A stretch of DNA of 61,616 nucleotides, filler included, from Stramenopiles sp. TOSAG23-3 (taxonomy: Eukaryota), in the NCBI GenBank assembly GCA_900128585.1. It is 6 parts of 6 records of this genome, joined end to end, with 100 filler letters (N's around TTAATTAATTAA, not from the genome) between each part and the next. Parts side by side here need not be neighbours in the genome. Positions count along the whole stretch, not along the records: positions 18,623 to 37,121 come from LT642426.1; 5 more parts are not named here. One strand, 5' to 3'. A program made the translations under genes and the position numbers. The stretch's first letter is position 1; every line of letters starts with the position of its first letter. The notes beneath the pieces were generated by a model that saw only the letters and a program-made list of their open reading frames with translations, had not been told where the DNA came from and did not search any database. Below are positions 1-61,616 of this stretch, in pieces.

Positions 1-234
1 CGGTAGTATAATAATCAGAAAAAAAAAAGAAATGTGATGAAATAATAATAATAAAAAATAGATCATCTCGATAGATATGCACTTCATCTCCAGCGATAAT
101 TTTGTTTCCTTGAGGAATTTCAAAAATTGTATGATTTGGGCCTGAAGGAGAGGGTGATTGTTGAATAGAAGAGGTGTGATTTTGGATGTCGGTGGAAAAG
201 CGTAGCGTGTTTGTACGAATTACATGCTTTTTCT

Positions 235-828
235 ATGAATTTCTTCCGACAGGCTGCTTTGCGGTACGATCGTCTTCTCCACCGCCGTCCTTTGCTTGTA
301 AAGAGCGTTACTTCTGGAGTGGTCGTTTGTGCGGCAGACGTAGGGATTCAGACGTTTTTTCCCGGTGCAATTGAGGGCGACGATGCCCTTGGTTCTAGTG
401 AAATTGGGGTGAAAAACAGCGCAACAAGTTTAGATTTAAAGAGAACTGCCGTAATTGGCATAGGATATGGTGCTCTTTGGTTTGCTCCTGTCCTGCACTT
501 TGTAACGACACGATGGGCAAAATTTCTGCCAAGCGTCAGCCTAGGCGCTCTAGCCTTTAAGTCTGTCGTTGATATGACCACCTCTTTCCCCATAAATTTA
601 AGTGTTATGATATCCCTCCAGTCCTACGCGAGGGAGGGAGGGAGGGCGCAACCGGTTCAATCTGTTCAAAAAAATCTTTGGCCATCATTGAAAGATGGAT
701 GGTGTTTTTGGCCGTTTATCTCAATGGTCATGTATGGGTCTGTCCCTCTGCACTACCGTGTTTTGTTTTTGAATTCAATGTCTTTGTTTTGGAATGGCTG
801 GATGATCGCACGATTTGAAAAACATTGA
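235..828 (+). CDS. Mpv17/PMP22 family membrane protein
   Basis: PLLVKSVTSG..ADVGIQ, DLKRT, W.FWP....Y..VPLHYRVLFLN...LFWN motifs; first in-frame ATG at 235 (track starts at TTG 211). Confidence 0.9.
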   Translation: MNFFRQAALRYDRLLHRRPLLVKSVTSGVVVCAADVGIQTFFPGAIEGDDALGSSEIGVKNSATSLDLKRTAVIGIGYGALWFAPVLHFVTTRWAKFLPSVSLGALAFKSVVDMTTSFPINLSVMISLQSYAREGGRAQPVQSVQKNLWPSLKDGWCFWPFISMVMYGSVPLHYRVLFLNSMSLFWNGWMIARFEKH

Positions 829-1184
829 GATGAAGAAATTTCTGTTTCCTGTTCTGCATGCATCCGATCGCTACTGCACGAAAAGTGCATTCGTGATAAC
901 AATGAGGTACGTGGTGCTCTGTATTTAGTAAGTTAAGACTGATATAAAGTGAGAATTTTCACTTTCGCACGGAAGGTATGATACGTGTTACTGTACTGAA
1001 ATGGAAAAAAAATAATTATATAGTATGCTGTACTGAAATGATTAAACCGATAAGTCTTGAAAGTCAAAAGAACATAACCCCCCTCCCCCATAAGTATGTA
1101 CACAACTTTAATGCTTAGAGGAGTACTCCATCCACCCCCCTAGCTTATCCTCCCCAACTCTTTTTACTAAAAGAGACACTAAAA

Positions 1185-1796
1185 TCAAAAATCACCATAC
1201 ATCCCCGCAACATAATCACTGTATGGATCGCAGCAGGGGCAATCAACCGCATGCAATGCGCTTATGTCTTGGTTGCCGTTGGAGTTTTCAATCGATGGAA
1301 CACCTGGATCCTCGGTTTCCTTGAGAACATTTTTGAAAATCTCGCGTACATCCGTTTCTATGACCTCTTTGACCGGTTTGAATATTTTAATTTTAGAACG
1401 AGGTGCGTCGGAAGCTCCAAATTGTTCTGCGACCGAGAGCATGACTACAGTTTCAATTGGAACGCAACCAGGATCGAAGCAACTAACTTCCAGGACAATT
1501 ATGTTTTTTGTCGAAAACCTTGTCGATTCTTTGATGTTTTCAAGCACCCAACGCTTAACCGTCTCCAGCTTGTCAGCTTTTTCATTCGTCGTTCGAGTGT
1601 TCCTCTTTGCACTTTTCTTTTTCGGAATCACAGTGCATACCGGCGGCAGCCCAACGAAGCTATTACCGAACGCCGCCGAGAGCCTGCCGGTTCTTTCCTT
1701 GATAGTAGTCGCGGGGGCACTGCTTGCCGCCAGCGCGCTCATCAATAACGTACACGATCCAGTAAACCAGCCGGCTTGGTACGCAGATAGGTACAT
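1185..1796 (-). CDS. Hypothetical protein with E..CxDPGCxPxET motif and C-terminal CPCC
   Basis: 203-aa ATG-initiated ORF; VKRWV...IVLEVSCFDPGCVPIETVV...KIFKPVKEV block resembles a family of small uncharacterised bacterial proteins. Confidence 0.7.
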   Translation of the reverse strand: MYLSAYQAGWFTGSCTLLMSALAASSAPATTIKERTGRLSAAFGNSFVGLPPVCTVIPKKKSAKRNTRTTNEKADKLETVKRWVLENIKESTRFSTKNIIVLEVSCFDPGCVPIETVVMLSVAEQFGASDAPRSKIKIFKPVKEVIETDVREIFKNVLKETEDPGVPSIENSNGNQDISALHAVDCPCCDPYSDYVAGMYGDF

Positions 1797-2179
1797 ATGT
1801 TCGAGAACCTATTCTACTAATTTTTTAAATTCTATTTGCGAACAAATTGAATATTCAAAGTATCAAATAATACAAAAAATTGTTGAAAACTGTGCTATAG
1901 ATAAAGTTGCGGCGACGAAGTAAGAAGAAGAAGATGATGATATTATTATATTATTATTTTATCACCACAACAAACAACAACAAGCTTTGGAAAATAATAA
2001 TAAATATGAAAAGGCAAAAAATAATAGGAAATATAAGTACATAAACACACCATTACCGTAGTAGAGTAATACTACAGGAAATTTGCACAGAAGAAGAAGA
2101 AGCTTCGAAGAAAAACTTTTCAATTTTTTTCACACAAAAAAAAAATGATGGTTTCTTTTATTTTCTAATAATTTATTAG

Positions 2180-2860
2180 ACTATGCTGAATTTAGAGGCT
2201 ACGCAGTATTACGCAGGCAAGCAAAAATGCAGCAGAAGAAGACGACTTCTGCTTTTTAGAATAATTACACTAGACGACTACAAATGGTCGAAGATGATGT
2301 TAACTGGAATATACATAAATAAGAGGAAGAGGGTTTAGACTAAATGATAGAAGAGTAAACCGATCAAGAAAAACAAAGGAGCAGAAAACAAATCGCAGTA
2401 CATACATGATGGAAGTAAACTTTAAGCTAAAACTTACGAGGAGGTTAACGTGGACAAAAGGAGCAGATTAACTATCGCGGTATGTGAAGAAGATAAATTT
2501 TAATTACTTAAATAACAGCCAATTTTTTTGTTTTTAAACTTAATTGGACAAAACCAAATTACATTGCAAGGAAGGAAAATTTGGGAGAAATTTCAGCTCA
2601 GTAGTGTGTCATATTTGTTTACTGTGCTGTGGTATAACTTTTTAGATAAATAATTCTTAAATAACACAGCATCATAAGTTGTGTTTTTTAGATTAATTGA
2701 TTTACATAGCAGACAACGAGCACCTCTAAAACAATTACGCCGCTGCTTTGAAAATCTCACAGGGAATGAGTCATCTCATTTACCGATTCTGATCATGCAT
2801 GGAGTACACCTGAGAATGATAGTCAAGACTAAGTGACAAGGGCATATCGATTAGTAAGAC
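2180..2860 (+). mobile_element. Decayed Ty1/copia pol fragment (RT to RNase H)
   Basis: GQKEQINY at 2452-2475 (cf. RT GYxQxxGIDY); FTDSDHAWS at 2779-2805 (cf. RNase H xDSDW/HAG); many stops; segments shared with 10240-10460 and 45550-45597. Confidence 0.55.
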
Positions 2861-3351
2861 CAAAAGAGCAAAGATGCGGAGAAGTACGAATATGGATCCA
2901 GATACAGATGAATTGTACCCAATAAGAGCATAGGAGCCTGGTCTACCAGCGAAAAGCTAAGCGAAGCATAGATTGCATCGAATAGAAATAAGAATAGGTT
3001 GATGACTCTGATTTTGTTGCTGTACACCAGGGCCGAATTCCACGACGGTACTTCTTTTTCCCGGAGAAATCGAAAGAAACCAATTCACCATTGGATAACA
3101 TGAACGAATTACATGAATGGATGACAACATGGGAAAAGTTTGTAACCAAAGATACCAGAAAAAGAGAACCTGACAACAACAGCGAACAACCACGTAGAAA
3201 AAGGGTCGTACTTAAAAAAACTAAGAGTTAATACTATATATCTATTTAATTTATAATTAAATGTCTGTCATATCATTAACGGAGCGTATGAAGCGCTATG
3301 AGTTTTTAATGCAGCGCGATACAGACGATGAAGCCAGTGGCTCTGGTGCGT

Positions 3352-4149
3352 CTAGTAGTGGGGGTAGTGCATCCACATCGGAACGGCCCCCGGTCCTGTG
3401 GGTTGCAAGGGGTCATACCATTGTGAGCTCGGGTCGCTTGTTATCTTTTCCATCCCCGCCGCTTTGAGCAGCATCGCGCATTTCCGGTGGTTTTTTATCA
3501 CGGCCCAGCCGAGAGCGGTGACGCCAGACTTTCCAGTGACGCTAGGATCTACATTATTCTCTAGCAAAATCTTCAAGCATTCCGAATGGTTGTTGTAGGC
3601 GCAGAATATAGCAGGGGTATATCCACTTCTGCATTGATGGTTTACGTTCCCTCCTGCACTGAGAACCAAAAACGACAACACGCTGCTCTGGCCTTTCTGG
3701 CACGCCCACAAAGTAGGCGTTCCATAAAACTTATCCAACATTTCCACCTCTGCCCCATGCTCCACTAAACACTTTACAACCTTCGTGTGGCCGTTTCTAG
3801 CGGCCCAGTGCAGGGCAGTCCGCTTATAATTGACATCAGGGTTGTCGATTCCATACTCAGAGTCGATCTCCAACAAATACTTACAAGAAGCACAATCGCC
3901 TACTTTCGCCGCCTCTACAAGTAGGTTCCTTTCCGGATGAAAGCGACGCTTTAGTTCCTCTTTTTTCCAGCAGAAATTGCATGAAATGCACGCGTCTCTT
4001 TGTCCTTTCGAGGTCAGTGAATACGAAGAAAGCGAGTCTGTGCAAAGAAAACGTAGAAAGGCATGGTGCAACTGCCGTATCGACACCAGCCGATAGAGGC
4101 CTCTAAGGCCTCGGCCGTCTGGCCCGTTCACTTTATGCTTCTTTTCCAT
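3352..4149 (-). CDS. Ankyrin repeat protein, possibly with a degenerate N-terminal F-box
   Basis: TALHWAARNGH, GTPTLWACQKG, GYTPAIFCAYNNH, GVTALGWA ankyrin repeats. Confidence 0.9.
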   Translation of the reverse strand: MEKKHKVNGPDGRGLRGLYRLVSIRQLHHAFLRFLCTDSLSSYSLTSKGQRDACISCNFCWKKEELKRRFHPERNLLVEAAKVGDCASCKYLLEIDSEYGIDNPDVNYKRTALHWAARNGHTKVVKCLVEHGAEVEMLDKFYGTPTLWACQKGQSSVLSFLVLSAGGNVNHQCRSGYTPAIFCAYNNHSECLKILLENNVDPSVTGKSGVTALGWAVIKNHRKCAMLLKAAGMEKITSDPSSQWYDPLQPTGPGAVPMWMHYPHY

Positions 4150-4454
4150 CGTCTATGAAGAAAACGTCGCTTCTTCTTGCAACTCTCTTTTAGCTTCTGT
4201 TTAACCGTTTCGATAATAAGTTTTTCTCTTTGATACGTTGTAGCCTCGTATTTTAAAATATTTCTATGCGTCCACCAAAATTATTTTTTACATATATACA
4301 ATTTCTTACACAGTATGTTTGATATAATCAATCGGGGCGGGGCATTCACCAGATGCACAAAAAGTGGTGGTACTCCATGTACAAATAATACCAACTGGTA
4401 GAAGAATGTAACATTATTATTATCTATTTTTTTTTACAGGCAAAATTTTGCAAT

Positions 4455-4533
4455 AAAAAAGGTGACAACAACAACATCTGCTCACCGTAAATTAGGGCAA
4501 AAAAGGTGACAACAACAACAACATCTGCTCACC
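4455..4533. repeat. Two-copy direct repeat AAAAAAGGTGACAACAACAAC(AAC)ATCTGCTCACC
   Basis: Copies at 4455-4486 and 4499-4533, differing by one AAC unit. Confidence 0.85.
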
Positions 4534-5184
4534 TTGTGTAATAATACTCCAATAATAGTAAGGATACTTATATTTAAAAGAAAGTATTTGTATATAATAT
4601 ATAAAATATAAATAGCATCAATTTGATACGAACGAAACAAAAATATATAGAATATTGAATATAAACATAGGTATAAATTAGTGTAGTGTAAAGGATGTAA
4701 ATAATATTTACTGAATCAATTACAATTACGAGGGAGAAGAAGAATGAATGTTCGACGACGAATAAAATATGTCGCCGTTCAAACGATTTTTCATCCGCCG
4801 AAGGTGGCCTACGTTATTTAATGCTAAATATTTGCGATAATGATATTTATATTTTTCAATATGGCGATCAATTGTACTTCTGTACTAAACCCTATACCAA
4901 ACATTATCCTATCAACGCCTATTAGAATACATAAAGTACAACACGAGTTTTGGTATTGTAATGTGAATAAGTAGATACAGTGTTGATAAGCAATTTTATA
5001 TATTCCTATTAATATATACAAGAATACCATGAAAATGTACTAAGAAAATAAGAATACAATGTGGATTAGAAAAAACATTAAACAAAGCACACAGCATTCA
5101 TATAAATAATTAGTAAAACTTTATCCGCAGCAGAAGAAAAGGAAGGATTCACACACAAATATTTTTTATTGGAAATTATTTGAA

Positions 5185-5430
5185 AAATGTCCAGGCAGAG
5201 CAGAGCACCGACTAACTTTTTGGGTGGCATTTTTGGCTATACGGATTTATATAGGTAAATATTACAAGTACAACTCGCGTTTATCGCAAAATCTTTTATT
5301 ATTGTATTTATAATATATTTACCTATATAATATATGTATAGTAAGAAAGGAAGAAAAAAAACCTTCCTGTGTCACGCTAGCACTTTCTCCAAAAAAAGTT
5401 AGTCGGTGCTCTGTGCCTGGACGGACATTT
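5185..5430. mobile_element. MITE/foldback-like element with nested inverted repeats
   Basis: 21-bp perfect IR core 5201-5221 / 5393-5413, extending imperfectly to about 40 bp; inner 16-bp perfect IR 5247-5262 / 5315-5330; no ORF. Confidence 0.6.
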
Positions 5431-5949
5431 GCGCCTAGTAAAAAAGTACAGGCAATAGGAGACAACAACCCACTTCACCGATTTTCGGATCGTATTTTTT
5501 GATGGTTTGCTTATTGTCATATATCACCCATATGATTTAATATAAGAATAACATAACTCCTGCCTTTTCTTCTCATAAATACTATAAAATGTAATATATA
5601 AATAATTTAAATATAATTATAGCCAAAATAATTTGCCTCTTCTTTCTTCTTTCTCCCTTACCGGTATTAATATAATACCTGTACCGTATCACCAGGTACT
5701 TGGAAGAACCACGTTTTGTATTTTGTACATAATTATATATTTTTCATTCTTCCATTTCAGTTATTTTTTTTTCTCACATTGTTTTAGTTCGTCTTAGTGT
5801 TGTATTTTTTTACATTACTCGCATTTTACATACATTTGTTAAATTAACCAACAATAGATAGATTGAAATCGGCAAAATAAAAGATTCTACCTTTGGTATT
5901 TCAAAAGTATAACGGAGTATTTACTAAACTCGTTTGACCACCCACCACA

Positions 5950-6867
5950 ATGGAACGGCGGCGAGGGGTGGCGCCTGTGAGTAAAACGCATTTTCGGTAC
6001 AATGCCGCAAAATTTAATGTTCCGCCAAGGCCATTGGCGCATCAAAGCCCTCCATCAAATTCTAAAAAGAGCGTGAATAGACGCTCCACGGCCTTGGATT
6101 ACTTGCCTGCTCGCCCTGTCGACACCGTAGAACAAGGTGTACGGGTTGGGTACAGCAGGCTGAGACCAGGCCACTTTCAGGTTGTTAGGCCCTATCCCAA
6201 CAAAATTGAGCGGGGAAACGTGAAATTTTACCGTCACCGGCTAGATTACAGTGGGTGCGGTGACTCGAAGGGGCTGATCTACTTTCTAGGTACTAGCAAC
6301 ATGAAGCACCCGTTCGAAAACCCTTCAACGAAAAGGGAATGCGACCCATTTAAAATTTTCGTTCGTAGAGGCTCAAGCAAACACGGCGCTTGCGAAGTGA
6401 TCACTGGGAGGCACACGGGGGAAACGTGCTTGACAGACTGGAGAAACTTGGAGCAAAGTTGGGTTGAAATAGATCTGGGAGTGAATGTAAGCATTCGCCC
6501 GTCAAGGTACATGATACGCCTTGGATCCGAGGGGGCGCAATTTGCAATGAAAGACTGGGTGTTAGAAGGCGTTTTAAATAATTCAAACGAGGGTGGACCA
6601 GCAACGAAGACGTTGCCCAACGTGTGGCAGACGATAAAGGAGCACATACATGACTTGACGGTTTATAACGCAAGCGCGAAGAATCCCCACAACTTTGCCG
6701 CCGTCGCCTTTCGGTTAGATGACGACGGGACTTGGGGCAAAGAGACGGGGGGATTCTATAGAAAAATCAGGATTCGACTGCTGGGCCCAAACATCAGCAA
6801 GAATGCGTTCTTGTCCATCAGTCAGGTAGAAGTTTGGGGAATGGTGGAGGTCCGTGAAATATTTTGA
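5950..6867 (+). CDS. Galactose-binding-like (F5/8 type C / HECTD1 Sad1-UNC-like) domain protein
   Basis: DSKGLIYFLGT..ENP, SWVEIDLG..IRPSRY, WVLEG, WQTIKEH, EVWG motifs resemble the domain in HECTD1 and plant BTB protein At2g30600. Confidence 0.75.
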   Translation: MERRRGVAPVSKTHFRYNAAKFNVPPRPLAHQSPPSNSKKSVNRRSTALDYLPARPVDTVEQGVRVGYSRLRPGHFQVVRPYPNKIERGNVKFYRHRLDYSGCGDSKGLIYFLGTSNMKHPFENPSTKRECDPFKIFVRRGSSKHGACEVITGRHTGETCLTDWRNLEQSWVEIDLGVNVSIRPSRYMIRLGSEGAQFAMKDWVLEGVLNNSNEGGPATKTLPNVWQTIKEHIHDLTVYNASAKNPHNFAAVAFRLDDDGTWGKETGGFYRKIRIRLLGPNISKNAFLSISQVEVWGMVEVREIF

Positions 6868-7049
6868 TTTTGACAACGGACTGTAAATATTTTTCTCTTT
6901 CGGCTTTCCTTCAGGAAAATGTATTCACGATTATGTTGATTCTTTCGCGGAAGAAGGAAACCTGTCGCTTTGCGAGGAGTCGTACTTGTTTACTAATATT
7001 AAATGCTATATTTTTTGTTAAAAATATATATATTTTCTGTTGTGGCCAA

Positions 7050-8501
7050 TCAAAATATTTTTGAAAGGGCTTTCAGTATATTGCTTGCGACTTTCCCCAG
7101 CGCAGATAAAATGTTTCCAATTGCGTTAAACAACGCGTTTAGAATGCCACCAATTGCCCTGGCAAGGGCGTTGACAGCCTTGGAGAACGCGTGGGCAACT
7201 TTCCCGATAAGGTTCCCGATCCCAGAGACGATTTTCCCCACGATATTAAATACTGGACGAATGATCGACTCGAACACGGTGCGCATGACAAACGCGATCG
7301 CGTTGTACAGCGTTCTGAACACCAACACCACTGCGTTCTTGATGGGGTTCAAAATGTAATCTCGGAGCCCTCGAAAAAACGCCGCCACCCCGCGGTACAG
7401 CGTTCTGAACACCAACACCACTGCGTTCTTGATGGGGGTCAAAATGTAATCTCGGAGCCCTCGAAAGAACGCCACCACCCCGCGGTACAGCGTTTTGAAC
7501 ACCAACACCACTGCGTTCTTCAGCGGGATCAAAATGTAATCGCGAATTCCTCGGAGGCTCGCCACCACCCCGTTCTTAATTGGTATCAGAAGGTAGTCCC
7601 GTATTCCCCGGAGGACCGCCAACAGCCCGTTCTTAATTGGTATCAGAAGGTAGTCCCGAATTCCCAACACCACGCACACAATCATATTTTTGATAGGTAT
7701 GACAAGGTAATCACGGACAGTTCGATAGGCGAAAGCGAACCCACCCCTAACTTTTGTGACTGACCATACAATCCCATTCTTGAAGCCTCGGCAGACATAA
7801 ATCATTCCGTCGCACAATTTTCCGCACACCCACCCTGCCCCATCGGCAGATGGTTTAAGCACGTAGCTATAGACGGCGTTACACATGGCAACTAAGCCGT
7901 TCTTAAGTGGTATCAGAATGTAATCCCGGATTCCTTTGGACATCGCCGACACAGCGCTCCAAAGGAGCTGAAATATCTTGGATATCCCTTTCCCAATCGG
8001 TGTGAGAATGTATTTGTAAAATCCTTTGCTTATTGCTACAATAGGGCGAACAATCAAGTTATATATGACGTACCAGATTCCTTTGAAAATAGCTTTGCAG
8101 CATTTCCCGATTGCGATGAAAATAGCTTCGAAGCATCTGTCAATTCCATCGACAGTTTTCTGAAAGCACGCACAACATTTTAATAAAAGCCATTTGAGAA
8201 GCTTTGGAAGAACGTAGAATATGATTATAACTGGCGATAGAAGTATGTACAGAAACGTTTTCAGGAGAAACCGAACTGGGTTTTTGTAATCCTCCTCTTT
8301 GTAAAGTGAAAACGTGTTTACCACGGTCGCCGTCTGGACGCCATCAGCAGACAGACTGTTCCTAATGGTTTCCGCTTGTGCATATGGAAGTGCCTCGCCC
8401 ATACTGTCCGGAGACAATACCGGTACCCGTACCGGCTGCAAGGGGGCCGCGATTGCTACGGCAACGGAGTCAGGTTTTACTTCGTCGTCAAAATTACTCA
8501 T
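7050..8501 (-). CDS. Membrane-associated protein with tandem amphipathic-helix repeats
   Basis: 483-aa ORF; hydrophobic segment FLYILLSPVIIIFYVLP; repeated G(I/L)RDY(I/L)LxPIKN units. Confidence 0.8.
   Translation of the reverse strand: MSNFDDEVKPDSVAVAIAAPLQPVRVPVLSPDSMGEALPYAQAETIRNSLSADGVQTATVVNTFSLYKEEDYKNPVRFLLKTFLYILLSPVIIIFYVLPKLLKWLLLKCCACFQKTVDGIDRCFEAIFIAIGKCCKAIFKGIWYVIYNLIVRPIVAISKGFYKYILTPIGKGISKIFQLLWSAVSAMSKGIRDYILIPLKNGLVAMCNAVYSYVLKPSADGAGWVCGKLCDGMIYVCRGFKNGIVWSVTKVRGGFAFAYRTVRDYLVIPIKNMIVCVVLGIRDYLLIPIKNGLLAVLRGIRDYLLIPIKNGVVASLRGIRDYILIPLKNAVVLVFKTLYRGVVAFFRGLRDYILTPIKNAVVLVFRTLYRGVAAFFRGLRDYILNPIKNAVVLVFRTLYNAIAFVMRTVFESIIRPVFNIVGKIVSGIGNLIGKVAHAFSKAVNALARAIGGILNALFNAIGNILSALGKVASNILKALSKIF
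7300..7670. repeat. Coding tandem repeats with 90-bp and 57-bp periods
   Basis: GTACAGCGTT recurs at about 7305, 7395, 7485; CCGTTCTTAATTGGTATCAGAAGGTAGTCCC recurs at about 7570 and 7627. Confidence 0.9.
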
Positions 8502-9404
8502 CGTAAACGAACGTCTACTTTTGAGTTAATAATTCAACCGACGCTTCCCATTTTCAGAAAATATTAGGAAACGTACAAAAGGAAATACATTTTGCCCTTT
8601 TCTCTTATGAAATCCCGCCATCCTGCCATCATCGATTGATTGCATCGTACCGATAGTAAAGACGACTTGCGGTAAGTAAAACTTTGATATTATTAACACC
8701 AGGTAACTTAAATAATAATAAAAATAAAAAACCAACCTCTCTCCTCCTCCAGCCTCCCCTCCAGCTAGAAGATATTAGATAGATGATGATCCTACCTGTA
8801 CTAGAAATCTCTTCTAACTGCAACACCCAAAATTGAAAATGTGTACGAGACGAGGAGGCGAGGAAATTAAATAAATTTGGGTTTTTTTCTTTCTTTATAT
8901 ATAGACACAGCACCGTTATTATACATGGTCATTGATTAAATTACTTATAGGGAACGAAGAAAAAAGAGAATGAAAAAAGAAGAAGAAGAAGAAAAAAAAT
9001 AATAATAATAACACTATTAGTCTATACTCTAATAGTATAGTAGATATACATAATTGAGAAAAAAGAAAAAAAACTAGACCGACTAAGAAACTAATTGAAA
9101 CGAAATGAAAGGATTAAATGTATGGACGATTTTGAAGAAAGGGAGAGGGATAATATAGATAAGGGAAACAGTCACATATGTAAGGTAAATGGATGAAGTG
9201 TGTACATTCAGTTCGTTCCCCCCTCTCTCCCCTATTCTTTTTTTTCTCCCACACCGTCGTTCTGTCTAGAGTCCCACCCTGATTTCAAACAAAAAAGGGA
9301 CGAAGTTAATACTTCTTGCGATGGGTTTTGACTGAGGCACTCCCTGCTAAAATTCAAGGTTCTGTTGTTCTTGCGTTTTCAGCTTATTCATTTCGCTTCC
9401 GCGC

Positions 9405-9962
9405 ATGTCAGAAATGAACATAGACCAAGGCGATGCCCAGGGTTTCGGCGCCCGCATGCAGCAGTATGATGGCCGCCTGCCGTCCCCAGGTGTAGATGTT
9501 GTGTCCGAAACATTCTCGGGGAGCTGTTCACTTGGAAAGCGCAAATCCGGGCGACTTGCTGACGGGTTCGAATTTGATAACCAGCGGTACTTTTTAGACA
9601 TCAGCAAGCGTGGCCGCTCTGGGAGCATATCGCAACCGGAAGGGCTTACCACTTTGCGGCGGTCAATGAGCGAACCGTACGCCACTGCGCAATGCTCTAG
9701 TAGCATATACCTTGCGTGCAACAAAGACGACCGTGGCGGCGGGTCTTCGTTCGCCCCCCCCGTCCAAGGCCTCGTTAGCATGGCCGGCAACCACCCCACT
9801 CAACCCGAGCACGAGGTGGAAAGGCGTCAAAAAAATCGGCGACGGCGACGTGAAAAGGCATCACTGTTTTCAAAACCGTGGGAAGCGTACCCATTCAAAG
9901 GCGATCAGAGGAACTGCAGCAACAATTTGTACAAACGTCAGAAGCTGGAGTCCACGTCGTAG
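9405..9962 (+). CDS. Hypothetical basic low-complexity protein
   Basis: 185-aa ATG ORF in a GC-rich island; no recognised domain. Confidence 0.5.
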   Translation: MSEMNIDQGDAQGFGARMQQYDGRLPSPGVDVVSETFSGSCSLGKRKSGRLADGFEFDNQRYFLDISKRGRSGSISQPEGLTTLRRSMSEPYATAQCSSSIYLACNKDDRGGGSSFAPPVQGLVSMAGNHPTQPEHEVERRQKNRRRRREKASLFSKPWEAYPFKGDQRNCSNNLYKRQKLESTS

Positions 9963-10239
9963 AATTCTGTCCAAAACTTTACCCATCAACAAAAGGCTTG
10001 CCACGCACATGCGGTTAGGAGCATTTGTCAACATTTGTAAAAAATGTGTTCTTACTGCACCCCTCGAGGGTCCCAAAACCCGTAAGTTGCCCTTGGGAGG
10101 AGAAAGAGATTTAAGATTCTTAATGTTTTGCTTTCAGCAAATATATCTCTTCGTATATATGTTTTATATATATTCATCTCTGAGTGAGATATTGGATGAG
10201 GAAGTTGATTATGGGTCTTATGGCGTTGACGCGTTTTCA

Positions 10240-10460
10240 CTCACTGATTTGGATCATGCGTGGAGTATAAAAAAACAAAATATATAGTATGTTTTAAGAC
10301 TCTCATTTTAAATCCGTGGAGTATATATATGGCAAATGATTGATCTTACAATTGAGATAATCTTGAGAGTCTTAAAACATACTATATAATCAGTTTTTTA
10401 TATGGCAAATGATAGATGATATGATAGTCAAGTCTAAGTGACAAGGATATATTGATTACT
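10240..10460 (+). mobile_element. Second copia RNase H remnant, interrupted by short insertions
   Basis: LTDLDHAWS; TGATAGTCAAGTCTAAGTGACAAGGATATATTGATTA nearly identical to 2817-2853. Confidence 0.55.
10281..10388. repeat. 25-bp perfect inverted repeat formed by two oppositely oriented short insertions
   Basis: TATATAGTATGTTTTAAGACTCTCA at 10281-10305; reverse complement at 10364-10388. Confidence 0.9.
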
Positions 10461-10672
10461 ATAATCACACCAGTAGAGTTCAGTTCGCAGTACGTTAATT
10501 ACTTAAATAACAGCCATAATTTTGTTTTTAAATAATATACACGCCGTTAATACCAAGATTTAGTCTTTTTTTTTTAAATGCGAGTTTTTTTATTGTCATA
10601 AACACCGCACCTCTTCAGTCTCTGCAGTTTGGCAACGTGGTTCCAACGGAGGGGGGGAACTTCAAGTTTACT

Positions 10673-11965
10673 TTAATTCCGAGCAGCTGGGGAGCGCGAC
10701 CGGCTCCTTCCTCGCCTTTCTCCAGAGTAACCCGTGTCGTAGCCACCGTTGTCCCCCCCGGCCTGCTGGACTTGGTTTCCTCCGGCATAATAGCCGTTGT
10801 CACGGCTTTGGTCCTGCCTGCTGGCTTCACCCCTGTACCCGGAATCGTCCCCGCCGCGTGAGTTGTACCCACCACGGCCGCCACGGTCATCGTAGCTGCC
10901 GCCGCCGCCACGGCGATCGTTGTAGCCGCCGCCGCCGCCACGGCGATCGTTGTAGCCGCCGCCGCCCCCGCCACGGCGATCGTTGTAGCCGCCGCCGCCC
11001 CCGCCACGGCGGTCATCGTAGCCACTACCACGGCGGTCGTCGTACCCCCCCCTATATCCGCGATCTCTGTCGTACCCACCACGCCTGTCGTCGAAGCGTC
11101 TGCCGTAACCACGGTCGTTCCCGCCACGGTAACCACCGCCGCCGCCGCCACGGTAACCGCCACCGCCGCCTCGGTAGCCGTTGTCTTGGTAATTGTTGCC
11201 AAAACCACCTCGATAATTCGAAGTATTGCCACTACGCCTAGCTTTGTGTGGCCGTACTTCGACTTCTTTGCCCTGAAACGTTTTGGGACCGGCCAGCGCC
11301 TTCGCTGCGGCCTCGTCCCCGTCAAAATCGATAAAGCAGGCGACGGTATCGTAGTCGTTCCGTTTGCTCAACACCTTCACCCCGACGATCGTCCCAAAGA
11401 CTCCGAACTCGGACCTGATCTCGTCCTCCGTGACGTTTTCCGGCAACATTCGCACCATGACGTGGGACGTTGGCGCTTTGTCGTCATCGCGGTTGCGGCG
11501 GGGCTTGGACTCTTCCACTTTCAGCCCGTTCCCCCTGAACCCCCACTCCGTCGTTCCGTGCAAGTCAGCAATGAGGCCCTCTGCGTCGCTCTTTTGGGGG
11601 TAGTGCACAAAGCAGTAGCCAATCTTCCAGACAAACTCCGACACCTCGCCGAACGACCTGCACTTCTCCTCTACGGCTTCGCGTCCGACGCTACGGTCAA
11701 GATTTCCTATGTATATTTTGGTCGTTGCCGGGGCAGCGGAGGCAGCCTCCTGCGGGGCAGCAGCGGCGTCGACGGCGCCTTCCTCCTGCGGGGCGGCGGC
11801 CTCTTGGGCTTCTGCCATGGACTCTTCGACCACGCCTGCCTCTTCGGGGGCCGCGGCAGCGTTCTCCGCAGGCGCGCCTTCCTCTGCCGGATTGGTTTCG
11901 GCTTTCTCCTGCACAATAGGTTCCTCTGCAGCAGGGGTACTTTTGACTTCTTCGGCTGTTGACAT
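10673..11965 (-). CDS. RNA-binding protein with two RRMs and an RGG/SR-like tail
   Basis: KIYIGNL (RNP2), GYCFVHY (RNP1), second RRM with ACFIDF, YNDRRGGGGG repeats, terminal RSRSRSP; first ATG at 11965. Confidence 0.9.
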   Translation of the reverse strand: MSTAEEVKSTPAAEEPIVQEKAETNPAEEGAPAENAAAAPEEAGVVEESMAEAQEAAAPQEEGAVDAAAAPQEAASAAPATTKIYIGNLDRSVGREAVEEKCRSFGEVSEFVWKIGYCFVHYPQKSDAEGLIADLHGTTEWGFRGNGLKVEESKPRRNRDDDKAPTSHVMVRMLPENVTEDEIRSEFGVFGTIVGVKVLSKRNDYDTVACFIDFDGDEAAAKALAGPKTFQGKEVEVRPHKARRSGNTSNYRGGFGNNYQDNGYRGGGGGYRGGGGGGYRGGNDRGYGRRFDDRRGGYDRDRGYRGGYDDRRGSGYDDRRGGGGGGYNDRRGGGGGGYNDRRGGGGGYNDRRGGGGSYDDRGGRGGYNSRGGDDSGYRGEASRQDQSRDNGYYAGGNQVQQAGGDNGGYDTGYSGERRGRSRSRSPAARN

Positions 11966-12520
11966 GTTGCGTTCGTCCAGGTAGTGGTGATCAAGCAAAG
12001 AAGGTTATTAATAAATCTATGAAAGAAGATGGAATGAGAGACTTTTCTCAGTTAGTTCTTTTTTAATTCCTATTTAAAATGTTCAAGAATTAAATACTAT
12101 ACGAATTAATTAACGACAGTCATTCAATGCTTTTAGATTTCTACACAGCCAAATGAAACGAGGAGGATTAGAAGAAAACATACAAGAAGCTGTACACTGT
12201 GACAAATTAAACAAACACAGTGAGTAATATATTACGTATAAAATATATAAAAAAAATATTTTTTTTACTTCTTCTTCTTACGTATAATAATAACTAATAA
12301 TAAAATACAACAAACAATAAAATTTTATTATTTTCCTTCTTCTTCTTTCCTTCTTCTATCAACAAATAATTCATCTTCGCTCTTCTTCTACTTCTTCTTG
12401 CCTTCTTTCGTCGGTGGGTGGTTAGGGTTAGTTGGGGATCTATTTTTATTTATTTTATATAGATAGAGGTGTTCATCTCTAATTATAGCTGTAGTACCTT
12501 ACCTATTATACGTTTAATAC

Positions 12521-12722
12521 CTTTCTTTCTTCTTTTTTTCCTTCCTTTTCCTTCCTTCCTTCCTTCCTTCCTTTTCCTTCCTTCCTTCCTTCCTTCCTTC
12601 CTTCCTTTCTTCCTTCCTTCCTTCCTTCCTTCCTTCCTTCCTTCCTTCCTTCCTTTCTTCCTTTCTTCCTTTCTTCCTTTCTTCCTTTCTTCCTTTCTTC
12701 CTTTCTTCCTTTCTTTCTTCCC
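12521..12722. repeat. (TTCC)n/(TTTC)n microsatellite
   Basis: Direct inspection. Confidence 0.95.
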
Positions 12723-13970
12723 TCGTGCATTCCACCGTACATCTATTTATTACCGTAGACGACTACAACGAGGAGTAAATGAAGGAATGATGATGAGCAT
12801 TTTAATTTTTTTTAAATTTAAACTTAATTCATTCTTTTACTATGATACAACTACGTATTACTAAATATAATACACAAGCGAGTGTACATTATAAAGGACG
12901 ACATACCGGTATTATATTATACAATACGAGGAGACGACGAAGAAGCCACCCCATCCCCAACCGAGAAAAACTAACTAAACTCGAAGCAAACAGAGAACCA
13001 ACAGAACAATTCTTTCGAACAAAAACAGTCGCCTTCTTCCTTCTTGTTTGTAGTTTGCAAGTACGAGGTTTGAAGTGAGTTAGATTGTTCATTTTTTATT
13101 TGCTTAGCTCACAGTGTACATTATACAGAACTTTAAATAATTAATTAAAATAAAGAGAGAGGTCAGTGTTATTTCCTATTACTACTCGTATTATATAGCT
13201 GTACTTATATAAGTATGATGATAGTCCGCCCGTCATTTGAAATAATAGTGTTTTTATATAATTACCCTATAATAGTACATTAATACACTAACTATCTTCT
13301 TCCAATTTACACGTACCATAATGGTTAAAATTCGTTTCGAAGTTTCGTAGTTTGACTGTTAAATAATCCTATTTACAATTCGTATTATTATACAACAATA
13401 AAACCATAGACCATGCTTCACATGGAGTGAATAGGGAAATAGTATTAAAATACCATTACCTTCCTTCTATGTTTATGTATACAATTCAATACTGTGTATA
13501 TGTATTGTTTTCATTTTCTATATTACATATAAATAGCATTCAACCATGCCTGAGAACCAGTCAATGGGACCATCTCCCTCCATTCATTTTATATTGTGTT
13601 ATGGTTAGGGTTTATAAATAATACAGTGAAATAGCATCAACGAAGGAAACACGAAAAAGAATTAAAAACAACCAACAAGTAATCATCTTTGTAAATAAAT
13701 GTATGTTTAAAGGAATAGAATAAGCACAGCAAGGACAAAAAGAGAGGAATGGAAGTAGAAGAAGAAAAAAAACTTTAAAAACATTCGATTGCAATTTAGA
13801 ATTTTTAGTTATATGTGGATATGCGCAGACGTCAATCGAGTTGTTGGTGGATGTTGCGGTGACACATGAAAAGAAACTCTCACAACCGTCGAAAGAGTTG
13901 AAAGAAGAAACGTAAACCAAAATACATTTACACGTATATTTTTTAATTAGTTACACGAATTTTGAACAAG

Positions 13971-14344
13971 ATGGTAAGTACTCTTTACATGGATGGATGG
14001 ATAGACCGCTCATTCCTTTTGAACTGGTGAGAGCCGAAAGCTTTTACGCGTTCCAATGGACCGTTGTCTTCCTTCCCACTCTTCCCCTGACGTAGTCCAG
14101 AAGCACTAACACCTTTTCCTCCCTTCAATTACAACAGCCAAAGCTTATTACCGATATCCGCGACTTTTTGCAAAAGGCACGCAGAAAGGATGCCCGCTCC
14201 GTTAAAATCGCCAAGAGAAAGGACAAGACCAAGTTCAAGATCCGCTGCTCCCGTTACTTGTACACGTTAGTTGTCGAAGACGCAGAAAAGGCGGAAAAGT
14301 TGACCCAATCTTTGCCACCTGGACTTAACAGAATGGACATTTAA
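13971..14344 (+). CDS. RPL38: 60S ribosomal protein L38 (eL38); exons 13971-13973 and 14138-14344
   Basis: Spliced translation [69 protein letters not shown]; not in the ORF track. Confidence 0.97.
13974..14137 (+). other. Spliceosomal intron (164 nt) directly after the ATG
   Basis: GTAAGT donor, CACTAAC branch point at 14104-14110, pyrimidine tract, CAG acceptor; splicing restores the eL38 frame. Confidence 0.93.
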
Positions 14345-15316
14345 GTGGTAGATATACATATGTATTTATTATTTGGGTTTGGAATCGTCGTGCATTTGTT
14401 GGATCGCTCGAGGTGTGTTGTCTCTTACTGCCAACATTGGTTTGCTCCTAAAGGTGGTGTGCCACGACTCGTGCTTTCGCAATGGAGCGGACGCCATCGT
14501 CCCGGAGATTCTTCCCGGGGTAGGCCGACAGCGAACACTCAGCGAACGAGCGAGGTGGTACGATTGCTGTTGGATCTGGTAGAGACACTGAACTGATTGT
14601 TTGTTCGATGCTCGCACAAATATTCTAATGCTTATATGAATTATAAATAGTCCTTTTTGTTTTAAAAACCCGTGTGCGTTCGTTTATTAGAATATATGCT
14701 TACGCTAATTTTATCTTGGCAAAAATTAAATCATACTTTCGAAAGAGGGCGGAAGGATCGGTATTTTCATAGGATTACTATTCTTATTACTATACAATTA
14801 TTTTATACTATTTGCTTCATAAAGATACATAAATACTTAATTTTGAATATAAGCAAACTCACTGATTTATCCCCTTCTCTTCCTTCTTCTTATTTTTGTT
14901 GAAGTTTCAGAACATTCATTTCATTTTTTATAACAAGGATAATAACTTGTTAAAAAGAGAGTAACTGTCACCTCGATGATGAAAATAGTAGGATGTAGGA
15001 TAATAAAATAATAATACCAAGTAATAATACACACAGTGTAAAATATTATAGAAGAATAAATCTTCGTTCTAATGTTTTCTTTTTTTCATAGAAGTAGTAA
15101 ACAATTCTTGTAACTCAGTTTAGAAAGACAACAATGTAGGTTTAAATATGGATAGGTGTGTTTGCTTAATGTTTCTATCAATTATTCCATGTATTATTTT
15201 TAGACCGACTGCACGTTCCAACTTGAAACTGTTCCTTCCATTTAGATAGAAAGCGAGAGAGAGAGAGAGTTTGTGTGTGTGTGTGTGACTAACTGACTGA
15301 GTGAAAGTTCCGCCGT

Positions 15317-15988
15317 ATGAGTTACCCAGAAGGGAGTCGGGGCGCGGGCTCCGTCTCGGCCACCGTCTCGGCCACGGTCGACATGTGCATATTTTGCTTC
15401 GATACCATCTTAGACTATTATGGGGAAATTCCTGTGGGGCGAATGTTGGAACCCCCTCGATCGGTTTTAGACAATGACCACCAATGCCCTCTTTTCGTTA
15501 CCTGGGACATCCAAACGAGGCGTGGGTACGATCTCCGCGGCTGCATAGGGTGTTTGAGCCCGATACCGCTGCTGAGAGTCGGGGAATATGCCATCACCAG
15601 CTCCATGAAAGACCGACGCTTTCAGCCTATCGCCCTGGCCGAAATCCCCTGCTTGCGATGCTGCGTGTCGCTGCTGACGGCGTACGAACAGGGCGGTGGG
15701 TGGGACGACTGGGAAGTGGGAAAGCACGGAATCATCATTGATTTCTTCGGGGAGGGAGGGGGGAATTCTGTCAAATTCAATGCCACGTACTTGCCGCACG
15801 TCGCGCCGGAACAGAGATGGGACCAGAGGCAGGCCGTGAAATCTTTGGTTAAAAAATCAGGCTACCGAGGAGTCGTGACGGACAGTCTGTTGTCAAGGAT
15901 ACAGCTGACACGGTACCAATCCTCAAAAGCCTATTGTACATACGAACAGTATTTGGAGTTTACACAAAGGTCGGCAGCGGGGCAGTGA
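15317..15988 (+). CDS. AMMECR1: AMMECR1 family protein
   Basis: PLFVTW, LRGCIG, DRRFQPI, DWEVGKHGI, ATYLPHVA, LTRYQSSK. Confidence 0.95.
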   Translation: MSYPEGSRGAGSVSATVSATVDMCIFCFDTILDYYGEIPVGRMLEPPRSVLDNDHQCPLFVTWDIQTRRGYDLRGCIGCLSPIPLLRVGEYAITSSMKDRRFQPIALAEIPCLRCCVSLLTAYEQGGGWDDWEVGKHGIIIDFFGEGGGNSVKFNATYLPHVAPEQRWDQRQAVKSLVKKSGYRGVVTDSLLSRIQLTRYQSSKAYCTYEQYLEFTQRSAAGQ

Positions 15989-16304
15989 AGGGAACGGCCC
16001 AAGAGGGGTTAGTGAGGAGAGTCAGAGAGAGACTTTCGTTTTGTGCGTTACTTAAAAGAATCTACGAGTAGAGGTAGTGTGTGATGAATACGTTTTACCA
16101 AATTAAACTTATATGATACGAACGTGCAAGCGAGGCCCTCTCTCGCTAAAAAAAAAATCGGGTGTGCCCCAGACTGAGACACCTTTTTCAAAATGGGCCT
16201 TTTAACGAGCGCGGTGCGGAATGTCGATCGATAATACGGTCCGGGACTCCCCCACAGTATATTGAGCACGTAAGTATATGTAGGTACGGACCTTTGCGCC
16301 GTCA

Positions 16305-17765
16305 CTATTTCTCCTCCACAAGAAACGCTCTGCGGGGGCCCCCGTTCTCCTGCACTGCACTGTGCCCTGAACCAACCAAATCGTTCACTACTGCTTCCAC
16401 TAGACGAGCGCTTGCTTCGATCTCCTCTTGGGATGCCCCCCCCTGAAGGGCCGCCGCCGACGCCTTAGGGCTGTCGCCTCCTTGGTCGTTCGCGCCCTCC
16501 TCCTCCCCGCCATCCTCGTATTGCAACGTCGGGCTACGTTTCCTCCGCTTCTCGCTCCCTGGGCTGGAATTTCCGTCTTGAAGTTGAATCTTTTTTTGCA
16601 GGTGAATCTGTTTGAAGTTCAGCTGCAGTTCGTCCATGGAGGGAGTCCTTGCGTTGAAAAATGGGTGGTGCAAGGCGTCTTTGGCTTTTATTCTACGCCT
16701 GGGGTCCACCGTCAGCATCCGGCGCACCAAATGCTTCGCGTTCTCAGAAATCTCGTCCCAGTAAGGCGACGGAAAGTCAAAGTGGCCGCTGCGTATGCGC
16801 TCTTTCAGTGACGTTACGGTTTCTAAATTGCCACTGGAATCTTCAAAAAATGGTGGAAACCCACACAACAGAATGTACAAAACGACCCCCATGCTCCACA
16901 TGTCAACCGCGCTATCGTACCCTTTCCCCAGCAGCACCTCGGGAGCAACGAAGTAATCCGTGAACACGGCAGAGAACGCCCGCCGGCGCTTCGTCCCATC
17001 TCCGCTTTCGCTGCGCAGCTGCTCCGTTCGGCTATGGCGCCTCGGCTTCTGGTGAACGTGGGCCGTGAGAACCTCCTTTGCGCTGGCGCCCGACGGTGGT
17101 GGTGGGACCATGGGCAGGCTTCCCGTGAACGAGGTGCTGCCAACGGCATCCGTCGTGCTCAAGCGTGAAAACTCTTCCGAGGTGCGCAAATAATCCTTCT
17201 CGGCCTTGTCCATCAAATACCGGGAGCTCCCAAAGTCCGACACTTTTGCTCTAATTTTCGAGAGGTCCGTGCTGAAGGGAATCTCCATCAAAATGTTTTC
17301 AGGTTTTATGTCCCGGTGAATGACCCCTTTGCTGTGCATGTGCTTGATCGCTTCCAGCACCTGCCGGGACGCGACTTTCACCTCGGCTTCGATGAATTTG
17401 TCCTTTTCGACCATCACGTCGTACAGCTCACCGCCCCGCATGTACTCCATTACTATAAAAATTTCGTTCGGCGACTCAAACACGTCGTATAACTTCACGA
17501 TCGATGGGTGCGAAAGGTTCAGCTGTATCGAAACCTCGAGTTCCAGCCTGCTCTTGTCTTCTATGTAGCGCTTGTCGATGATCTTCATGGCACGCAGCGT
17601 GTCGCTTTTCTTGTTCTTGACGATTCGTACGACCGAGGACCCACCGTTGCCGATTATCTTTCCGACCGAATACATCTCTTTCAGGTCGCTTACAGTTTTT
17701 GCACTCTTGATTATATTTTTAGGTGCTTCGCTCGCGCTCTTGGAGTTTATCGTTAGGGACGCCAT
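16305..17765 (-). CDS. CAMK-group Ser/Thr protein kinase with a long activation-segment insert
   Basis: GNGGSS, AMK, HRDIKPEN, DFG, APE, DMWSMGVVLYILLCGFPPF, FPSPYWDEISE. Confidence 0.95.
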   Translation of the reverse strand: MASLTINSKSASEAPKNIIKSAKTVSDLKEMYSVGKIIGNGGSSVVRIVKNKKSDTLRAMKIIDKRYIEDKSRLELEVSIQLNLSHPSIVKLYDVFESPNEIFIVMEYMRGGELYDVMVEKDKFIEAEVKVASRQVLEAIKHMHSKGVIHRDIKPENILMEIPFSTDLSKIRAKVSDFGSSRYLMDKAEKDYLRTSEEFSRLSTTDAVGSTSFTGSLPMVPPPPSGASAKEVLTAHVHQKPRRHSRTEQLRSESGDGTKRRRAFSAVFTDYFVAPEVLLGKGYDSAVDMWSMGVVLYILLCGFPPFFEDSSGNLETVTSLKERIRSGHFDFPSPYWDEISENAKHLVRRMLTVDPRRRIKAKDALHHPFFNARTPSMDELQLNFKQIHLQKKIQLQDGNSSPGSEKRRKRSPTLQYEDGGEEEGANDQGGDSPKASAAALQGGASQEEIEASARLVEAVVNDLVGSGHSAVQENGGPRRAFLVEEK

Positions 17766-18364
17766 GGCAACGCACGGGGACGGACGTTCGTTACACGGGG
17801 AAGGATCCGTTCCTCAAGTACGTATTACTGATCTACAAGCGCTTCCTTCCTGTCGTTACAACGCCAACAAAAAGAGAGAAAGTGAAGAAGAAAAAGATAT
17901 TACTTGAATCGAACGCGCAATAGAGGGACTTAAGGGCTTTTGTAAAAGACATGTACATTATTATGCTCTTCTTGGATGATGAATAAGAAAGAAATGAGTA
18001 AAGTAAACGTCCTGTACGCGTACATTTTATAGTAGTAGTCGTCGTCTTCTAGTTTTTTTTACGCAGCCCGCCAGCAACAAAAAACAAAAAACAAATGATG
18101 AATAATAATAATGAGAAGAAGAAGAAAACGACGAAGAAGAAGAAAAAAAAGAAGGAGGAGAGGAGGAGGAGGAAGAAGAGATAGATATTTTATAGAACAA
18201 AGAGAACCACCATCCTCCACAACAAAGAGGAAGAAAGAAGAAGAAATAAAAAAAGAAGACGATGATGAATAATCCTCGTATTATTATTATTTTTAAAATT
18301 AAGGATTGGATCGATCATGATATGATGATGTATTATATTATAAATACATTTATATTAGACACTA

Positions 18365-18401
18365 CGAAGAAGAAGAAGAAGAAAGAAGAAAGAAGAACAA
18401 C

Positions 18402-18434
<33 letters not shown>

Positions 18435-18522
18435 AAGAAGAAAAAGAAGAAAGAAGAAAGAAGAAGAAGAAGAAGAAGAAGAAGAAGAAGAAGAAGAAGA
18501 AGAAGAAAGAAGAAGAAGAAGA
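18365..18522. repeat. (GAA)n microsatellite at contig end
   Basis: Direct inspection. Confidence 0.95.
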
Positions 18523-18622
18523 NNNNNNNNNNNNNNNNNNNNNNNNNNNNNNNNNNNNNNNNNNNNTTAATTAATTAANNNNNNNNNNNNNNNNNNNNNN
18601 NNNNNNNNNNNNNNNNNNNNNN
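18523..18622. other. Artificial contig linker N44-TTAATTAATTAA-N44
   Basis: Identical 100-nt block occurs five times; the 12-mer places stops in all six frames. Confidence 0.98.
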
Positions 18623-19405
18623 GGAAAAGGCGGCAAGAAAGGAAAGGGTGGCAAGAAGGGAAAGGAAAAACACAAGGAAGAGGTGCACCATGATGAAGGA
18701 GAAATAGTATACCTCCCAGAGGTCATAGAGACTCGGGAAACAAAAGAATTTAGTGGGGGGACAGCGTTCCGGTCGTTTACCCTTAAGGATAGTGACATGA
18801 ATACAGTTGCAAAACGGTTTGGGTCTCAGTTAGTGACCAGATTCATCGACCCGCTGGCGGAAGCAAAAGAAAACGAGTTGGAGCAAGCGCGAGAGAAGGT
18901 AATTTATGAGAAAGCGATTGCAAACGGTGTGCCTGTTGATGGGGAAGGGAAATTACTATTAGAGGTAGACGAAAATGGAGTGCCGTTAGGGCCTGACCAC
19001 GATGACGACGAAGACGAAGACGAAGAGGGGGGCCACCATGAAGGAACGGGGAATGGGGAGCATGCCGACGAAGAAGACAGCGAAACAGTAGACGTTGAGG
19101 CTGTAGAAAAAGACGCTTTCAAAGGCCTGATAAAGGGTAAGTCAATAATTACGGTCGATGGTGAGAAGCGCTGGTCCAAAAAGAAACAATTTAGAGCTGA
19201 AATCAAGGAGGTATTCGGTGGGAAAGATAGGGATTGCGGTGGATTTCGCTCGTTCACAATAAAGAAAGATGTGACGGGCGGTCTAAAAATGAAACGGGTG
19301 ATCTGGCTAAACGGTGAGATCGAAGACAAAAACGATGAATTCCGTAGAAGCAAACCCCGCCGTGGTACTGCTGCATCTTCTACTAAAAACGGGAAGAAGA
19401 AATAG
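18623..19405 (+). CDS. 5'-truncated hypothetical protein with an acidic tract and a duplicated GGxxFRSFTxK motif
   Basis: Frame is open from the contig start (GKGGKKGKGGKK...) to the stop ending at 19405. Confidence 0.7.
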   Translation, partial: GKGGKKGKGGKKGKEKHKEEVHHDEGEIVYLPEVIETRETKEFSGGTAFRSFTLKDSDMNTVAKRFGSQLVTRFIDPLAEAKENELEQAREKVIYEKAIANGVPVDGEGKLLLEVDENGVPLGPDHDDDEDEDEEGGHHEGTGNGEHADEEDSETVDVEAVEKDAFKGLIKGKSIITVDGEKRWSKKKQFRAEIKEVFGGKDRDCGGFRSFTIKKDVTGGLKMKRVIWLNGEIEDKNDEFRRSKPRRGTAASSTKNGKKK

Positions 19406-19849
19406 TAGCACAGAAGCACAGAAGAAGGAAAAAACTACTCGGGAAATTATGAAATAATTAGAGCATTTTCCTTAAAATGAAAAACAAATATAATAATAGT
19501 AATATAAACACACCATAGAAATATGTTTATAAACATAAACACAGCAAGAAATGAATATCATCATACTTCGTATCTTTTTTTTTTCTTCTTCTTCTTCGTT
19601 TCTTCGTGTTCGTTCACCATCCACACCACCACGGGACTTCCTTTGGCTTTTCTTTTTTTGTCAACAATTTTAACAAATCAAAAATAATAACGTACAAAAT
19701 TTCTTTTGAGAAATTAAATACAATTCCAAATCATTTTGTGCAAATAAATACACCGTTTTAATTTTGCACAGACGGTTCGACTTGACGATAAACGCACCTT
19801 CCGCGATTAGGAGTAGCAACTTCCAACAGCAGAACGCATCAGCGAGGTA

Positions 19850-22800
19850 ATGAGTGCGTTGGCGCGCCAAGAGAACGAAGAAGTGGGCGGGTACTTGGTA
19901 AAAGAAGTAATACAGCAAATTGAAGGGTACAAAACGAAATTGAAGAGCAACCAAAATGTAGGGGACCGCAAGAAAACGTTGGATGAATGCCTCCGTTACT
20001 TTTCCAGTGAAAATCAGACGGGGAAGAAGCGCTTGCAATGTGTCGACTTAATTTCTGAATACAGCCAAAGCGACAAAGTGAACCGTTGGCAAGATCTGGT
20101 TGAGCACGTTATGTTTGCTGCGAGACACGATTTGAAATATTTAGTAAAAAAGAAAGGAAAAATGCAACCAAGTTTTAATGCTTTAGCAAAAATTATTGGC
20201 AGATGTGAAGGTAGGAAACCGGGCCTGTATCTAGAACGGTCAGCAAAGGAAATTTTTTCGCATATTCTCTTTGCCATGAAAACCTCGCTGGACTCTGTTA
20301 CAAGCCAAGCTGACGCACCGGCGTATTTGGAAGTTGCCAATAAATATGAAAAAATTTTGAACATCATGCTGAAGTCTCCAGTGTATTGCAAAGCGCTCAA
20401 CTGGGATAAGCTAAAGGAGTTCATTTTGATGTGCTTCGGAAAACGAACTGGGGAATACTGCGACAGTGCTAAGCGGAGGCGTGTGCTAAAACTTTCATCT
20501 AGAGTTCTCAAGAATGTCCTAAAAGCCTTTTGTTACGATTTTGAAATAAAGGAAATTTACCGACCGGACACCGGTGAAGAATTTGTTGATGATTTTTGTG
20601 GTATTTTTGAGTCTGTCTCGGTATACTTTCAAGACGCGCGTGGTCATGACCGAGCTGCAGCGGACGAAGAAAGAGACATTGGCTTGTCGATGCTATCGAT
20701 ATTGAACGTTGTCATTGAAAATGGCCGCGTCAATACCTTAGATGCGCTTTGCAGTTATGCAAAGTCGCCGTTTTTGTACGCTTGCGAACACCTCGTGGAC
20801 AATTCTTCGCTGCATCGGCTCCAGGCGTTGACCTTCGTCCGGAGCGTTTTGCGGTTAACCCACAGGTCGACCAAATGGTACATTTTTCAAAACATGGACT
20901 TTAGTGTCGAACACCATTTTCGTAATATCTATAAATCGCTAGTGGGGGAAAAGTTCCGGGTGCCCTTGTATCAAGCGCAAGCGGGTTTGCACGTCAAAGA
21001 TTTTAGCGGTGCCGTGGGGCATAAAAACAAACCAGAAATAGAACTCCAAGTCAATCTTATTGCTGATATAATATATTACGGAGACATTATCAACGCCCAA
21101 ACAAAATCCTCTGAAAATGGCAAGACCCCAAAATATGAATCCCTATCTGGGACGAAGCGAAAACGGGAAAACGGTGCAACAGAAACAAAACAAAATAGCC
21201 ACAGACAGTTGCTTTCTATCCGGGAACACTTGCTGGAGGGTGTATATGATCGGAACCACATCGCCATATATAGTTTGTATCGTGTAATGACACTCTACCC
21301 AGACTTGTTCCTGTTCCAAAATGTTACAGACAAATCGCTGCGTTGCGGGTTTTCCTTGAAATGGTTTGAGGATATAATGAAGGCACTCTTTGACCGGTTG
21401 AGCTCGCGAAGTGATGTTGGTAGGGCCGGATCGGCACGCACTGTCCATACTGGCGAAGTTTACATTTTAGCCTGCATTCAACGCTCGCTGTACCTGCTCA
21501 AATACATTGAGAGCCATGTTGACAATCTTTCGTCTCCTAATGAATGGGGGAGCTTCAAAGAAATGAAAAATATGTGGGTAGAAAATTTTGACTCGCTGCT
21601 TAATATTATCCGCCAGGACAGCCATAACATAGAGCACATGGGCCCCGTGCACCAACTTGCATGCTTGATCATAAGTAATGGAATGCGGTACGGCAGTTGT
21701 GGCAGCGAGGGGGACGGGCTCCCTATATTTGGCAGTGGCAACATGCAAACCTTATGGCATCTGGCCTTTAATAGGCCTTACTATCACAACATGTATGTTC
21801 TGAAAATGGTTTTCAGCGCCATAATGAACATCTCACTGCCATCAGCGACCACCAAAACACAGATTTTCGATTTTGTCATAACTTTTGCTGCTTCGTGCAA
21901 ATTATTTTCGTCTCGAGAACTTGGCGTAACAGACCAGTATTCTGGGACCTCCAATTTGTGCACCAAGGCTCATTTAACGTATGCTATCAGCATAGTGTTG
22001 TGTATCCTCCTCAATAAACAAGCCGAAAGTGGTAAAATTGCCGGGGTTGGCGCGGTTCATGATTTAGCCAATGTACATATTGATGGGTGCAGCTTGGAGG
22101 CGCATTCCATCGAGAGGAATCCTGTAATGCCGAGAAGCATTGGCATGGAAACGAAGAGACAAATCGATGCATGCGTTTACGAAATTGCACAATGCTGGTG
22201 GAAACATTGGAATAGCTGCAGCTCATCCGGCAAACCCCAAGTATCAAAACCTGAAAGAAATAGAACAGCTCCTTCTGTTGTAAAGCAGGACCGAATCGAT
22301 GTGGGAATGAGCAACAAGCTTTTTCGATGGATTACTAGCATCAAATCAAACCGTTTTTCCAATCGCGTCGACGATTTATCCCAGCCAAAACACTTTGGGG
22401 ACCATCTTCGCTTGACTTACATAACGACTGCATGGGTACAAACGATTATGTCTTTGTCTGCATATTCCATGATACAACTGGACAAAGACTATATTAAGCC
22501 AGTGCATGCAATAGTACATGACTTCATCGTTTCTATTGGAAAACGTATATCTTCCTGGACTCAAAGTTCCCTCAGTTTACATCGCACAGATAATACTGCA
22601 AGAGTGGAATCTCAGATGATCGATGCACTTATGTGCCGTTTTGAATTTATTACCCGGCTTCAGAGCGGTAACGAAGTGCATGCTGCAAACAGATCATTAC
22701 TTGGAAAATTAATACGGAAAAGCCGAGATTGTCTGTTAGGAGATGTGGCTAAAACGATCAATGTCGCTTGTATGGAGTACATCAGTTACCAAGATAACCC

Positions 22801-25800
22801 AACGTCGCGATTTAACATGCTTAATGCGTCAAGCCTCCATCGTCGGTCTCCTAACGAGGAGTCCATGGGCATCATTGATGATGATGACGAGTTTGAAGTA
22901 GAAATGGCTGAACATAGTAGTAACACGCCAAATAATGGCCATAGCGTGCATTCAAATGATTCTGGAAACCGTATACGTTTTGGGGAACAGTGTTCTTTGG
23001 TAGAATTGTATAAGTGTCCATTCATAAATAATACGCGGCGTAGGATTTATGGGGCAGAAGATGTCCTGTACCTCGACAATTTCCCGATAGAGTGGTTTTT
23101 GTACACGTACGGAAGAATGATTATCGGGTCTTCCATCTCAATGGACCAAAAAGTGTCTGTTGCTGCGTGTGTGCACAAATTCGCTGAAACATGGAAACAC
23201 ACCAGTAACATATTTTCGTTGGCCTCGAACAAGCTGCTATTTTTTTCATCTCCAAGTAATTTTGAGATTATTCAATCTGTTCTGCGAGATGCTGCGGATA
23301 ATTTTATCGCGGATGACAAGAAAGTCCGTGCTTCGAAACGCCCATATACGAGCATCAGTAATACTCGTCTGTTTTTTTCGTTGTGCTCGAAAATAGTTAA
23401 ACACATACTCCCATCTCAAGGTGCTGCTGTTACCGGTCTTACTGGTGGCAATCTTGCTGCTATGGCTGGCTGGAAAGACCTCATGAAGCCTATAGTAGCT
23501 AAAGTCACAAAGGTCTTAGAATCGGCCAAAGATTTGTCGGAAACTCGTAGAGACCTTCCACGAGATGTTAGGCATACAATTCAGTTATTCTGTGGGGATT
23601 TGTTGACCATTGGAGCGGATGAGGGAAATGACGCATTGTTCGAAGTAATTTTTGAGTTGATAGAGTCTTGGATTGGGGCAGATTTGGACTTTGAAGTTTT
23701 GTGTCTATGTGGAAACTCTTACAGCAAAGCCCTTACCGGTCGCGATGAAGAGGAGCAACTTGAGATATACACACGTTTTGTAGAGATCTCAGAGGACGTG
23801 ACGCCACAACCCTCTTTAACTTTACCGATGCGGTCCACTGTACTTGGTCAAGTAGCAATGGCGCTGACCAGCCCCGCATTGGTCCCCCATGCTCTTTTAG
23901 CAATAGTCGAAATGTGTATCATGTTTCCCAATTCCCATGCGGCCGGGGGGCTTGCAAAGTTTTGCGTAAATGCCTTGGCAAAAAACTGCGGATACAGCGA
24001 TCCCGAATCGTATAAATTAGTGGATGGCAATATTGAGTTTCTACTGAAGGGCTGGATAAATATTTTTCATCCAACCTGTATCACCGACTTTCCGTTTAAA
24101 GTGTTTTATCCTACAGTATTGACTCCTACTCTTGCATCTTTTTTAGCCAGGCATCAAAAGTTGCTAGTGTCTGAGATTGTGTTACAAGGTAGCGGTGCAC
24201 GAGTCACAAAAGCGGAAGAAGGCAGTGGTCTTGAAAAGGGCGAAAGTACGGAAGCTGCCAGAGACAGTGTCTTAAATTGTCTCACCCAAGAGTTGAATCG
24301 TAATCAAGACCCTCCCCCGCACGATGTTGCATCGTTAGTTACAGATGCCCTTGGGATAATCTTTGCGAGGAATTGTGAACTGAGCAGTGCTCAATCGAGC
24401 CTTGTCAACACGTTTCTCATCACTTCGTTGGGCGAAGATGTCTTTTGCAAATCCGTTTGTAGGCTTCGTGAGGAAATTGTGCTGTGGATTCTTCTGAGCC
24501 GTAGTATGACAGATAGTGTTTTGGCTAATATTTCAGACGGTGTTTATCCAAATGCATTTTTGGGTTTACAAAATATTCTTCAAAATTTTGGGGTCCCCCT
24601 GTCGGGGTGTTCTGACGACGAAATATTTTGCTCCCTGCCTGGCGTATCTGTACTGAACCTTGTCAGCTACCTGAAAGGATACATTACAAGCTCTAGTGAT
24701 ATAGCCCAGTGCATGATTGGTGTGAACGCGTTATACACTCTCGTAAAATGTATATTTGGAAAGCACACTCACATATCTCACAATGGATTCTCTTTAAGCG
24801 GGAATTGTTTGCTGTTGGAATTTGTTCATTCCATCCTATGGCACGCATGTGATAAAAGCCAGGACTGTTGGCCCCTATCGATTGAAATTTTGGTGGCGTA
24901 CACAGATACTGCGATTAGGGCAAAAAAAAGGGATGTATTGCAATCGGGATTGAAGAAAATAATACGTGTCTTATTACTACCATTTGTGTGTGCCGACACA
25001 TCCACTGAGAATTCTGGGATGGTCTCTAGCAGAGTGTTATCGGTAGCACAACAAGCACTGGAAGGGCTTCATAGAAAGCTCAAAGCGTCAAGAAAACTAA
25101 GCTCTGCGTTTCGCCAAAGTCTTCCTGAATTCGCGATTTACACTGAGAAGTTGCAGTTTTACAAAGAAATAAAGGGGCGCCAAGTGCACTCCCTACATTT
25201 AGGACATTGTATAGCGAACTTTCTTGATGTCATTCGAGGAGCGTTTCATGGGGAGAATACTCGATTGACTTGGCACTACGCGCAATTTGCGTTGAAGTCA
25301 ATATACAATGCATTATTGGTCTGGAACAACAGAGGGTTGGGGCAACCTCATGGTAGCACCATGACGATTGCTGCCACAATGACGGAAGGTCTTCACAGTG
25401 AACTAACCTCTGATCGTGACAATGTGCAATATCCGCCAATTTTGTCTAAATTTATAAAAATTATTTCTGAGCAGGCGCATCGTGTGATTTCTATGACTCT
25501 TCCAATTGCGCGAAAAGCCCTGCAAACGGCGTGCCAGTGCCTTGGCTCTATTCGAATGTTGAATAGACATCTAAACTACGAATCGAGTGCTTCGCTATCT
25601 TTAAACTTTTTGGGCCAAGGGCAAACCATCGAGACGATTGGAGTAATAAATCTTCTTAAATCCCAATTCAAAGAGTATTGCAAATCGCATGAGTGCATTG
25701 GTTCCTCGTTTTTAACATGTTATTCAACGCTTATGACCATGTCAATAAGGCAATACGAACAAAATTCTGGGGGAAATTTGTCCAGCAATAGGAGTAGAAA

Positions 25801-28800
25801 AATTTTGAAAAGAAAAGCTTCTGTAGTTGGTGGTAAACACACCCTTCCTTACCCACTCCATGTTGTAAAGGCAGATGCACTAACGCAGGGTCTTCCCTCT
25901 CAGAGGGGCACACCCATGACTGAAGCGGTACTTTGGGATCCTGCTCACTCATCTTATGTCATGTGGGTTACAAAGCTAACAACCATGCTGATCAACAATA
26001 GTGGCATGGGAGAAAACACGCTGTTGTCAGAATGTAAACATGTTTGCTCAATCGATCCTCTGTTGGCAGAAGCCATGTTCCCTTTGGCAATATATATGAC
26101 CCTAAAAGCGAGCAACGCCAGTGTTCGTGATCAAATTGGACAACGGTTAAGATCAATATTGCTGCAACACTGTGATAATAAGCAAGCTGTTTCTGTAAGC
26201 AGTAAACAGAGTAAATATCACCTAGAGCTCATGAAGAAGACTACAGCATTGGCGATTAATACTTTTGAATTTTTGCGAAAACAACATCTGCTATTGCATG
26301 TCGACACGCAGAACACCACTTTGTCTCGTCTTGGAAATCAAAGATCGCTAAGTTCGATGTCAAACCAGCATAGGGTTGATTTTATGCCTTCTTTAGGCTT
26401 CTTTTCAAACGAAAGCAATTCCATTTCATTTTTGGAGATTGCCAATGCCGCTATATTTTGTGACATGAACATTTTGGCTCTGCTGTACTCAGAACTGCAC
26501 TACAAGTATGAGTCTCGTACCGAAAGATACAAAATGCAAAAGTTGTCAATAGATGCTCTACACAGTATTACGGAATACGAAAATACGATATATGCTGTAA
26601 ATAAACGTCTGCAGGATGAAGATGCGATGAGTGCATCTCTATTTTTCTCCTTGGATGGTGCGCGCGACAGTCAAGGCGTGATAAACGAATACGAACCCCA
26701 GGCGAGAAATTCTGCATACAAATTAACACTTTGGGAACCGATCCTAGATGCAACCGAACGCAAGGATTATCCCCTGCTGAAACGCCTTTTGGAAAAAGAG
26801 AGGCAGCTGATAGTGCGTGGCACGGAATGCGTACAACCGTTAGACCGAGCATTTATGATTGGGCAAATGCAATCGTGTCATGTATTAGAGCTCGCATGCA
26901 TGCCCACTTGTCTCAAAGACAATTCTGTCAACGTGGAAAATGCTTCGCGAGTTTGGGGTAAAACCCTTTTTGAACTGGCGGAAGACAAACGGATTTTTCC
27001 ATTTGTCAACTTCTTTCTACGAAAGCGAGAACAGACGCTACTAGCCTGGAACGATCGAAAAATGCACTTAAGACACGTAATTAGTACTTCTGTGGCTGCG
27101 AGGCACTCGGAGAATTTGTATGTGGCAATAGATATAATATCTCGCTTGCGAAAAATTTTACAAATGCCCGATTATGCAGTTGAACTAGCATCAGAAAATC
27201 TTGAGACTTACGTCAAAGTAAGAATTGCTATTGAGGAAGGTTTGGTGTTTTCTGCACAGGGGAAAATGCTTCATAGCATTGCCTTTTGCAAACGTATTTT
27301 ACAGGTTTTAAAAAATATCACTGCCCTGAAAAGGCCCAACGCTGGTCGAGATGAAAGCAGCTGGGGGTTACACGATGGGTTAGAGAGCAATGTTTTGCGA
27401 TTTTTAGGGACTTGGACCAGTGAACTTCGTTCTGAGAATGCATCAAGTGTTATCAACAAATATTTTTCCCCTGCTTTGAAACATTTGCCTGACCATGCTG
27501 ATGCAGTATCAGCGCCTGATACACTAGAAGCAAACTATGCCGCTGGAAAGTATATGGATTCCTTATACAGCCAGTTGGTAGAAAGAAAGAACTCGCCAGA
27601 GTTTAAAGAAATGGCGGTGAACCGAAAACGAAATAGAGAGGAATACAGTAAATTAAAGAAAAGAGAAAAAATGATGAAGGCTCTTCGAACGAAGGAAGCC
27701 TCCGACCTTCGCAAACATATCGTAGCTCTCAAGAAAAACCTTGAACACGACGAAAATGAAATTAAACTGATGCAAGAGAATACCGATTTGTACCTCATCG
27801 GCGCTGCCAGGCACTATATCTCTTGCCTGGTCGTAGATCCCGACCGAAAATTTTATTTAAAGCGGAAAATGTTCGTTGTAGTCCGTTTGATCCATTTACT
27901 GTTTCAAAATCCCACCGTAGCACTCCTGCAAAACCTTATGCGTGAAAACGTGGAAAGGCTTGATATTGCTTCGTTTCTCCCATTTGTCCAACAACTGACG
28001 TCGCGTATCGATTCGGGGACCGGTAAGGACGTCGAAGGGGGTGGGGATAGGCTGTCGACCACATTGGAAGCGCTCCTTGTTAGGATGGTCGTTCACGATC
28101 CGCACAAATGCCTCCCATCGCTTATCTTACTGCAAAATGCCAAACTGAAGGATGACCAGATGACTGCAAAAGACGATGTGCGCCGCAACATTGCGAATTC
28201 TATTTTGGCACAGTACAAAGACAGCTCAGCGAATGGGGGTGCCCGAATTGCATCTTACGAAAATGTTATGGAAGCATACCGAAGACTTGCCCTGTGGATG
28301 CCACAAGAAACCAAGACCAGCTCTGGTCACAAGAAATTTTCACCACCACTCGGAAAGCAGATACATGTAAGCAAGTATGTTACCGATTGGACAAAACTCA
28401 TTCGAGCTGCAGACTTAAAGCAGGGCCTGGTGGCCTTGTGGGGAAACACATCAAATTTGACGGATTCCCCCACCGTACTGCTGCGGTTAAGTGACCAGTT
28501 CCAAGTGTCGAAGTCAGGTATCAGCCGCCCAAAGATTTTGTATGTGCACGGTACCGATGGCAAATCTCATGGACAGATTGTTAAAGGGGGAGACGATTTA
28601 AACAAAGATGAATTGATTCAACAAGTGTTTGCTTTGGTCAATTCGCTGCTTTACCAAGATCTGCAATGCAGGCGACGTGGACTGGCTATACGGAAGTATA
28701 AAATAGTCCCCCTGGCTGGGAAAACTGGTGTCATTGAAATGGTGCAGAACTCCGAGGCTTTGCGAGATTACTTGAGCGTGGCTCACAAACAATGGAACCC

Positions 28801-29677
28801 GAATGACTGGAGCCAAAACGACTGCTGGCAGGCGCTGAATACTGCGTACAAGTCATCCAGGAAGGACAAAGACCAGCACCAATCGACGCGAATCGAGGCT
28901 TACAAAAAGGTATGTAACAATTTTCGTCCCGCAATGTACAACGAAATGATCTACCGATCAAGTAACATGCAGAAGTGGTATAATTCTCGAATGGCGTATA
29001 TTCGCAGTGTAGCACTGACCTCAATCGTAGGTTACATACTTGGGTTAGGCGACCGGCACGCTTCGAACATTCTAATTGATAAAGGGTCCCATGAACTGGT
29101 TCACATCGACTTTGGCATAGCCTTTGAGGACGGGAAAATTTTGACAACGCCAGAAAAGGTCCCGTTTCGCTTGACTCGCGATTTGGTCGATGGTATGGGT
29201 ATTTCGGGGTACGAGGGTGTGTTTCAGCGCTGCTGTGAAGAGACGCTTAGACTTCTGAAAAATAACCAAGACGCGCTGCTGTTCATTTTGGACGCATTTG
29301 TACACAATCCTCTTAGCGAATGGAAAATTGACCCAATTAAATGGATGAAAAAACTGGAAGACAACGCGGAAAATAATACCCAACTGTTGGACGGGTCCGG
29401 GGCCGGGAGTGAGCAAGTGACCCCCGTTTTGACGAGAAATTTGTCCCGGGGTATTGCTTTTTCATCGCCGGGGTCTCCTGGTACGGATAGCCCAGACGCT
29501 AGCACGACAAAGAATAAACATGCTGAAAGAGCAATTGGGCGCATAAAACAGAAATTAAATGGTTATCATGATGGCAACTTGATGGGGATTGAGGGCCACG
29601 TAAAGAATTTAATTATGGAAGCAACGGACGTGGAAAACTTGGCGTTGATATTTCCGGGGTGGGGCCCATACTTTTGA
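19850..29677 (+). CDS. ATM: Serine/threonine kinase ATM/Tel1 (PIKK family)
   Basis: 3275 aa; GISRPK, KGGDDL, GYILGLGDRH..NIL, HIDFG, PEKVPFRLTRD, FQRCCEETL, FATC-type end LALIFPGWGPYF. Confidence 0.95.
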   Translation: MSALARQENEEVGGYLVKEVIQQIEGYKTKLKSNQNVGDRKKTLDECLRYFSSENQTGKKRLQCVDLISEYSQSDKVNRWQDLVEHVMFAARHDLKYLVKKKGKMQPSFNALAKIIGRCEGRKPGLYLERSAKEIFSHILFAMKTSLDSVTSQADAPAYLEVANKYEKILNIMLKSPVYCKALNWDKLKEFILMCFGKRTGEYCDSAKRRRVLKLSSRVLKNVLKAFCYDFEIKEIYRPDTGEEFVDDFCGIFESVSVYFQDARGHDRAAADEERDIGLSMLSILNVVIENGRVNTLDALCSYAKSPFLYACEHLVDNSSLHRLQALTFVRSVLRLTHRSTKWYIFQNMDFSVEHHFRNIYKSLVGEKFRVPLYQAQAGLHVKDFSGAVGHKNKPEIELQVNLIADIIYYGDIINAQTKSSENGKTPKYESLSGTKRKRENGATETKQNSHRQLLSIREHLLEGVYDRNHIAIYSLYRVMTLYPDLFLFQNVTDKSLRCGFSLKWFEDIMKALFDRLSSRSDVGRAGSARTVHTGEVYILACIQRSLYLLKYIESHVDNLSSPNEWGSFKEMKNMWVENFDSLLNIIRQDSHNIEHMGPVHQLACLIISNGMRYGSCGSEGDGLPIFGSGNMQTLWHLAFNRPYYHNMYVLKMVFSAIMNISLPSATTKTQIFDFVITFAASCKLFSSRELGVTDQYSGTSNLCTKAHLTYAISIVLCILLNKQAESGKIAGVGAVHDLANVHIDGCSLEAHSIERNPVMPRSIGMETKRQIDACVYEIAQCWWKHWNSCSSSGKPQVSKPERNRTAPSVVKQDRIDVGMSNKLFRWITSIKSNRFSNRVDDLSQPKHFGDHLRLTYITTAWVQTIMSLSAYSMIQLDKDYIKPVHAIVHDFIVSIGKRISSWTQSSLSLHRTDNTARVESQMIDALMCRFEFITRLQSGNEVHAANRSLLGKLIRKSRDCLLGDVAKTINVACMEYISYQDNPTSRFNMLNASSLHRRSPNEESMGIIDDDDEFEVEMAEHSSNTPNNGHSVHSNDSGNRIRFGEQCSLVELYKCPFINNTRRRIYGAEDVLYLDNFPIEWFLYTYGRMIIGSSISMDQKVSVAACVHKFAETWKHTSNIFSLASNKLLFFSSPSNFEIIQSVLRDAADNFIADDKKVRASKRPYTSISNTRLFFSLCSKIVKHILPSQGAAVTGLTGGNLAAMAGWKDLMKPIVAKVTKVLESAKDLSETRRDLPRDVRHTIQLFCGDLLTIGADEGNDALFEVIFELIESWIGADLDFEVLCLCGNSYSKALTGRDEEEQLEIYTRFVEISEDVTPQPSLTLPMRSTVLGQVAMALTSPALVPHALLAIVEMCIMFPNSHAAGGLAKFCVNALAKNCGYSDPESYKLVDGNIEFLLKGWINIFHPTCITDFPFKVFYPTVLTPTLASFLARHQKLLVSEIVLQGSGARVTKAEEGSGLEKGESTEAARDSVLNCLTQELNRNQDPPPHDVASLVTDALGIIFARNCELSSAQSSLVNTFLITSLGEDVFCKSVCRLREEIVLWILLSRSMTDSVLANISDGVYPNAFLGLQNILQNFGVPLSGCSDDEIFCSLPGVSVLNLVSYLKGYITSSSDIAQCMIGVNALYTLVKCIFGKHTHISHNGFSLSGNCLLLEFVHSILWHACDKSQDCWPLSIEILVAYTDTAIRAKKRDVLQSGLKKIIRVLLLPFVCADTSTENSGMVSSRVLSVAQQALEGLHRKLKASRKLSSAFRQSLPEFAIYTEKLQFYKEIKGRQVHSLHLGHCIANFLDVIRGAFHGENTRLTWHYAQFALKSIYNALLVWNNRGLGQPHGSTMTIAATMTEGLHSELTSDRDNVQYPPILSKFIKIISEQAHRVISMTLPIARKALQTACQCLGSIRMLNRHLNYESSASLSLNFLGQGQTIETIGVINLLKSQFKEYCKSHECIGSSFLTCYSTLMTMSIRQYEQNSGGNLSSNRSRKILKRKASVVGGKHTLPYPLHVVKADALTQGLPSQRGTPMTEAVLWDPAHSSYVMWVTKLTTMLINNSGMGENTLLSECKHVCSIDPLLAEAMFPLAIYMTLKASNASVRDQIGQRLRSILLQHCDNKQAVSVSSKQSKYHLELMKKTTALAINTFEFLRKQHLLLHVDTQNTTLSRLGNQRSLSSMSNQHRVDFMPSLGFFSNESNSISFLEIANAAIFCDMNILALLYSELHYKYESRTERYKMQKLSIDALHSITEYENTIYAVNKRLQDEDAMSASLFFSLDGARDSQGVINEYEPQARNSAYKLTLWEPILDATERKDYPLLKRLLEKERQLIVRGTECVQPLDRAFMIGQMQSCHVLELACMPTCLKDNSVNVENASRVWGKTLFELAEDKRIFPFVNFFLRKREQTLLAWNDRKMHLRHVISTSVAARHSENLYVAIDIISRLRKILQMPDYAVELASENLETYVKVRIAIEEGLVFSAQGKMLHSIAFCKRILQVLKNITALKRPNAGRDESSWGLHDGLESNVLRFLGTWTSELRSENASSVINKYFSPALKHLPDHADAVSAPDTLEANYAAGKYMDSLYSQLVERKNSPEFKEMAVNRKRNREEYSKLKKREKMMKALRTKEASDLRKHIVALKKNLEHDENEIKLMQENTDLYLIGAARHYISCLVVDPDRKFYLKRKMFVVVRLIHLLFQNPTVALLQNLMRENVERLDIASFLPFVQQLTSRIDSGTGKDVEGGGDRLSTTLEALLVRMVVHDPHKCLPSLILLQNAKLKDDQMTAKDDVRRNIANSILAQYKDSSANGGARIASYENVMEAYRRLALWMPQETKTSSGHKKFSPPLGKQIHVSKYVTDWTKLIRAADLKQGLVALWGNTSNLTDSPTVLLRLSDQFQVSKSGISRPKILYVHGTDGKSHGQIVKGGDDLNKDELIQQVFALVNSLLYQDLQCRRRGLAIRKYKIVPLAGKTGVIEMVQNSEALRDYLSVAHKQWNPNDWSQNDCWQALNTAYKSSRKDKDQHQSTRIEAYKKVCNNFRPAMYNEMIYRSSNMQKWYNSRMAYIRSVALTSIVGYILGLGDRHASNILIDKGSHELVHIDFGIAFEDGKILTTPEKVPFRLTRDLVDGMGISGYEGVFQRCCEETLRLLKNNQDALLFILDAFVHNPLSEWKIDPIKWMKKLEDNAENNTQLLDGSGAGSEQVTPVLTRNLSRGIAFSSPGSPGTDSPDASTTKNKHAERAIGRIKQKLNGYHDGNLMGIEGHVKNLIMEATDVENLALIFPGWGPYF

Positions 29678-29910
29678 ACGTTGTCCATTCAGAACTTAAA
29701 AATGTAAAGCCTTTAAAGAGTCAGAATATTGTTGCTGTGTGTAGTTAAATTAATCGTGCATTTCGTTGAAATGAAACACGAACTAATGATACTTTCCAGG
29801 TAGTCTTTGTTTTATAACCTGCCCCCCGCCCCACCAACGTTTCTGTGTGTGCGTCTAAATGACAATCGCTCCTTCTGGTTCAAATGCATATGTCATATGA
29901 TATTATAAAC

Positions 29911-31707
29911 TTACTGTACACAGCATCCCCCTGCAACTTCCTCCGAAGTTTCCCCGCGTGCTGCGATCTTGGTTCGTTTCCTTTTTTCGCGACCGTTTTG
30001 TGATTCTGCTGGTCGTTTAGACGATTTGGGGCCATACGTTCGTATTCGTATATAGTCTGAAAACAGTTGCATTGAAAGCATCTCTAGCGTTACCAGCGAT
30101 TTCCGCACTGTGACCTCCGTCTCGGTTTCATTCTCCTTTCGCGTCGACGGCACTAAACCCATCAACTCTGGAAAAGAATCGTCGTCTAAAAATTCAACAA
30201 ATAGATTTTCATCGTCAAGCCAGTAAACGCGTTTGCCTTTGTACGGTTTAAAGCAATTCATGATGTGGTGGGTCTGTGCTTCGAGAGGAAAACCCGTCAC
30301 ATGAAGCCAGTTTGACCGGTCAGGGTCCGGGTTCGCCCCTGCTAAATCGATGCACCGGCCGCCCATACGCATGAGGTACAGGCGGTTATGAAACGATGCA
30401 TCCAGGCTTTCCGACGCGCCCAAGGATCGAATGTCCCGGGGGGAGTAACCCTTTGCCAACATCAATTTCAGGAATACAACGCCCGTCATGTAGGAATCAT
30501 AACCAGCTTCGTGGTGGAATTCGGCCGTCTTGTACCTGTCAAATCCAGCGGAGAACTCCACGTTTACCTCGCTCGACTCGCGAAAAGCCTCGACGAAGTC
30601 TGGCTTCGCGTTCTCCAGGCCTTGCACCCCCGCGTACACATCCCCAAGGGCAGTAGATGTAAAGCACGGGTACAGTTTCTTGTCGTTGGACACGCAGTAT
30701 TTTGTGTCCACAATAGACGGAAACTTTGAGCGCAGCGAAGTTACGTATTTCTCGAACTCTAACGGAGGCGCTCCGCAAAACTTAGTGTACGTATGGGCGA
30801 GGTCAAGAAGACAGTTGTGCCCAACGACAGTCTTTTTGGCGTTGGAAAGGGCCTCGATTATCCTGGAAAAGCCGCTTTCTTCCTTCACTTTCTCCAACTC
30901 TTCTTTCATGTCCGCCCTGCGCTTTACTTCCAGAAACGCACTCTTGTCATCCACGGAGGAAAAGAACACTGCCCGTAAACTTTGGTTTCCATACCTAGAG
31001 GATTCGTTGTCCTCTGCAAACTTCTGCAGCAGGACTGTCTCAAATTCTTCCCCGCTGAACGCATCGTAGAGTATCCGGCGCCGAAAGCCATTGGTGGGCG
31101 GCAGCACGAAAAATGAATCGTGTGCAGAGTCTCCCTCAAACGCAAGTTTCGCCGTGCGAACGGAAGACAAGCAGTTGTCCACAAACTCTTGGTCCTGAAG
31201 CCGTTTGATCTCGACCTTTGAACGGCTAGATTCAGGAGTGGCGTCCTTCTCCATTTTTCGCCGAATTGCCGTCTCTTTTTCGAGTTTGTACTCAAGGGTG
31301 ATGTGTTTGACACCGTGGCGAAAGCACTTGTTGAAATCAAAATTGTGCTGGCATAAGAACGACACCGATGATGCCTGACACAGAAATCGTGCGTCGTCGC
31401 GTTCGTCGCCCGGGCGAAGGGAAGGTGGGTGCGGAAACAAGTACACGTTGTAAGGGCGGCACACGTAGCGATTGTTCGTCTGGTCGAACTTGAACGTGGT
31501 TATCCCGTACTGGAGCAACAAAAACTTCGCGGCTGAGTCCCGAACTGACAGGTAACGCGCTTGGTAATTATCACTAGGGGAGTTCTTTGTGCCGCTACTC
31601 GAGTTCAGCCCAGTCATTTCACAGTCTATTGCACAAAAGTCGCACCCGTCAATAGCAGCGCACATGCCTTCAGAAATTTCTGCAAAATTCAGTGACGTCA
31701 CGTCCAT
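29911..31707 (-). CDS. PARN: Poly(A)-specific ribonuclease (CAF1/DEDD family)
   Basis: AIDCEMTGL, FLCQASS..FL....FDFNK, R3H-like NGFRRRI, VVGHNCLLDL, HEAGYDSYMTG, C-terminal RRM-like segment. Confidence 0.93.
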   Translation of the reverse strand: MDVTSLNFAEISEGMCAAIDGCDFCAIDCEMTGLNSSSGTKNSPSDNYQARYLSVRDSAAKFLLLQYGITTFKFDQTNNRYVCRPYNVYLFPHPPSLRPGDERDDARFLCQASSVSFLCQHNFDFNKCFRHGVKHITLEYKLEKETAIRRKMEKDATPESSRSKVEIKRLQDQEFVDNCLSSVRTAKLAFEGDSAHDSFFVLPPTNGFRRRILYDAFSGEEFETVLLQKFAEDNESSRYGNQSLRAVFFSSVDDKSAFLEVKRRADMKEELEKVKEESGFSRIIEALSNAKKTVVGHNCLLDLAHTYTKFCGAPPLEFEKYVTSLRSKFPSIVDTKYCVSNDKKLYPCFTSTALGDVYAGVQGLENAKPDFVEAFRESSEVNVEFSAGFDRYKTAEFHHEAGYDSYMTGVVFLKLMLAKGYSPRDIRSLGASESLDASFHNRLYLMRMGGRCIDLAGANPDPDRSNWLHVTGFPLEAQTHHIMNCFKPYKGKRVYWLDDENLFVEFLDDDSFPELMGLVPSTRKENETETEVTVRKSLVTLEMLSMQLFSDYIRIRTYGPKSSKRPAESQNGREKRKRTKIAARGETSEEVAGGCCVQ

Positions 31708-32675
31708 CTTTTTGTAGACTATACCTCAGAATCACACCACTTTTCTTATAAGTACGACAAACAAATATAAACACCTTCGTTTAAATTCAATTTCAAAGGC
31801 ACATAAAAAATCAATAGGTTGGGTGAGGGTTGTGCTAAAAAGGATACTAAAAAAAGAGATTTGTTTTCTTTTTGTAATGTATACATATTATAATTATTAT
31901 TATGGTCGTGTTCCTCCTCCTGTATTTTTTGCCGTCTTTCGTCGGTGGTGGGTGGGTGGTGGGTGGTGGTGTGAGGTAAAAAAAAGAAGAAGAAAGAAAA
32001 AAAAATAGAAATCCAAGAAGAAGAAGAAGAAGAAGAAGAAAAAAAAAGAAAGAGAAGAAGAAAAAAAAAAGAAGAAATTCAAGAAAAAAAAAGAAGAAAT
32101 TTATTCTTCAAGAAAAAGAAATTCAAGAAGAGTTATATATTAAAGTCGTCTTCATTCTTCTTCTCTTCTGATGATCTTCTTCTCTGCTGTGACTAAAAAA
32201 TAAATAATAAGTATTAATATTATTAATGGCAATAAGAAGAAGAAGAAGAAGAAAAAAAAAAGTAGTAAGAAGAAGAAAGAGGAGAAGGAAGAAGAAGAAG
32301 AAAGAAAAAAAAAGTATTTTTATTATTTAAATTTAAATTATTATTATTATTATTCTAGATCTTCTATATTATTATTTTATAATTGTTTTGTTGTTTGTTT
32401 GTTGTTGTTTTGTTGTTGTTGTTTTGTTGTTGTTTTTTATTTTATTAATAATAATATAATAATAATATATTTTATATAAAATAGAGTGTGGTATATTAAA
32501 AATATATATAAATATTGTTGAATTTTTTTGGGTATAATGAATGTTTTCGTTTTCGTAAAAATAACTCTCCTCACACATTGTAACAGATTAAACATTCTTC
32601 GTTTATTATATATTTTTTAAAGAGTTGGTTTGGAATGAACGAATAAGGTCGGCGCGTTTTTCGTCTTTCAACGAG

Positions 32676-34886
32676 ATGGAGCTGTTGCCGCTGCACCAGG
32701 TGAACAACCCGGTGCTTAAAACAATGGGGCTGTACGGGGACCCCCACGCCGTTTTTGTACACCCCAACGCTATGATAGACCGAAACGTCGGGTGCAATGA
32801 TTTCGCTGTTTTGTGCTCCGAAGGGGCGTGCATGCTAAATTCAAAGTTTGTCCACGTAGAACTGTACACTGACACGTCGATGCCTGAAGGAAAAATATGC
32901 ACTCCGCAATGGATCATTGACTTGTTCCGTGAAAGCGACGAGCCGTCCACGAAAGCCTGGCTACTCCCGACTCGTACTATGCAGCTGCAAGACGCGGGAG
33001 AAATAGTGGTTACGTGCGTGAAGAGCAGCCCTCAGACAACGACCATGCCCGTGAGGGAAATAAAACATTTGGTAGATAATCTTTTTAGAGGAGGCAACAA
33101 GGTAGAGACGATCCCGCTCGGAGAGAACTCTGTAGTAGCTTGCCGTTACCAGACTGGCCTGTTCCTGTTTTCCGTCCTACCTTCGGGAGCGCCTCCTGCC
33201 AGCAGTGGCGGTGGGCCGTTTTTGTTCAGGTACGCCGCCGGCAGAACTAGGATTATTTACCAATTGCAAGCCATCGAGAAGGAACGCACAATAAAACAAC
33301 CTGTGGAGAACAACGAGGCCGTGGCCTTGGTGACAAACGTAGGCTCACTCCATCGCTGTTACCGAAACGTTTCCAATTTTATCAACAAACACATGGCCAT
33401 GAGAAAATCCGTTGAATCCGCGACACAAAATGGGACCGTGAATGCGGCGACGGAGATTGTTCCGCCGGTCGTACTGATCGAAGGGACTGTAGGTACTGGC
33501 AAAACGTGTATTTGCAAAGCCATTGAAAGTGGCAGGATGTCCCCCCAGTTCCACAGCGTTCCAATAGTGTACACAAACGCTCAGCACGATGTTTTCCAGT
33601 CGAAACGATCGTCGAACCAAAGCGGTGGTGGGCAGGCGGTAGTCACCCGGGAATGCGCTCTGCAGGTGGCGCAAGATAGGCTTCGGAAAGGCGAGGATTT
33701 GGTAGTGATCATCGACGATCTCGATGCAGTAGATACGAGCAGTTATGACGTGCAGAGTACCCTTTCGGCTTTGATCGAGGTGCTGAAACAGCGCCCGTCT
33801 TCATACCTTCTGCTGACGGCGAAGGGCAGGGGCGCCCTTCACAAATCCTTCGGCTCGCGGGGGCTTGTTGGTTACCACTTTGCAATTCCAGACATGGACA
33901 GTGAAGACCGCAAAGCCGCTCTGTGGCACTTGGCAGCGTTGGAAAAGCATGCGCACGATAGAGGGGACTTAGCATTCACAGCGAAAGAATGCACGAAAGG
34001 CTTCGTACTCCGGGATTTGGTCAACGTGGTGTCGAACGCAGGGCTAAAGGCGACCTCGCTGGCGCACACGGCGAAGCGCATCAAACCGCTTCGACTGGAG
34101 GCAGTCCAGACGGTTCGCCCAAAAGCGACATTTGAAAACATTGGGGGATACGAAAGCATCAAAATGCGAATGTTGCAGATATGCAGGATAAACCTGGCGA
34201 AAGATCGCAATGGCCGGAGTGCCCTTGCCGATTCCCTGGAGACGGAGTCGGGAATATTGATGCATGGCCCAAGTGGTTGCGGCAAAACCATGCTCGTCGA
34301 GGCCCTTGCAAACGAGACAAACAGCCACTTTGTTTCTGTCCGGGCCCCAGATTTGCTGAGCCCCTATTTGGGGCAGAGCGAAGCGAAACTGCGGAATTTA
34401 TTTGCCACTGTTCGGTCTGCCGAGTCGTCCATCGTGTTCATTGATGAAATCGATGCCATTGTTCCAGCTCGAACAAATTTTTCTAGTGGGAACAGTAGTG
34501 GTGGGGTCGGCGAAAGACTGCTTGCCACGCTGTTGAACGAGATTGATGGAATTGCACTTGGTGGGCGGACGGTAGTTGTCGGCGCCACGAGCCGTTTGGA
34601 AGCCGTCGACCCTGCCCTCCGGCGGCCAGGGCGGTTGGGAGCATGCATCCACGTCCCTTACCCAGACGACAAGAACAAACGCGCAATTTCCAAGTTGTAC
34701 GCTGTCAAGTACCAATTGCATGAGCTGGATGACCAGGAAGTGTACGGTGCAGGGAGCTGCGCCGATGTTGCGCGATTGTACAAAGACAAGGCAATGGAAA
34801 GCGTTCGGCGCCGCATAGAAGCGCTGCCCGCGGCATCGACGACCACCGTGCCAATTCGTGCGCCTCCTAAAGACGACGACGAATAA
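32676..34886 (+). CDS. Type II AAA+ ATPase, AFG2/SPATA5-like (CDC48 clade)
   Basis: Degenerate D1 (GTVGTGKT, IIDDLD); D2 with GPSGCGKT, FIDEID, LLNEIDG, DPALRRPGR; first in-frame ATG at 32676. Confidence 0.88.
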   Translation: MELLPLHQVNNPVLKTMGLYGDPHAVFVHPNAMIDRNVGCNDFAVLCSEGACMLNSKFVHVELYTDTSMPEGKICTPQWIIDLFRESDEPSTKAWLLPTRTMQLQDAGEIVVTCVKSSPQTTTMPVREIKHLVDNLFRGGNKVETIPLGENSVVACRYQTGLFLFSVLPSGAPPASSGGGPFLFRYAAGRTRIIYQLQAIEKERTIKQPVENNEAVALVTNVGSLHRCYRNVSNFINKHMAMRKSVESATQNGTVNAATEIVPPVVLIEGTVGTGKTCICKAIESGRMSPQFHSVPIVYTNAQHDVFQSKRSSNQSGGGQAVVTRECALQVAQDRLRKGEDLVVIIDDLDAVDTSSYDVQSTLSALIEVLKQRPSSYLLLTAKGRGALHKSFGSRGLVGYHFAIPDMDSEDRKAALWHLAALEKHAHDRGDLAFTAKECTKGFVLRDLVNVVSNAGLKATSLAHTAKRIKPLRLEAVQTVRPKATFENIGGYESIKMRMLQICRINLAKDRNGRSALADSLETESGILMHGPSGCGKTMLVEALANETNSHFVSVRAPDLLSPYLGQSEAKLRNLFATVRSAESSIVFIDEIDAIVPARTNFSSGNSSGGVGERLLATLLNEIDGIALGGRTVVVGATSRLEAVDPALRRPGRLGACIHVPYPDDKNKRAISKLYAVKYQLHELDDQEVYGAGSCADVARLYKDKAMESVRRRIEALPAASTTTVPIRAPPKDDDE

Positions 34887-35244
34887 GAAAGGGGTGGTGG
34901 TGGGTGGTCATCCGCCAAGACCAACAGTGTACATACAGATCAATACCTTTACAAAATTAAAACAAATTATTCGCCCCCTGAATTTAGATCATATATATAT
35001 CAAGAGTGTATATTTTGGTTTTTTCAAGAGTCTTAAAACATACTATATCATTAGTTTTTTTTATTTATCAAGATATAATTTTTTCCCCTTTCATATCGTA
35101 TAATTTCAGTAAGTCATAAAACTTTCAAATAAACATTTCTTTCGCGTTACTTGCACACTTGCACGGACCCGGCGTTTGTTTTTGCAACAACCACAGCAGT
35201 CGTGCACGCATGCAAACGTGCCCTATGCAATATCCTTCCTTGCT

Positions 35245-36249
35245 TCACAGGGCTGTGACTACTTTGAGGATGCGCCTGGACGCGGTAAACTTGCCGTTGA
35301 ATCGCTTGATTCCATCCCCGCGCAATCGCTTGGAGTGCACGTCAAAGTACTCTTGCAGGTGTTCCCTGCTTTCTACGCGGTAACTAACGATGTACCGGAA
35401 CTTGGGGCAATACTTTTTCTCCACCGTTTCAATGAATTGAGAAACTTCTGCAAAAATCGCATCGATTGGTTTGTTCGCAACGAACCGTTGGACGATGCCC
35501 TTTGCTCGAAACAAATTGATGACGGGCATGGTGGAGGCCTGGTAGGTCTTGAAACGTTTCTTGATGCTCTCAATGTTGTCGTCGGCGCGGCCACTAGTTT
35601 GCCCGCGCTCCAAAAGTCGCTTCTCCATAACCTCTTCTGGGCAGTCAAAGAACAGCACGCCGGCTACGTTGGCCGCGTCCCCCACGTGCTCGAACCAGCC
35701 CCGGACGTTCTCCGTGTCACGCGGGAAGCCATCGATGAGAAACTTGGTCTTCTCGCTAGCGTCCATGGCCTTCTTCAGCAGTTTCACCGTGATCTCCACG
35801 GGAACGATTTTCCCCTCCTTAATGTATTGGTTTATCAACGCCCCGTTCTTCGAGTTCGGGTTCTTTCGCTCGGCGCGAAGGCAGTCCCCTGCGGATATGT
35901 GCTGGTACCCGAACTTTTCGACAATTTTCGAGCACTGGGTGCCTTTGCCCGCCCCTGGCCCTCCCAGTACAAACAGGACCGTCGGCAGGTCCGGCTGCTC
36001 GTCTTCTGCTATCGTGGCGTCGATGAAGCCTGGGAGCTGCAACAGTTCTTTGCAGTGCGGCTCCAGCCATTCATGGTATTCCTTCTTCACTGATTTTTGC
36101 ACTTCAAGGTTCACTTCGTATGTAACGTGCCCCGACTTCGAGGCGCCCCCCCCGCCCCCACTACCAAAGCAGTACTGCAACCCTGCACCGACCAGTGCCC
36201 CCGCGGCAACGGCCACTCCAAGGCTTGTTGTGCTATTGTTACTGCTCAT
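35245..36249 (-). CDS. CMPK1: UMP-CMP kinase embedded in a DUF4286-like domain, with an N-terminal hydrophobic anchor
   Basis: [44 protein letters not shown]; flanks YEVNLEV..WL..H...LLQLPGF and [12 protein letters not shown]....[18 protein letters not shown]. Confidence 0.92.
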
Positions 36250-36964
36250 TCTTCTTTCTGTGTGTTTCCGTGTCCGTATGTTCCACCGTTTGTATAAATT
36301 CTTAATAGACCTTCGACCATATACACATATATATGTCGATTTCGATTTCGACTATGAGCCCATCCATGCCCACATGAAATAACCTAATATATATATTTTA
36401 ATATAATAAAATAAAAAATACTACAAAAATAAAGGGGAAAGGAGTCGTTATATTATTATTGTACATTATACCCCTCCCTCTCCATCCATCATCATTCATC
36501 ATCATCCCAAGCTTAAAAGAAAGGAGAAAAAGGAAGGAAGGAGAAGGAAGGAAGGAAGCTAAGAAGAAGAAGAAGAAGGAATTGAATATTATTAAAAGAA
36601 GAATAATATTGAATGAATGAATGAATGGGTGGAATCGATTTGATAATAATGATATAAATGATAGGACACTTTTAAATACAAATAAATGTATAGTCAGTCG
36701 TTCTGTTTAGTTCTTCTATTTCTTTCTTCTAAAAATAATAATTTAAATAAAATAATAAAATCGTATTTTTAATTTTTAACTTTTAAGTTTGCCTTCATCT
36801 ATATTGTATAGTTATAATAATAATTATGTAATCTAATAGATTTATCTACGATCATCTACACTATTGAACTATATCTAATTATAATGCTTTATCTGAGTTC
36901 AGCTGCATTGTCCTATTTAATAATTAGTATTATTATAATTAGCTTGTCAATCAATTTTTTCCCT

Positions 36965-37121
36965 CTTTCTCCTTCTCTTCTTCTTCTTTCTTCTTCTTTC
37001 TTCTACTTCTTTCTTCTTCGTCTTTCTTCTCTCTCTTCTTCTTTCTTCTTCTTCTTCTTCTTCTTCTTCTTCTTCTTCTTCTTCTTTCTTCTTCTTCTTC
37101 TTCTTCTTCTTTCTTCTTCTT
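36965..37121. repeat. (TTC)n microsatellite at contig end
   Basis: Direct inspection. Confidence 0.95.
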
Positions 37122-37221
37122 NNNNNNNNNNNNNNNNNNNNNNNNNNNNNNNNNNNNNNNNNNNNTTAATTAATTAANNNNNNNNNNNNNNNNNNNNNNN
37201 NNNNNNNNNNNNNNNNNNNNN
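37122..37221. other. Artificial contig linker
   Basis: N44-TTAATTAATTAA-N44. Confidence 0.98.
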
Positions 37222-37334
37222 AAGCGCTGTATTCTCACGGAGACTTCCGTATATGTAAAAACATTATACAGTACGAACATTAAATAGGAAAACAGGAAAT
37301 TAGTATACAGCGGTCTTGTAATTGTTTTTTTTTT

Positions 37335-38543
37335 TCACTCATCGCCTTCATCATCTTCTTCATCTTCTTCTTCTTCCGCGAAGGAACCAAGAGAGGAGAC
37401 GCCAGAGTCCATCGCCCCAGTGCCTTTGGTTGTATGCGCTGTCGTCATCCGTTCAAACTCCGTCAAACGTCGTTTTTGACGGGTAATTACGACGGACTGT
37501 TCCAAAATTCCTCCTGCAATTGCCAAGAAAATATTCAACAGGTCGATATCTTGGTCTGTAAAAACTTCGCCAACTTCCTTGTTGATCAATTGGATAACAC
37601 CAATGACGCGGTCACCGCCGGCAGACTTGATTGGCAATACTAGAACTTGTTTGGTGCGGAACTTGTTTTTCAAATCAAACTCTTGGTTGAACCTTGAATC
37701 TTTGTACGCATCTCGGATATTCAGTGGTTCCCCGGTGGTCGCCACCGCCCCCGCCAATCCGCTGGTCATAGGGATCCGAATTTCAACGGCGCCCTGCATA
37801 GAATAAATCTCCTGGCGACCGTGATCAATCATGAAGACCGTGCAGCGCTGGGCATGAACGAGAGCAGGGGTACGATTCGTTAACGTAAAAATGAGAGACG
37901 CTGTCCCCATGCCAGAATTGACCGACTTGATAATGTCCAACAGAGCATTAATGCGTTCCTGGGTTGCACGCTGCATGTCCAATATCATGTAATTCTGCAA
38001 AATCACGCCTAGCTGAGAGCGCAAGTGGTCCAGTATGAAAATATCTTTCTCAACAAAAGGGACATACACCCCCTCTTTCGGCCCTTTCTTGTTAATGCAC
38101 TGCAAGACTGCCTCCGTGACACCGTTCGCGTCCGTAATCGGACAGCACAGGATTGATGTCGTTTTGTACCCAGTTGCGACGTCCGCTTCTTGGTTGAAAC
38201 GATCATCTTTGTACGCGTCAGGAATATTAACAGTTTCCCCAGACATGTAAACGTGCCCGACAATACCCGTGTTCCACGGAATGCGGATATCCAGGGCGTC
38301 GTCGTTCGTCGCGTGCTTTATGACCAAATGTTCGTTCTCTTTGTCAACGATGAACACTGTCGCCCGGTCACAGTTTAACATGCTACATGCTTCTTCAACT
38401 ACGATCGTGGTAGCATCACGCAAAGACTTCGCCTCATTAATGTGGCGTATCATGTTTAACATACCAACCAAGTGCTCAGACTGTATGCCGACCTTCTCCA
38501 AGTCCTTGGCCTCTTGCTTGTATCGGTTTGCAACGTTTCCCAT
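37335..38543 (-). CDS. Tandem GAF domain protein (PDE-type GAFs, no catalytic domain)
   Basis: Two copies of G..G.V...GE..NI.DAY.D.RFNQE.D......T...L..PI...VxQxINK...F...D; acidic tail. Confidence 0.92.
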   Translation of the reverse strand: MGNVANRYKQEAKDLEKVGIQSEHLVGMLNMIRHINEAKSLRDATTIVVEEACSMLNCDRATVFIVDKENEHLVIKHATNDDALDIRIPWNTGIVGHVYMSGETVNIPDAYKDDRFNQEADVATGYKTTSILCCPITDANGVTEAVLQCINKKGPKEGVYVPFVEKDIFILDHLRSQLGVILQNYMILDMQRATQERINALLDIIKSVNSGMGTASLIFTLTNRTPALVHAQRCTVFMIDHGRQEIYSMQGAVEIRIPMTSGLAGAVATTGEPLNIRDAYKDSRFNQEFDLKNKFRTKQVLVLPIKSAGGDRVIGVIQLINKEVGEVFTDQDIDLLNIFLAIAGGILEQSVVITRQKRRLTEFERMTTAHTTKGTGAMDSGVSSLGSFAEEEEDEEDDEGDE

Positions 38544-39559
38544 TTTTAAGCAGACGAAAATATCAATAAGTAGTTTAAATGATAAGTTAAATGTAAACAG
38601 ACGACAATCTTGTTGATAAGGTTACTGTATTTGTGCAGATGCCTTCAAAAATCAAATTTACCTTTCTTTCAATTTTCATTCCTCGTATTCACACAATTGT
38701 GATTCAATTTCTTCAACACTTTTTTAGTGTTTTTTCCTTGATGATGATTCCTTCCACACTCCTCTTCTTCTTGAATATTATACACATTGTATTTTCTTGC
38801 TTCTTTGCTTCGAAAATTAAGGTGGTCACTTCGCATTAAATATGTATCATATTTAATACTGAACTTATAATAATATTTAAAAAATACTAAACATTATTCT
38901 CGTAGTAACATACTACAATTACCCTTAATCCATGAAGCAACAAAAAGCGATTTGGATTTTTATATATTTTTATTGGATCTTTCTTCACGAGGACTCCTCA
39001 GTTATCACAGCGTGACCTCGTACAAGGGACGCAGGGAGAAGAAAACAAAACATCTTGTTTGTTGTTAAGTTCATAGAGTTAAGATTAGGGTAAGGGTAGT
39101 AGATTGACTGCAAAGAAGCGCAAGAAGAGCCCTCTGTTTTTTTTGGACCTGGTTCCGTACCTGGTACGTACCAGGTATAAAAACCGAGCTAGTATTATTT
39201 TTTAATATTTTAATACTACTACACTACTGTATATAAGTAATAAAATAATTCGTACAATAACTTGCACTCTTGAACTCTCTTGAACTCCTCTTCGTTTTTT
39301 TTGGTGATGGCTCAAATTAAATAATAATAATAAATATAGTATCAAGGTCGTCCAGTACAAATAATAATCATTATTATTGGGCCACTTATTTCAACAAAAA
39401 CTCGTTGAAAACTTCAAGTCTCCAGTGATCTAGAGATTTTAAATTCAGAACAACGAGTTGCACACCAGCATTGTTCGTCAGAAAAGAACTGCTACCGCCT
39501 GCAATATTTTGCAAGTGAAGCAAAACTGGAGCAGCCAAACCGGAGCAGTCAAAACAGCA

Positions 39560-41347
39560 ATGTCTTCGGACTTCTCAGTGCCGGGAAAGACGGGCGCAAA
39601 GGCACAGAGTAAGAGCCGAGGGGAGTCAAAATTTAGCGAAAGGCTTGGTTATTATAGCGCCAAGCCAGCAGATGGTGCAAATAGGCTTTCATTCGTAAAC
39701 AATGGTGAGGTCGACCACGACTTTTTGAACAAAGCAGTCGCTGCCATTTCACGAATCCAGTCAAAGATAACTCCCATTAAAGCTGGTCGCCCAAGCGTAG
39801 ACCATTTCCAGTCTAGTTCTGCAGACCAATCTAGCAAGCCCACCACCGAGATTCGGGCGTTGAAGGCGCCGACAAAAGATGATAGAAAGACCATGTTCAA
39901 CATGGGCAAAGAGATAAAAAAGCTCCGAACATCCCTGGCTCAGGCCAATGCAAATATAAAAATACTGAAAACGAAATCAAATTTCGACAAGCGGTTACTA
40001 GAACAGGACTACCAAGTGTCAACAGATAAAACTAGAAGTAGGATATCGTCATTGCAAAATTCTGTGGCGCAGCACGAAGAAATGGTAAAGAGCGAAAGGG
40101 AGTCTTCGAAGATGTTAAGAATAGAATACACAAATCTAGAACGAAAGTACAAGGAATTGCAACGAAGACATGACGATGAAGTATGGGATCTTAAGCTCTC
40201 CTTGACCAATGCTCGTGAGCAGGGACAGAGTATGTCCGGTGATGTAAACCGGCACCAAGTTGTCCTGGACAAGTATCAACAGCGACTAGCAGAGCAGAAG
40301 GAGCAGTTCGAAAAGATGGCAACAGAGAAAACCAACCAACAAACGGCGCACTTTGCTGCAGTAAAAAAGCTGAAAGAGCAGATCAGCAGCTTAACGAAGG
40401 AGAGCCAGTCCAGAAAGGACGATTACGACCATTTGTTGCAGTCTACTGCAGCGAAGATCGATGCATTGACGGACGAACTCGCAAAGAAGAGTTCAAAAAT
40501 TGTCGAACTGGCCAACCACCTGTCTAAATTTGTTCAAAAATCTAATTTGCCGACTCTGCAAGACGTCGAAATTGCACTGTCCACCTCAGCCATCCAGACA
40601 AAACAAAGTTCGAACAATTTGCTAGACCAACAGACTATACAAAAAGACTTGCTGCGCGTTAGCATGCTTGAAGTCGAAAAAGAGCTCTCCACGTTAGATC
40701 TGGCCGCGAAGGACAAAGAATCGACCGCTAGGATCCAGCGATTGGAGATAGAAGTAACCAGAAAGGACAAAACTGTACAGGCGCTAAAAGAAAAGTTGCA
40801 GGTCTTTTACACGAAAATGTCATCAGAATTGGATGCTGCAAATTCAAGAATCGACCATCTGCAACAGTCGAACGTGGAGATGGAAGCTGCTCTGAAGCAG
40901 GAGAAAAAGAAAGGTTTGAAGGCTTCAATAATGAGCCAAAAGGCAATAAAATTTGTACAGTATCTGAAAGAGGCGAAAGAAGAAGATGCAGGCGGCAGCA
41001 ATCCCGAAAATAGCAAAACTCCGAACGTAGAAGAAAATTTTAAAATCGCAGAAGCTGGCCAAAAGGAAGAGGGTTCTCTGGGCAGCCTGGTAATTGACCA
41101 TAACAACCATGAAAGAAACCGTCAAATTTCCAAAGACGCTCTTGAAATTTTTGCACAGTACGAAAGTTTAGTTAATTCCAAGGAAAATATCATGGAACAA
41201 ACACGACTCGCGGAGGACGAAGCCGCTCATCTGAGGCAGAGCGTGCACGATTTAGAAGAACTTTACGAGCAGTCCAGTAACCCAAACCTTCGGGAAAATG
41301 GACGCGGGATGAGAAAGAAAAGGCCAAACGGCTCACGTCAGAATTAG
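39560..41347 (+). CDS. Coiled-coil protein, N-terminal part (probably one gene with the next ORF)
   Basis: E/K/Q/L-rich heptad-like sequence; first in-frame ATG at 39560. Confidence 0.75.
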   Translation: MSSDFSVPGKTGAKAQSKSRGESKFSERLGYYSAKPADGANRLSFVNNGEVDHDFLNKAVAAISRIQSKITPIKAGRPSVDHFQSSSADQSSKPTTEIRALKAPTKDDRKTMFNMGKEIKKLRTSLAQANANIKILKTKSNFDKRLLEQDYQVSTDKTRSRISSLQNSVAQHEEMVKSERESSKMLRIEYTNLERKYKELQRRHDDEVWDLKLSLTNAREQGQSMSGDVNRHQVVLDKYQQRLAEQKEQFEKMATEKTNQQTAHFAAVKKLKEQISSLTKESQSRKDDYDHLLQSTAAKIDALTDELAKKSSKIVELANHLSKFVQKSNLPTLQDVEIALSTSAIQTKQSSNNLLDQQTIQKDLLRVSMLEVEKELSTLDLAAKDKESTARIQRLEIEVTRKDKTVQALKEKLQVFYTKMSSELDAANSRIDHLQQSNVEMEAALKQEKKKGLKASIMSQKAIKFVQYLKEAKEEDAGGSNPENSKTPNVEENFKIAEAGQKEEGSLGSLVIDHNNHERNRQISKDALEIFAQYESLVNSKENIMEQTRLAEDEAAHLRQSVHDLEELYEQSSNPNLRENGRGMRKKRPNGSRQN

Positions 41348-44300
41348 GGTCTAAGTTAGACGTAGAGATGGCCAAAAACATGGCATTGACAGCGACGGCC
41401 TCTGAGCTCAAAGATGTGCTGCACAGAAAAACCGTTACAACTTCAAGCCAAATTTCTGATTTGGAAGACAGCAACGAAAATTTACAGACATCCGTAAACA
41501 ATTTAAAGTCTCAGCTGAACGGCGCGTACAAGACTATCAGCGATTTGCAAGGCGAAGCAACAGTGACCAGGACCAAGTTAGACTACAAACTGAAAGAGAT
41601 CAATCGGCTACGAAGCGAAGTATTGTCAAAAAGTAGGCTCGTCGCGGATACGCAAGACAAAATCAATCTTGTAGCCGAGGAGAGAGATTTTGTAAACAAC
41701 GAAAAACAGGACAAAATGACCGTATTATCTAAAGAGTTAGAAGAAGCGATGTTTAAGCGCCGAGCAGCCGAAAACACACTAGGAGAACTGAGAATTTCCA
41801 TGTCCAACATGGAAAACACTATGCAGCTCTCGCAGATGAAGCGCAGGAAAGAGAGAGAAGCGGCGGATGAAGAGAAGCGGGATGAGCTTCGTGTACAGGC
41901 ACAAAAGTACGCAGCAAACTTGCATGCATTAGAAGAACAGCACCGGTTCGAGCTGAAGCGTCTCACGGACGAGATGGACATAAAAACACAGCACATGCGC
42001 GATGAAAAGTACCAAACCATTACGGAGCAAACGAAGCTTCACGCAAAGCAGCTGCACGATATTGAAGTCTCAAATAAGGCTAAAGTGGAAGAAATTATTG
42101 CAGAGTACGAGAAACAACTAAAACTACGAATTCACGAAATGGAGGAAATGGAAAGGGACAGCGCGCGCCGGTTGGCTGGAAAGTTGCACGAGGTCGAGGA
42201 AGCTTCGCGCGTCGAACACATGAACAACCTTCGTGAAAGCACTGATAAAATAGAAGAACTAACTTTCAAACTGAATCAGTCGGAAGCGATAAAAGAAGAA
42301 AACATGAACCGTGTTGAGAATTTGGTATCACGCTTAAAAGCAGAGCAATCCGAGCGCAAAGATTTGCTGGAAACGAGACGCCACGACATCGACCTTTGCA
42401 ATGATTTGAGCGAAAAGGTGAAGGTTCAAGGAGCGCAAATAAAGAAGATGGAAGCCGCAGCAAAACACTACGTGACAGAGGTCAACCAGCTGCGAACGAC
42501 CAATCGCCACGGCAGGCATCAGTTTCTGGAGAAACTAGAGGAGCAAGAAAACAAGATAAGAAAACAGTCCGAGACGATCGCAAAGCACGAAAACGAAACG
42601 AAGGAAAATTCCATTTTACTCGAATCGAAGAAACTTGTTGCTCAGGTGGAGAAGGAAGTGCAAAGCTTGAAGCTGCAAATCACGGGAAAGCACGCGGCGC
42701 ACTCTGCAACTCTTCACATTGTCGAAGACTTAAAGTTCGAGTTGGAAGACACCAAAGCAGTGAGCAAAAACTTGAAAGATCAATTGAAAAGCGTAGAATT
42801 CAATGCAAGAAAGGCAAAAGCCAAGCTAGAAAATGAAAATGTAAATTTGGATATTTCGGTGGAATCCCTAACGAAGAAGCTCCAAAAGACAGAAAACGAT
42901 CTTAAATCGCGCGAAGTCAAATTAGTGCACTTGAGCAACATTGTCAAAGAGAGGGATATGCGCATCAAAGCACTGGGTGACTCATTGACTCTTGCAAACA
43001 AAGCCGCGACAAAGCAGAGAGAGGAGGACCTTCACGGGCTTGCTCTCGAACGGGAAAAGGCAAAAGAAACAGAAGTCATGTTGAGAAAGATGGAAATATC
43101 GGCAAAGGAGACTGAAATAAGATTGTACTCCTTAAAGACCTCGTACGAAAAAAAATTAGTTTCGCAATCGAAAACATTGGAACAGCAGAAAGTGAAGTTA
43201 GATGCTCAAACCGTTCAAGTGCTCGAAGCAAATGACCGGGCGAAGCTCCATTCCCGTGCGCAAATGGACGGTGAAAAACATCTTATGTCCGCCCGCATGC
43301 TTCTAAAGGAGAAACAGAAAGAACTGTTGAGCGTTGAGAGCGAACTGACCAAGTTGCAATCAAGACTGTTTCAATCAAAGCACACGATAAAGAACATGGA
43401 ACTCAAGTGCGTCTCGCTGACCACCGACAAAACCAATTTGGGGGTAGAAGTAGAGAGGTACAAAGAGAGCATGCGTTCCATGGAAGAAGCGCACGCTAAT
43501 GAGAGCAAAATATATTTGCACAAAATGTCTGTTGAGCAGAAATTGAGCAACGACTTGTCCAGCCAGAACCATACGCTGAGCGCCAAAGTCGCAGCGATGT
43601 CCTCAAAAATAGAGCAATTGCATTCCAAAATCTTCGAGAAAGAAGAGCGGCTGCAAGAAGCATTGGCGAGAATCGACGACACAAAACTCCATAAAATGAC
43701 AGAAAAGAACGGCTACCTCGAGCGCGACTTACAAATCTTAAGGCATAAGCTTGGAGAGACGCAAGAAGACAAGCGCCGGGCGCAGCAATTGAGCAAGGAG
43801 CAATTTTCACAACTTGAAGAAGCGAACAAGAGGCTGGAAATTCAACTGAACAGCATGGAGGCCACCCACCGGGACAAGGTTCAGCAAGCAGAGAAGGCCC
43901 GCAAGAAAATTTACGATAACTGGATGGAAGAGATACAGCGGAGACAAATGTTTGCTGGCAAAACAACAGGCGCACAGCAAGAATCTGCTCGGTTGCAGTC
44001 AGAATTGGAACAATTAAGAATGTCCATGAAACGTGCAAATGCTACGACTCAGAACGAAAAAACTGTTCTCGAAGAAAACTTGCTACACATGAGTTCAAAA
44101 TACGACGCTGTTAACAACAAGAACGAGGAAATGGGGTTTTCTTTGGCAATGTGTGTAGAAGACCGCCTGAGCTTGGAGCTGAAGCACCGATTCGACATGG
44201 GCCTTTTGAAGGACCAAATAGAAAAGCTTGAAAAAGAAAACATTGAACTTCATTTGCACGAAGAAAAAATGGCCTTGGAGCGTATGCGGAATGCCAAAGA

Positions 44301-45141
44301 CATTGGGTTGAAAGGTCATGGCGAGAACAGGCATTTGAATTTAGAGGAGCAAAGGCATCTAGTTGCGGCAGTGCAAGAAGGCGTGGAAATGGTTAGGCTG
44401 AAAGACAACGAGTTAGATCATTTACGAATCCAGCTTGCCAAAGCAGAAGATTCGCACAAAAGCATTCAATTGGTGAAAAAGTCCGAATACGAACGAACAA
44501 TCCAAAAGTTAATAGAGTCCCATGCAAAGCATGAAAAAGAAATTAAAGACAAGCACACAATGATGCAATCTCGTATGATGAGACAAATGAAATCAAACTT
44601 TTTAAAACTGTCCAAAGCGAGCAAACAAGTGCAGCATGAGGCAAGAGTCTCTGTTACTGTCCCGAGGTGGCAGTACCAAACGTGTCGTATGATCGGCGAA
44701 GATTTTCGCAGCATGTACTTACGAGAACAAGAGAAGAGGATAAATTTACAAACGTTGGTAAAGAGCATTCATCAAGAGGCAGCGGGCATAAAGCTGATGA
44801 AAGAAACGAACAGAACGACGACAGAAAAAATTAACGTGCAGCGGCAGTACGATGAAAAAGAGCAGAATGAATGGGAAAAACAGAAACGGTTAGAGCAGTC
44901 CATTCTTGACCTTCACGGGGAAGAACAGGACAAAAGAATGAAGGCGGAAACGTTTCAACAGCTGGAGCAGCTGAAAAAAGACAAAAATCGCCTGGTGCAG
45001 GAAAACAAAGACAATTCAATTAGGTTAAAAAAGTACAAAAACATTTTGGCCAACCAAGAGAGCAAACAAAAAGTTCTCCGGGAAGAAAATATTCGATTGG
45101 GGAAGTTAATTCACCAGGCCGAGGATGCAGCGTCCAAATAA
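41281..45141 (+). CDS. Long coiled-coil protein, C-terminal part (-1 frame relative to the preceding ORF)
   Basis: Frame is open from 41281 (PKPSGKWTRDEKEKAKRLTSELGSKLDVE), upstream of ATG 41368; 1257 aa from that ATG. Confidence 0.8.
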   Translation, partial: PKPSGKWTRDEKEKAKRLTSELGSKLDVEMAKNMALTATASELKDVLHRKTVTTSSQISDLEDSNENLQTSVNNLKSQLNGAYKTISDLQGEATVTRTKLDYKLKEINRLRSEVLSKSRLVADTQDKINLVAEERDFVNNEKQDKMTVLSKELEEAMFKRRAAENTLGELRISMSNMENTMQLSQMKRRKEREAADEEKRDELRVQAQKYAANLHALEEQHRFELKRLTDEMDIKTQHMRDEKYQTITEQTKLHAKQLHDIEVSNKAKVEEIIAEYEKQLKLRIHEMEEMERDSARRLAGKLHEVEEASRVEHMNNLRESTDKIEELTFKLNQSEAIKEENMNRVENLVSRLKAEQSERKDLLETRRHDIDLCNDLSEKVKVQGAQIKKMEAAAKHYVTEVNQLRTTNRHGRHQFLEKLEEQENKIRKQSETIAKHENETKENSILLESKKLVAQVEKEVQSLKLQITGKHAAHSATLHIVEDLKFELEDTKAVSKNLKDQLKSVEFNARKAKAKLENENVNLDISVESLTKKLQKTENDLKSREVKLVHLSNIVKERDMRIKALGDSLTLANKAATKQREEDLHGLALEREKAKETEVMLRKMEISAKETEIRLYSLKTSYEKKLVSQSKTLEQQKVKLDAQTVQVLEANDRAKLHSRAQMDGEKHLMSARMLLKEKQKELLSVESELTKLQSRLFQSKHTIKNMELKCVSLTTDKTNLGVEVERYKESMRSMEEAHANESKIYLHKMSVEQKLSNDLSSQNHTLSAKVAAMSSKIEQLHSKIFEKEERLQEALARIDDTKLHKMTEKNGYLERDLQILRHKLGETQEDKRRAQQLSKEQFSQLEEANKRLEIQLNSMEATHRDKVQQAEKARKKIYDNWMEEIQRRQMFAGKTTGAQQESARLQSELEQLRMSMKRANATTQNEKTVLEENLLHMSSKYDAVNNKNEEMGFSLAMCVEDRLSLELKHRFDMGLLKDQIEKLEKENIELHLHEEKMALERMRNAKDIGLKGHGENRHLNLEEQRHLVAAVQEGVEMVRLKDNELDHLRIQLAKAEDSHKSIQLVKKSEYERTIQKLIESHAKHEKEIKDKHTMMQSRMMRQMKSNFLKLSKASKQVQHEARVSVTVPRWQYQTCRMIGEDFRSMYLREQEKRINLQTLVKSIHQEAAGIKLMKETNRTTTEKINVQRQYDEKEQNEWEKQKRLEQSILDLHGEEQDKRMKAETFQQLEQLKKDKNRLVQENKDNSIRLKKYKNILANQESKQKVLREENIRLGKLIHQAEDAASK

Positions 45142-45319
45142 TGAGAGCAACCGGCGAAACGTTTATCTGCGTCAAAGTCACAGTTTTAACTGATCATTAC
45201 ATTACCTGTGTGTGTCGTAAATACTAAAAATTAATTCTTAACGAGCGAGCATTTTGTAAATTATTTGGTTTTTGACAATTTTTTAAAGCTTCTTTTTTAA
45301 GAATTCTTTAGTTAAATAC

Positions 45320-45600
45320 AGCTTAGACTCGGCCTCTGACACTGAACCGCAATCCAGCAGTGTGCAATCCAGCAGTCAGCAACACAGCATCGCCCCGACC
45401 CTAGTAGTGATATAGGGAATCAGAGCGTTGCCAGCAGGACGAGATCCCAACGGGCACGCCAACGAACCTCGTCTACCGCACCGCCGATCGAAAATGACAC
45501 AAACGACCCTTCCCCAACATCTCAACCCACAGATAACAACCCCTTGACCGATTTACAAGACAGACAACGAGCACCTCAAAAACAATTAAGCCGCTCCGAA
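45320..45600 (+). mobile_element. Probable LTR-retrotransposon (copia) linker-region fragment
   Basis: 45550-45597 closely matches 2700-2746; reads SVASRTRSQ plus S/T/P/N-rich sequence like copia integrase-RT linkers. Confidence 0.45.
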
Positions 45601-45641
45601 AGGTGCTTGGTAAAATTTAAATACAGACAGTTTCTTTTCCC

Positions 45642-46979
45642 TTACTTGCAGAGTAACAACAACAGTGCAGCGTCACTTTCTCCATCTTCAGGTTGCAAGT
45701 TTTGTTTTTTCTTCTTCTGCACAACAGGGATGGTTTTGTCCGCCTTTCTCTTTGACAACGGCGCCGGGGCCGTTATCTTTGCCGATTCGGAGACTTGTTT
45801 CTTTTTTCTCTTCTTTTCCAGACGCTCCGCTGAGATCGACTCTGTAATTTTCTCCACGAACAGCCTGATCATGTGCAACTTGAACATGTATCTATCTCCG
45901 TTGCCGAACATTTGGTGGAGTCCAAAAATTGCGCACCCCTCCATAAATCCAGACAAATGCTGCAATATGACACGCCTTATGCCTTCTACGGGTTGGTTTC
46001 CTCGCGCAGTCTTGGATGAATAAAAAATTATTTCACTCAAGGTTCCAGACTGTTCTCCCAAAAGCGCTTCTTTTCCCACCTCCGCATTGTGTTCGTGGAC
46101 ATACAGCTGTGGCCGGGCTTGGCTGCCCACGAGCGAGGATGACCTTTTGTTCCGCTTAACGAGCGACGGCAACGGGCAGTAGATATGTTTACTATGCAAC
46201 GAGTTTTGAACGATTGGGCGCAAACTTTCAGGTATAACCGGTTGAAACGTGGTGTAGGCGTTGTGCAGGAGCTCTCGTCCACTGACAGTCAGGCGAAACT
46301 TTACTTTAGTGTGGGTTGAATCCGCGGTGGCAGTTTTCCTATGGTCCTCAAACTTGGAGCGGTCGAACAGAACTTTCAAAAACTCTTTAACCTCTTCGGC
46401 AATTCGAAGAAGGCACTTGCGAGGGAAAAATGATGTGCTGGTCCTTTGCCTTATTGCAACCCGGCACACTGACGTGATCCAGCGGTACACCGCCAGATGG
46501 ATTGCGTTAGAGAGGGGCAGCTGGTTCAACACACGACGGTAGACGGTCCACACTTTGTCCCGTGGGCGCAACGCGAGGGGGACACCGTCAAAGTAGTTTT
46601 CCCTCCACTTCCACTTTGACGGCGCGTCATCCTTTATAAAACCAATGCACATGAGGTCCGATATCAGCCCGTACCACACCAAATCGTTCGTAAGTGGGTC
46701 TGCCGCACCTTGGGAAACTATTCTAAGGGTTCTGTCCATCAAGTGAAACTGTTTCCCAAGGGTTCTTTGGGTGTTTGCGCCAATAGTTTTCATACCGCCC
46801 GCTTTGCGCTTCTTTCTCCCAGTTTTACACTCTTCAATAGAAGAATTTATTGATCGGGCGTACGTGGCTATTTTTTTAGAAGCATCGGCCAAAGGTTTCG
46901 TAGTCTGTTGTACCACCAGATGACCAGACAGCACATCGCGGTCGGATGAGGGGTTGCTCAGCACCAAAGTCGTACTCAT
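45642..46979 (-). CDS. Hypothetical protein
   Basis: 445-aa ATG ORF with coding-like composition and basic NLS-like patches; no family recognised. Confidence 0.7.
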   Translation of the reverse strand: MSTTLVLSNPSSDRDVLSGHLVVQQTTKPLADASKKIATYARSINSSIEECKTGRKKRKAGGMKTIGANTQRTLGKQFHLMDRTLRIVSQGAADPLTNDLVWYGLISDLMCIGFIKDDAPSKWKWRENYFDGVPLALRPRDKVWTVYRRVLNQLPLSNAIHLAVYRWITSVCRVAIRQRTSTSFFPRKCLLRIAEEVKEFLKVLFDRSKFEDHRKTATADSTHTKVKFRLTVSGRELLHNAYTTFQPVIPESLRPIVQNSLHSKHIYCPLPSLVKRNKRSSSLVGSQARPQLYVHEHNAEVGKEALLGEQSGTLSEIIFYSSKTARGNQPVEGIRRVILQHLSGFMEGCAIFGLHQMFGNGDRYMFKLHMIRLFVEKITESISAERLEKKRKKKQVSESAKITAPAPLSKRKADKTIPVVQKKKKQNLQPEDGESDAALLLLLCK

Positions 46980-47899
46980 TGTACGCCGGGTGAATAAATT
47001 AAAATGTATGTAAGCGAACGTCTTGTACGTTTTTTGTTTGAGTACGACTCTATCTTACGTTTCAAAGAAAGATATATATAGAAAAAATATCTTCCTCGGT
47101 TATTATTTTGTAATCACAATCCGTTCGTTCATGAAATCGGTTGTACCGTACTACTTCAGAGGAGAATAGGAGTAGTAATTAAAACTTGTTGAACCTCCTG
47201 CTTATTATCCTCTTCTCTGTAATGTATAATTTAAAATGTATGGAGGAGGGAGGGTAAACATTATCTTCTCACTTTTTGCTATTTACATGACTACTTCGAC
47301 TCGTAGTTATACCTATATATATAGGTATAGGTATTGAAAATAATTAATAAAATAAAAGCTATTATATTATTGACATAGCATTATAATCAGAACATTGTGA
47401 AGAAAAGAACACGGCAAAGATCATTATATAGCTGTACCATTGACAACGAGGAAATGTATGACATAAATGAGACGATTCAGAATAATTCGTTTTCGTGATT
47501 GTTCTGTGTACGAGTATCTAATTAGTCTAGACTAAACAAATAGTAAGGAGAAGACATCCAAAATATATTTATCATTTTTTGTGATTTACTTATAAATACT
47601 GTACAATAAGATGGCAATATTCTTATAGATGAAAACAAAACCGCGTAAAACAACAAAATTTTATTCCATATTACAGGAAAATATCATTAATTCAAGGTAA
47701 GGAAGATTTTTACGTACAGTATAATATTTTTTATTACTCTTCTTATCGAAGAAGAAAAAAAAGGAGGAGGTATATTTATCTTTTCAAACTAAACTAATCC
47801 TTACATGGTAATTTTCAATTTTCAAGTTCCAACAATTTACCACAGATCAACTTATCTAAAAACAGAAGCACAAGACTTTTTTTAGGGAGACCTCTCTTT

Positions 47900-48709
47900 T
47901 TACTTATCCCCCCAATCGCCACCAGGTTTACGAGGGTCTGGATTTGCGCGGTTCTTTCTGGACTCCATCATTGCCTTACCAATGGTTTCCTTCATTTTAT
48001 CGTCTCCACTATTGTACATGTCTTTCATCAAATCCATGATTCCAGACGTCGGGTCTTTCTCGATGCGTTCTTTCGTTTCCTTCGATTTCTTCGTTTTCAA
48101 ATCTGTCCAGTGATCGGGTCCGAAATCGCCTGGGATCTTCTTCAACATAACGTTTACGCGGTCCGCTTTGATCTTGATCTTTGATTTCTTCGGGTCGATA
48201 TTTTTGTCCAGGTTGGTCACGCACAAACGAAAATCTTCCCCGTTCAGGCCTACCACTGTCAAGTCAAACTCGTCTTCCTCAAATCGGCACTGTACATTAT
48301 CCTTTGGTATGCTGCCGACACCATTCAAACTGGAAACGTAAACGGTGACAAACCGGTCGCTTTGGTCCCAGCCGTAGGAGGAAATCGAGGTCCAGCGGCC
48401 CGACGTTGAAGGGGCTGATATGGGTTTGCTGGATGTCTTCGCCACTGGCTCGTCACCGTTTTCCTCAGGCAACGGGGCATAGCCTGGGGGAATGTTGGGG
48501 TCATCTAGGTCGCTACTGTCGGGTTTCTCCAGCTCGACCTTTGGGGTTAGAATTTCCAACTCTTGCTTCAGCTGGCTGATGTATTTTTGAACGTACGCGA
48601 TGTTTCGAACACTGGTGATCTGTTTCTCCTCCAGAAGGGTTTCTAGCTCAAGAATATCTTCATTCAAATGAAAGAATCGCGTTCGGTCGGCGGTTAATAT
48701 CGATGCCAT
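47900..48709 (-). CDS. CACYBP: Calcyclin-binding protein / Siah-interacting protein
   Basis: CS domain starting YGWDQSDRFVTVYV; SGS-type end DPTSGIMDLMKDMYNSGDDKMKETIGKAM; first ATG at 48709. Confidence 0.93.
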   Translation of the reverse strand: MASILTADRTRFFHLNEDILELETLLEEKQITSVRNIAYVQKYISQLKQELEILTPKVELEKPDSSDLDDPNIPPGYAPLPEENGDEPVAKTSSKPISAPSTSGRWTSISSYGWDQSDRFVTVYVSSLNGVGSIPKDNVQCRFEEDEFDLTVVGLNGEDFRLCVTNLDKNIDPKKSKIKIKADRVNVMLKKIPGDFGPDHWTDLKTKKSKETKERIEKDPTSGIMDLMKDMYNSGDDKMKETIGKAMMESRKNRANPDPRKPGGDWGDK

Positions 48710-50001
48710 CGTGCAGGAACAAGCAAGGTTAAAAAATGTCACACACAATTGGATGAATGCAAGAGATTGGTTGATGTTTTATTGAACATTTAATGAATTG
48801 GGTCCTACTGTTCTCTAAACATTTTAAATACACGAAAAGAAAAAAAGATTCTACTCTAAACTATTGAGTATTATAATTAAAATATTAGTCTTCTCGCTCC
48901 GTCGTCTAAAATTCTTCTTCTTTTTTTTCTTCTTTCTTCTTCTTCTTTTTTGGTGGTGTGGGTGTGGTGTGTGGGTGGATGGATGGATGGATGGAATGCT
49001 GTGACAATGTAACACTGTGACACTGCTGCTTATTTAACTAGAATTAAATAGTTGTTTAGTAGTTTTAAATTAGGGTTTAAAAATAAATAAACCACTTCTA
49101 CTTTCGTTCTACTCAATCTTCTCTCCAGATTCTAGAATATTATTATTTTATAACAGAACGACTATGATATAATAACTACCTCTCATAGTACGTATTAATT
49201 AATAGTCTAGATATACGTACAGTAGCCTCCTCTTTATCTTTTTATTATCTCGTCTATTTTCTATTTTCTATAGTATTTCATGGTAATTAATAAGGGGAGG
49301 TTCGTAGTATAAAATAATTGAAGGAAAACAACGACAGCAATTATTTTTATTATTACGTATTTTTTAGTTATTATTATAGTTATTTTTACGCATTATTATT
49401 TTATTTATAAAAAAGCTAAAAATATTTTACTATTTTTAATTTCTTCCTTTTATTTGCCTTCTAATAATTTTTATAAAAAACTGTCAGTATTTTAATAGCT
49501 GCTAATTAGCACCATTCAATCATTTTTTAGCTAAACAAAACATAATAAACAAATGTCTCTCTCTTTGGATCTGTTGATGAAATTTGAACTTTTGTTGTAG
49601 TCATAAATAAATACATTATATAACACACAATAATTTAATTAAAAAAACAACAACTAAATCAAATACTTTCCATGAAGAGCTATGTACATCACATCACATC
49701 ACGCACACCTCCTTCCTCCTATTAATTAGAATCGATCTTAATCCGTATACTTTATTACAATACAACTATAAAATATTTACCTATATATTATATCTAGATT
49801 CGTGTACCAACAACTCCGATATTTTAAAAAACATAACCACAGCATTTGGAAATGAAATTAACATAGAAATAGAAGGAAATAAAGATGTAGAATATGTTAG
49901 ATTCTTATTATTTCAGATGATGTGTGCTGCTGGTGATTTTTTAAAATTATTATTATGAAAATGACATTACACAGCATTGATTAAAACAAAAGATAAAACG
50001 A

Positions 50002-50003
50002 CT

Positions 50004-50063
<60 letters not shown>

Positions 50064-50091
50064 TCATTCTTTCTTTCTTTCTTTCTTTCTT
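50002..50091. repeat. (TTTC)n microsatellite
   Basis: Direct inspection. Confidence 0.95.
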
Positions 50092-50463
50092 CCCTTCAAT
50101 AATAAATATTGAATAAATACAGGGAAATAGAAGGGAAATTCTTAATCAAAAATCTCTTTTTTCCCCTTCTTCTTCTCTCCCCACAGGAACACAGCAAGAA
50201 CCAAGCAAGCCAAAAAAAACTCAACAGTAGTAAATTATATACCTCCCACAGCACTACAGCAACAACAGTGACCACGAAATAAAAGTTCATTTAGTTCAGT
50301 CACTTTAGTTGAATGAATGGAACCGTACCGTCGACTGAAATTGTAATGAGAGAGAGACAATTCGAGAAAGAAAGGTAAGAAGAATCAAACACAGTTAAAA
50401 TAAATTAATTACGCACATCGTATTTAAAACCTTCTTTAAAAAAACTAGTTTTATTTTGTCATT

Positions 50464-51219
50464 ATGGATCCACGCGACGAACACGTATACATGGCCAAGC
50501 TTGCGGAGCAAGCCGAGCGTTACGAAGAAATGGTTGAGCACATGAAAGCTGTTGCCGAAGCAGGAAAAGACTTGACCGTTGAAGAGCGTAACTTGCTTTC
50601 CGTTGCGTACAAAAACGTAATCGGATGTCGCCGTGCCTCCTGGCGTGTCCTTTCCTCCATCGAGGAAAAGGAAGCCAACGGAAACGAAGGCCTTGTCAAA
50701 AACTACAGAGAAAAGGTCGAGACCGAGCTTGAGAACATCTGCAGTGACATCTTGAAAGTCATCGACGACCACCTTGTACCAAACGCCAAAACCCCAGAAG
50801 GCCGAGTATTCTACTTCAAAATGAAGGGTGACTACCTCCGCTACTTGGCAGAGTTCCAAGTATTGGACAAGAAGAAAGAAAGCGCCGCCAAAGCCTTGGA
50901 AGCATACCAAGCCGCGCAAGAAGCCGCCGGAAACAGAAACGAGAAAGACGGCCTTCCACCCACCCACCCAATCCGATTGGGCCTTGCCTTGAACTTTTCC
51001 GTATTCTACTACGAAATCCAAAACAATCCAGAGCAAGCCTGCCAGCTAGCAAAGAAAGCATTCGACGATGCCATTGCCGAGTTAGACACTTTGTCTGAAG
51101 AATCCTACAAAGACTCCACCCTTATCATGCAGCTTTTGCGTGATAACTTGACTTTGTGGACGTCTGACAACGAGAACGACGGAAACGATGGATCGGACAT
51201 GCGCGTTGAAAACTTGTAA
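50464..51219 (+). CDS. 14-3-3 protein (canonical)
   Basis: [56 protein letters not shown]. Confidence 0.99.
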
Positions 51220-51630
51220 GAAGTCTTCCAACACCACCATCTTTGGTTGTAGTAGTCAATATATTTAGTTTCAGTGATAGTAAAAAAACGATAGGAATTT
51301 GAAGCAAGCCTGGCGTGGACGAGAACGGTCACGCTTCTGCGTGCATAGACGAACGAGGGGCTGCTTCGTAACTTAAAAAAAAAAGAACAGGGGCGGTACT
51401 GCTGTTATCGTAAAGAAGAGCGGGTAACAAGATTAAGTACCATTATATATACCCACATTTCATTATAAAAAAATAGTACATGTAACGCCCGGCAAATTAT
51501 GTGGTGATGCGACGAATTGCGCTGCCGATCCCGCAAAGTGTCCCGCCCATTAATAACCCAGGATGCGCGTGCGTCCCTTCTCAGATAGCCAATATTTAAC
51601 TGTACAGCTCCGCTTTGGCCAACACTATAA

Positions 51631-52056
51631 CTACGCCTTGCTACCACCTCTGCATTTTGGGCTGGGCTTGATTTCATTGGATTTCCCCCATTGCTCTGGG
51701 GTCTTTGCAACAATGGACAACGCATGGACCCCGCCCGCCAGCTCGTCCCCCAACACCTTGTTCACCGCTTGGTGCCTCTTCAAAAGTTTCACCTCGTCAA
51801 AGTCGGTACTGATAACGACGACTTTGAAGTGAGTTTCGCTGTTTCGCGGCACATTGTGCATGTGGCTTTCATTGAGAATCTCTAAGTGTGTGGGCGAAAA
51901 CGCCTTGGTAAGCTTTTCGCGAATTGACCGTTCGATCGGAAAGTCAATTTCCCCTTGACCCGAAATGGCCGCGGTCGACATTCCTTGAAACCCGAAACGG
52001 CTACTGCTGTACGATTTCCTCCTTACGATGGCTTTGCCCAGCTTTCGAAGGAACAT
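51631..52056 (-). CDS. BOLA1: BolA family protein (BolA1-like) with a mitochondrial-type presequence
   Basis: NESHMH, SETHFKV, RHQAV, GVHAL, SPKCRGG; R/K/S-rich N-terminus. Confidence 0.92.
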   Translation of the reverse strand: MFLRKLGKAIVRRKSYSSSRFGFQGMSTAAISGQGEIDFPIERSIREKLTKAFSPTHLEILNESHMHNVPRNSETHFKVVVISTDFDEVKLLKRHQAVNKVLGDELAGGVHALSIVAKTPEQWGKSNEIKPSPKCRGGSKA

Positions 52057-52906
52057 AAGTGTTGAAAAAGAAAAACGAACGTGAGAAAAACGCTCAACAC
52101 TTAATGAATACGTTCATGCGATTCTACTGCAACACATAAGGAATCTATTTTATATTAGAAGAGAGACAGAAACACTTAAATATTATCTGTTGAATGATTT
52201 GAACACTGTCACTAAAAAATATTAAAAAAAAAAAAAAAAAAAAAAAGAGGAAGAAGGGCGCTGCTGCTGCAACAACAAGAAGAAGTACAACAAGTATTAA
52301 AAAATATTATATTAATATTTACCGTACTACTATTATAGACCCACCGGTAGCAAGAAAGAAAAAAGAAGAAAACTTTTTTTTTTAAAAATAAATTATAAAT
52401 ACCTTCTTCTTCTTCTTCTTCTATTATTCTTCGGGTCTGTGCCCGTCGCATTGTCAATGCTATTTACCAAGTATTATTATTATATTATTTTATAGACCTT
52501 TTTTTACTAAAAATGTTATTCTTTTTTTTTATGAATGAATAGACTAATTGTTTTTTTATTATTTTATTTCATTATAAAATAAATATGAAAACCGTTATGA
52601 TTGATGTATATGAACTATATTTTTACACTGGGAAAAAAAATGCGAGCGAGAGTTTAGTATGATGATATGATGATTCGTAGATGATCGTAGAATAATAATA
52701 TTATTTATTGTATTACCGATAGTCATCCATCGTCCCCGAGAAGAATGAAAATTATTATTTTACATTTACTTTACATCGCAAGCGATGAGAGTTTTACTGC
52801 ATTTGATCAATTAATCTGACCGATTGTATATCCCTCCGAATCCGAGGAGAGAGGATATCCATTTGGTTCGAGTTGAGAATTCGACACGGGGGAAAAAAGG
52901 CACCAG

Positions 52907-54010
52907 ATGAGTTCATTGAAGGGAGTTTTAAAATTGAACAAAGAGCAGTACAATGATGATCAAGAGAGGAAACGGAGGCACACCTTTGCAATCGGGGATT
53001 TGGTGAGCATCGCGCCGCACACCAAGCGCCCTAAATCGGGATGGAAGAGTCGAAAGGGAGAAGTGGGAACAGTTGTCACAATTTTATCACACTTGGACGA
53101 CCCTGCCGTTTACATCGAGTTCCCCAGGTTTCAGGACAAATTTAGAACCCACGAGCTGGTGCACGTTAGAGACGTCAATCGCAAAGAGTATTTTGAGACG
53201 GCCAAGTTTTTGCACCGAGCAATGCGGTACGAAGATTGTCTGGGAAACGTAGAGGCCGGGGCGTGCATCGTCCAGGGAAAAGACCTCTCAGTTTGTGAGC
53301 GAAGCATGCTGTCCAAGGCTTTCAAAGCCGTCTTTAGAACGTACGAAAAAAGCGCAAATGCCTTGCTCGCCGTTGCCGCGAAGACGTACGAGGAGGGGAA
53401 GCGCAGGGTTATTGCAAAGTACCTGTTGGAGGTTACCGAGGAATACATGGCCCGTATTGAAGAGTCGATATTCTTGATCGAAAAAGTGCTTCTCCCGAAC
53501 GCCCACAGGACGCACAATTCAGTGAACATTGTGTTTTTGTACAAGATAAAAGGAGATATGTTGCGGCGGATTCACAAGTTCTACCCCCCGGGCAATCCCC
53601 GGGGAAAGATACAGAGGCGGTCGCACAAAGCTTACATGTACGGTCTGCGACTTGCGAAAAGGGGGGAAAAGAGTTTGTGCGGGCCATTAGACTGCGCAAA
53701 TGCGATTCGGCTCAGTATTGCATTGAATTTTTCAGTATACCTGCACGACATTGAGAAATCCCCTCAGCGCGCCATCGGGCACACGAAGAAAGCTTTTGAC
53801 GACGCCACGTCAACGGTGGAGTTTTTGCCAGAGCGCGAGTACAAAAATAGCATGGCGATCATGTCTCAGATGAGGGATAATTTAGACAGGTGGACGAACC
53901 AGATTGTTCAAGAGAGCTCGTTTCAAACTGTGCTTTGGAGCAACGATGCAACAGGGGACCGTAAAGTTGGTGTGCTCGAAGGAGGAGACAGTGGGTTTGT
54001 CTGGGAGTAG
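52907..54010 (+). CDS. Divergent 14-3-3-like protein with an N-terminal KOW/SH3-like extension
   Basis: DLSVCERSMLS.AFK, KIKGD..R, IRLSIALNFS, KKAFDDA, YKNSMAIM.QMRDNL..W; N-terminal FAIGDLV...GEVGTV. Confidence 0.88.
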   Translation: MSSLKGVLKLNKEQYNDDQERKRRHTFAIGDLVSIAPHTKRPKSGWKSRKGEVGTVVTILSHLDDPAVYIEFPRFQDKFRTHELVHVRDVNRKEYFETAKFLHRAMRYEDCLGNVEAGACIVQGKDLSVCERSMLSKAFKAVFRTYEKSANALLAVAAKTYEEGKRRVIAKYLLEVTEEYMARIEESIFLIEKVLLPNAHRTHNSVNIVFLYKIKGDMLRRIHKFYPPGNPRGKIQRRSHKAYMYGLRLAKRGEKSLCGPLDCANAIRLSIALNFSVYLHDIEKSPQRAIGHTKKAFDDATSTVEFLPEREYKNSMAIMSQMRDNLDRWTNQIVQESSFQTVLWSNDATGDRKVGVLEGGDSGFVWE

Positions 54011-54164
54011 TGAGTAAGTGCGCACGAATAATTAAATTAAACCAGGGAGGGGGGAAGACTACCACTGTTCGTACATTTTAACGCTTTTAGTCACACTTAC
54101 ACTACACTTCTAAAGAACAGCCATTTCTTTTGTTCTTAGCCACACACTTATACACACGATTTAA

Positions 54165-55169
54165 TCAAAAGAACTGATCCCCTTCAAAACCAGGCATTCT
54201 CATGTGGTCATTGTCGGGGGCCCCAAACGTTGGCCCTCTACGGCCGCCCCTCGGGCCGCCAAAAGGCTGCGGGACCCCTGGTCCAAAGGGGTCAAATTTT
54301 GCGCCAGGCGGAACACCAGGGGGCCGCACTCCCCCAATTCCGGAGTAAAAAGGATTATCGGGGTTGGCGGGTCGCCGGTTTTGAAACATGGGGTGTCCTG
54401 GCCCGACGAGGCTCCCGCCCCCGCGGCTTTGTCCGGGAAAGACGGGCCGAGGCGTTAGGTTTGGGCCGAGGTCATCGTGCCCCACGCTCGTGGCCGGAAA
54501 CGCCGGGGCCCCTCGACCCGCCGGGGCACCCTGCCTTTCGAAGACAGGCTCGGGATTTTGCCGTTCTACTTGAGGCCCAGGGCGTTTCTTGCTCGAAGTG
54601 GTTTTCGAGTCTTGTAATGCAACACTCTTTACCTGCAAGGAGGCACTCTTCTTCTTCTTCGGCTCTCGGCCCAAGAGAGGGGAGAGCATGTTCACATCTA
54701 CCAAATCACGCAGCGGGGCAACTCTGTCTACGGCATCTTCGACTTTCTTCGCATATTCTAGGGTGCCCTGAACATCGTTTGAGGCCTTCCACACGCCCTC
54801 TTTAGGCAGCTTAGTCGGTACAACGAAGTCGTCCACGGCCATTTCAAAATCGTGCATAACCTTAGAGCCTTGCGCGGTCGCGTGGAACGCCAACATACCG
54901 TCCACGGCGATGGCTTTAAGAACAACCCGGGTGCCGTTAATTTGAGCGTGGGTGTAGGAAAAAGAGTAATTAACCCCGTCTTTGCCTTTCCAATCGTTCG
55001 GTAATGCACCACTGGCGCACTGACACACAAAACCGTTCTGGACAAAAAGCGTATGAACAACCAAGACCAACAAATCGGTGCGCGCAGCAATACGCGAGCT
55101 CATTGCAGCGACAGTGGGGGCAACGCCTTCGTCCTTGAAGACACACCCGCCGCGGGGGACGCTGACCAT
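54165..55169 (-). CDS. PSMF1: Proteasome inhibitor PI31
   Basis: FP domain (VH....NGF...LP.DW...YSFSY), VGHDDL.P, VGPGHP.F, VPPGAKFDPFGP, PDNDH..MP; start ATG at 55169 or 55103. Confidence 0.92.
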   Translation of the reverse strand: MVSVPRGGCVFKDEGVAPTVAAMSSRIAARTDLLVLVVHTLFVQNGFVCQCASGALPNDWKGKDGVNYSFSYTHAQINGTRVVLKAIAVDGMLAFHATAQGSKVMHDFEMAVDDFVVPTKLPKEGVWKASNDVQGTLEYAKKVEDAVDRVAPLRDLVDVNMLSPLLGREPKKKKSASLQVKSVALQDSKTTSSKKRPGPQVERQNPEPVFERQGAPAGRGAPAFPATSVGHDDLGPNLTPRPVFPGQSRGGGSLVGPGHPMFQNRRPANPDNPFYSGIGGVRPPGVPPGAKFDPFGPGVPQPFGGPRGGRRGPTFGAPDNDHMRMPGFEGDQFF

Positions 55170-55619
55170 CGCCAGTACTATACAAGACCTTTCTAGCTCA
55201 TCCAACAACCTGCTTTTTAGAAACCCAGCGGGAATTTTCTATCTGGTTTGCATCTTCCAACGCTGGATCGCCCCCTAGAAGCTCAAACCCGTCAGCGGTC
55301 GCAAAAGAGGACATGCTTATTGCTGGTTTACAAAAGTATAACACGCACACTCAAAGTTTATATACACCTAATTTATTCACACAGTAACTCTTTCTGTTTC
55401 TACTCTCTTCTTTACATAAAAAAGATGAAATCCAGAAGTTAACTTCAATTTATGTAATTACAATCTTCTTCTCTCAATTCTTCTTTCCATTTCTTCTTTC
55501 GTTCCATTTCTTCTTAGTTAGTAGTATATTATAGTTTTTTTAGAGCTTTTTTAGTTATACCTGAATGTGGTGGTAACTAACAAACAAGAAGAAGGCTCCT
55601 CCACCATATCATCCTTCAA

Positions 55620-55719
55620 NNNNNNNNNNNNNNNNNNNNNNNNNNNNNNNNNNNNNNNNNNNNTTAATTAATTAANNNNNNNNNNNNNNNNNNNNNNNNN
55701 NNNNNNNNNNNNNNNNNNN
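55620..55719. other. Artificial contig linker
   Basis: N44-TTAATTAATTAA-N44. Confidence 0.98.
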
Positions 55720-55727
55720 GATAGACC

Positions 55728-56831
55728 ATGGAGAGTCTACCCTTGGCGTCGTTCGAATGGTTGACAGAGAACGAACTTTTGGTCCCAAAAATCAAACGCT
55801 CCTTGTTCGGTGCTAAGGGGGTAGACGCTCGTTCCAGGGAAGGGGCAAAGTTTGACAAATGCACCATTGTGGATGTTGGGTGCGGAACGTCTACCCTTAC
55901 GGTGGACCTGTTTCCCATTCTCCAGGGTAAACTATCGAAGAGTGTCCGGGTGTTTAACTTGGACGTTCAGGGGGAGACGATCGAATTGCTGAAGAAAGCA
56001 AACCGAAACGAGCGCATACATTGGTGCAAGTCTGATCTATCCCAGCGAAATGGAATTGTTGGCATACTAAGAGAAAAGGACGACCCCCTTGGCCCAAGAT
56101 CGATTCTGCTTGTAGTAGATAAAGGCACATTAGATTTTATGATTGCGTCTCCACCAGTCGAAGAAAGGACTGCGAAACCGTGTAGACCCTATTTGGGTGC
56201 GGCGACCTTGTTGGAAAACGTACACGCTGCGTTTTGGTATTACTGCGGTGGTGGTGATTCGGGAAATTTTCCCAGCAATGAAGCAGTCTATTTTTTGGTG
56301 TCGTACCACGAACCGTCGTTTTTGTACCCAATACTGTCCCTTGTGTTTGAGCAGGTCGAGGTTGGTCGTTTGGACAGAGTGGCTTCAGACCACCGAAAAA
56401 CCAGTGCGGGTGAGAACGCTGGCGGGCCGTTCAATCCTGACTTTGTCTATAGTTATGCTTGCCGTCGTGCGCAAACGTCTCTCTTTCGCGAAGAACGGCC
56501 GTCATCAACAGGAGGAGATCCCAGAGAGGCAATTAGAAATAAAATCGAAGCAACGGTCGACGAATATTACAAACGTGTGTGTCCCTTGTTGAACGCTAAA
56601 GAAGAGTGCCGGCTCCGGGGAATATGGGGAGACCGTTTATTGGGGTTGGACGAAGCTTACGAAGTTTTGTTCGATGACAATGTCAAGAGTATGTACACAA
56701 TGGAGGATTTTCTCGGAGATTTGAACGATTATTTATTATGTAACAAAAATAAAAGTGATAAGGGTGGCAACGAACCGCCCAACGCTTTATCCCTCAATGA
56801 TGCGAAACAGTTTTTGACCCAAATGCAGTAA
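55728..56831 (+). CDS. Class I SAM-dependent methyltransferase (METTL13/EEF1AKMT4/METTL12-like)
   Basis: FEW, motif I IVDVGCGTS, VVDKGTLD; may be 5'-truncated at the contig edge. Confidence 0.85.
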   Translation: MESLPLASFEWLTENELLVPKIKRSLFGAKGVDARSREGAKFDKCTIVDVGCGTSTLTVDLFPILQGKLSKSVRVFNLDVQGETIELLKKANRNERIHWCKSDLSQRNGIVGILREKDDPLGPRSILLVVDKGTLDFMIASPPVEERTAKPCRPYLGAATLLENVHAAFWYYCGGGDSGNFPSNEAVYFLVSYHEPSFLYPILSLVFEQVEVGRLDRVASDHRKTSAGENAGGPFNPDFVYSYACRRAQTSLFREERPSSTGGDPREAIRNKIEATVDEYYKRVCPLLNAKEECRLRGIWGDRLLGLDEAYEVLFDDNVKSMYTMEDFLGDLNDYLLCNKNKSDKGGNEPPNALSLNDAKQFLTQMQ

Positions 56832-57619
56832 ATTGAAAAACAGGTCGTGTGCGTTTAGCTTAACGCGACAACCCCTTTATTACATTTAAAAAAACAAATT
56901 GTATATAGTATGTTTTAATTAGTCAAAAAAGAAAAGAAAAAAGAAGGTAAAACCACCGTTCAAGAACCTTAACTACTCCTTGTTCTGGTATTCATCATTT
57001 CAAACTATCATACAATTGTTTGATTAACATTATATAACATACTATATATAATTTGTCATATGATATTATGATATTTAAAGTCCATCTATTGACTAGTGAA
57101 ACCACAAGAGCTAATATCCAAACTAACTTTTTCTATTCCCACGTATAATACTGGTACGAGGAGTATATTCTTCTTCTGTTGGAATTTTGTTTGTTTTTCT
57201 TGTGCTGAATCGAATATAATATTTTTTTTTGTGCTGAAGCAATCATCCCCGCTGAAACAATTTATTAGATGCTGCTGTGTAATGTTATTAATAATTTGAT
57301 TCGGCGCGTGCGTGTTGGATCTTTTGGATTAAAATAATAATATTAACTTTTCTTTTTTTTTTTGGATACAAAAAATAATAATTTAGACTGTATATATAGC
57401 ATAGGATAAAGAAAAAGAAGAAAAAAGATTTTAAAACAATTTTAAAAGGAAGATTAATTTAATAAGGAGACAGGACTATAATAATAAATAATAGGAGGAT
57501 GATCCTGGCTGGCTGGTGGAGGATGGTGGCGGTGGATGGTGCGGATTGTTGGTTGGTTGTTTGCCAACCGCGAGTAGAGTACCAGCAAAGTGTTGTTCGC
57601 AGCCATAACTTATTGTGTA

Positions 57620-57719
57620 NNNNNNNNNNNNNNNNNNNNNNNNNNNNNNNNNNNNNNNNNNNNTTAATTAATTAANNNNNNNNNNNNNNNNNNNNNNNNN
57701 NNNNNNNNNNNNNNNNNNN
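57620..57719. other. Artificial contig linker
   Basis: N44-TTAATTAATTAA-N44. Confidence 0.98.
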
Positions 57720-59498
57720 CGAGCGTCCCCCTGCATGGCCACCTGGATCGCCTCCATGTACGACCGGCGCGCGGCGGACACGACGCGAAGGTTCGCCCAC
57801 CACTTTGAAGTTGTGTCGGGCTAAATGCCAACGATTTGCATGCGATTGAATATTATTGTTCAGACTTTGTAGCACAAAACCAGAATTGTGGTTCTCTTTT
57901 TCATCCCCAATGAAAATCACGTCAACTGTGCTTGACATCGGTCCTATCATTTTGAAGAGGACGTCCTTGTCTTCTTCAGTCCATGTCTTCGCAAAATAGC
58001 TCAGAAAATGCAAGCTACCAGGAGAAGTAAACGATTTGTGTTCAGGTTCACTGAATCCACACGTACTGCAATAGTGAGCTTCAGCAGTTCTACTCTGTCG
58101 ATACAGATTCTCATCCTTTGTGCATTTACTCCCAGACTTACAACAAGCAGATAAAAATTTGGGGTATGAGAGCGCAGACGAATCTTTGGTGACCATTACG
58201 TTGAACGCACAATCAACGGGAGATGTTGAAATGCTATCTTTGTTCGCAATGGATAGAAGTTTATCAAATTCCGCCCATGCTTTATTGCACTGCTCACCAC
58301 TGCTCATACCATACTGTTTCAGATTTTGCATCTCAAAGCCGTAGCATGATGCTTTTGGAAACGTTATCCTGTTGTTGCGCATTTGGTCCATGCAGCTTGC
58401 CCCTGCGTCCCCGACAATAATATTAACAGCATCGTTGGCTATCGCGATTGCCTGAAAATGTTTATGGAGAAGAAAAGCACTTTCTATGGAAAGGGTACCA
58501 CTACAGCCCAAACCTGGGGTATTCACAAGCTTTTCCCAATTTGGATTCCATTGTTTAGTGTACTTATCAATGTAGCGTCTTGTTTGTTTGTATTCCACTT
58601 TAAGATCTGCTTCCCACTGCAAGTAACTGTTCAAATATTCATTTTCCTGGGCTACTCTTGCATCGTAAAGAAGCCGTTTCCTCCTTTTCTGTGACTGGCG
58701 TTCTGCACGTTCTTTGTTGAGTTTATCTTGAACTGGGGTTGTTGTAGAAAATTTCCGTTTACTTCGAACAGAATTCCGTTTACTTTGAACATGAACAGGT
58801 GACAAAAGCGAACCCACAACTGTGTCTTGTCGCTGCTGTTTATAGGACTGGGATATGAAGCTTCCGTTGGGCACAATGCACAAATGTTTAGGAAATGCAA
58901 CATTCAGCTGAACGCAGTTCCAAAGAATATTAAAAAGAAGGTAGTATATGCGATGGCTGACAGTTCCCCTTGAGATATATTTATTCAAATCAGTTTCACG
59001 CTTGGGCGCCTCTATTGTTTTCAAAGTGGCTATCATTAATCTATCGCCTTCGTTAGCTAGCGGTAAAACTATCTTATCAACATAGTCTGACCACGACAGC
59101 CCGAATGCTTGCCAAGCCTGGGGGTTCAGAAGTGCTGAATGGTACTGGCCGTTGTTATAGTCAACTCTTTGGCAATGGTAAAATTTGTTTCTAACATTTT
59201 TTCCTAGCACGGTTCTAAGAAAGCCGTTGATATGATCTGTATCATAAACAACGGTTTCATTATTGTAAACCCTGAGCAGATTAAAAGAGTCGCGATAGTT
59301 TCTTTTGCACTTGCTACAGCAAAACGACGTTGCAGTTGCAGGTTCACTGCAACCAACACACTGTCCACCAATTGCTGCCCTAGTTGTTGCTTCCATCGGG
59401 ATAATTCTTTCTTGCTGCCTCCCAGCAGGAGTACCTCTACCACGACTTGGAGCGGGCGAATATGCCCGACAGGAGGAGGAAGGTCCTGAGGTATTCAT
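57720..59498 (-). CDS. 3'-truncated hypothetical protein with Cys clusters and a possible degenerate methyltransferase fold
   Basis: About 590 open codons running into the gap; CVGC..FCCSKC; IIVGDAGAS...CYGFE. Confidence 0.6.
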
Positions 59499-59618
59499 CA
59501 AAATTGTGTACCGCGTGTATACTCCCACAACGGCCTTTTCATGGGCTTCCAGCCGGTGCTCAATTCGTACTTCTGGGCCATAAATTGGAGCTCTGGCACT
59601 ACTACAGTACACTATTAA

Positions 59619-59718
59619 NNNNNNNNNNNNNNNNNNNNNNNNNNNNNNNNNNNNNNNNNNNNTTAATTAATTAANNNNNNNNNNNNNNNNNNNNNNNNNN
59701 NNNNNNNNNNNNNNNNNN
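59619..59718. other. Artificial contig linker
   Basis: N44-TTAATTAATTAA-N44. Confidence 0.98.
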
Positions 59719-61616
59719 ATGATCGGGGAGGCGTTTCTGGCCGTTGCGGGCGAGCTGAACGCGGCTTTTCGTTCTGGGGACGCCCCCTCCTCTGCCGCCC
59801 CCCCGCCCTGCTGCCTGGTGTACATTTACCCGAACGCCAAGCGGCTGGTCTGGCAGCAGCGCCTGCTGTCGAAAGTGCTGAGCGCGGCGCGGAACGGCCG
59901 CGACACCTTCTACTGCACCAACCGCTTCTGGGGCATGCGGGAGGCCTGCCAAAAGTCCAACACGGAGCGCTGGGTCCGGCTCTTCGAGTCGTTCTGCGAC
60001 CCCCCCGCCCGCGTCGCCCGCCCGGAGACCTACCTCTTCCCGGAGGAGGTGGGGCAGTTCAACCGGGAGTCCAAGCAGTACGCCTCGAGGTCGTACATTC
60101 TGAAGCCGGACGACCAGAGCTGCGGGCGGGGGATTTCCCTGGCGCTGGACCGGAGCGAGGCCATCCGGCTCGGGTTTCAGAGCAACGCGGTCGGGAAGCG
60201 GGGGGAGGACGTTGTCGTCCAAGAGTACGTGGACAACCCGCTCCTCTTTCGGGGGCGAAAGTTTGACCTCAGGCTGTACGTGGTCATCACCGGCGTGCGG
60301 AACAACCAGCTGCAGTACGCCTACGAGCGGGAGTGGTGCTTCGCGAGGATCGCGGGGGCGAAGTACGCCAAGCCGACACGGTTGAACGCGGGAAACCTTC
60401 GCGTGCACTTGTCGAACACGACCTTGGCCGAGGACAAGGAGGCCGCGAAGCAGAGCGCCGAGGCCGTCCTGGAGACCATTGCGGAGGAGCAACTGAAGGG
60501 GCGGTACGGGGTGGACCTGGAGGGGTGGGAGGAGGGGGGGTGGCGGCGGCGGCGACGGGGGGGCGCTTCGAAGTTCGGCCCGGGCGACGAAGACCCCCCC
60601 CGATGGACGTGCCCCTCCTGCAAGAACAAGAACAGCTACCTGTGGGCGGCAACGGAGCAGTGCAAGCGGTGCAGACGGCCGAACCCGGCCTGCTTCGGGG
60701 AGAACGCGTTCGACGTGGAGGCCATGTGGGAGAAGGTGGAGGACGTGCTGTACCCGACCCTTCACGCGATCGCGCCGGGCGTCGCGCTCCACTACCAGAA
60801 CCTTTTCCCCCTCGACGAGGGGGGCGGCGCGGACCACTGCTTCCAAGTCCTCGGGTTCGACGTGATGGTCACACAGGACAGGGCGTGGCTGATCGAGGTG
60901 AACCCGAACGCGTCGTTCGCGCTGGAAACGCCGCTGGACAAGGCCATCAAGCTGGACGTCGTGCGGGAAGCGTTTCGCTCCAAGACGGTCCCCAAGTACA
61001 GGTGCACTTCCGCGTTCGACGCCGTCTCCCCGTCCTTCAAGTTCGCGCAGCGGTTCGTGAACAACTGCTACGCCCTGTACTCCATTTTTACCTCCCAGGC
61101 GCTGAAGAAGCCGTCGAGCGAGCTCCGGCCAATGGGGCGGGGCATCAGCCGTCGGATGCGGCGCCGGATCGCCGAGGAGTTCGCGGGCAGGCTCCCGAAG
61201 GCCTGCATCGACGCGCTGGGGGAGGACATATTCCCCGACCCCGTGCTTTTTTACACGTTTTTGGAGGGCATGAAAAAGTGCCGGCAGCACCTTGAGCGGG
61301 ACGGAAAGGGGCGGACGGAGGCCATGGCCCTGTTGGGGCAAATCCTTGCCGCCCTGACGCAGCTCAACGACGAGATCGCTATCGGGGAGAACGGGTGCGG
61401 GCTGTCCCTGTCCCAGTCCCTGTCCTCGTCGTTGACCGTTCAGAAACCCAAGGCGCTCGAGGTGACCAAGCTGGGGTGGCCCCTGCGAAAGGACATGGGC
61501 AGGAAGCCTTCGCCACGTGTCAAATCGGTGAAGGGCCTCAGCAACTTGGAGCGCCACAAGGGGGGCGAAGGGGCGGGGGGTAGCAGCAGCAGCAGCAGCA
61601 GCGGTCGAAAGAAAGG
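59719..61616 (+). CDS. Partial tubulin-tyrosine-ligase-like protein (polyglutamylase type)
   Basis: Own translation, open across the whole contig: PETYLFP, YILKPDDQSCGRGI, VVQEYVDNPLL..GRKFDLRLYV, HLSN, CFQVLGFDVM, WLIEVNPNASF; not in the ORF track. Confidence 0.93.
   Translation, partial: MIGEAFLAVAGELNAAFRSGDAPSSAAPPPCCLVYIYPNAKRLVWQQRLLSKVLSAARNGRDTFYCTNRFWGMREACQKSNTERWVRLFESFCDPPARVARPETYLFPEEVGQFNRESKQYASRSYILKPDDQSCGRGISLALDRSEAIRLGFQSNAVGKRGEDVVVQEYVDNPLLFRGRKFDLRLYVVITGVRNNQLQYAYEREWCFARIAGAKYAKPTRLNAGNLRVHLSNTTLAEDKEAAKQSAEAVLETIAEEQLKGRYGVDLEGWEEGGWRRRRRGGASKFGPGDEDPPRWTCPSCKNKNSYLWAATEQCKRCRRPNPACFGENAFDVEAMWEKVEDVLYPTLHAIAPGVALHYQNLFPLDEGGGADHCFQVLGFDVMVTQDRAWLIEVNPNASFALETPLDKAIKLDVVREAFRSKTVPKYRCTSAFDAVSPSFKFAQRFVNNCYALYSIFTSQALKKPSSELRPMGRGISRRMRRRIAEEFAGRLPKACIDALGEDIFPDPVLFYTFLEGMKKCRQHLERDGKGRTEAMALLGQILAALTQLNDEIAIGENGCGLSLSQSLSSSLTVQKPKALEVTKLGWPLRKDMGRKPSPRVKSVKGLSNLERHKGGEGAGGSSSSSSSGRKK

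What the first reader, a model, noticed from the sequence alone, without database searches (positions are those of the whole stretch)
35245..36249. UMP-CMP kinase inserted into the middle of a DUF4286-like domain
Seen: a complete UMP-CMP kinase (about aa 89-277) lies between [41 protein letters not shown] (aa 42-82) and [44 protein letters not shown] (about aa 285-329). From family knowledge, these two flanks joined together read as one DUF4286 protein (small, mostly bacterial, predicted dimeric alpha/beta barrel: YEVN..WL..H....L.LPGF...Y....L..Y....A..LR.DG..RF). This would be a domain insertion into an internal loop, not an end-to-end fusion. A hydrophobic N-terminus ([17 protein letters not shown]) and a Gly linker precede it. 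Inference: a membrane-anchored nucleotide kinase that is dimerised or regulated by its host domain, which would also hint at a function for DUF4286.
Basis: partly seen in the sequence, partly recalled or inferred. Interest (0 to 1): 0.85.

Follow-up and report, generated by a model that had tools for sequence, protein, structure and literature searches.

The report
UMP-CMP kinase nested inside DUF4286
A marine protist gene encodes a complete pyrimidine-nucleotide kinase inserted into a loop of a small domain of unknown function, a conserved layout that gives a first functional lead on that domain.

Summary
ORF 35245-36249 (-) is one uninterrupted 334-aa frame. Residues 89-273 are a complete UMP-CMP kinase (TIGR01359 261.5 bits, cut-off 207.6; human 1tev E 3.5e-67). 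Residues 40-87 and 275-332 match the two complementary halves of DUF4286 (Pfam 52.1 bits, cut-off 25.8). With the kinase removed in a script, the flanks score as one domain (129.5 bits; best shuffle 6.5). AlphaFold2 co-folds them into one ferredoxin-like domain that superposes on solved ABM-type domains (Z 12.5-13.1, 92-98 residues). A 107-aa stand-alone relative has a 17-residue loop where the kinase sits. The layout is conserved in 15 proteins. A haptophyte-type group of 22 keeps it with a degenerate C half. RNA-derived contigs from seven studies hold the sequence, so it is not an assembly artefact. A homodimer prediction passes its controls (0.34 against 0.00), with the interface only in the flanks. 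The DUF4286 signature is kept at 22 of 23 columns. Membrane tethering, dimerisation and any regulatory role are inferred, not shown. My literature searches found no description of this layout. Verdict: a real nested-domain enzyme, a new variant of known kinds, of moderate interest.

The parts
35245..36249 (-). Whole ORF, 334 aa plus stop; single exon, no N inside
36172..36222 (-). aa 10-26, Gly/Ala-rich hydrophobic segment (putative membrane anchor or targeting signal)
   Evidence: Kyte-Doolittle 15-residue maximum 2.09 at aa 10-24; a segment of at least 1.5 is present in 13 of 15 members with both halves
36145..36165 (-). aa 29-35, GSGGGGG linker; pLDDT under 50 for aa 1-37
35989..36132 (-). 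aa 40-87, N half of DUF4286 (strand 42-51, helix 52-70, strand 75-82)
   Evidence: Pfam profile 2-43 of 100; own profile 3-50, 53.3 bits; AF2 secondary structure
35428..35988 (-). aa 88-274, complete UMP-CMP kinase (guest domain); P-loop GGPGAGKGT at aa 96-104 = 35938-35964
35254..35427 (-). aa 275-332, C half of DUF4286 (strand 283-292, helix 295-316, strand 321-329)
   Evidence: Pfam profile 53-100 of 100; own profile 49-105, 62.2 bits; AF2

Best explanation
The gene encodes a nested two-domain enzyme. The host is a roughly 100-residue DUF4286 domain with a ferredoxin-like fold (two strand-helix-strand halves) of the ABM / dimeric alpha+beta-barrel type. Its variable loop between strands 2 and 3 carries a complete, catalytically intact short-LID UMP-CMP kinase. 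A 7-residue linker joins the kinase on the N side. On the C side the kinase's last helix runs almost directly into strand 3. Shown: the architecture, its conservation, and the intact catalytic motifs. Predicted: the two halves re-form one domain, and that domain pairs with a second copy through strands 2 and 4, giving a homodimer with two outward-facing kinases. Inferred: the Gly/Ala-rich N-terminal segment tethers the dimer to an organellar membrane, most likely mitochondrial. There it would make UDP and CDP from UMP and CMP with ATP. Because the host keeps almost the whole polar signature of stand-alone DUF4286 (Y44 E45 N47 W61 H65 Y290 Y301 R310 R325 R326), it probably still performs the family's own function. 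That function is unknown; I guess binding of an anionic ligand. It would then be more than a passive scaffold.
For: Kinase: TIGR01359 261.5 bits, above the cut-off of 207.6, while AK1 (TIGR01360) scores 181.7, below its cut-off of 284.1. The best solved relatives are human, Dictyostelium and yeast UMP-CMP kinases, E 3.5e-67 to 2e-55, covering residues 3-192 of the 196-residue human chain. 1ukz_A gives Z 24.6, rmsd 2.2, 188 aligned, 50% identity. K102, R125, R177, R215, R221 and R232 are invariant in 22 of 22 aligned members.

Host: Pfam DUF4286 52.1 bits in two stretches. The halves are complementary. The joined flanks give one domain of 129.5 bits. The stand-alone relative P0152 is 73% identical to aa 288-328 and 41% identical to aa 46-84, with 17 residues in place of the kinase.

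Co-fold: AF2 mean pLDDT 81.4, pTM 0.71, with strand-helix-strand on either side of the kinase. Six solved ABM-type chains align 92-98 residues at rmsd 1.7-2.1, Z 12.5-13.1, over model range 39/41..331/334.

Conservation: 15 of 121 examined proteins have both halves around a kinase domain and 22 have the N half. The 14 non-degenerate members form one kinase clade with SH-aLRT support 86-88.

Dimer: median ipSAE 0.34, best of 3 controls 0.00. The mark was reached by 21 of 30 solved homo-pairs and 0 of 23 single chains; for eukaryotes, 17 of 29 and 0 of 30. The runs share at least 80% of contacts and partner pLDDT is at least 81. Interface residues are 42-43, 63-70, 77-85, 287, 295 and 326-334, all in the flanks.

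Signature: 22 of 23 columns that are at least 85% conserved in 40 stand-alone proteins are kept in the window protein.

Expression: 11 runs on record as RNA, from 7 studies, hold 59-87% of the sampled words of 35100-36400.
Against: No coordinates were available, so strand pairing between the halves is read from superpositions, not from contacts. The dimer pass may come from the model's memory of the many solved ABM dimers: on eukaryotes only 1 of 7 proteins without an older solved relative reached the mark, and the alignment was not used. The score of 0.34 is only just above the mark of 0.32. No targeting predictor was run. The window protein has no basic residue within 12 aa after the hydrophobic segment, which is atypical for a signal anchor. 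P0039 and P0061 lack the segment. Orthologues with 30-58-residue basic presequences (P0052-P0059) may be sorted differently. No junction-spanning reads were examined. Neighbourhoods of 51 prokaryotic DUF4286 genes show no NMP kinase (0 of 51), so the nucleotide link is not general to the family. In the P0019/P0024/P0028 sub-clade several signature residues are lost (H65N in two of the three; Y290C; R310S in two of the three; R325A/K). The host's own function is therefore dispensable in some members.
Confidence: 0.7

Rival explanations
1. Natural allosteric switch. DUF4286 is a small-molecule sensor. Because the kinase hangs from both of its ends in the strand 2-3 loop, ligand binding or dimerisation in the host would change the hinge motions of the kinase and so its activity.
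For: The polar DUF4286 signature is retained at 22 of 23 columns. The C-side junction is tight: helix 262-280 leads into strand 283. A paralogue-like member (P0252) keeps the host signature while its kinase has lost the R177, R221 and R232 equivalents. This suggests that the host carries a function of its own.
Against: No ligand is known for any DUF4286. No solved member was found by profile search (best E 4.1). Nothing here measures coupling between the two domains.
Confidence: 0.2
2. Bifunctional enzyme. DUF4286 is itself a catalyst, as many ABM-fold proteins are (cofactor-free oxygenases or isomerases), acting on a metabolite related to the kinase's pathway. The insertion would simply co-localise two activities.
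For: The fold matches include the monooxygenases SnoaB 3kg0 (Z 12.8) and RslO4 7bio (Z 12.8). Invariant His, Tyr and Arg residues are present. Relatives are fused end to end to other enzymes: a HAD phosphatase, a GST and a P-loop NTPase.
Against: Sequence identity to the ABM enzymes is 8-16%. A shared fold shows no function. The fusion partners are chemically unrelated to each other.
Confidence: 0.15
3. Domain-swapped assembly. The N half of one chain pairs with the C half of another chain, so the ferredoxin-like domains form only between subunits.
For: The 187-residue insert separates the halves. The dimer prediction places strand 2 of one copy against strand 4 of the other.
Against: The AF2 monomer builds the domain within one chain, with pLDDT 85-93 in the flanks. 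The 7-residue and 2-residue linkers suffice for intrachain closure.
Confidence: 0.08
4. The N-terminal hydrophobic segment is a cleaved signal or transit sequence. The mature protein would then be soluble inside an organelle or the secretory pathway, not membrane-anchored.
For: Orthologues P0052-P0059 carry 30-58 residues rich in basic and poor in acidic residues before the segment. Haptophyte-type members carry 11-16 such residues in most cases. A UMP-CMP kinase was found in a diatom silica-deposition-vesicle fraction and set aside as a contaminant (PMC9894196, passage read). Its identity with this family is unknown.
Against: The segment with its G-x-x-x-G-like pattern and following Tyr is conserved as sequence among P0001, P0005, P0019, P0024, P0028 and P0046. 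That is more typical of a retained helix than of a cleaved signal.
Confidence: 0.3
5. Assembly or gene-model artefact joining a kinase gene to fragments of a DUF4286 gene.
For: None was found. An N run lies about 870 bases upstream.
Against: The frame is one uninterrupted open reading frame. The same collinear layout occurs in 14 further proteins from independent sources, including transcriptome-derived sets (eukprot, MMETSP), and in 22 haptophyte-type proteins. RNA-derived contigs from 7 studies hold most of the stretch.
Confidence: 0.01

Closest known systems
Eukaryotic UMP-CMP kinases (human CMPK1 1tev, Dictyostelium 1qf9/1uke, yeast URA6 1ukz)
   Same: The guest domain aligns end to end: residues 89-273 against 3-192 of the 196-residue human chain, E 3.5e-67. 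To 1ukz it is 50% identical, Z 24.6. It has the P-loop, the NMP-site and short-LID arginines, and a TIGR01359 score above the cut-off.
   Different: Those enzymes are free-standing chains of about 195 residues. From recall, they work as monomers. Here both termini of the kinase are held in a loop of another domain, and an N-terminal hydrophobic segment is added.
Stand-alone DUF4286 (PF14114) proteins of about 100 aa, mostly from bacteria and marine archaea
   Same: All profile positions are covered and 22 of 23 signature columns are kept. P0152 is 73% and 41% identical to the two flanks.
   Different: Those proteins are contiguous, with a short variable loop of about 14-30 alignment columns between strands 2 and 3. 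Here that loop holds a 187-residue enzyme. No function and no solved structure is known for the family.
End-to-end fusions of the same DUF4286 sub-group: HAD Cof-type phosphatase-DUF4286 (P0153), P-loop NTPase-DUF4286 (P0155), DUF4286-GST (P0162), DUF4286-DUF3667 (P0189 and others)
   Same: The DUF4286 module is closely related, 46-52% identical to P0152 for the first three (49% for P0162), and includes the HAxRLRGDG motif in P0153 and P0155.
   Different: In these the module is intact at one end of the chain. Only the kinase proteins interrupt it.
ABM / dimeric alpha+beta-barrel domains (TT1380 1iuj, SnoaB 3kg0, RslO4 7bio, 4npo, 3fgv, WhiE-ORFI 9lmn)
   Same: The flanks of the model superpose on them: Z 12.5-13.1, rmsd 1.7-2.1, 92-98 residues aligned. 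The predicted homodimer uses the sheet edges.
   Different: Identity is 8-16%, with no sequence-level match. No evidence of oxygenase chemistry. None of these entries carries an inserted domain, judging by their chain lengths of 94-106 residues, except 9lmn_B at 362.
Haptophyte-type nested UMP-CMP kinases (22 proteins, including Emiliania huxleyi EMIHUDRAFT_429140 = P0114)
   Same: The N flank, kinase and C flank come in the same order. The N half matches the DUF4286 profile with hhalign probability 98.7. AF2 gives strand-helix-strand on both sides of the kinase.
   Different: The C half alone is barely detectable (probability 23, E 9e-4) and has lost the Tyr/Arg signature. A conserved C-terminal tail (...LKAYDLDALRAFD) is added. 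Pfam annotates no DUF4286 in them.

Membership tests
UMP-CMP kinase family (TIGR01359; Pfam ADK PF00406) | Score above the curated family cut-off | tested here: met
   TIGR01359 261.5 bits against 207.6. PF00406 149.3 against 26.8. AK1 model TIGR01360 181.7, below its 284.1.
UMP-CMP kinase family (TIGR01359; Pfam ADK PF00406) | P-loop GxxGxGK and the catalytic Lys/Arg set of NMP kinases (the list of residues is recalled from the Dictyostelium and yeast enzymes) | tested here: met
   GGPGAGKGT at aa 96-104. K102, R125, R177, R215, R221 and R232 are invariant in 22 of 22 aligned members.
UMP-CMP kinase family (TIGR01359; Pfam ADK PF00406) | Short LID, full-length fold | tested here: met
   The alignment to 1tev has a single 5-residue gap, none of it in the LID. 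1ukz_A aligns 188 of 196 residues, Z 24.6.
UMP-CMP kinase family (TIGR01359; Pfam ADK PF00406) | Phosphorylates UMP/CMP in preference to AMP | not testable with these tools
   Needs an enzyme assay.
DUF4286 (PF14114) | Score above Pfam's gathering threshold and coverage of the whole profile | tested here: met
   52.1 bits against 25.8, in two stretches that cover profile positions 2-43 and 53-100 of 100. Own profile 117.4 bits, positions 3-50 and 49-105 of 111.
DUF4286 (PF14114) | Family signature residues (YEVN, W-L-x-x-H, G-F, Y, L-x-x-Y, R-x-x-G, F, R-R) | tested here: met
   22 of 23 columns that are at least 85% conserved in 40 stand-alone members are identical in the window protein. The exception is Ala to Ser at 306.
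DUF4286 (PF14114) | A single contiguous domain of about 100 residues | tested here: not met
   It is interrupted by 187 residues between profile positions about 50 and 49-53. This is the feature that makes it a variant.
ABM / dimeric alpha+beta-barrel superfamily | Ferredoxin-like strand-helix-strand x2 fold superposable on solved members | tested here: met
   On a predicted model: 4npo_A Z 13.1 (97 of 102 aligned, rmsd 2.0), 1iuj_B 12.9, 3kg0_A 12.8, 7bio_A 12.8, 9lmn_B 12.6, 3fgv_B 12.5.
ABM / dimeric alpha+beta-barrel superfamily | Homodimer through the beta-sheets | tested here: met
   Prediction only: ipSAE 0.34 against a best control of 0.00, with the interface in strands 77-85 and 326-334. 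It may reflect memory of solved ABM dimers.
ABM / dimeric alpha+beta-barrel superfamily | Sequence-level relationship to a solved member | tested here: not met
   A profile of 40 DUF4286 proteins against all PDB chains gave a best E of 4.1, to an unrelated peroxygenase.

The most novel reading that the evidence does not exclude
DUF4286 is a sensor for a small anionic metabolite, possibly a nucleotide or phospho-metabolite. On this reading the nested protein is a naturally evolved domain-insertion switch: ligand binding or dimerisation in the 100-residue host gates a UMP-CMP kinase held at both ends in its central loop. Pyrimidine nucleotide supply at an organellar membrane would thus be tied to that signal. 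The degenerate-kinase member (P0252) and the haptophyte forms with a degenerate host half would be the two ways such a switch can decay.
Probability: 0.15. Interest if true: 0.8.

Novelty: new variant of a known kind. Interest (0 to 1): 0.5.

Why it matters
NMP kinases are textbook single-domain enzymes whose catalysis depends on large hinge motions. Here one is fixed at both termini inside a loop of a domain half its size, and the layout is conserved across two algal lineages. That makes it an unusual natural test case for how domain insertion affects enzyme dynamics, oligomeric state and regulation.

It also gives the first experimental handle on DUF4286. A search with one member found 733 cluster representatives at E up to 0.001. 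No literature on its function turned up: searches for 'DUF4286' (3 papers, of which only one passage, in PMC9425974, was read) and 'PF14114' (1 paper, listing only) gave nothing on function.

In protists this module is repeatedly joined to enzymes of phosphate and nucleotide chemistry. For algal biology it points to a membrane-tethered, probably organellar, step in pyrimidine nucleotide supply.

Tried and rejected
Expression rests on shares of sampled words only.
- No whole genome is held for the window. I therefore could not ask whether the organism also has a plain UMP-CMP kinase or a stand-alone DUF4286.
- The third homologous-protein search (C flank, near lengths) returned only the protein's own cluster.
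- The search for related loci with the 40-row alignment failed for lack of a conserved stretch. A single protein was used instead.
- Gene neighbourhoods of 51 prokaryotic DUF4286 loci gave no recurrent partner beyond lineage-specific synteny, and no NMP kinase.
- For the haptophyte model, the structural search list of 50 was filled by kinases, so no ABM-type match was seen. This is inconclusive, not negative.
- My guess that the N-terminal part of P0155 is a cytidylate kinase was not supported. It has only weak P-loop matches (E 0.1 or worse to FtsY).
- P0157 (1210 aa, 12 stretches) is a repeat protein that matches a short helix motif. I took it as a false positive by eye.
- The AU test on all 171 kinase rows did not finish in 288 s. 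It was run on 74 rows instead: the 62-tip clade plus the 12 nearest outgroup rows, with P0252 left out for its 2.5-unit branch.
- Organism: the Atlas's nearest kinase clusters are mostly Bacillariophyta, at scores of 0.87, which is only a lead. I did not name a species.
- Supplements of PMC9894196 could not be seen. The UMP-CMP kinase removed from that proteome could not be compared with this family.

Full report
**What is there.** The window is eukaryotic. Its other ORFs include a 3275-aa PI3/PI4-kinase-related protein with a FATC domain, a CAF1-family ribonuclease, a 14-3-3 protein and a protein kinase. Coding stretches are G+C-richer than the A+T-rich spacers. ORF 35245..36249 on the minus strand is one uninterrupted frame of 334 aa. 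It holds no N; the nearest N run and a (GAA)n tract lie about 870 bases upstream.

**The kinase.**
- Pfam places ADK at aa 94-251 (E 1.2e-43).
- NCBIfam's UMP-CMP kinase model TIGR01359 scores 261.5 bits, above its cut-off of 207.6. The AK1 model scores 181.7, below its cut-off of 284.1.
- Among solved structures, the best sequence matches are human UMP-CMP kinase (1tev, E 3.5e-67; query 89-273 on chain 3-192 of 196), then the Dictyostelium and yeast enzymes, ahead of AK1.
- In the fold search, 1ukz_A gives Z 24.6, rmsd 2.2, 188 residues aligned and 50% identity.
- The P-loop (aa 96-104) and K102, R125, R177, R215, R221 and R232 are invariant in all 22 aligned family members.

The guest is therefore a complete and apparently active short-LID UMP-CMP kinase. 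Which residues are catalytic is recalled from the literature on the Dictyostelium and yeast enzymes.

**The flanks are one DUF4286.**
- Pfam DUF4286 scores 52.1 bits (cut-off 25.8) in two stretches.
- Scanned alone, aa 36-90 match profile positions 2-43 of 100 (23 bits). Aa 278-334 match positions 53-100 (34.8 bits).
- A profile I built from 40 stand-alone relatives (alignment A2) gives the same picture more strongly. Aa 40-87 match positions 3-50 (53.3 bits) and aa 275-332 match positions 49-105 (62.2 bits), for a total of 117.4 bits. Intact DUF4286 domains in end-to-end fusions score 124-131 bits.
- With the kinase removed inside a script, the flanks score as a single domain of 129.5 bits over positions 3-105. 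Of 200 shuffles, 192 gave a score, the best being 6.5 bits.
- A natural uninserted comparator exists. P0152 (107 aa) is 73% identical to aa 288-328 and 41% identical to aa 46-84, with 17 residues where the kinase sits.
- In the stand-alone family this loop between strands 2 and 3 is the most variable and gappy region. It is a plausible permissive site for an insertion.

**Co-folding.** AlphaFold2 with a 22-sequence alignment gives mean pLDDT 81.4 and pTM 0.71. The elements are strand 42-51, helix 52-70 and strand 75-82, then the kinase, then strand 283-292, helix 295-316 and strand 321-329. Residues 1-37 are disordered.

An exhaustive structural comparison with 48,161 chains finds two kinds of match. 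One is the kinases. The other is six ABM-type domains of about 100 residues that align 92-98 residues over model range 39/41 to 331/334:
- 4npo_A: Z 13.1, rmsd 2.0, 97 of 102 residues aligned
- 1iuj_B: Z 12.9
- 3kg0_A (SnoaB): Z 12.8
- 7bio_A: Z 12.8
- 9lmn_B: Z 12.6
- 3fgv_B: Z 12.5

The flanks together have about 106 residues, so these superpositions must use both halves. No coordinates were available to me, so this is the only direct evidence of co-folding. DUF4286 itself has no solved member detectable by sequence (best E 4.1).

**Conservation and origin.** Among the best 120 homologues, 14 clusters (one of them the protein's own) carry both PF00406 and PF14114. With my profiles I examined 121 proteins holding 175 kinase domains. 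Fifteen kinase domains are flanked by both halves, 22 by the N half only, and 138 by neither.

The 22 include an Emiliania huxleyi protein and MMETSP haptophyte transcripts. Profile-profile comparison with DUF4286 gives:
- N flank: probability 98.7 (E 2.2e-16)
- C flank alone: probability 23 (E 9e-4, but collinear with the right half)
- both joined: probability 99.0 (E 2.4e-18, 105 columns)

AF2 of one member (P0099; pLDDT 78.8, pTM 0.66) again shows strand-helix-strand on both sides of the kinase. The structural search list for that model was filled by kinases, so it is inconclusive for the host.

On a kinase-domain tree the 14 typical nested kinases form one clade (SH-aLRT 86-88) and the 22 haptophyte-type ones form another (100). 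A tree holding all 36 together is not rejected (AU p 0.356; 74 rows, P0252 left out). That result does not show a single origin.

**Not an artefact.** The layout recurs in proteins from independent assemblies and transcriptomes. Eleven runs on record as RNA, from seven studies, hold 59-87% of the sampled words of 35100-36400. The attempt to lay reads gave nothing, so junction-spanning reads were not seen.

**How it probably works.** A homodimer prediction for residues 38-334 passes its mark.
- Median ipSAE is 0.34 and the best of three controls is 0.00.
- The mark was reached by 21 of 30 solved homo-pairs and 0 of 23 single chains. For eukaryotes the counts are 17 of 29 and 0 of 30.
- The runs agree in at least 80% of contacts, and partner pLDDT is at least 81.
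- All confident interface residues lie in the flanks (42-43, 63-70, 77-85, 287, 295, 326-334). Strand 2 of one copy lies against strand 4 of the other.
- This is the usual way ABM domains pair (recalled), so the pass may reflect memory of solved dimers. On eukaryotes only 1 of 7 proteins without an older solved relative passed.

Of the 23 columns that are at least 85% conserved in 40 stand-alone DUF4286 proteins, the window protein keeps 22. These include the polar Y44, E45, N47, W61, H65, Y290, Y301, R310, R325 and R326. This argues that the host still does whatever DUF4286 does and is not merely a scaffold. The P0019/P0024/P0028 sub-clade has lost several of these residues.

The N-terminal segment (aa 10-24, hydropathy 2.09) recurs in 13 of the 15 nested proteins at 1.5 or more. 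Some orthologues precede it with 30-58 residues rich in basic and poor in acidic residues. I read this as an organellar, most likely mitochondrial, membrane tether. No targeting predictor was available, and the window protein lacks basic residues just after the segment.

**Hints on DUF4286.** A full scan of 1.84 billion representatives with P0152 finds 733 proteins at E up to 0.001. Most of the 150 listed are about 100 aa long. The nearest large clusters are bacterial. 51 loci come from diverse bacteria and marine archaea.

The relatives closest to the nested flanks include four kinds of end-to-end fusion:
- a Cof-type HAD phosphatase (P0153)
- an unassigned P-loop NTPase (P0155)
- a GST (P0162)
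- DUF3667, in bacteria-like proteins

Prokaryotic neighbourhoods show no NMP kinase in 0 of 51 loci. In one archaeal lineage ftsY lies directly upstream and a nucleoside diphosphate kinase about 2.4 kb downstream (10 loci). That is most simply lineage synteny.

**Literature.** The searches were 'DUF4286' (3 papers; one passage read, which links the family to bamD in flavobacteria), 'PF14114' (1 paper, listing only), 'domain insertion' with 'UMP-CMP kinase' (0 papers), and 'adenylate kinase' with 'dimeric alpha-beta barrel' (0 papers). None turned up a description of this architecture. Source annotations call the protein simply 'UMP-CMP kinase'. The co-occurrence of the two Pfam families is visible in precomputed annotation, so the novelty lies in recognising and characterising the nesting.

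**Verdict.** This is a real, conserved nested-domain UMP-CMP kinase. It is a new variant of known kinds and of moderate interest.

Noticed in passing
P0252 (324 aa; found): A divergent member with the same nested layout, collinear with the window protein at 35% identity over 293 residues. It keeps the DUF4286 signature, but its kinase scores below the TIGR01359 cut-off (116.7 against 207.6) and has lost the equivalents of R177, R221 and R232. It is probably a dead kinase inside an intact host.
   Followed up: partly
P0153, P0155, P0156, P0162, P0189, P0190, P0211, P0216, P0217: The DUF4286 module occurs in end-to-end fusions: after a Cof-type HAD phosphatase, after an unassigned P-loop NTPase, before a GST, and before DUF3667.
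   Followed up: partly
Loci L012, L021, L022, L030-L032 and related archaeal loci: In marine archaeal MAGs (Poseidoniia / 'Methanobacteriota' titles) DUF4286 lies directly downstream of ftsY on the same strand (9 loci). It is next to an FAD-dependent oxidoreductase (11 loci), with L7Ae, nucleoside diphosphate kinase (10 loci, about 2.4 kb away) and a PurQ-like amidotransferase downstream.
   Followed up: partly
Proteins (P0003-P0121): Many of the closest plain relatives are tandem kinases. Of the 119 proteins that gave a kinase domain, 52 have two and 2 have three.
   Followed up: no
window about 36985-37221: A long (GAA)n-type microsatellite is followed by two N runs separated by TTAATTAATTAA. 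This is a scaffold gap in the spacer between the kinase gene and the GAF gene.
   Followed up: no
window 37335-38543 (-), 32625-34886 (+), 29911-31707 (-), 19850-29677 (+), 52907-54010 (+): Neighbouring genes: a tandem-GAF protein with an acidic tail, a two-module AAA+ ATPase, a CAF1/PARN-like deadenylase with an RNA-binding domain, a 3275-aa PIKK with FATC, and a 14-3-3 protein with an N-terminal extension of about 98 residues. There is no sign of a functional link to the kinase.
   Followed up: partly
PMC9894196, section 5 (passage read): A UMP-CMP kinase co-purified with the valve silica-deposition-vesicle fraction of a diatom and was co-expressed with the sin1 cluster. It was removed as an apparent contaminant. 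If it is the membrane-tethered nested form, that call might deserve a second look. The supplements were not available.
   Followed up: no
window 35176-36093 (+) and 35549-36382 (+): Two long ORFs (305 and 277 aa) lie antisense to the kinase gene. They are low in complexity and have no support; they are most likely shadows of the G+C-rich coding strand.
   Followed up: no
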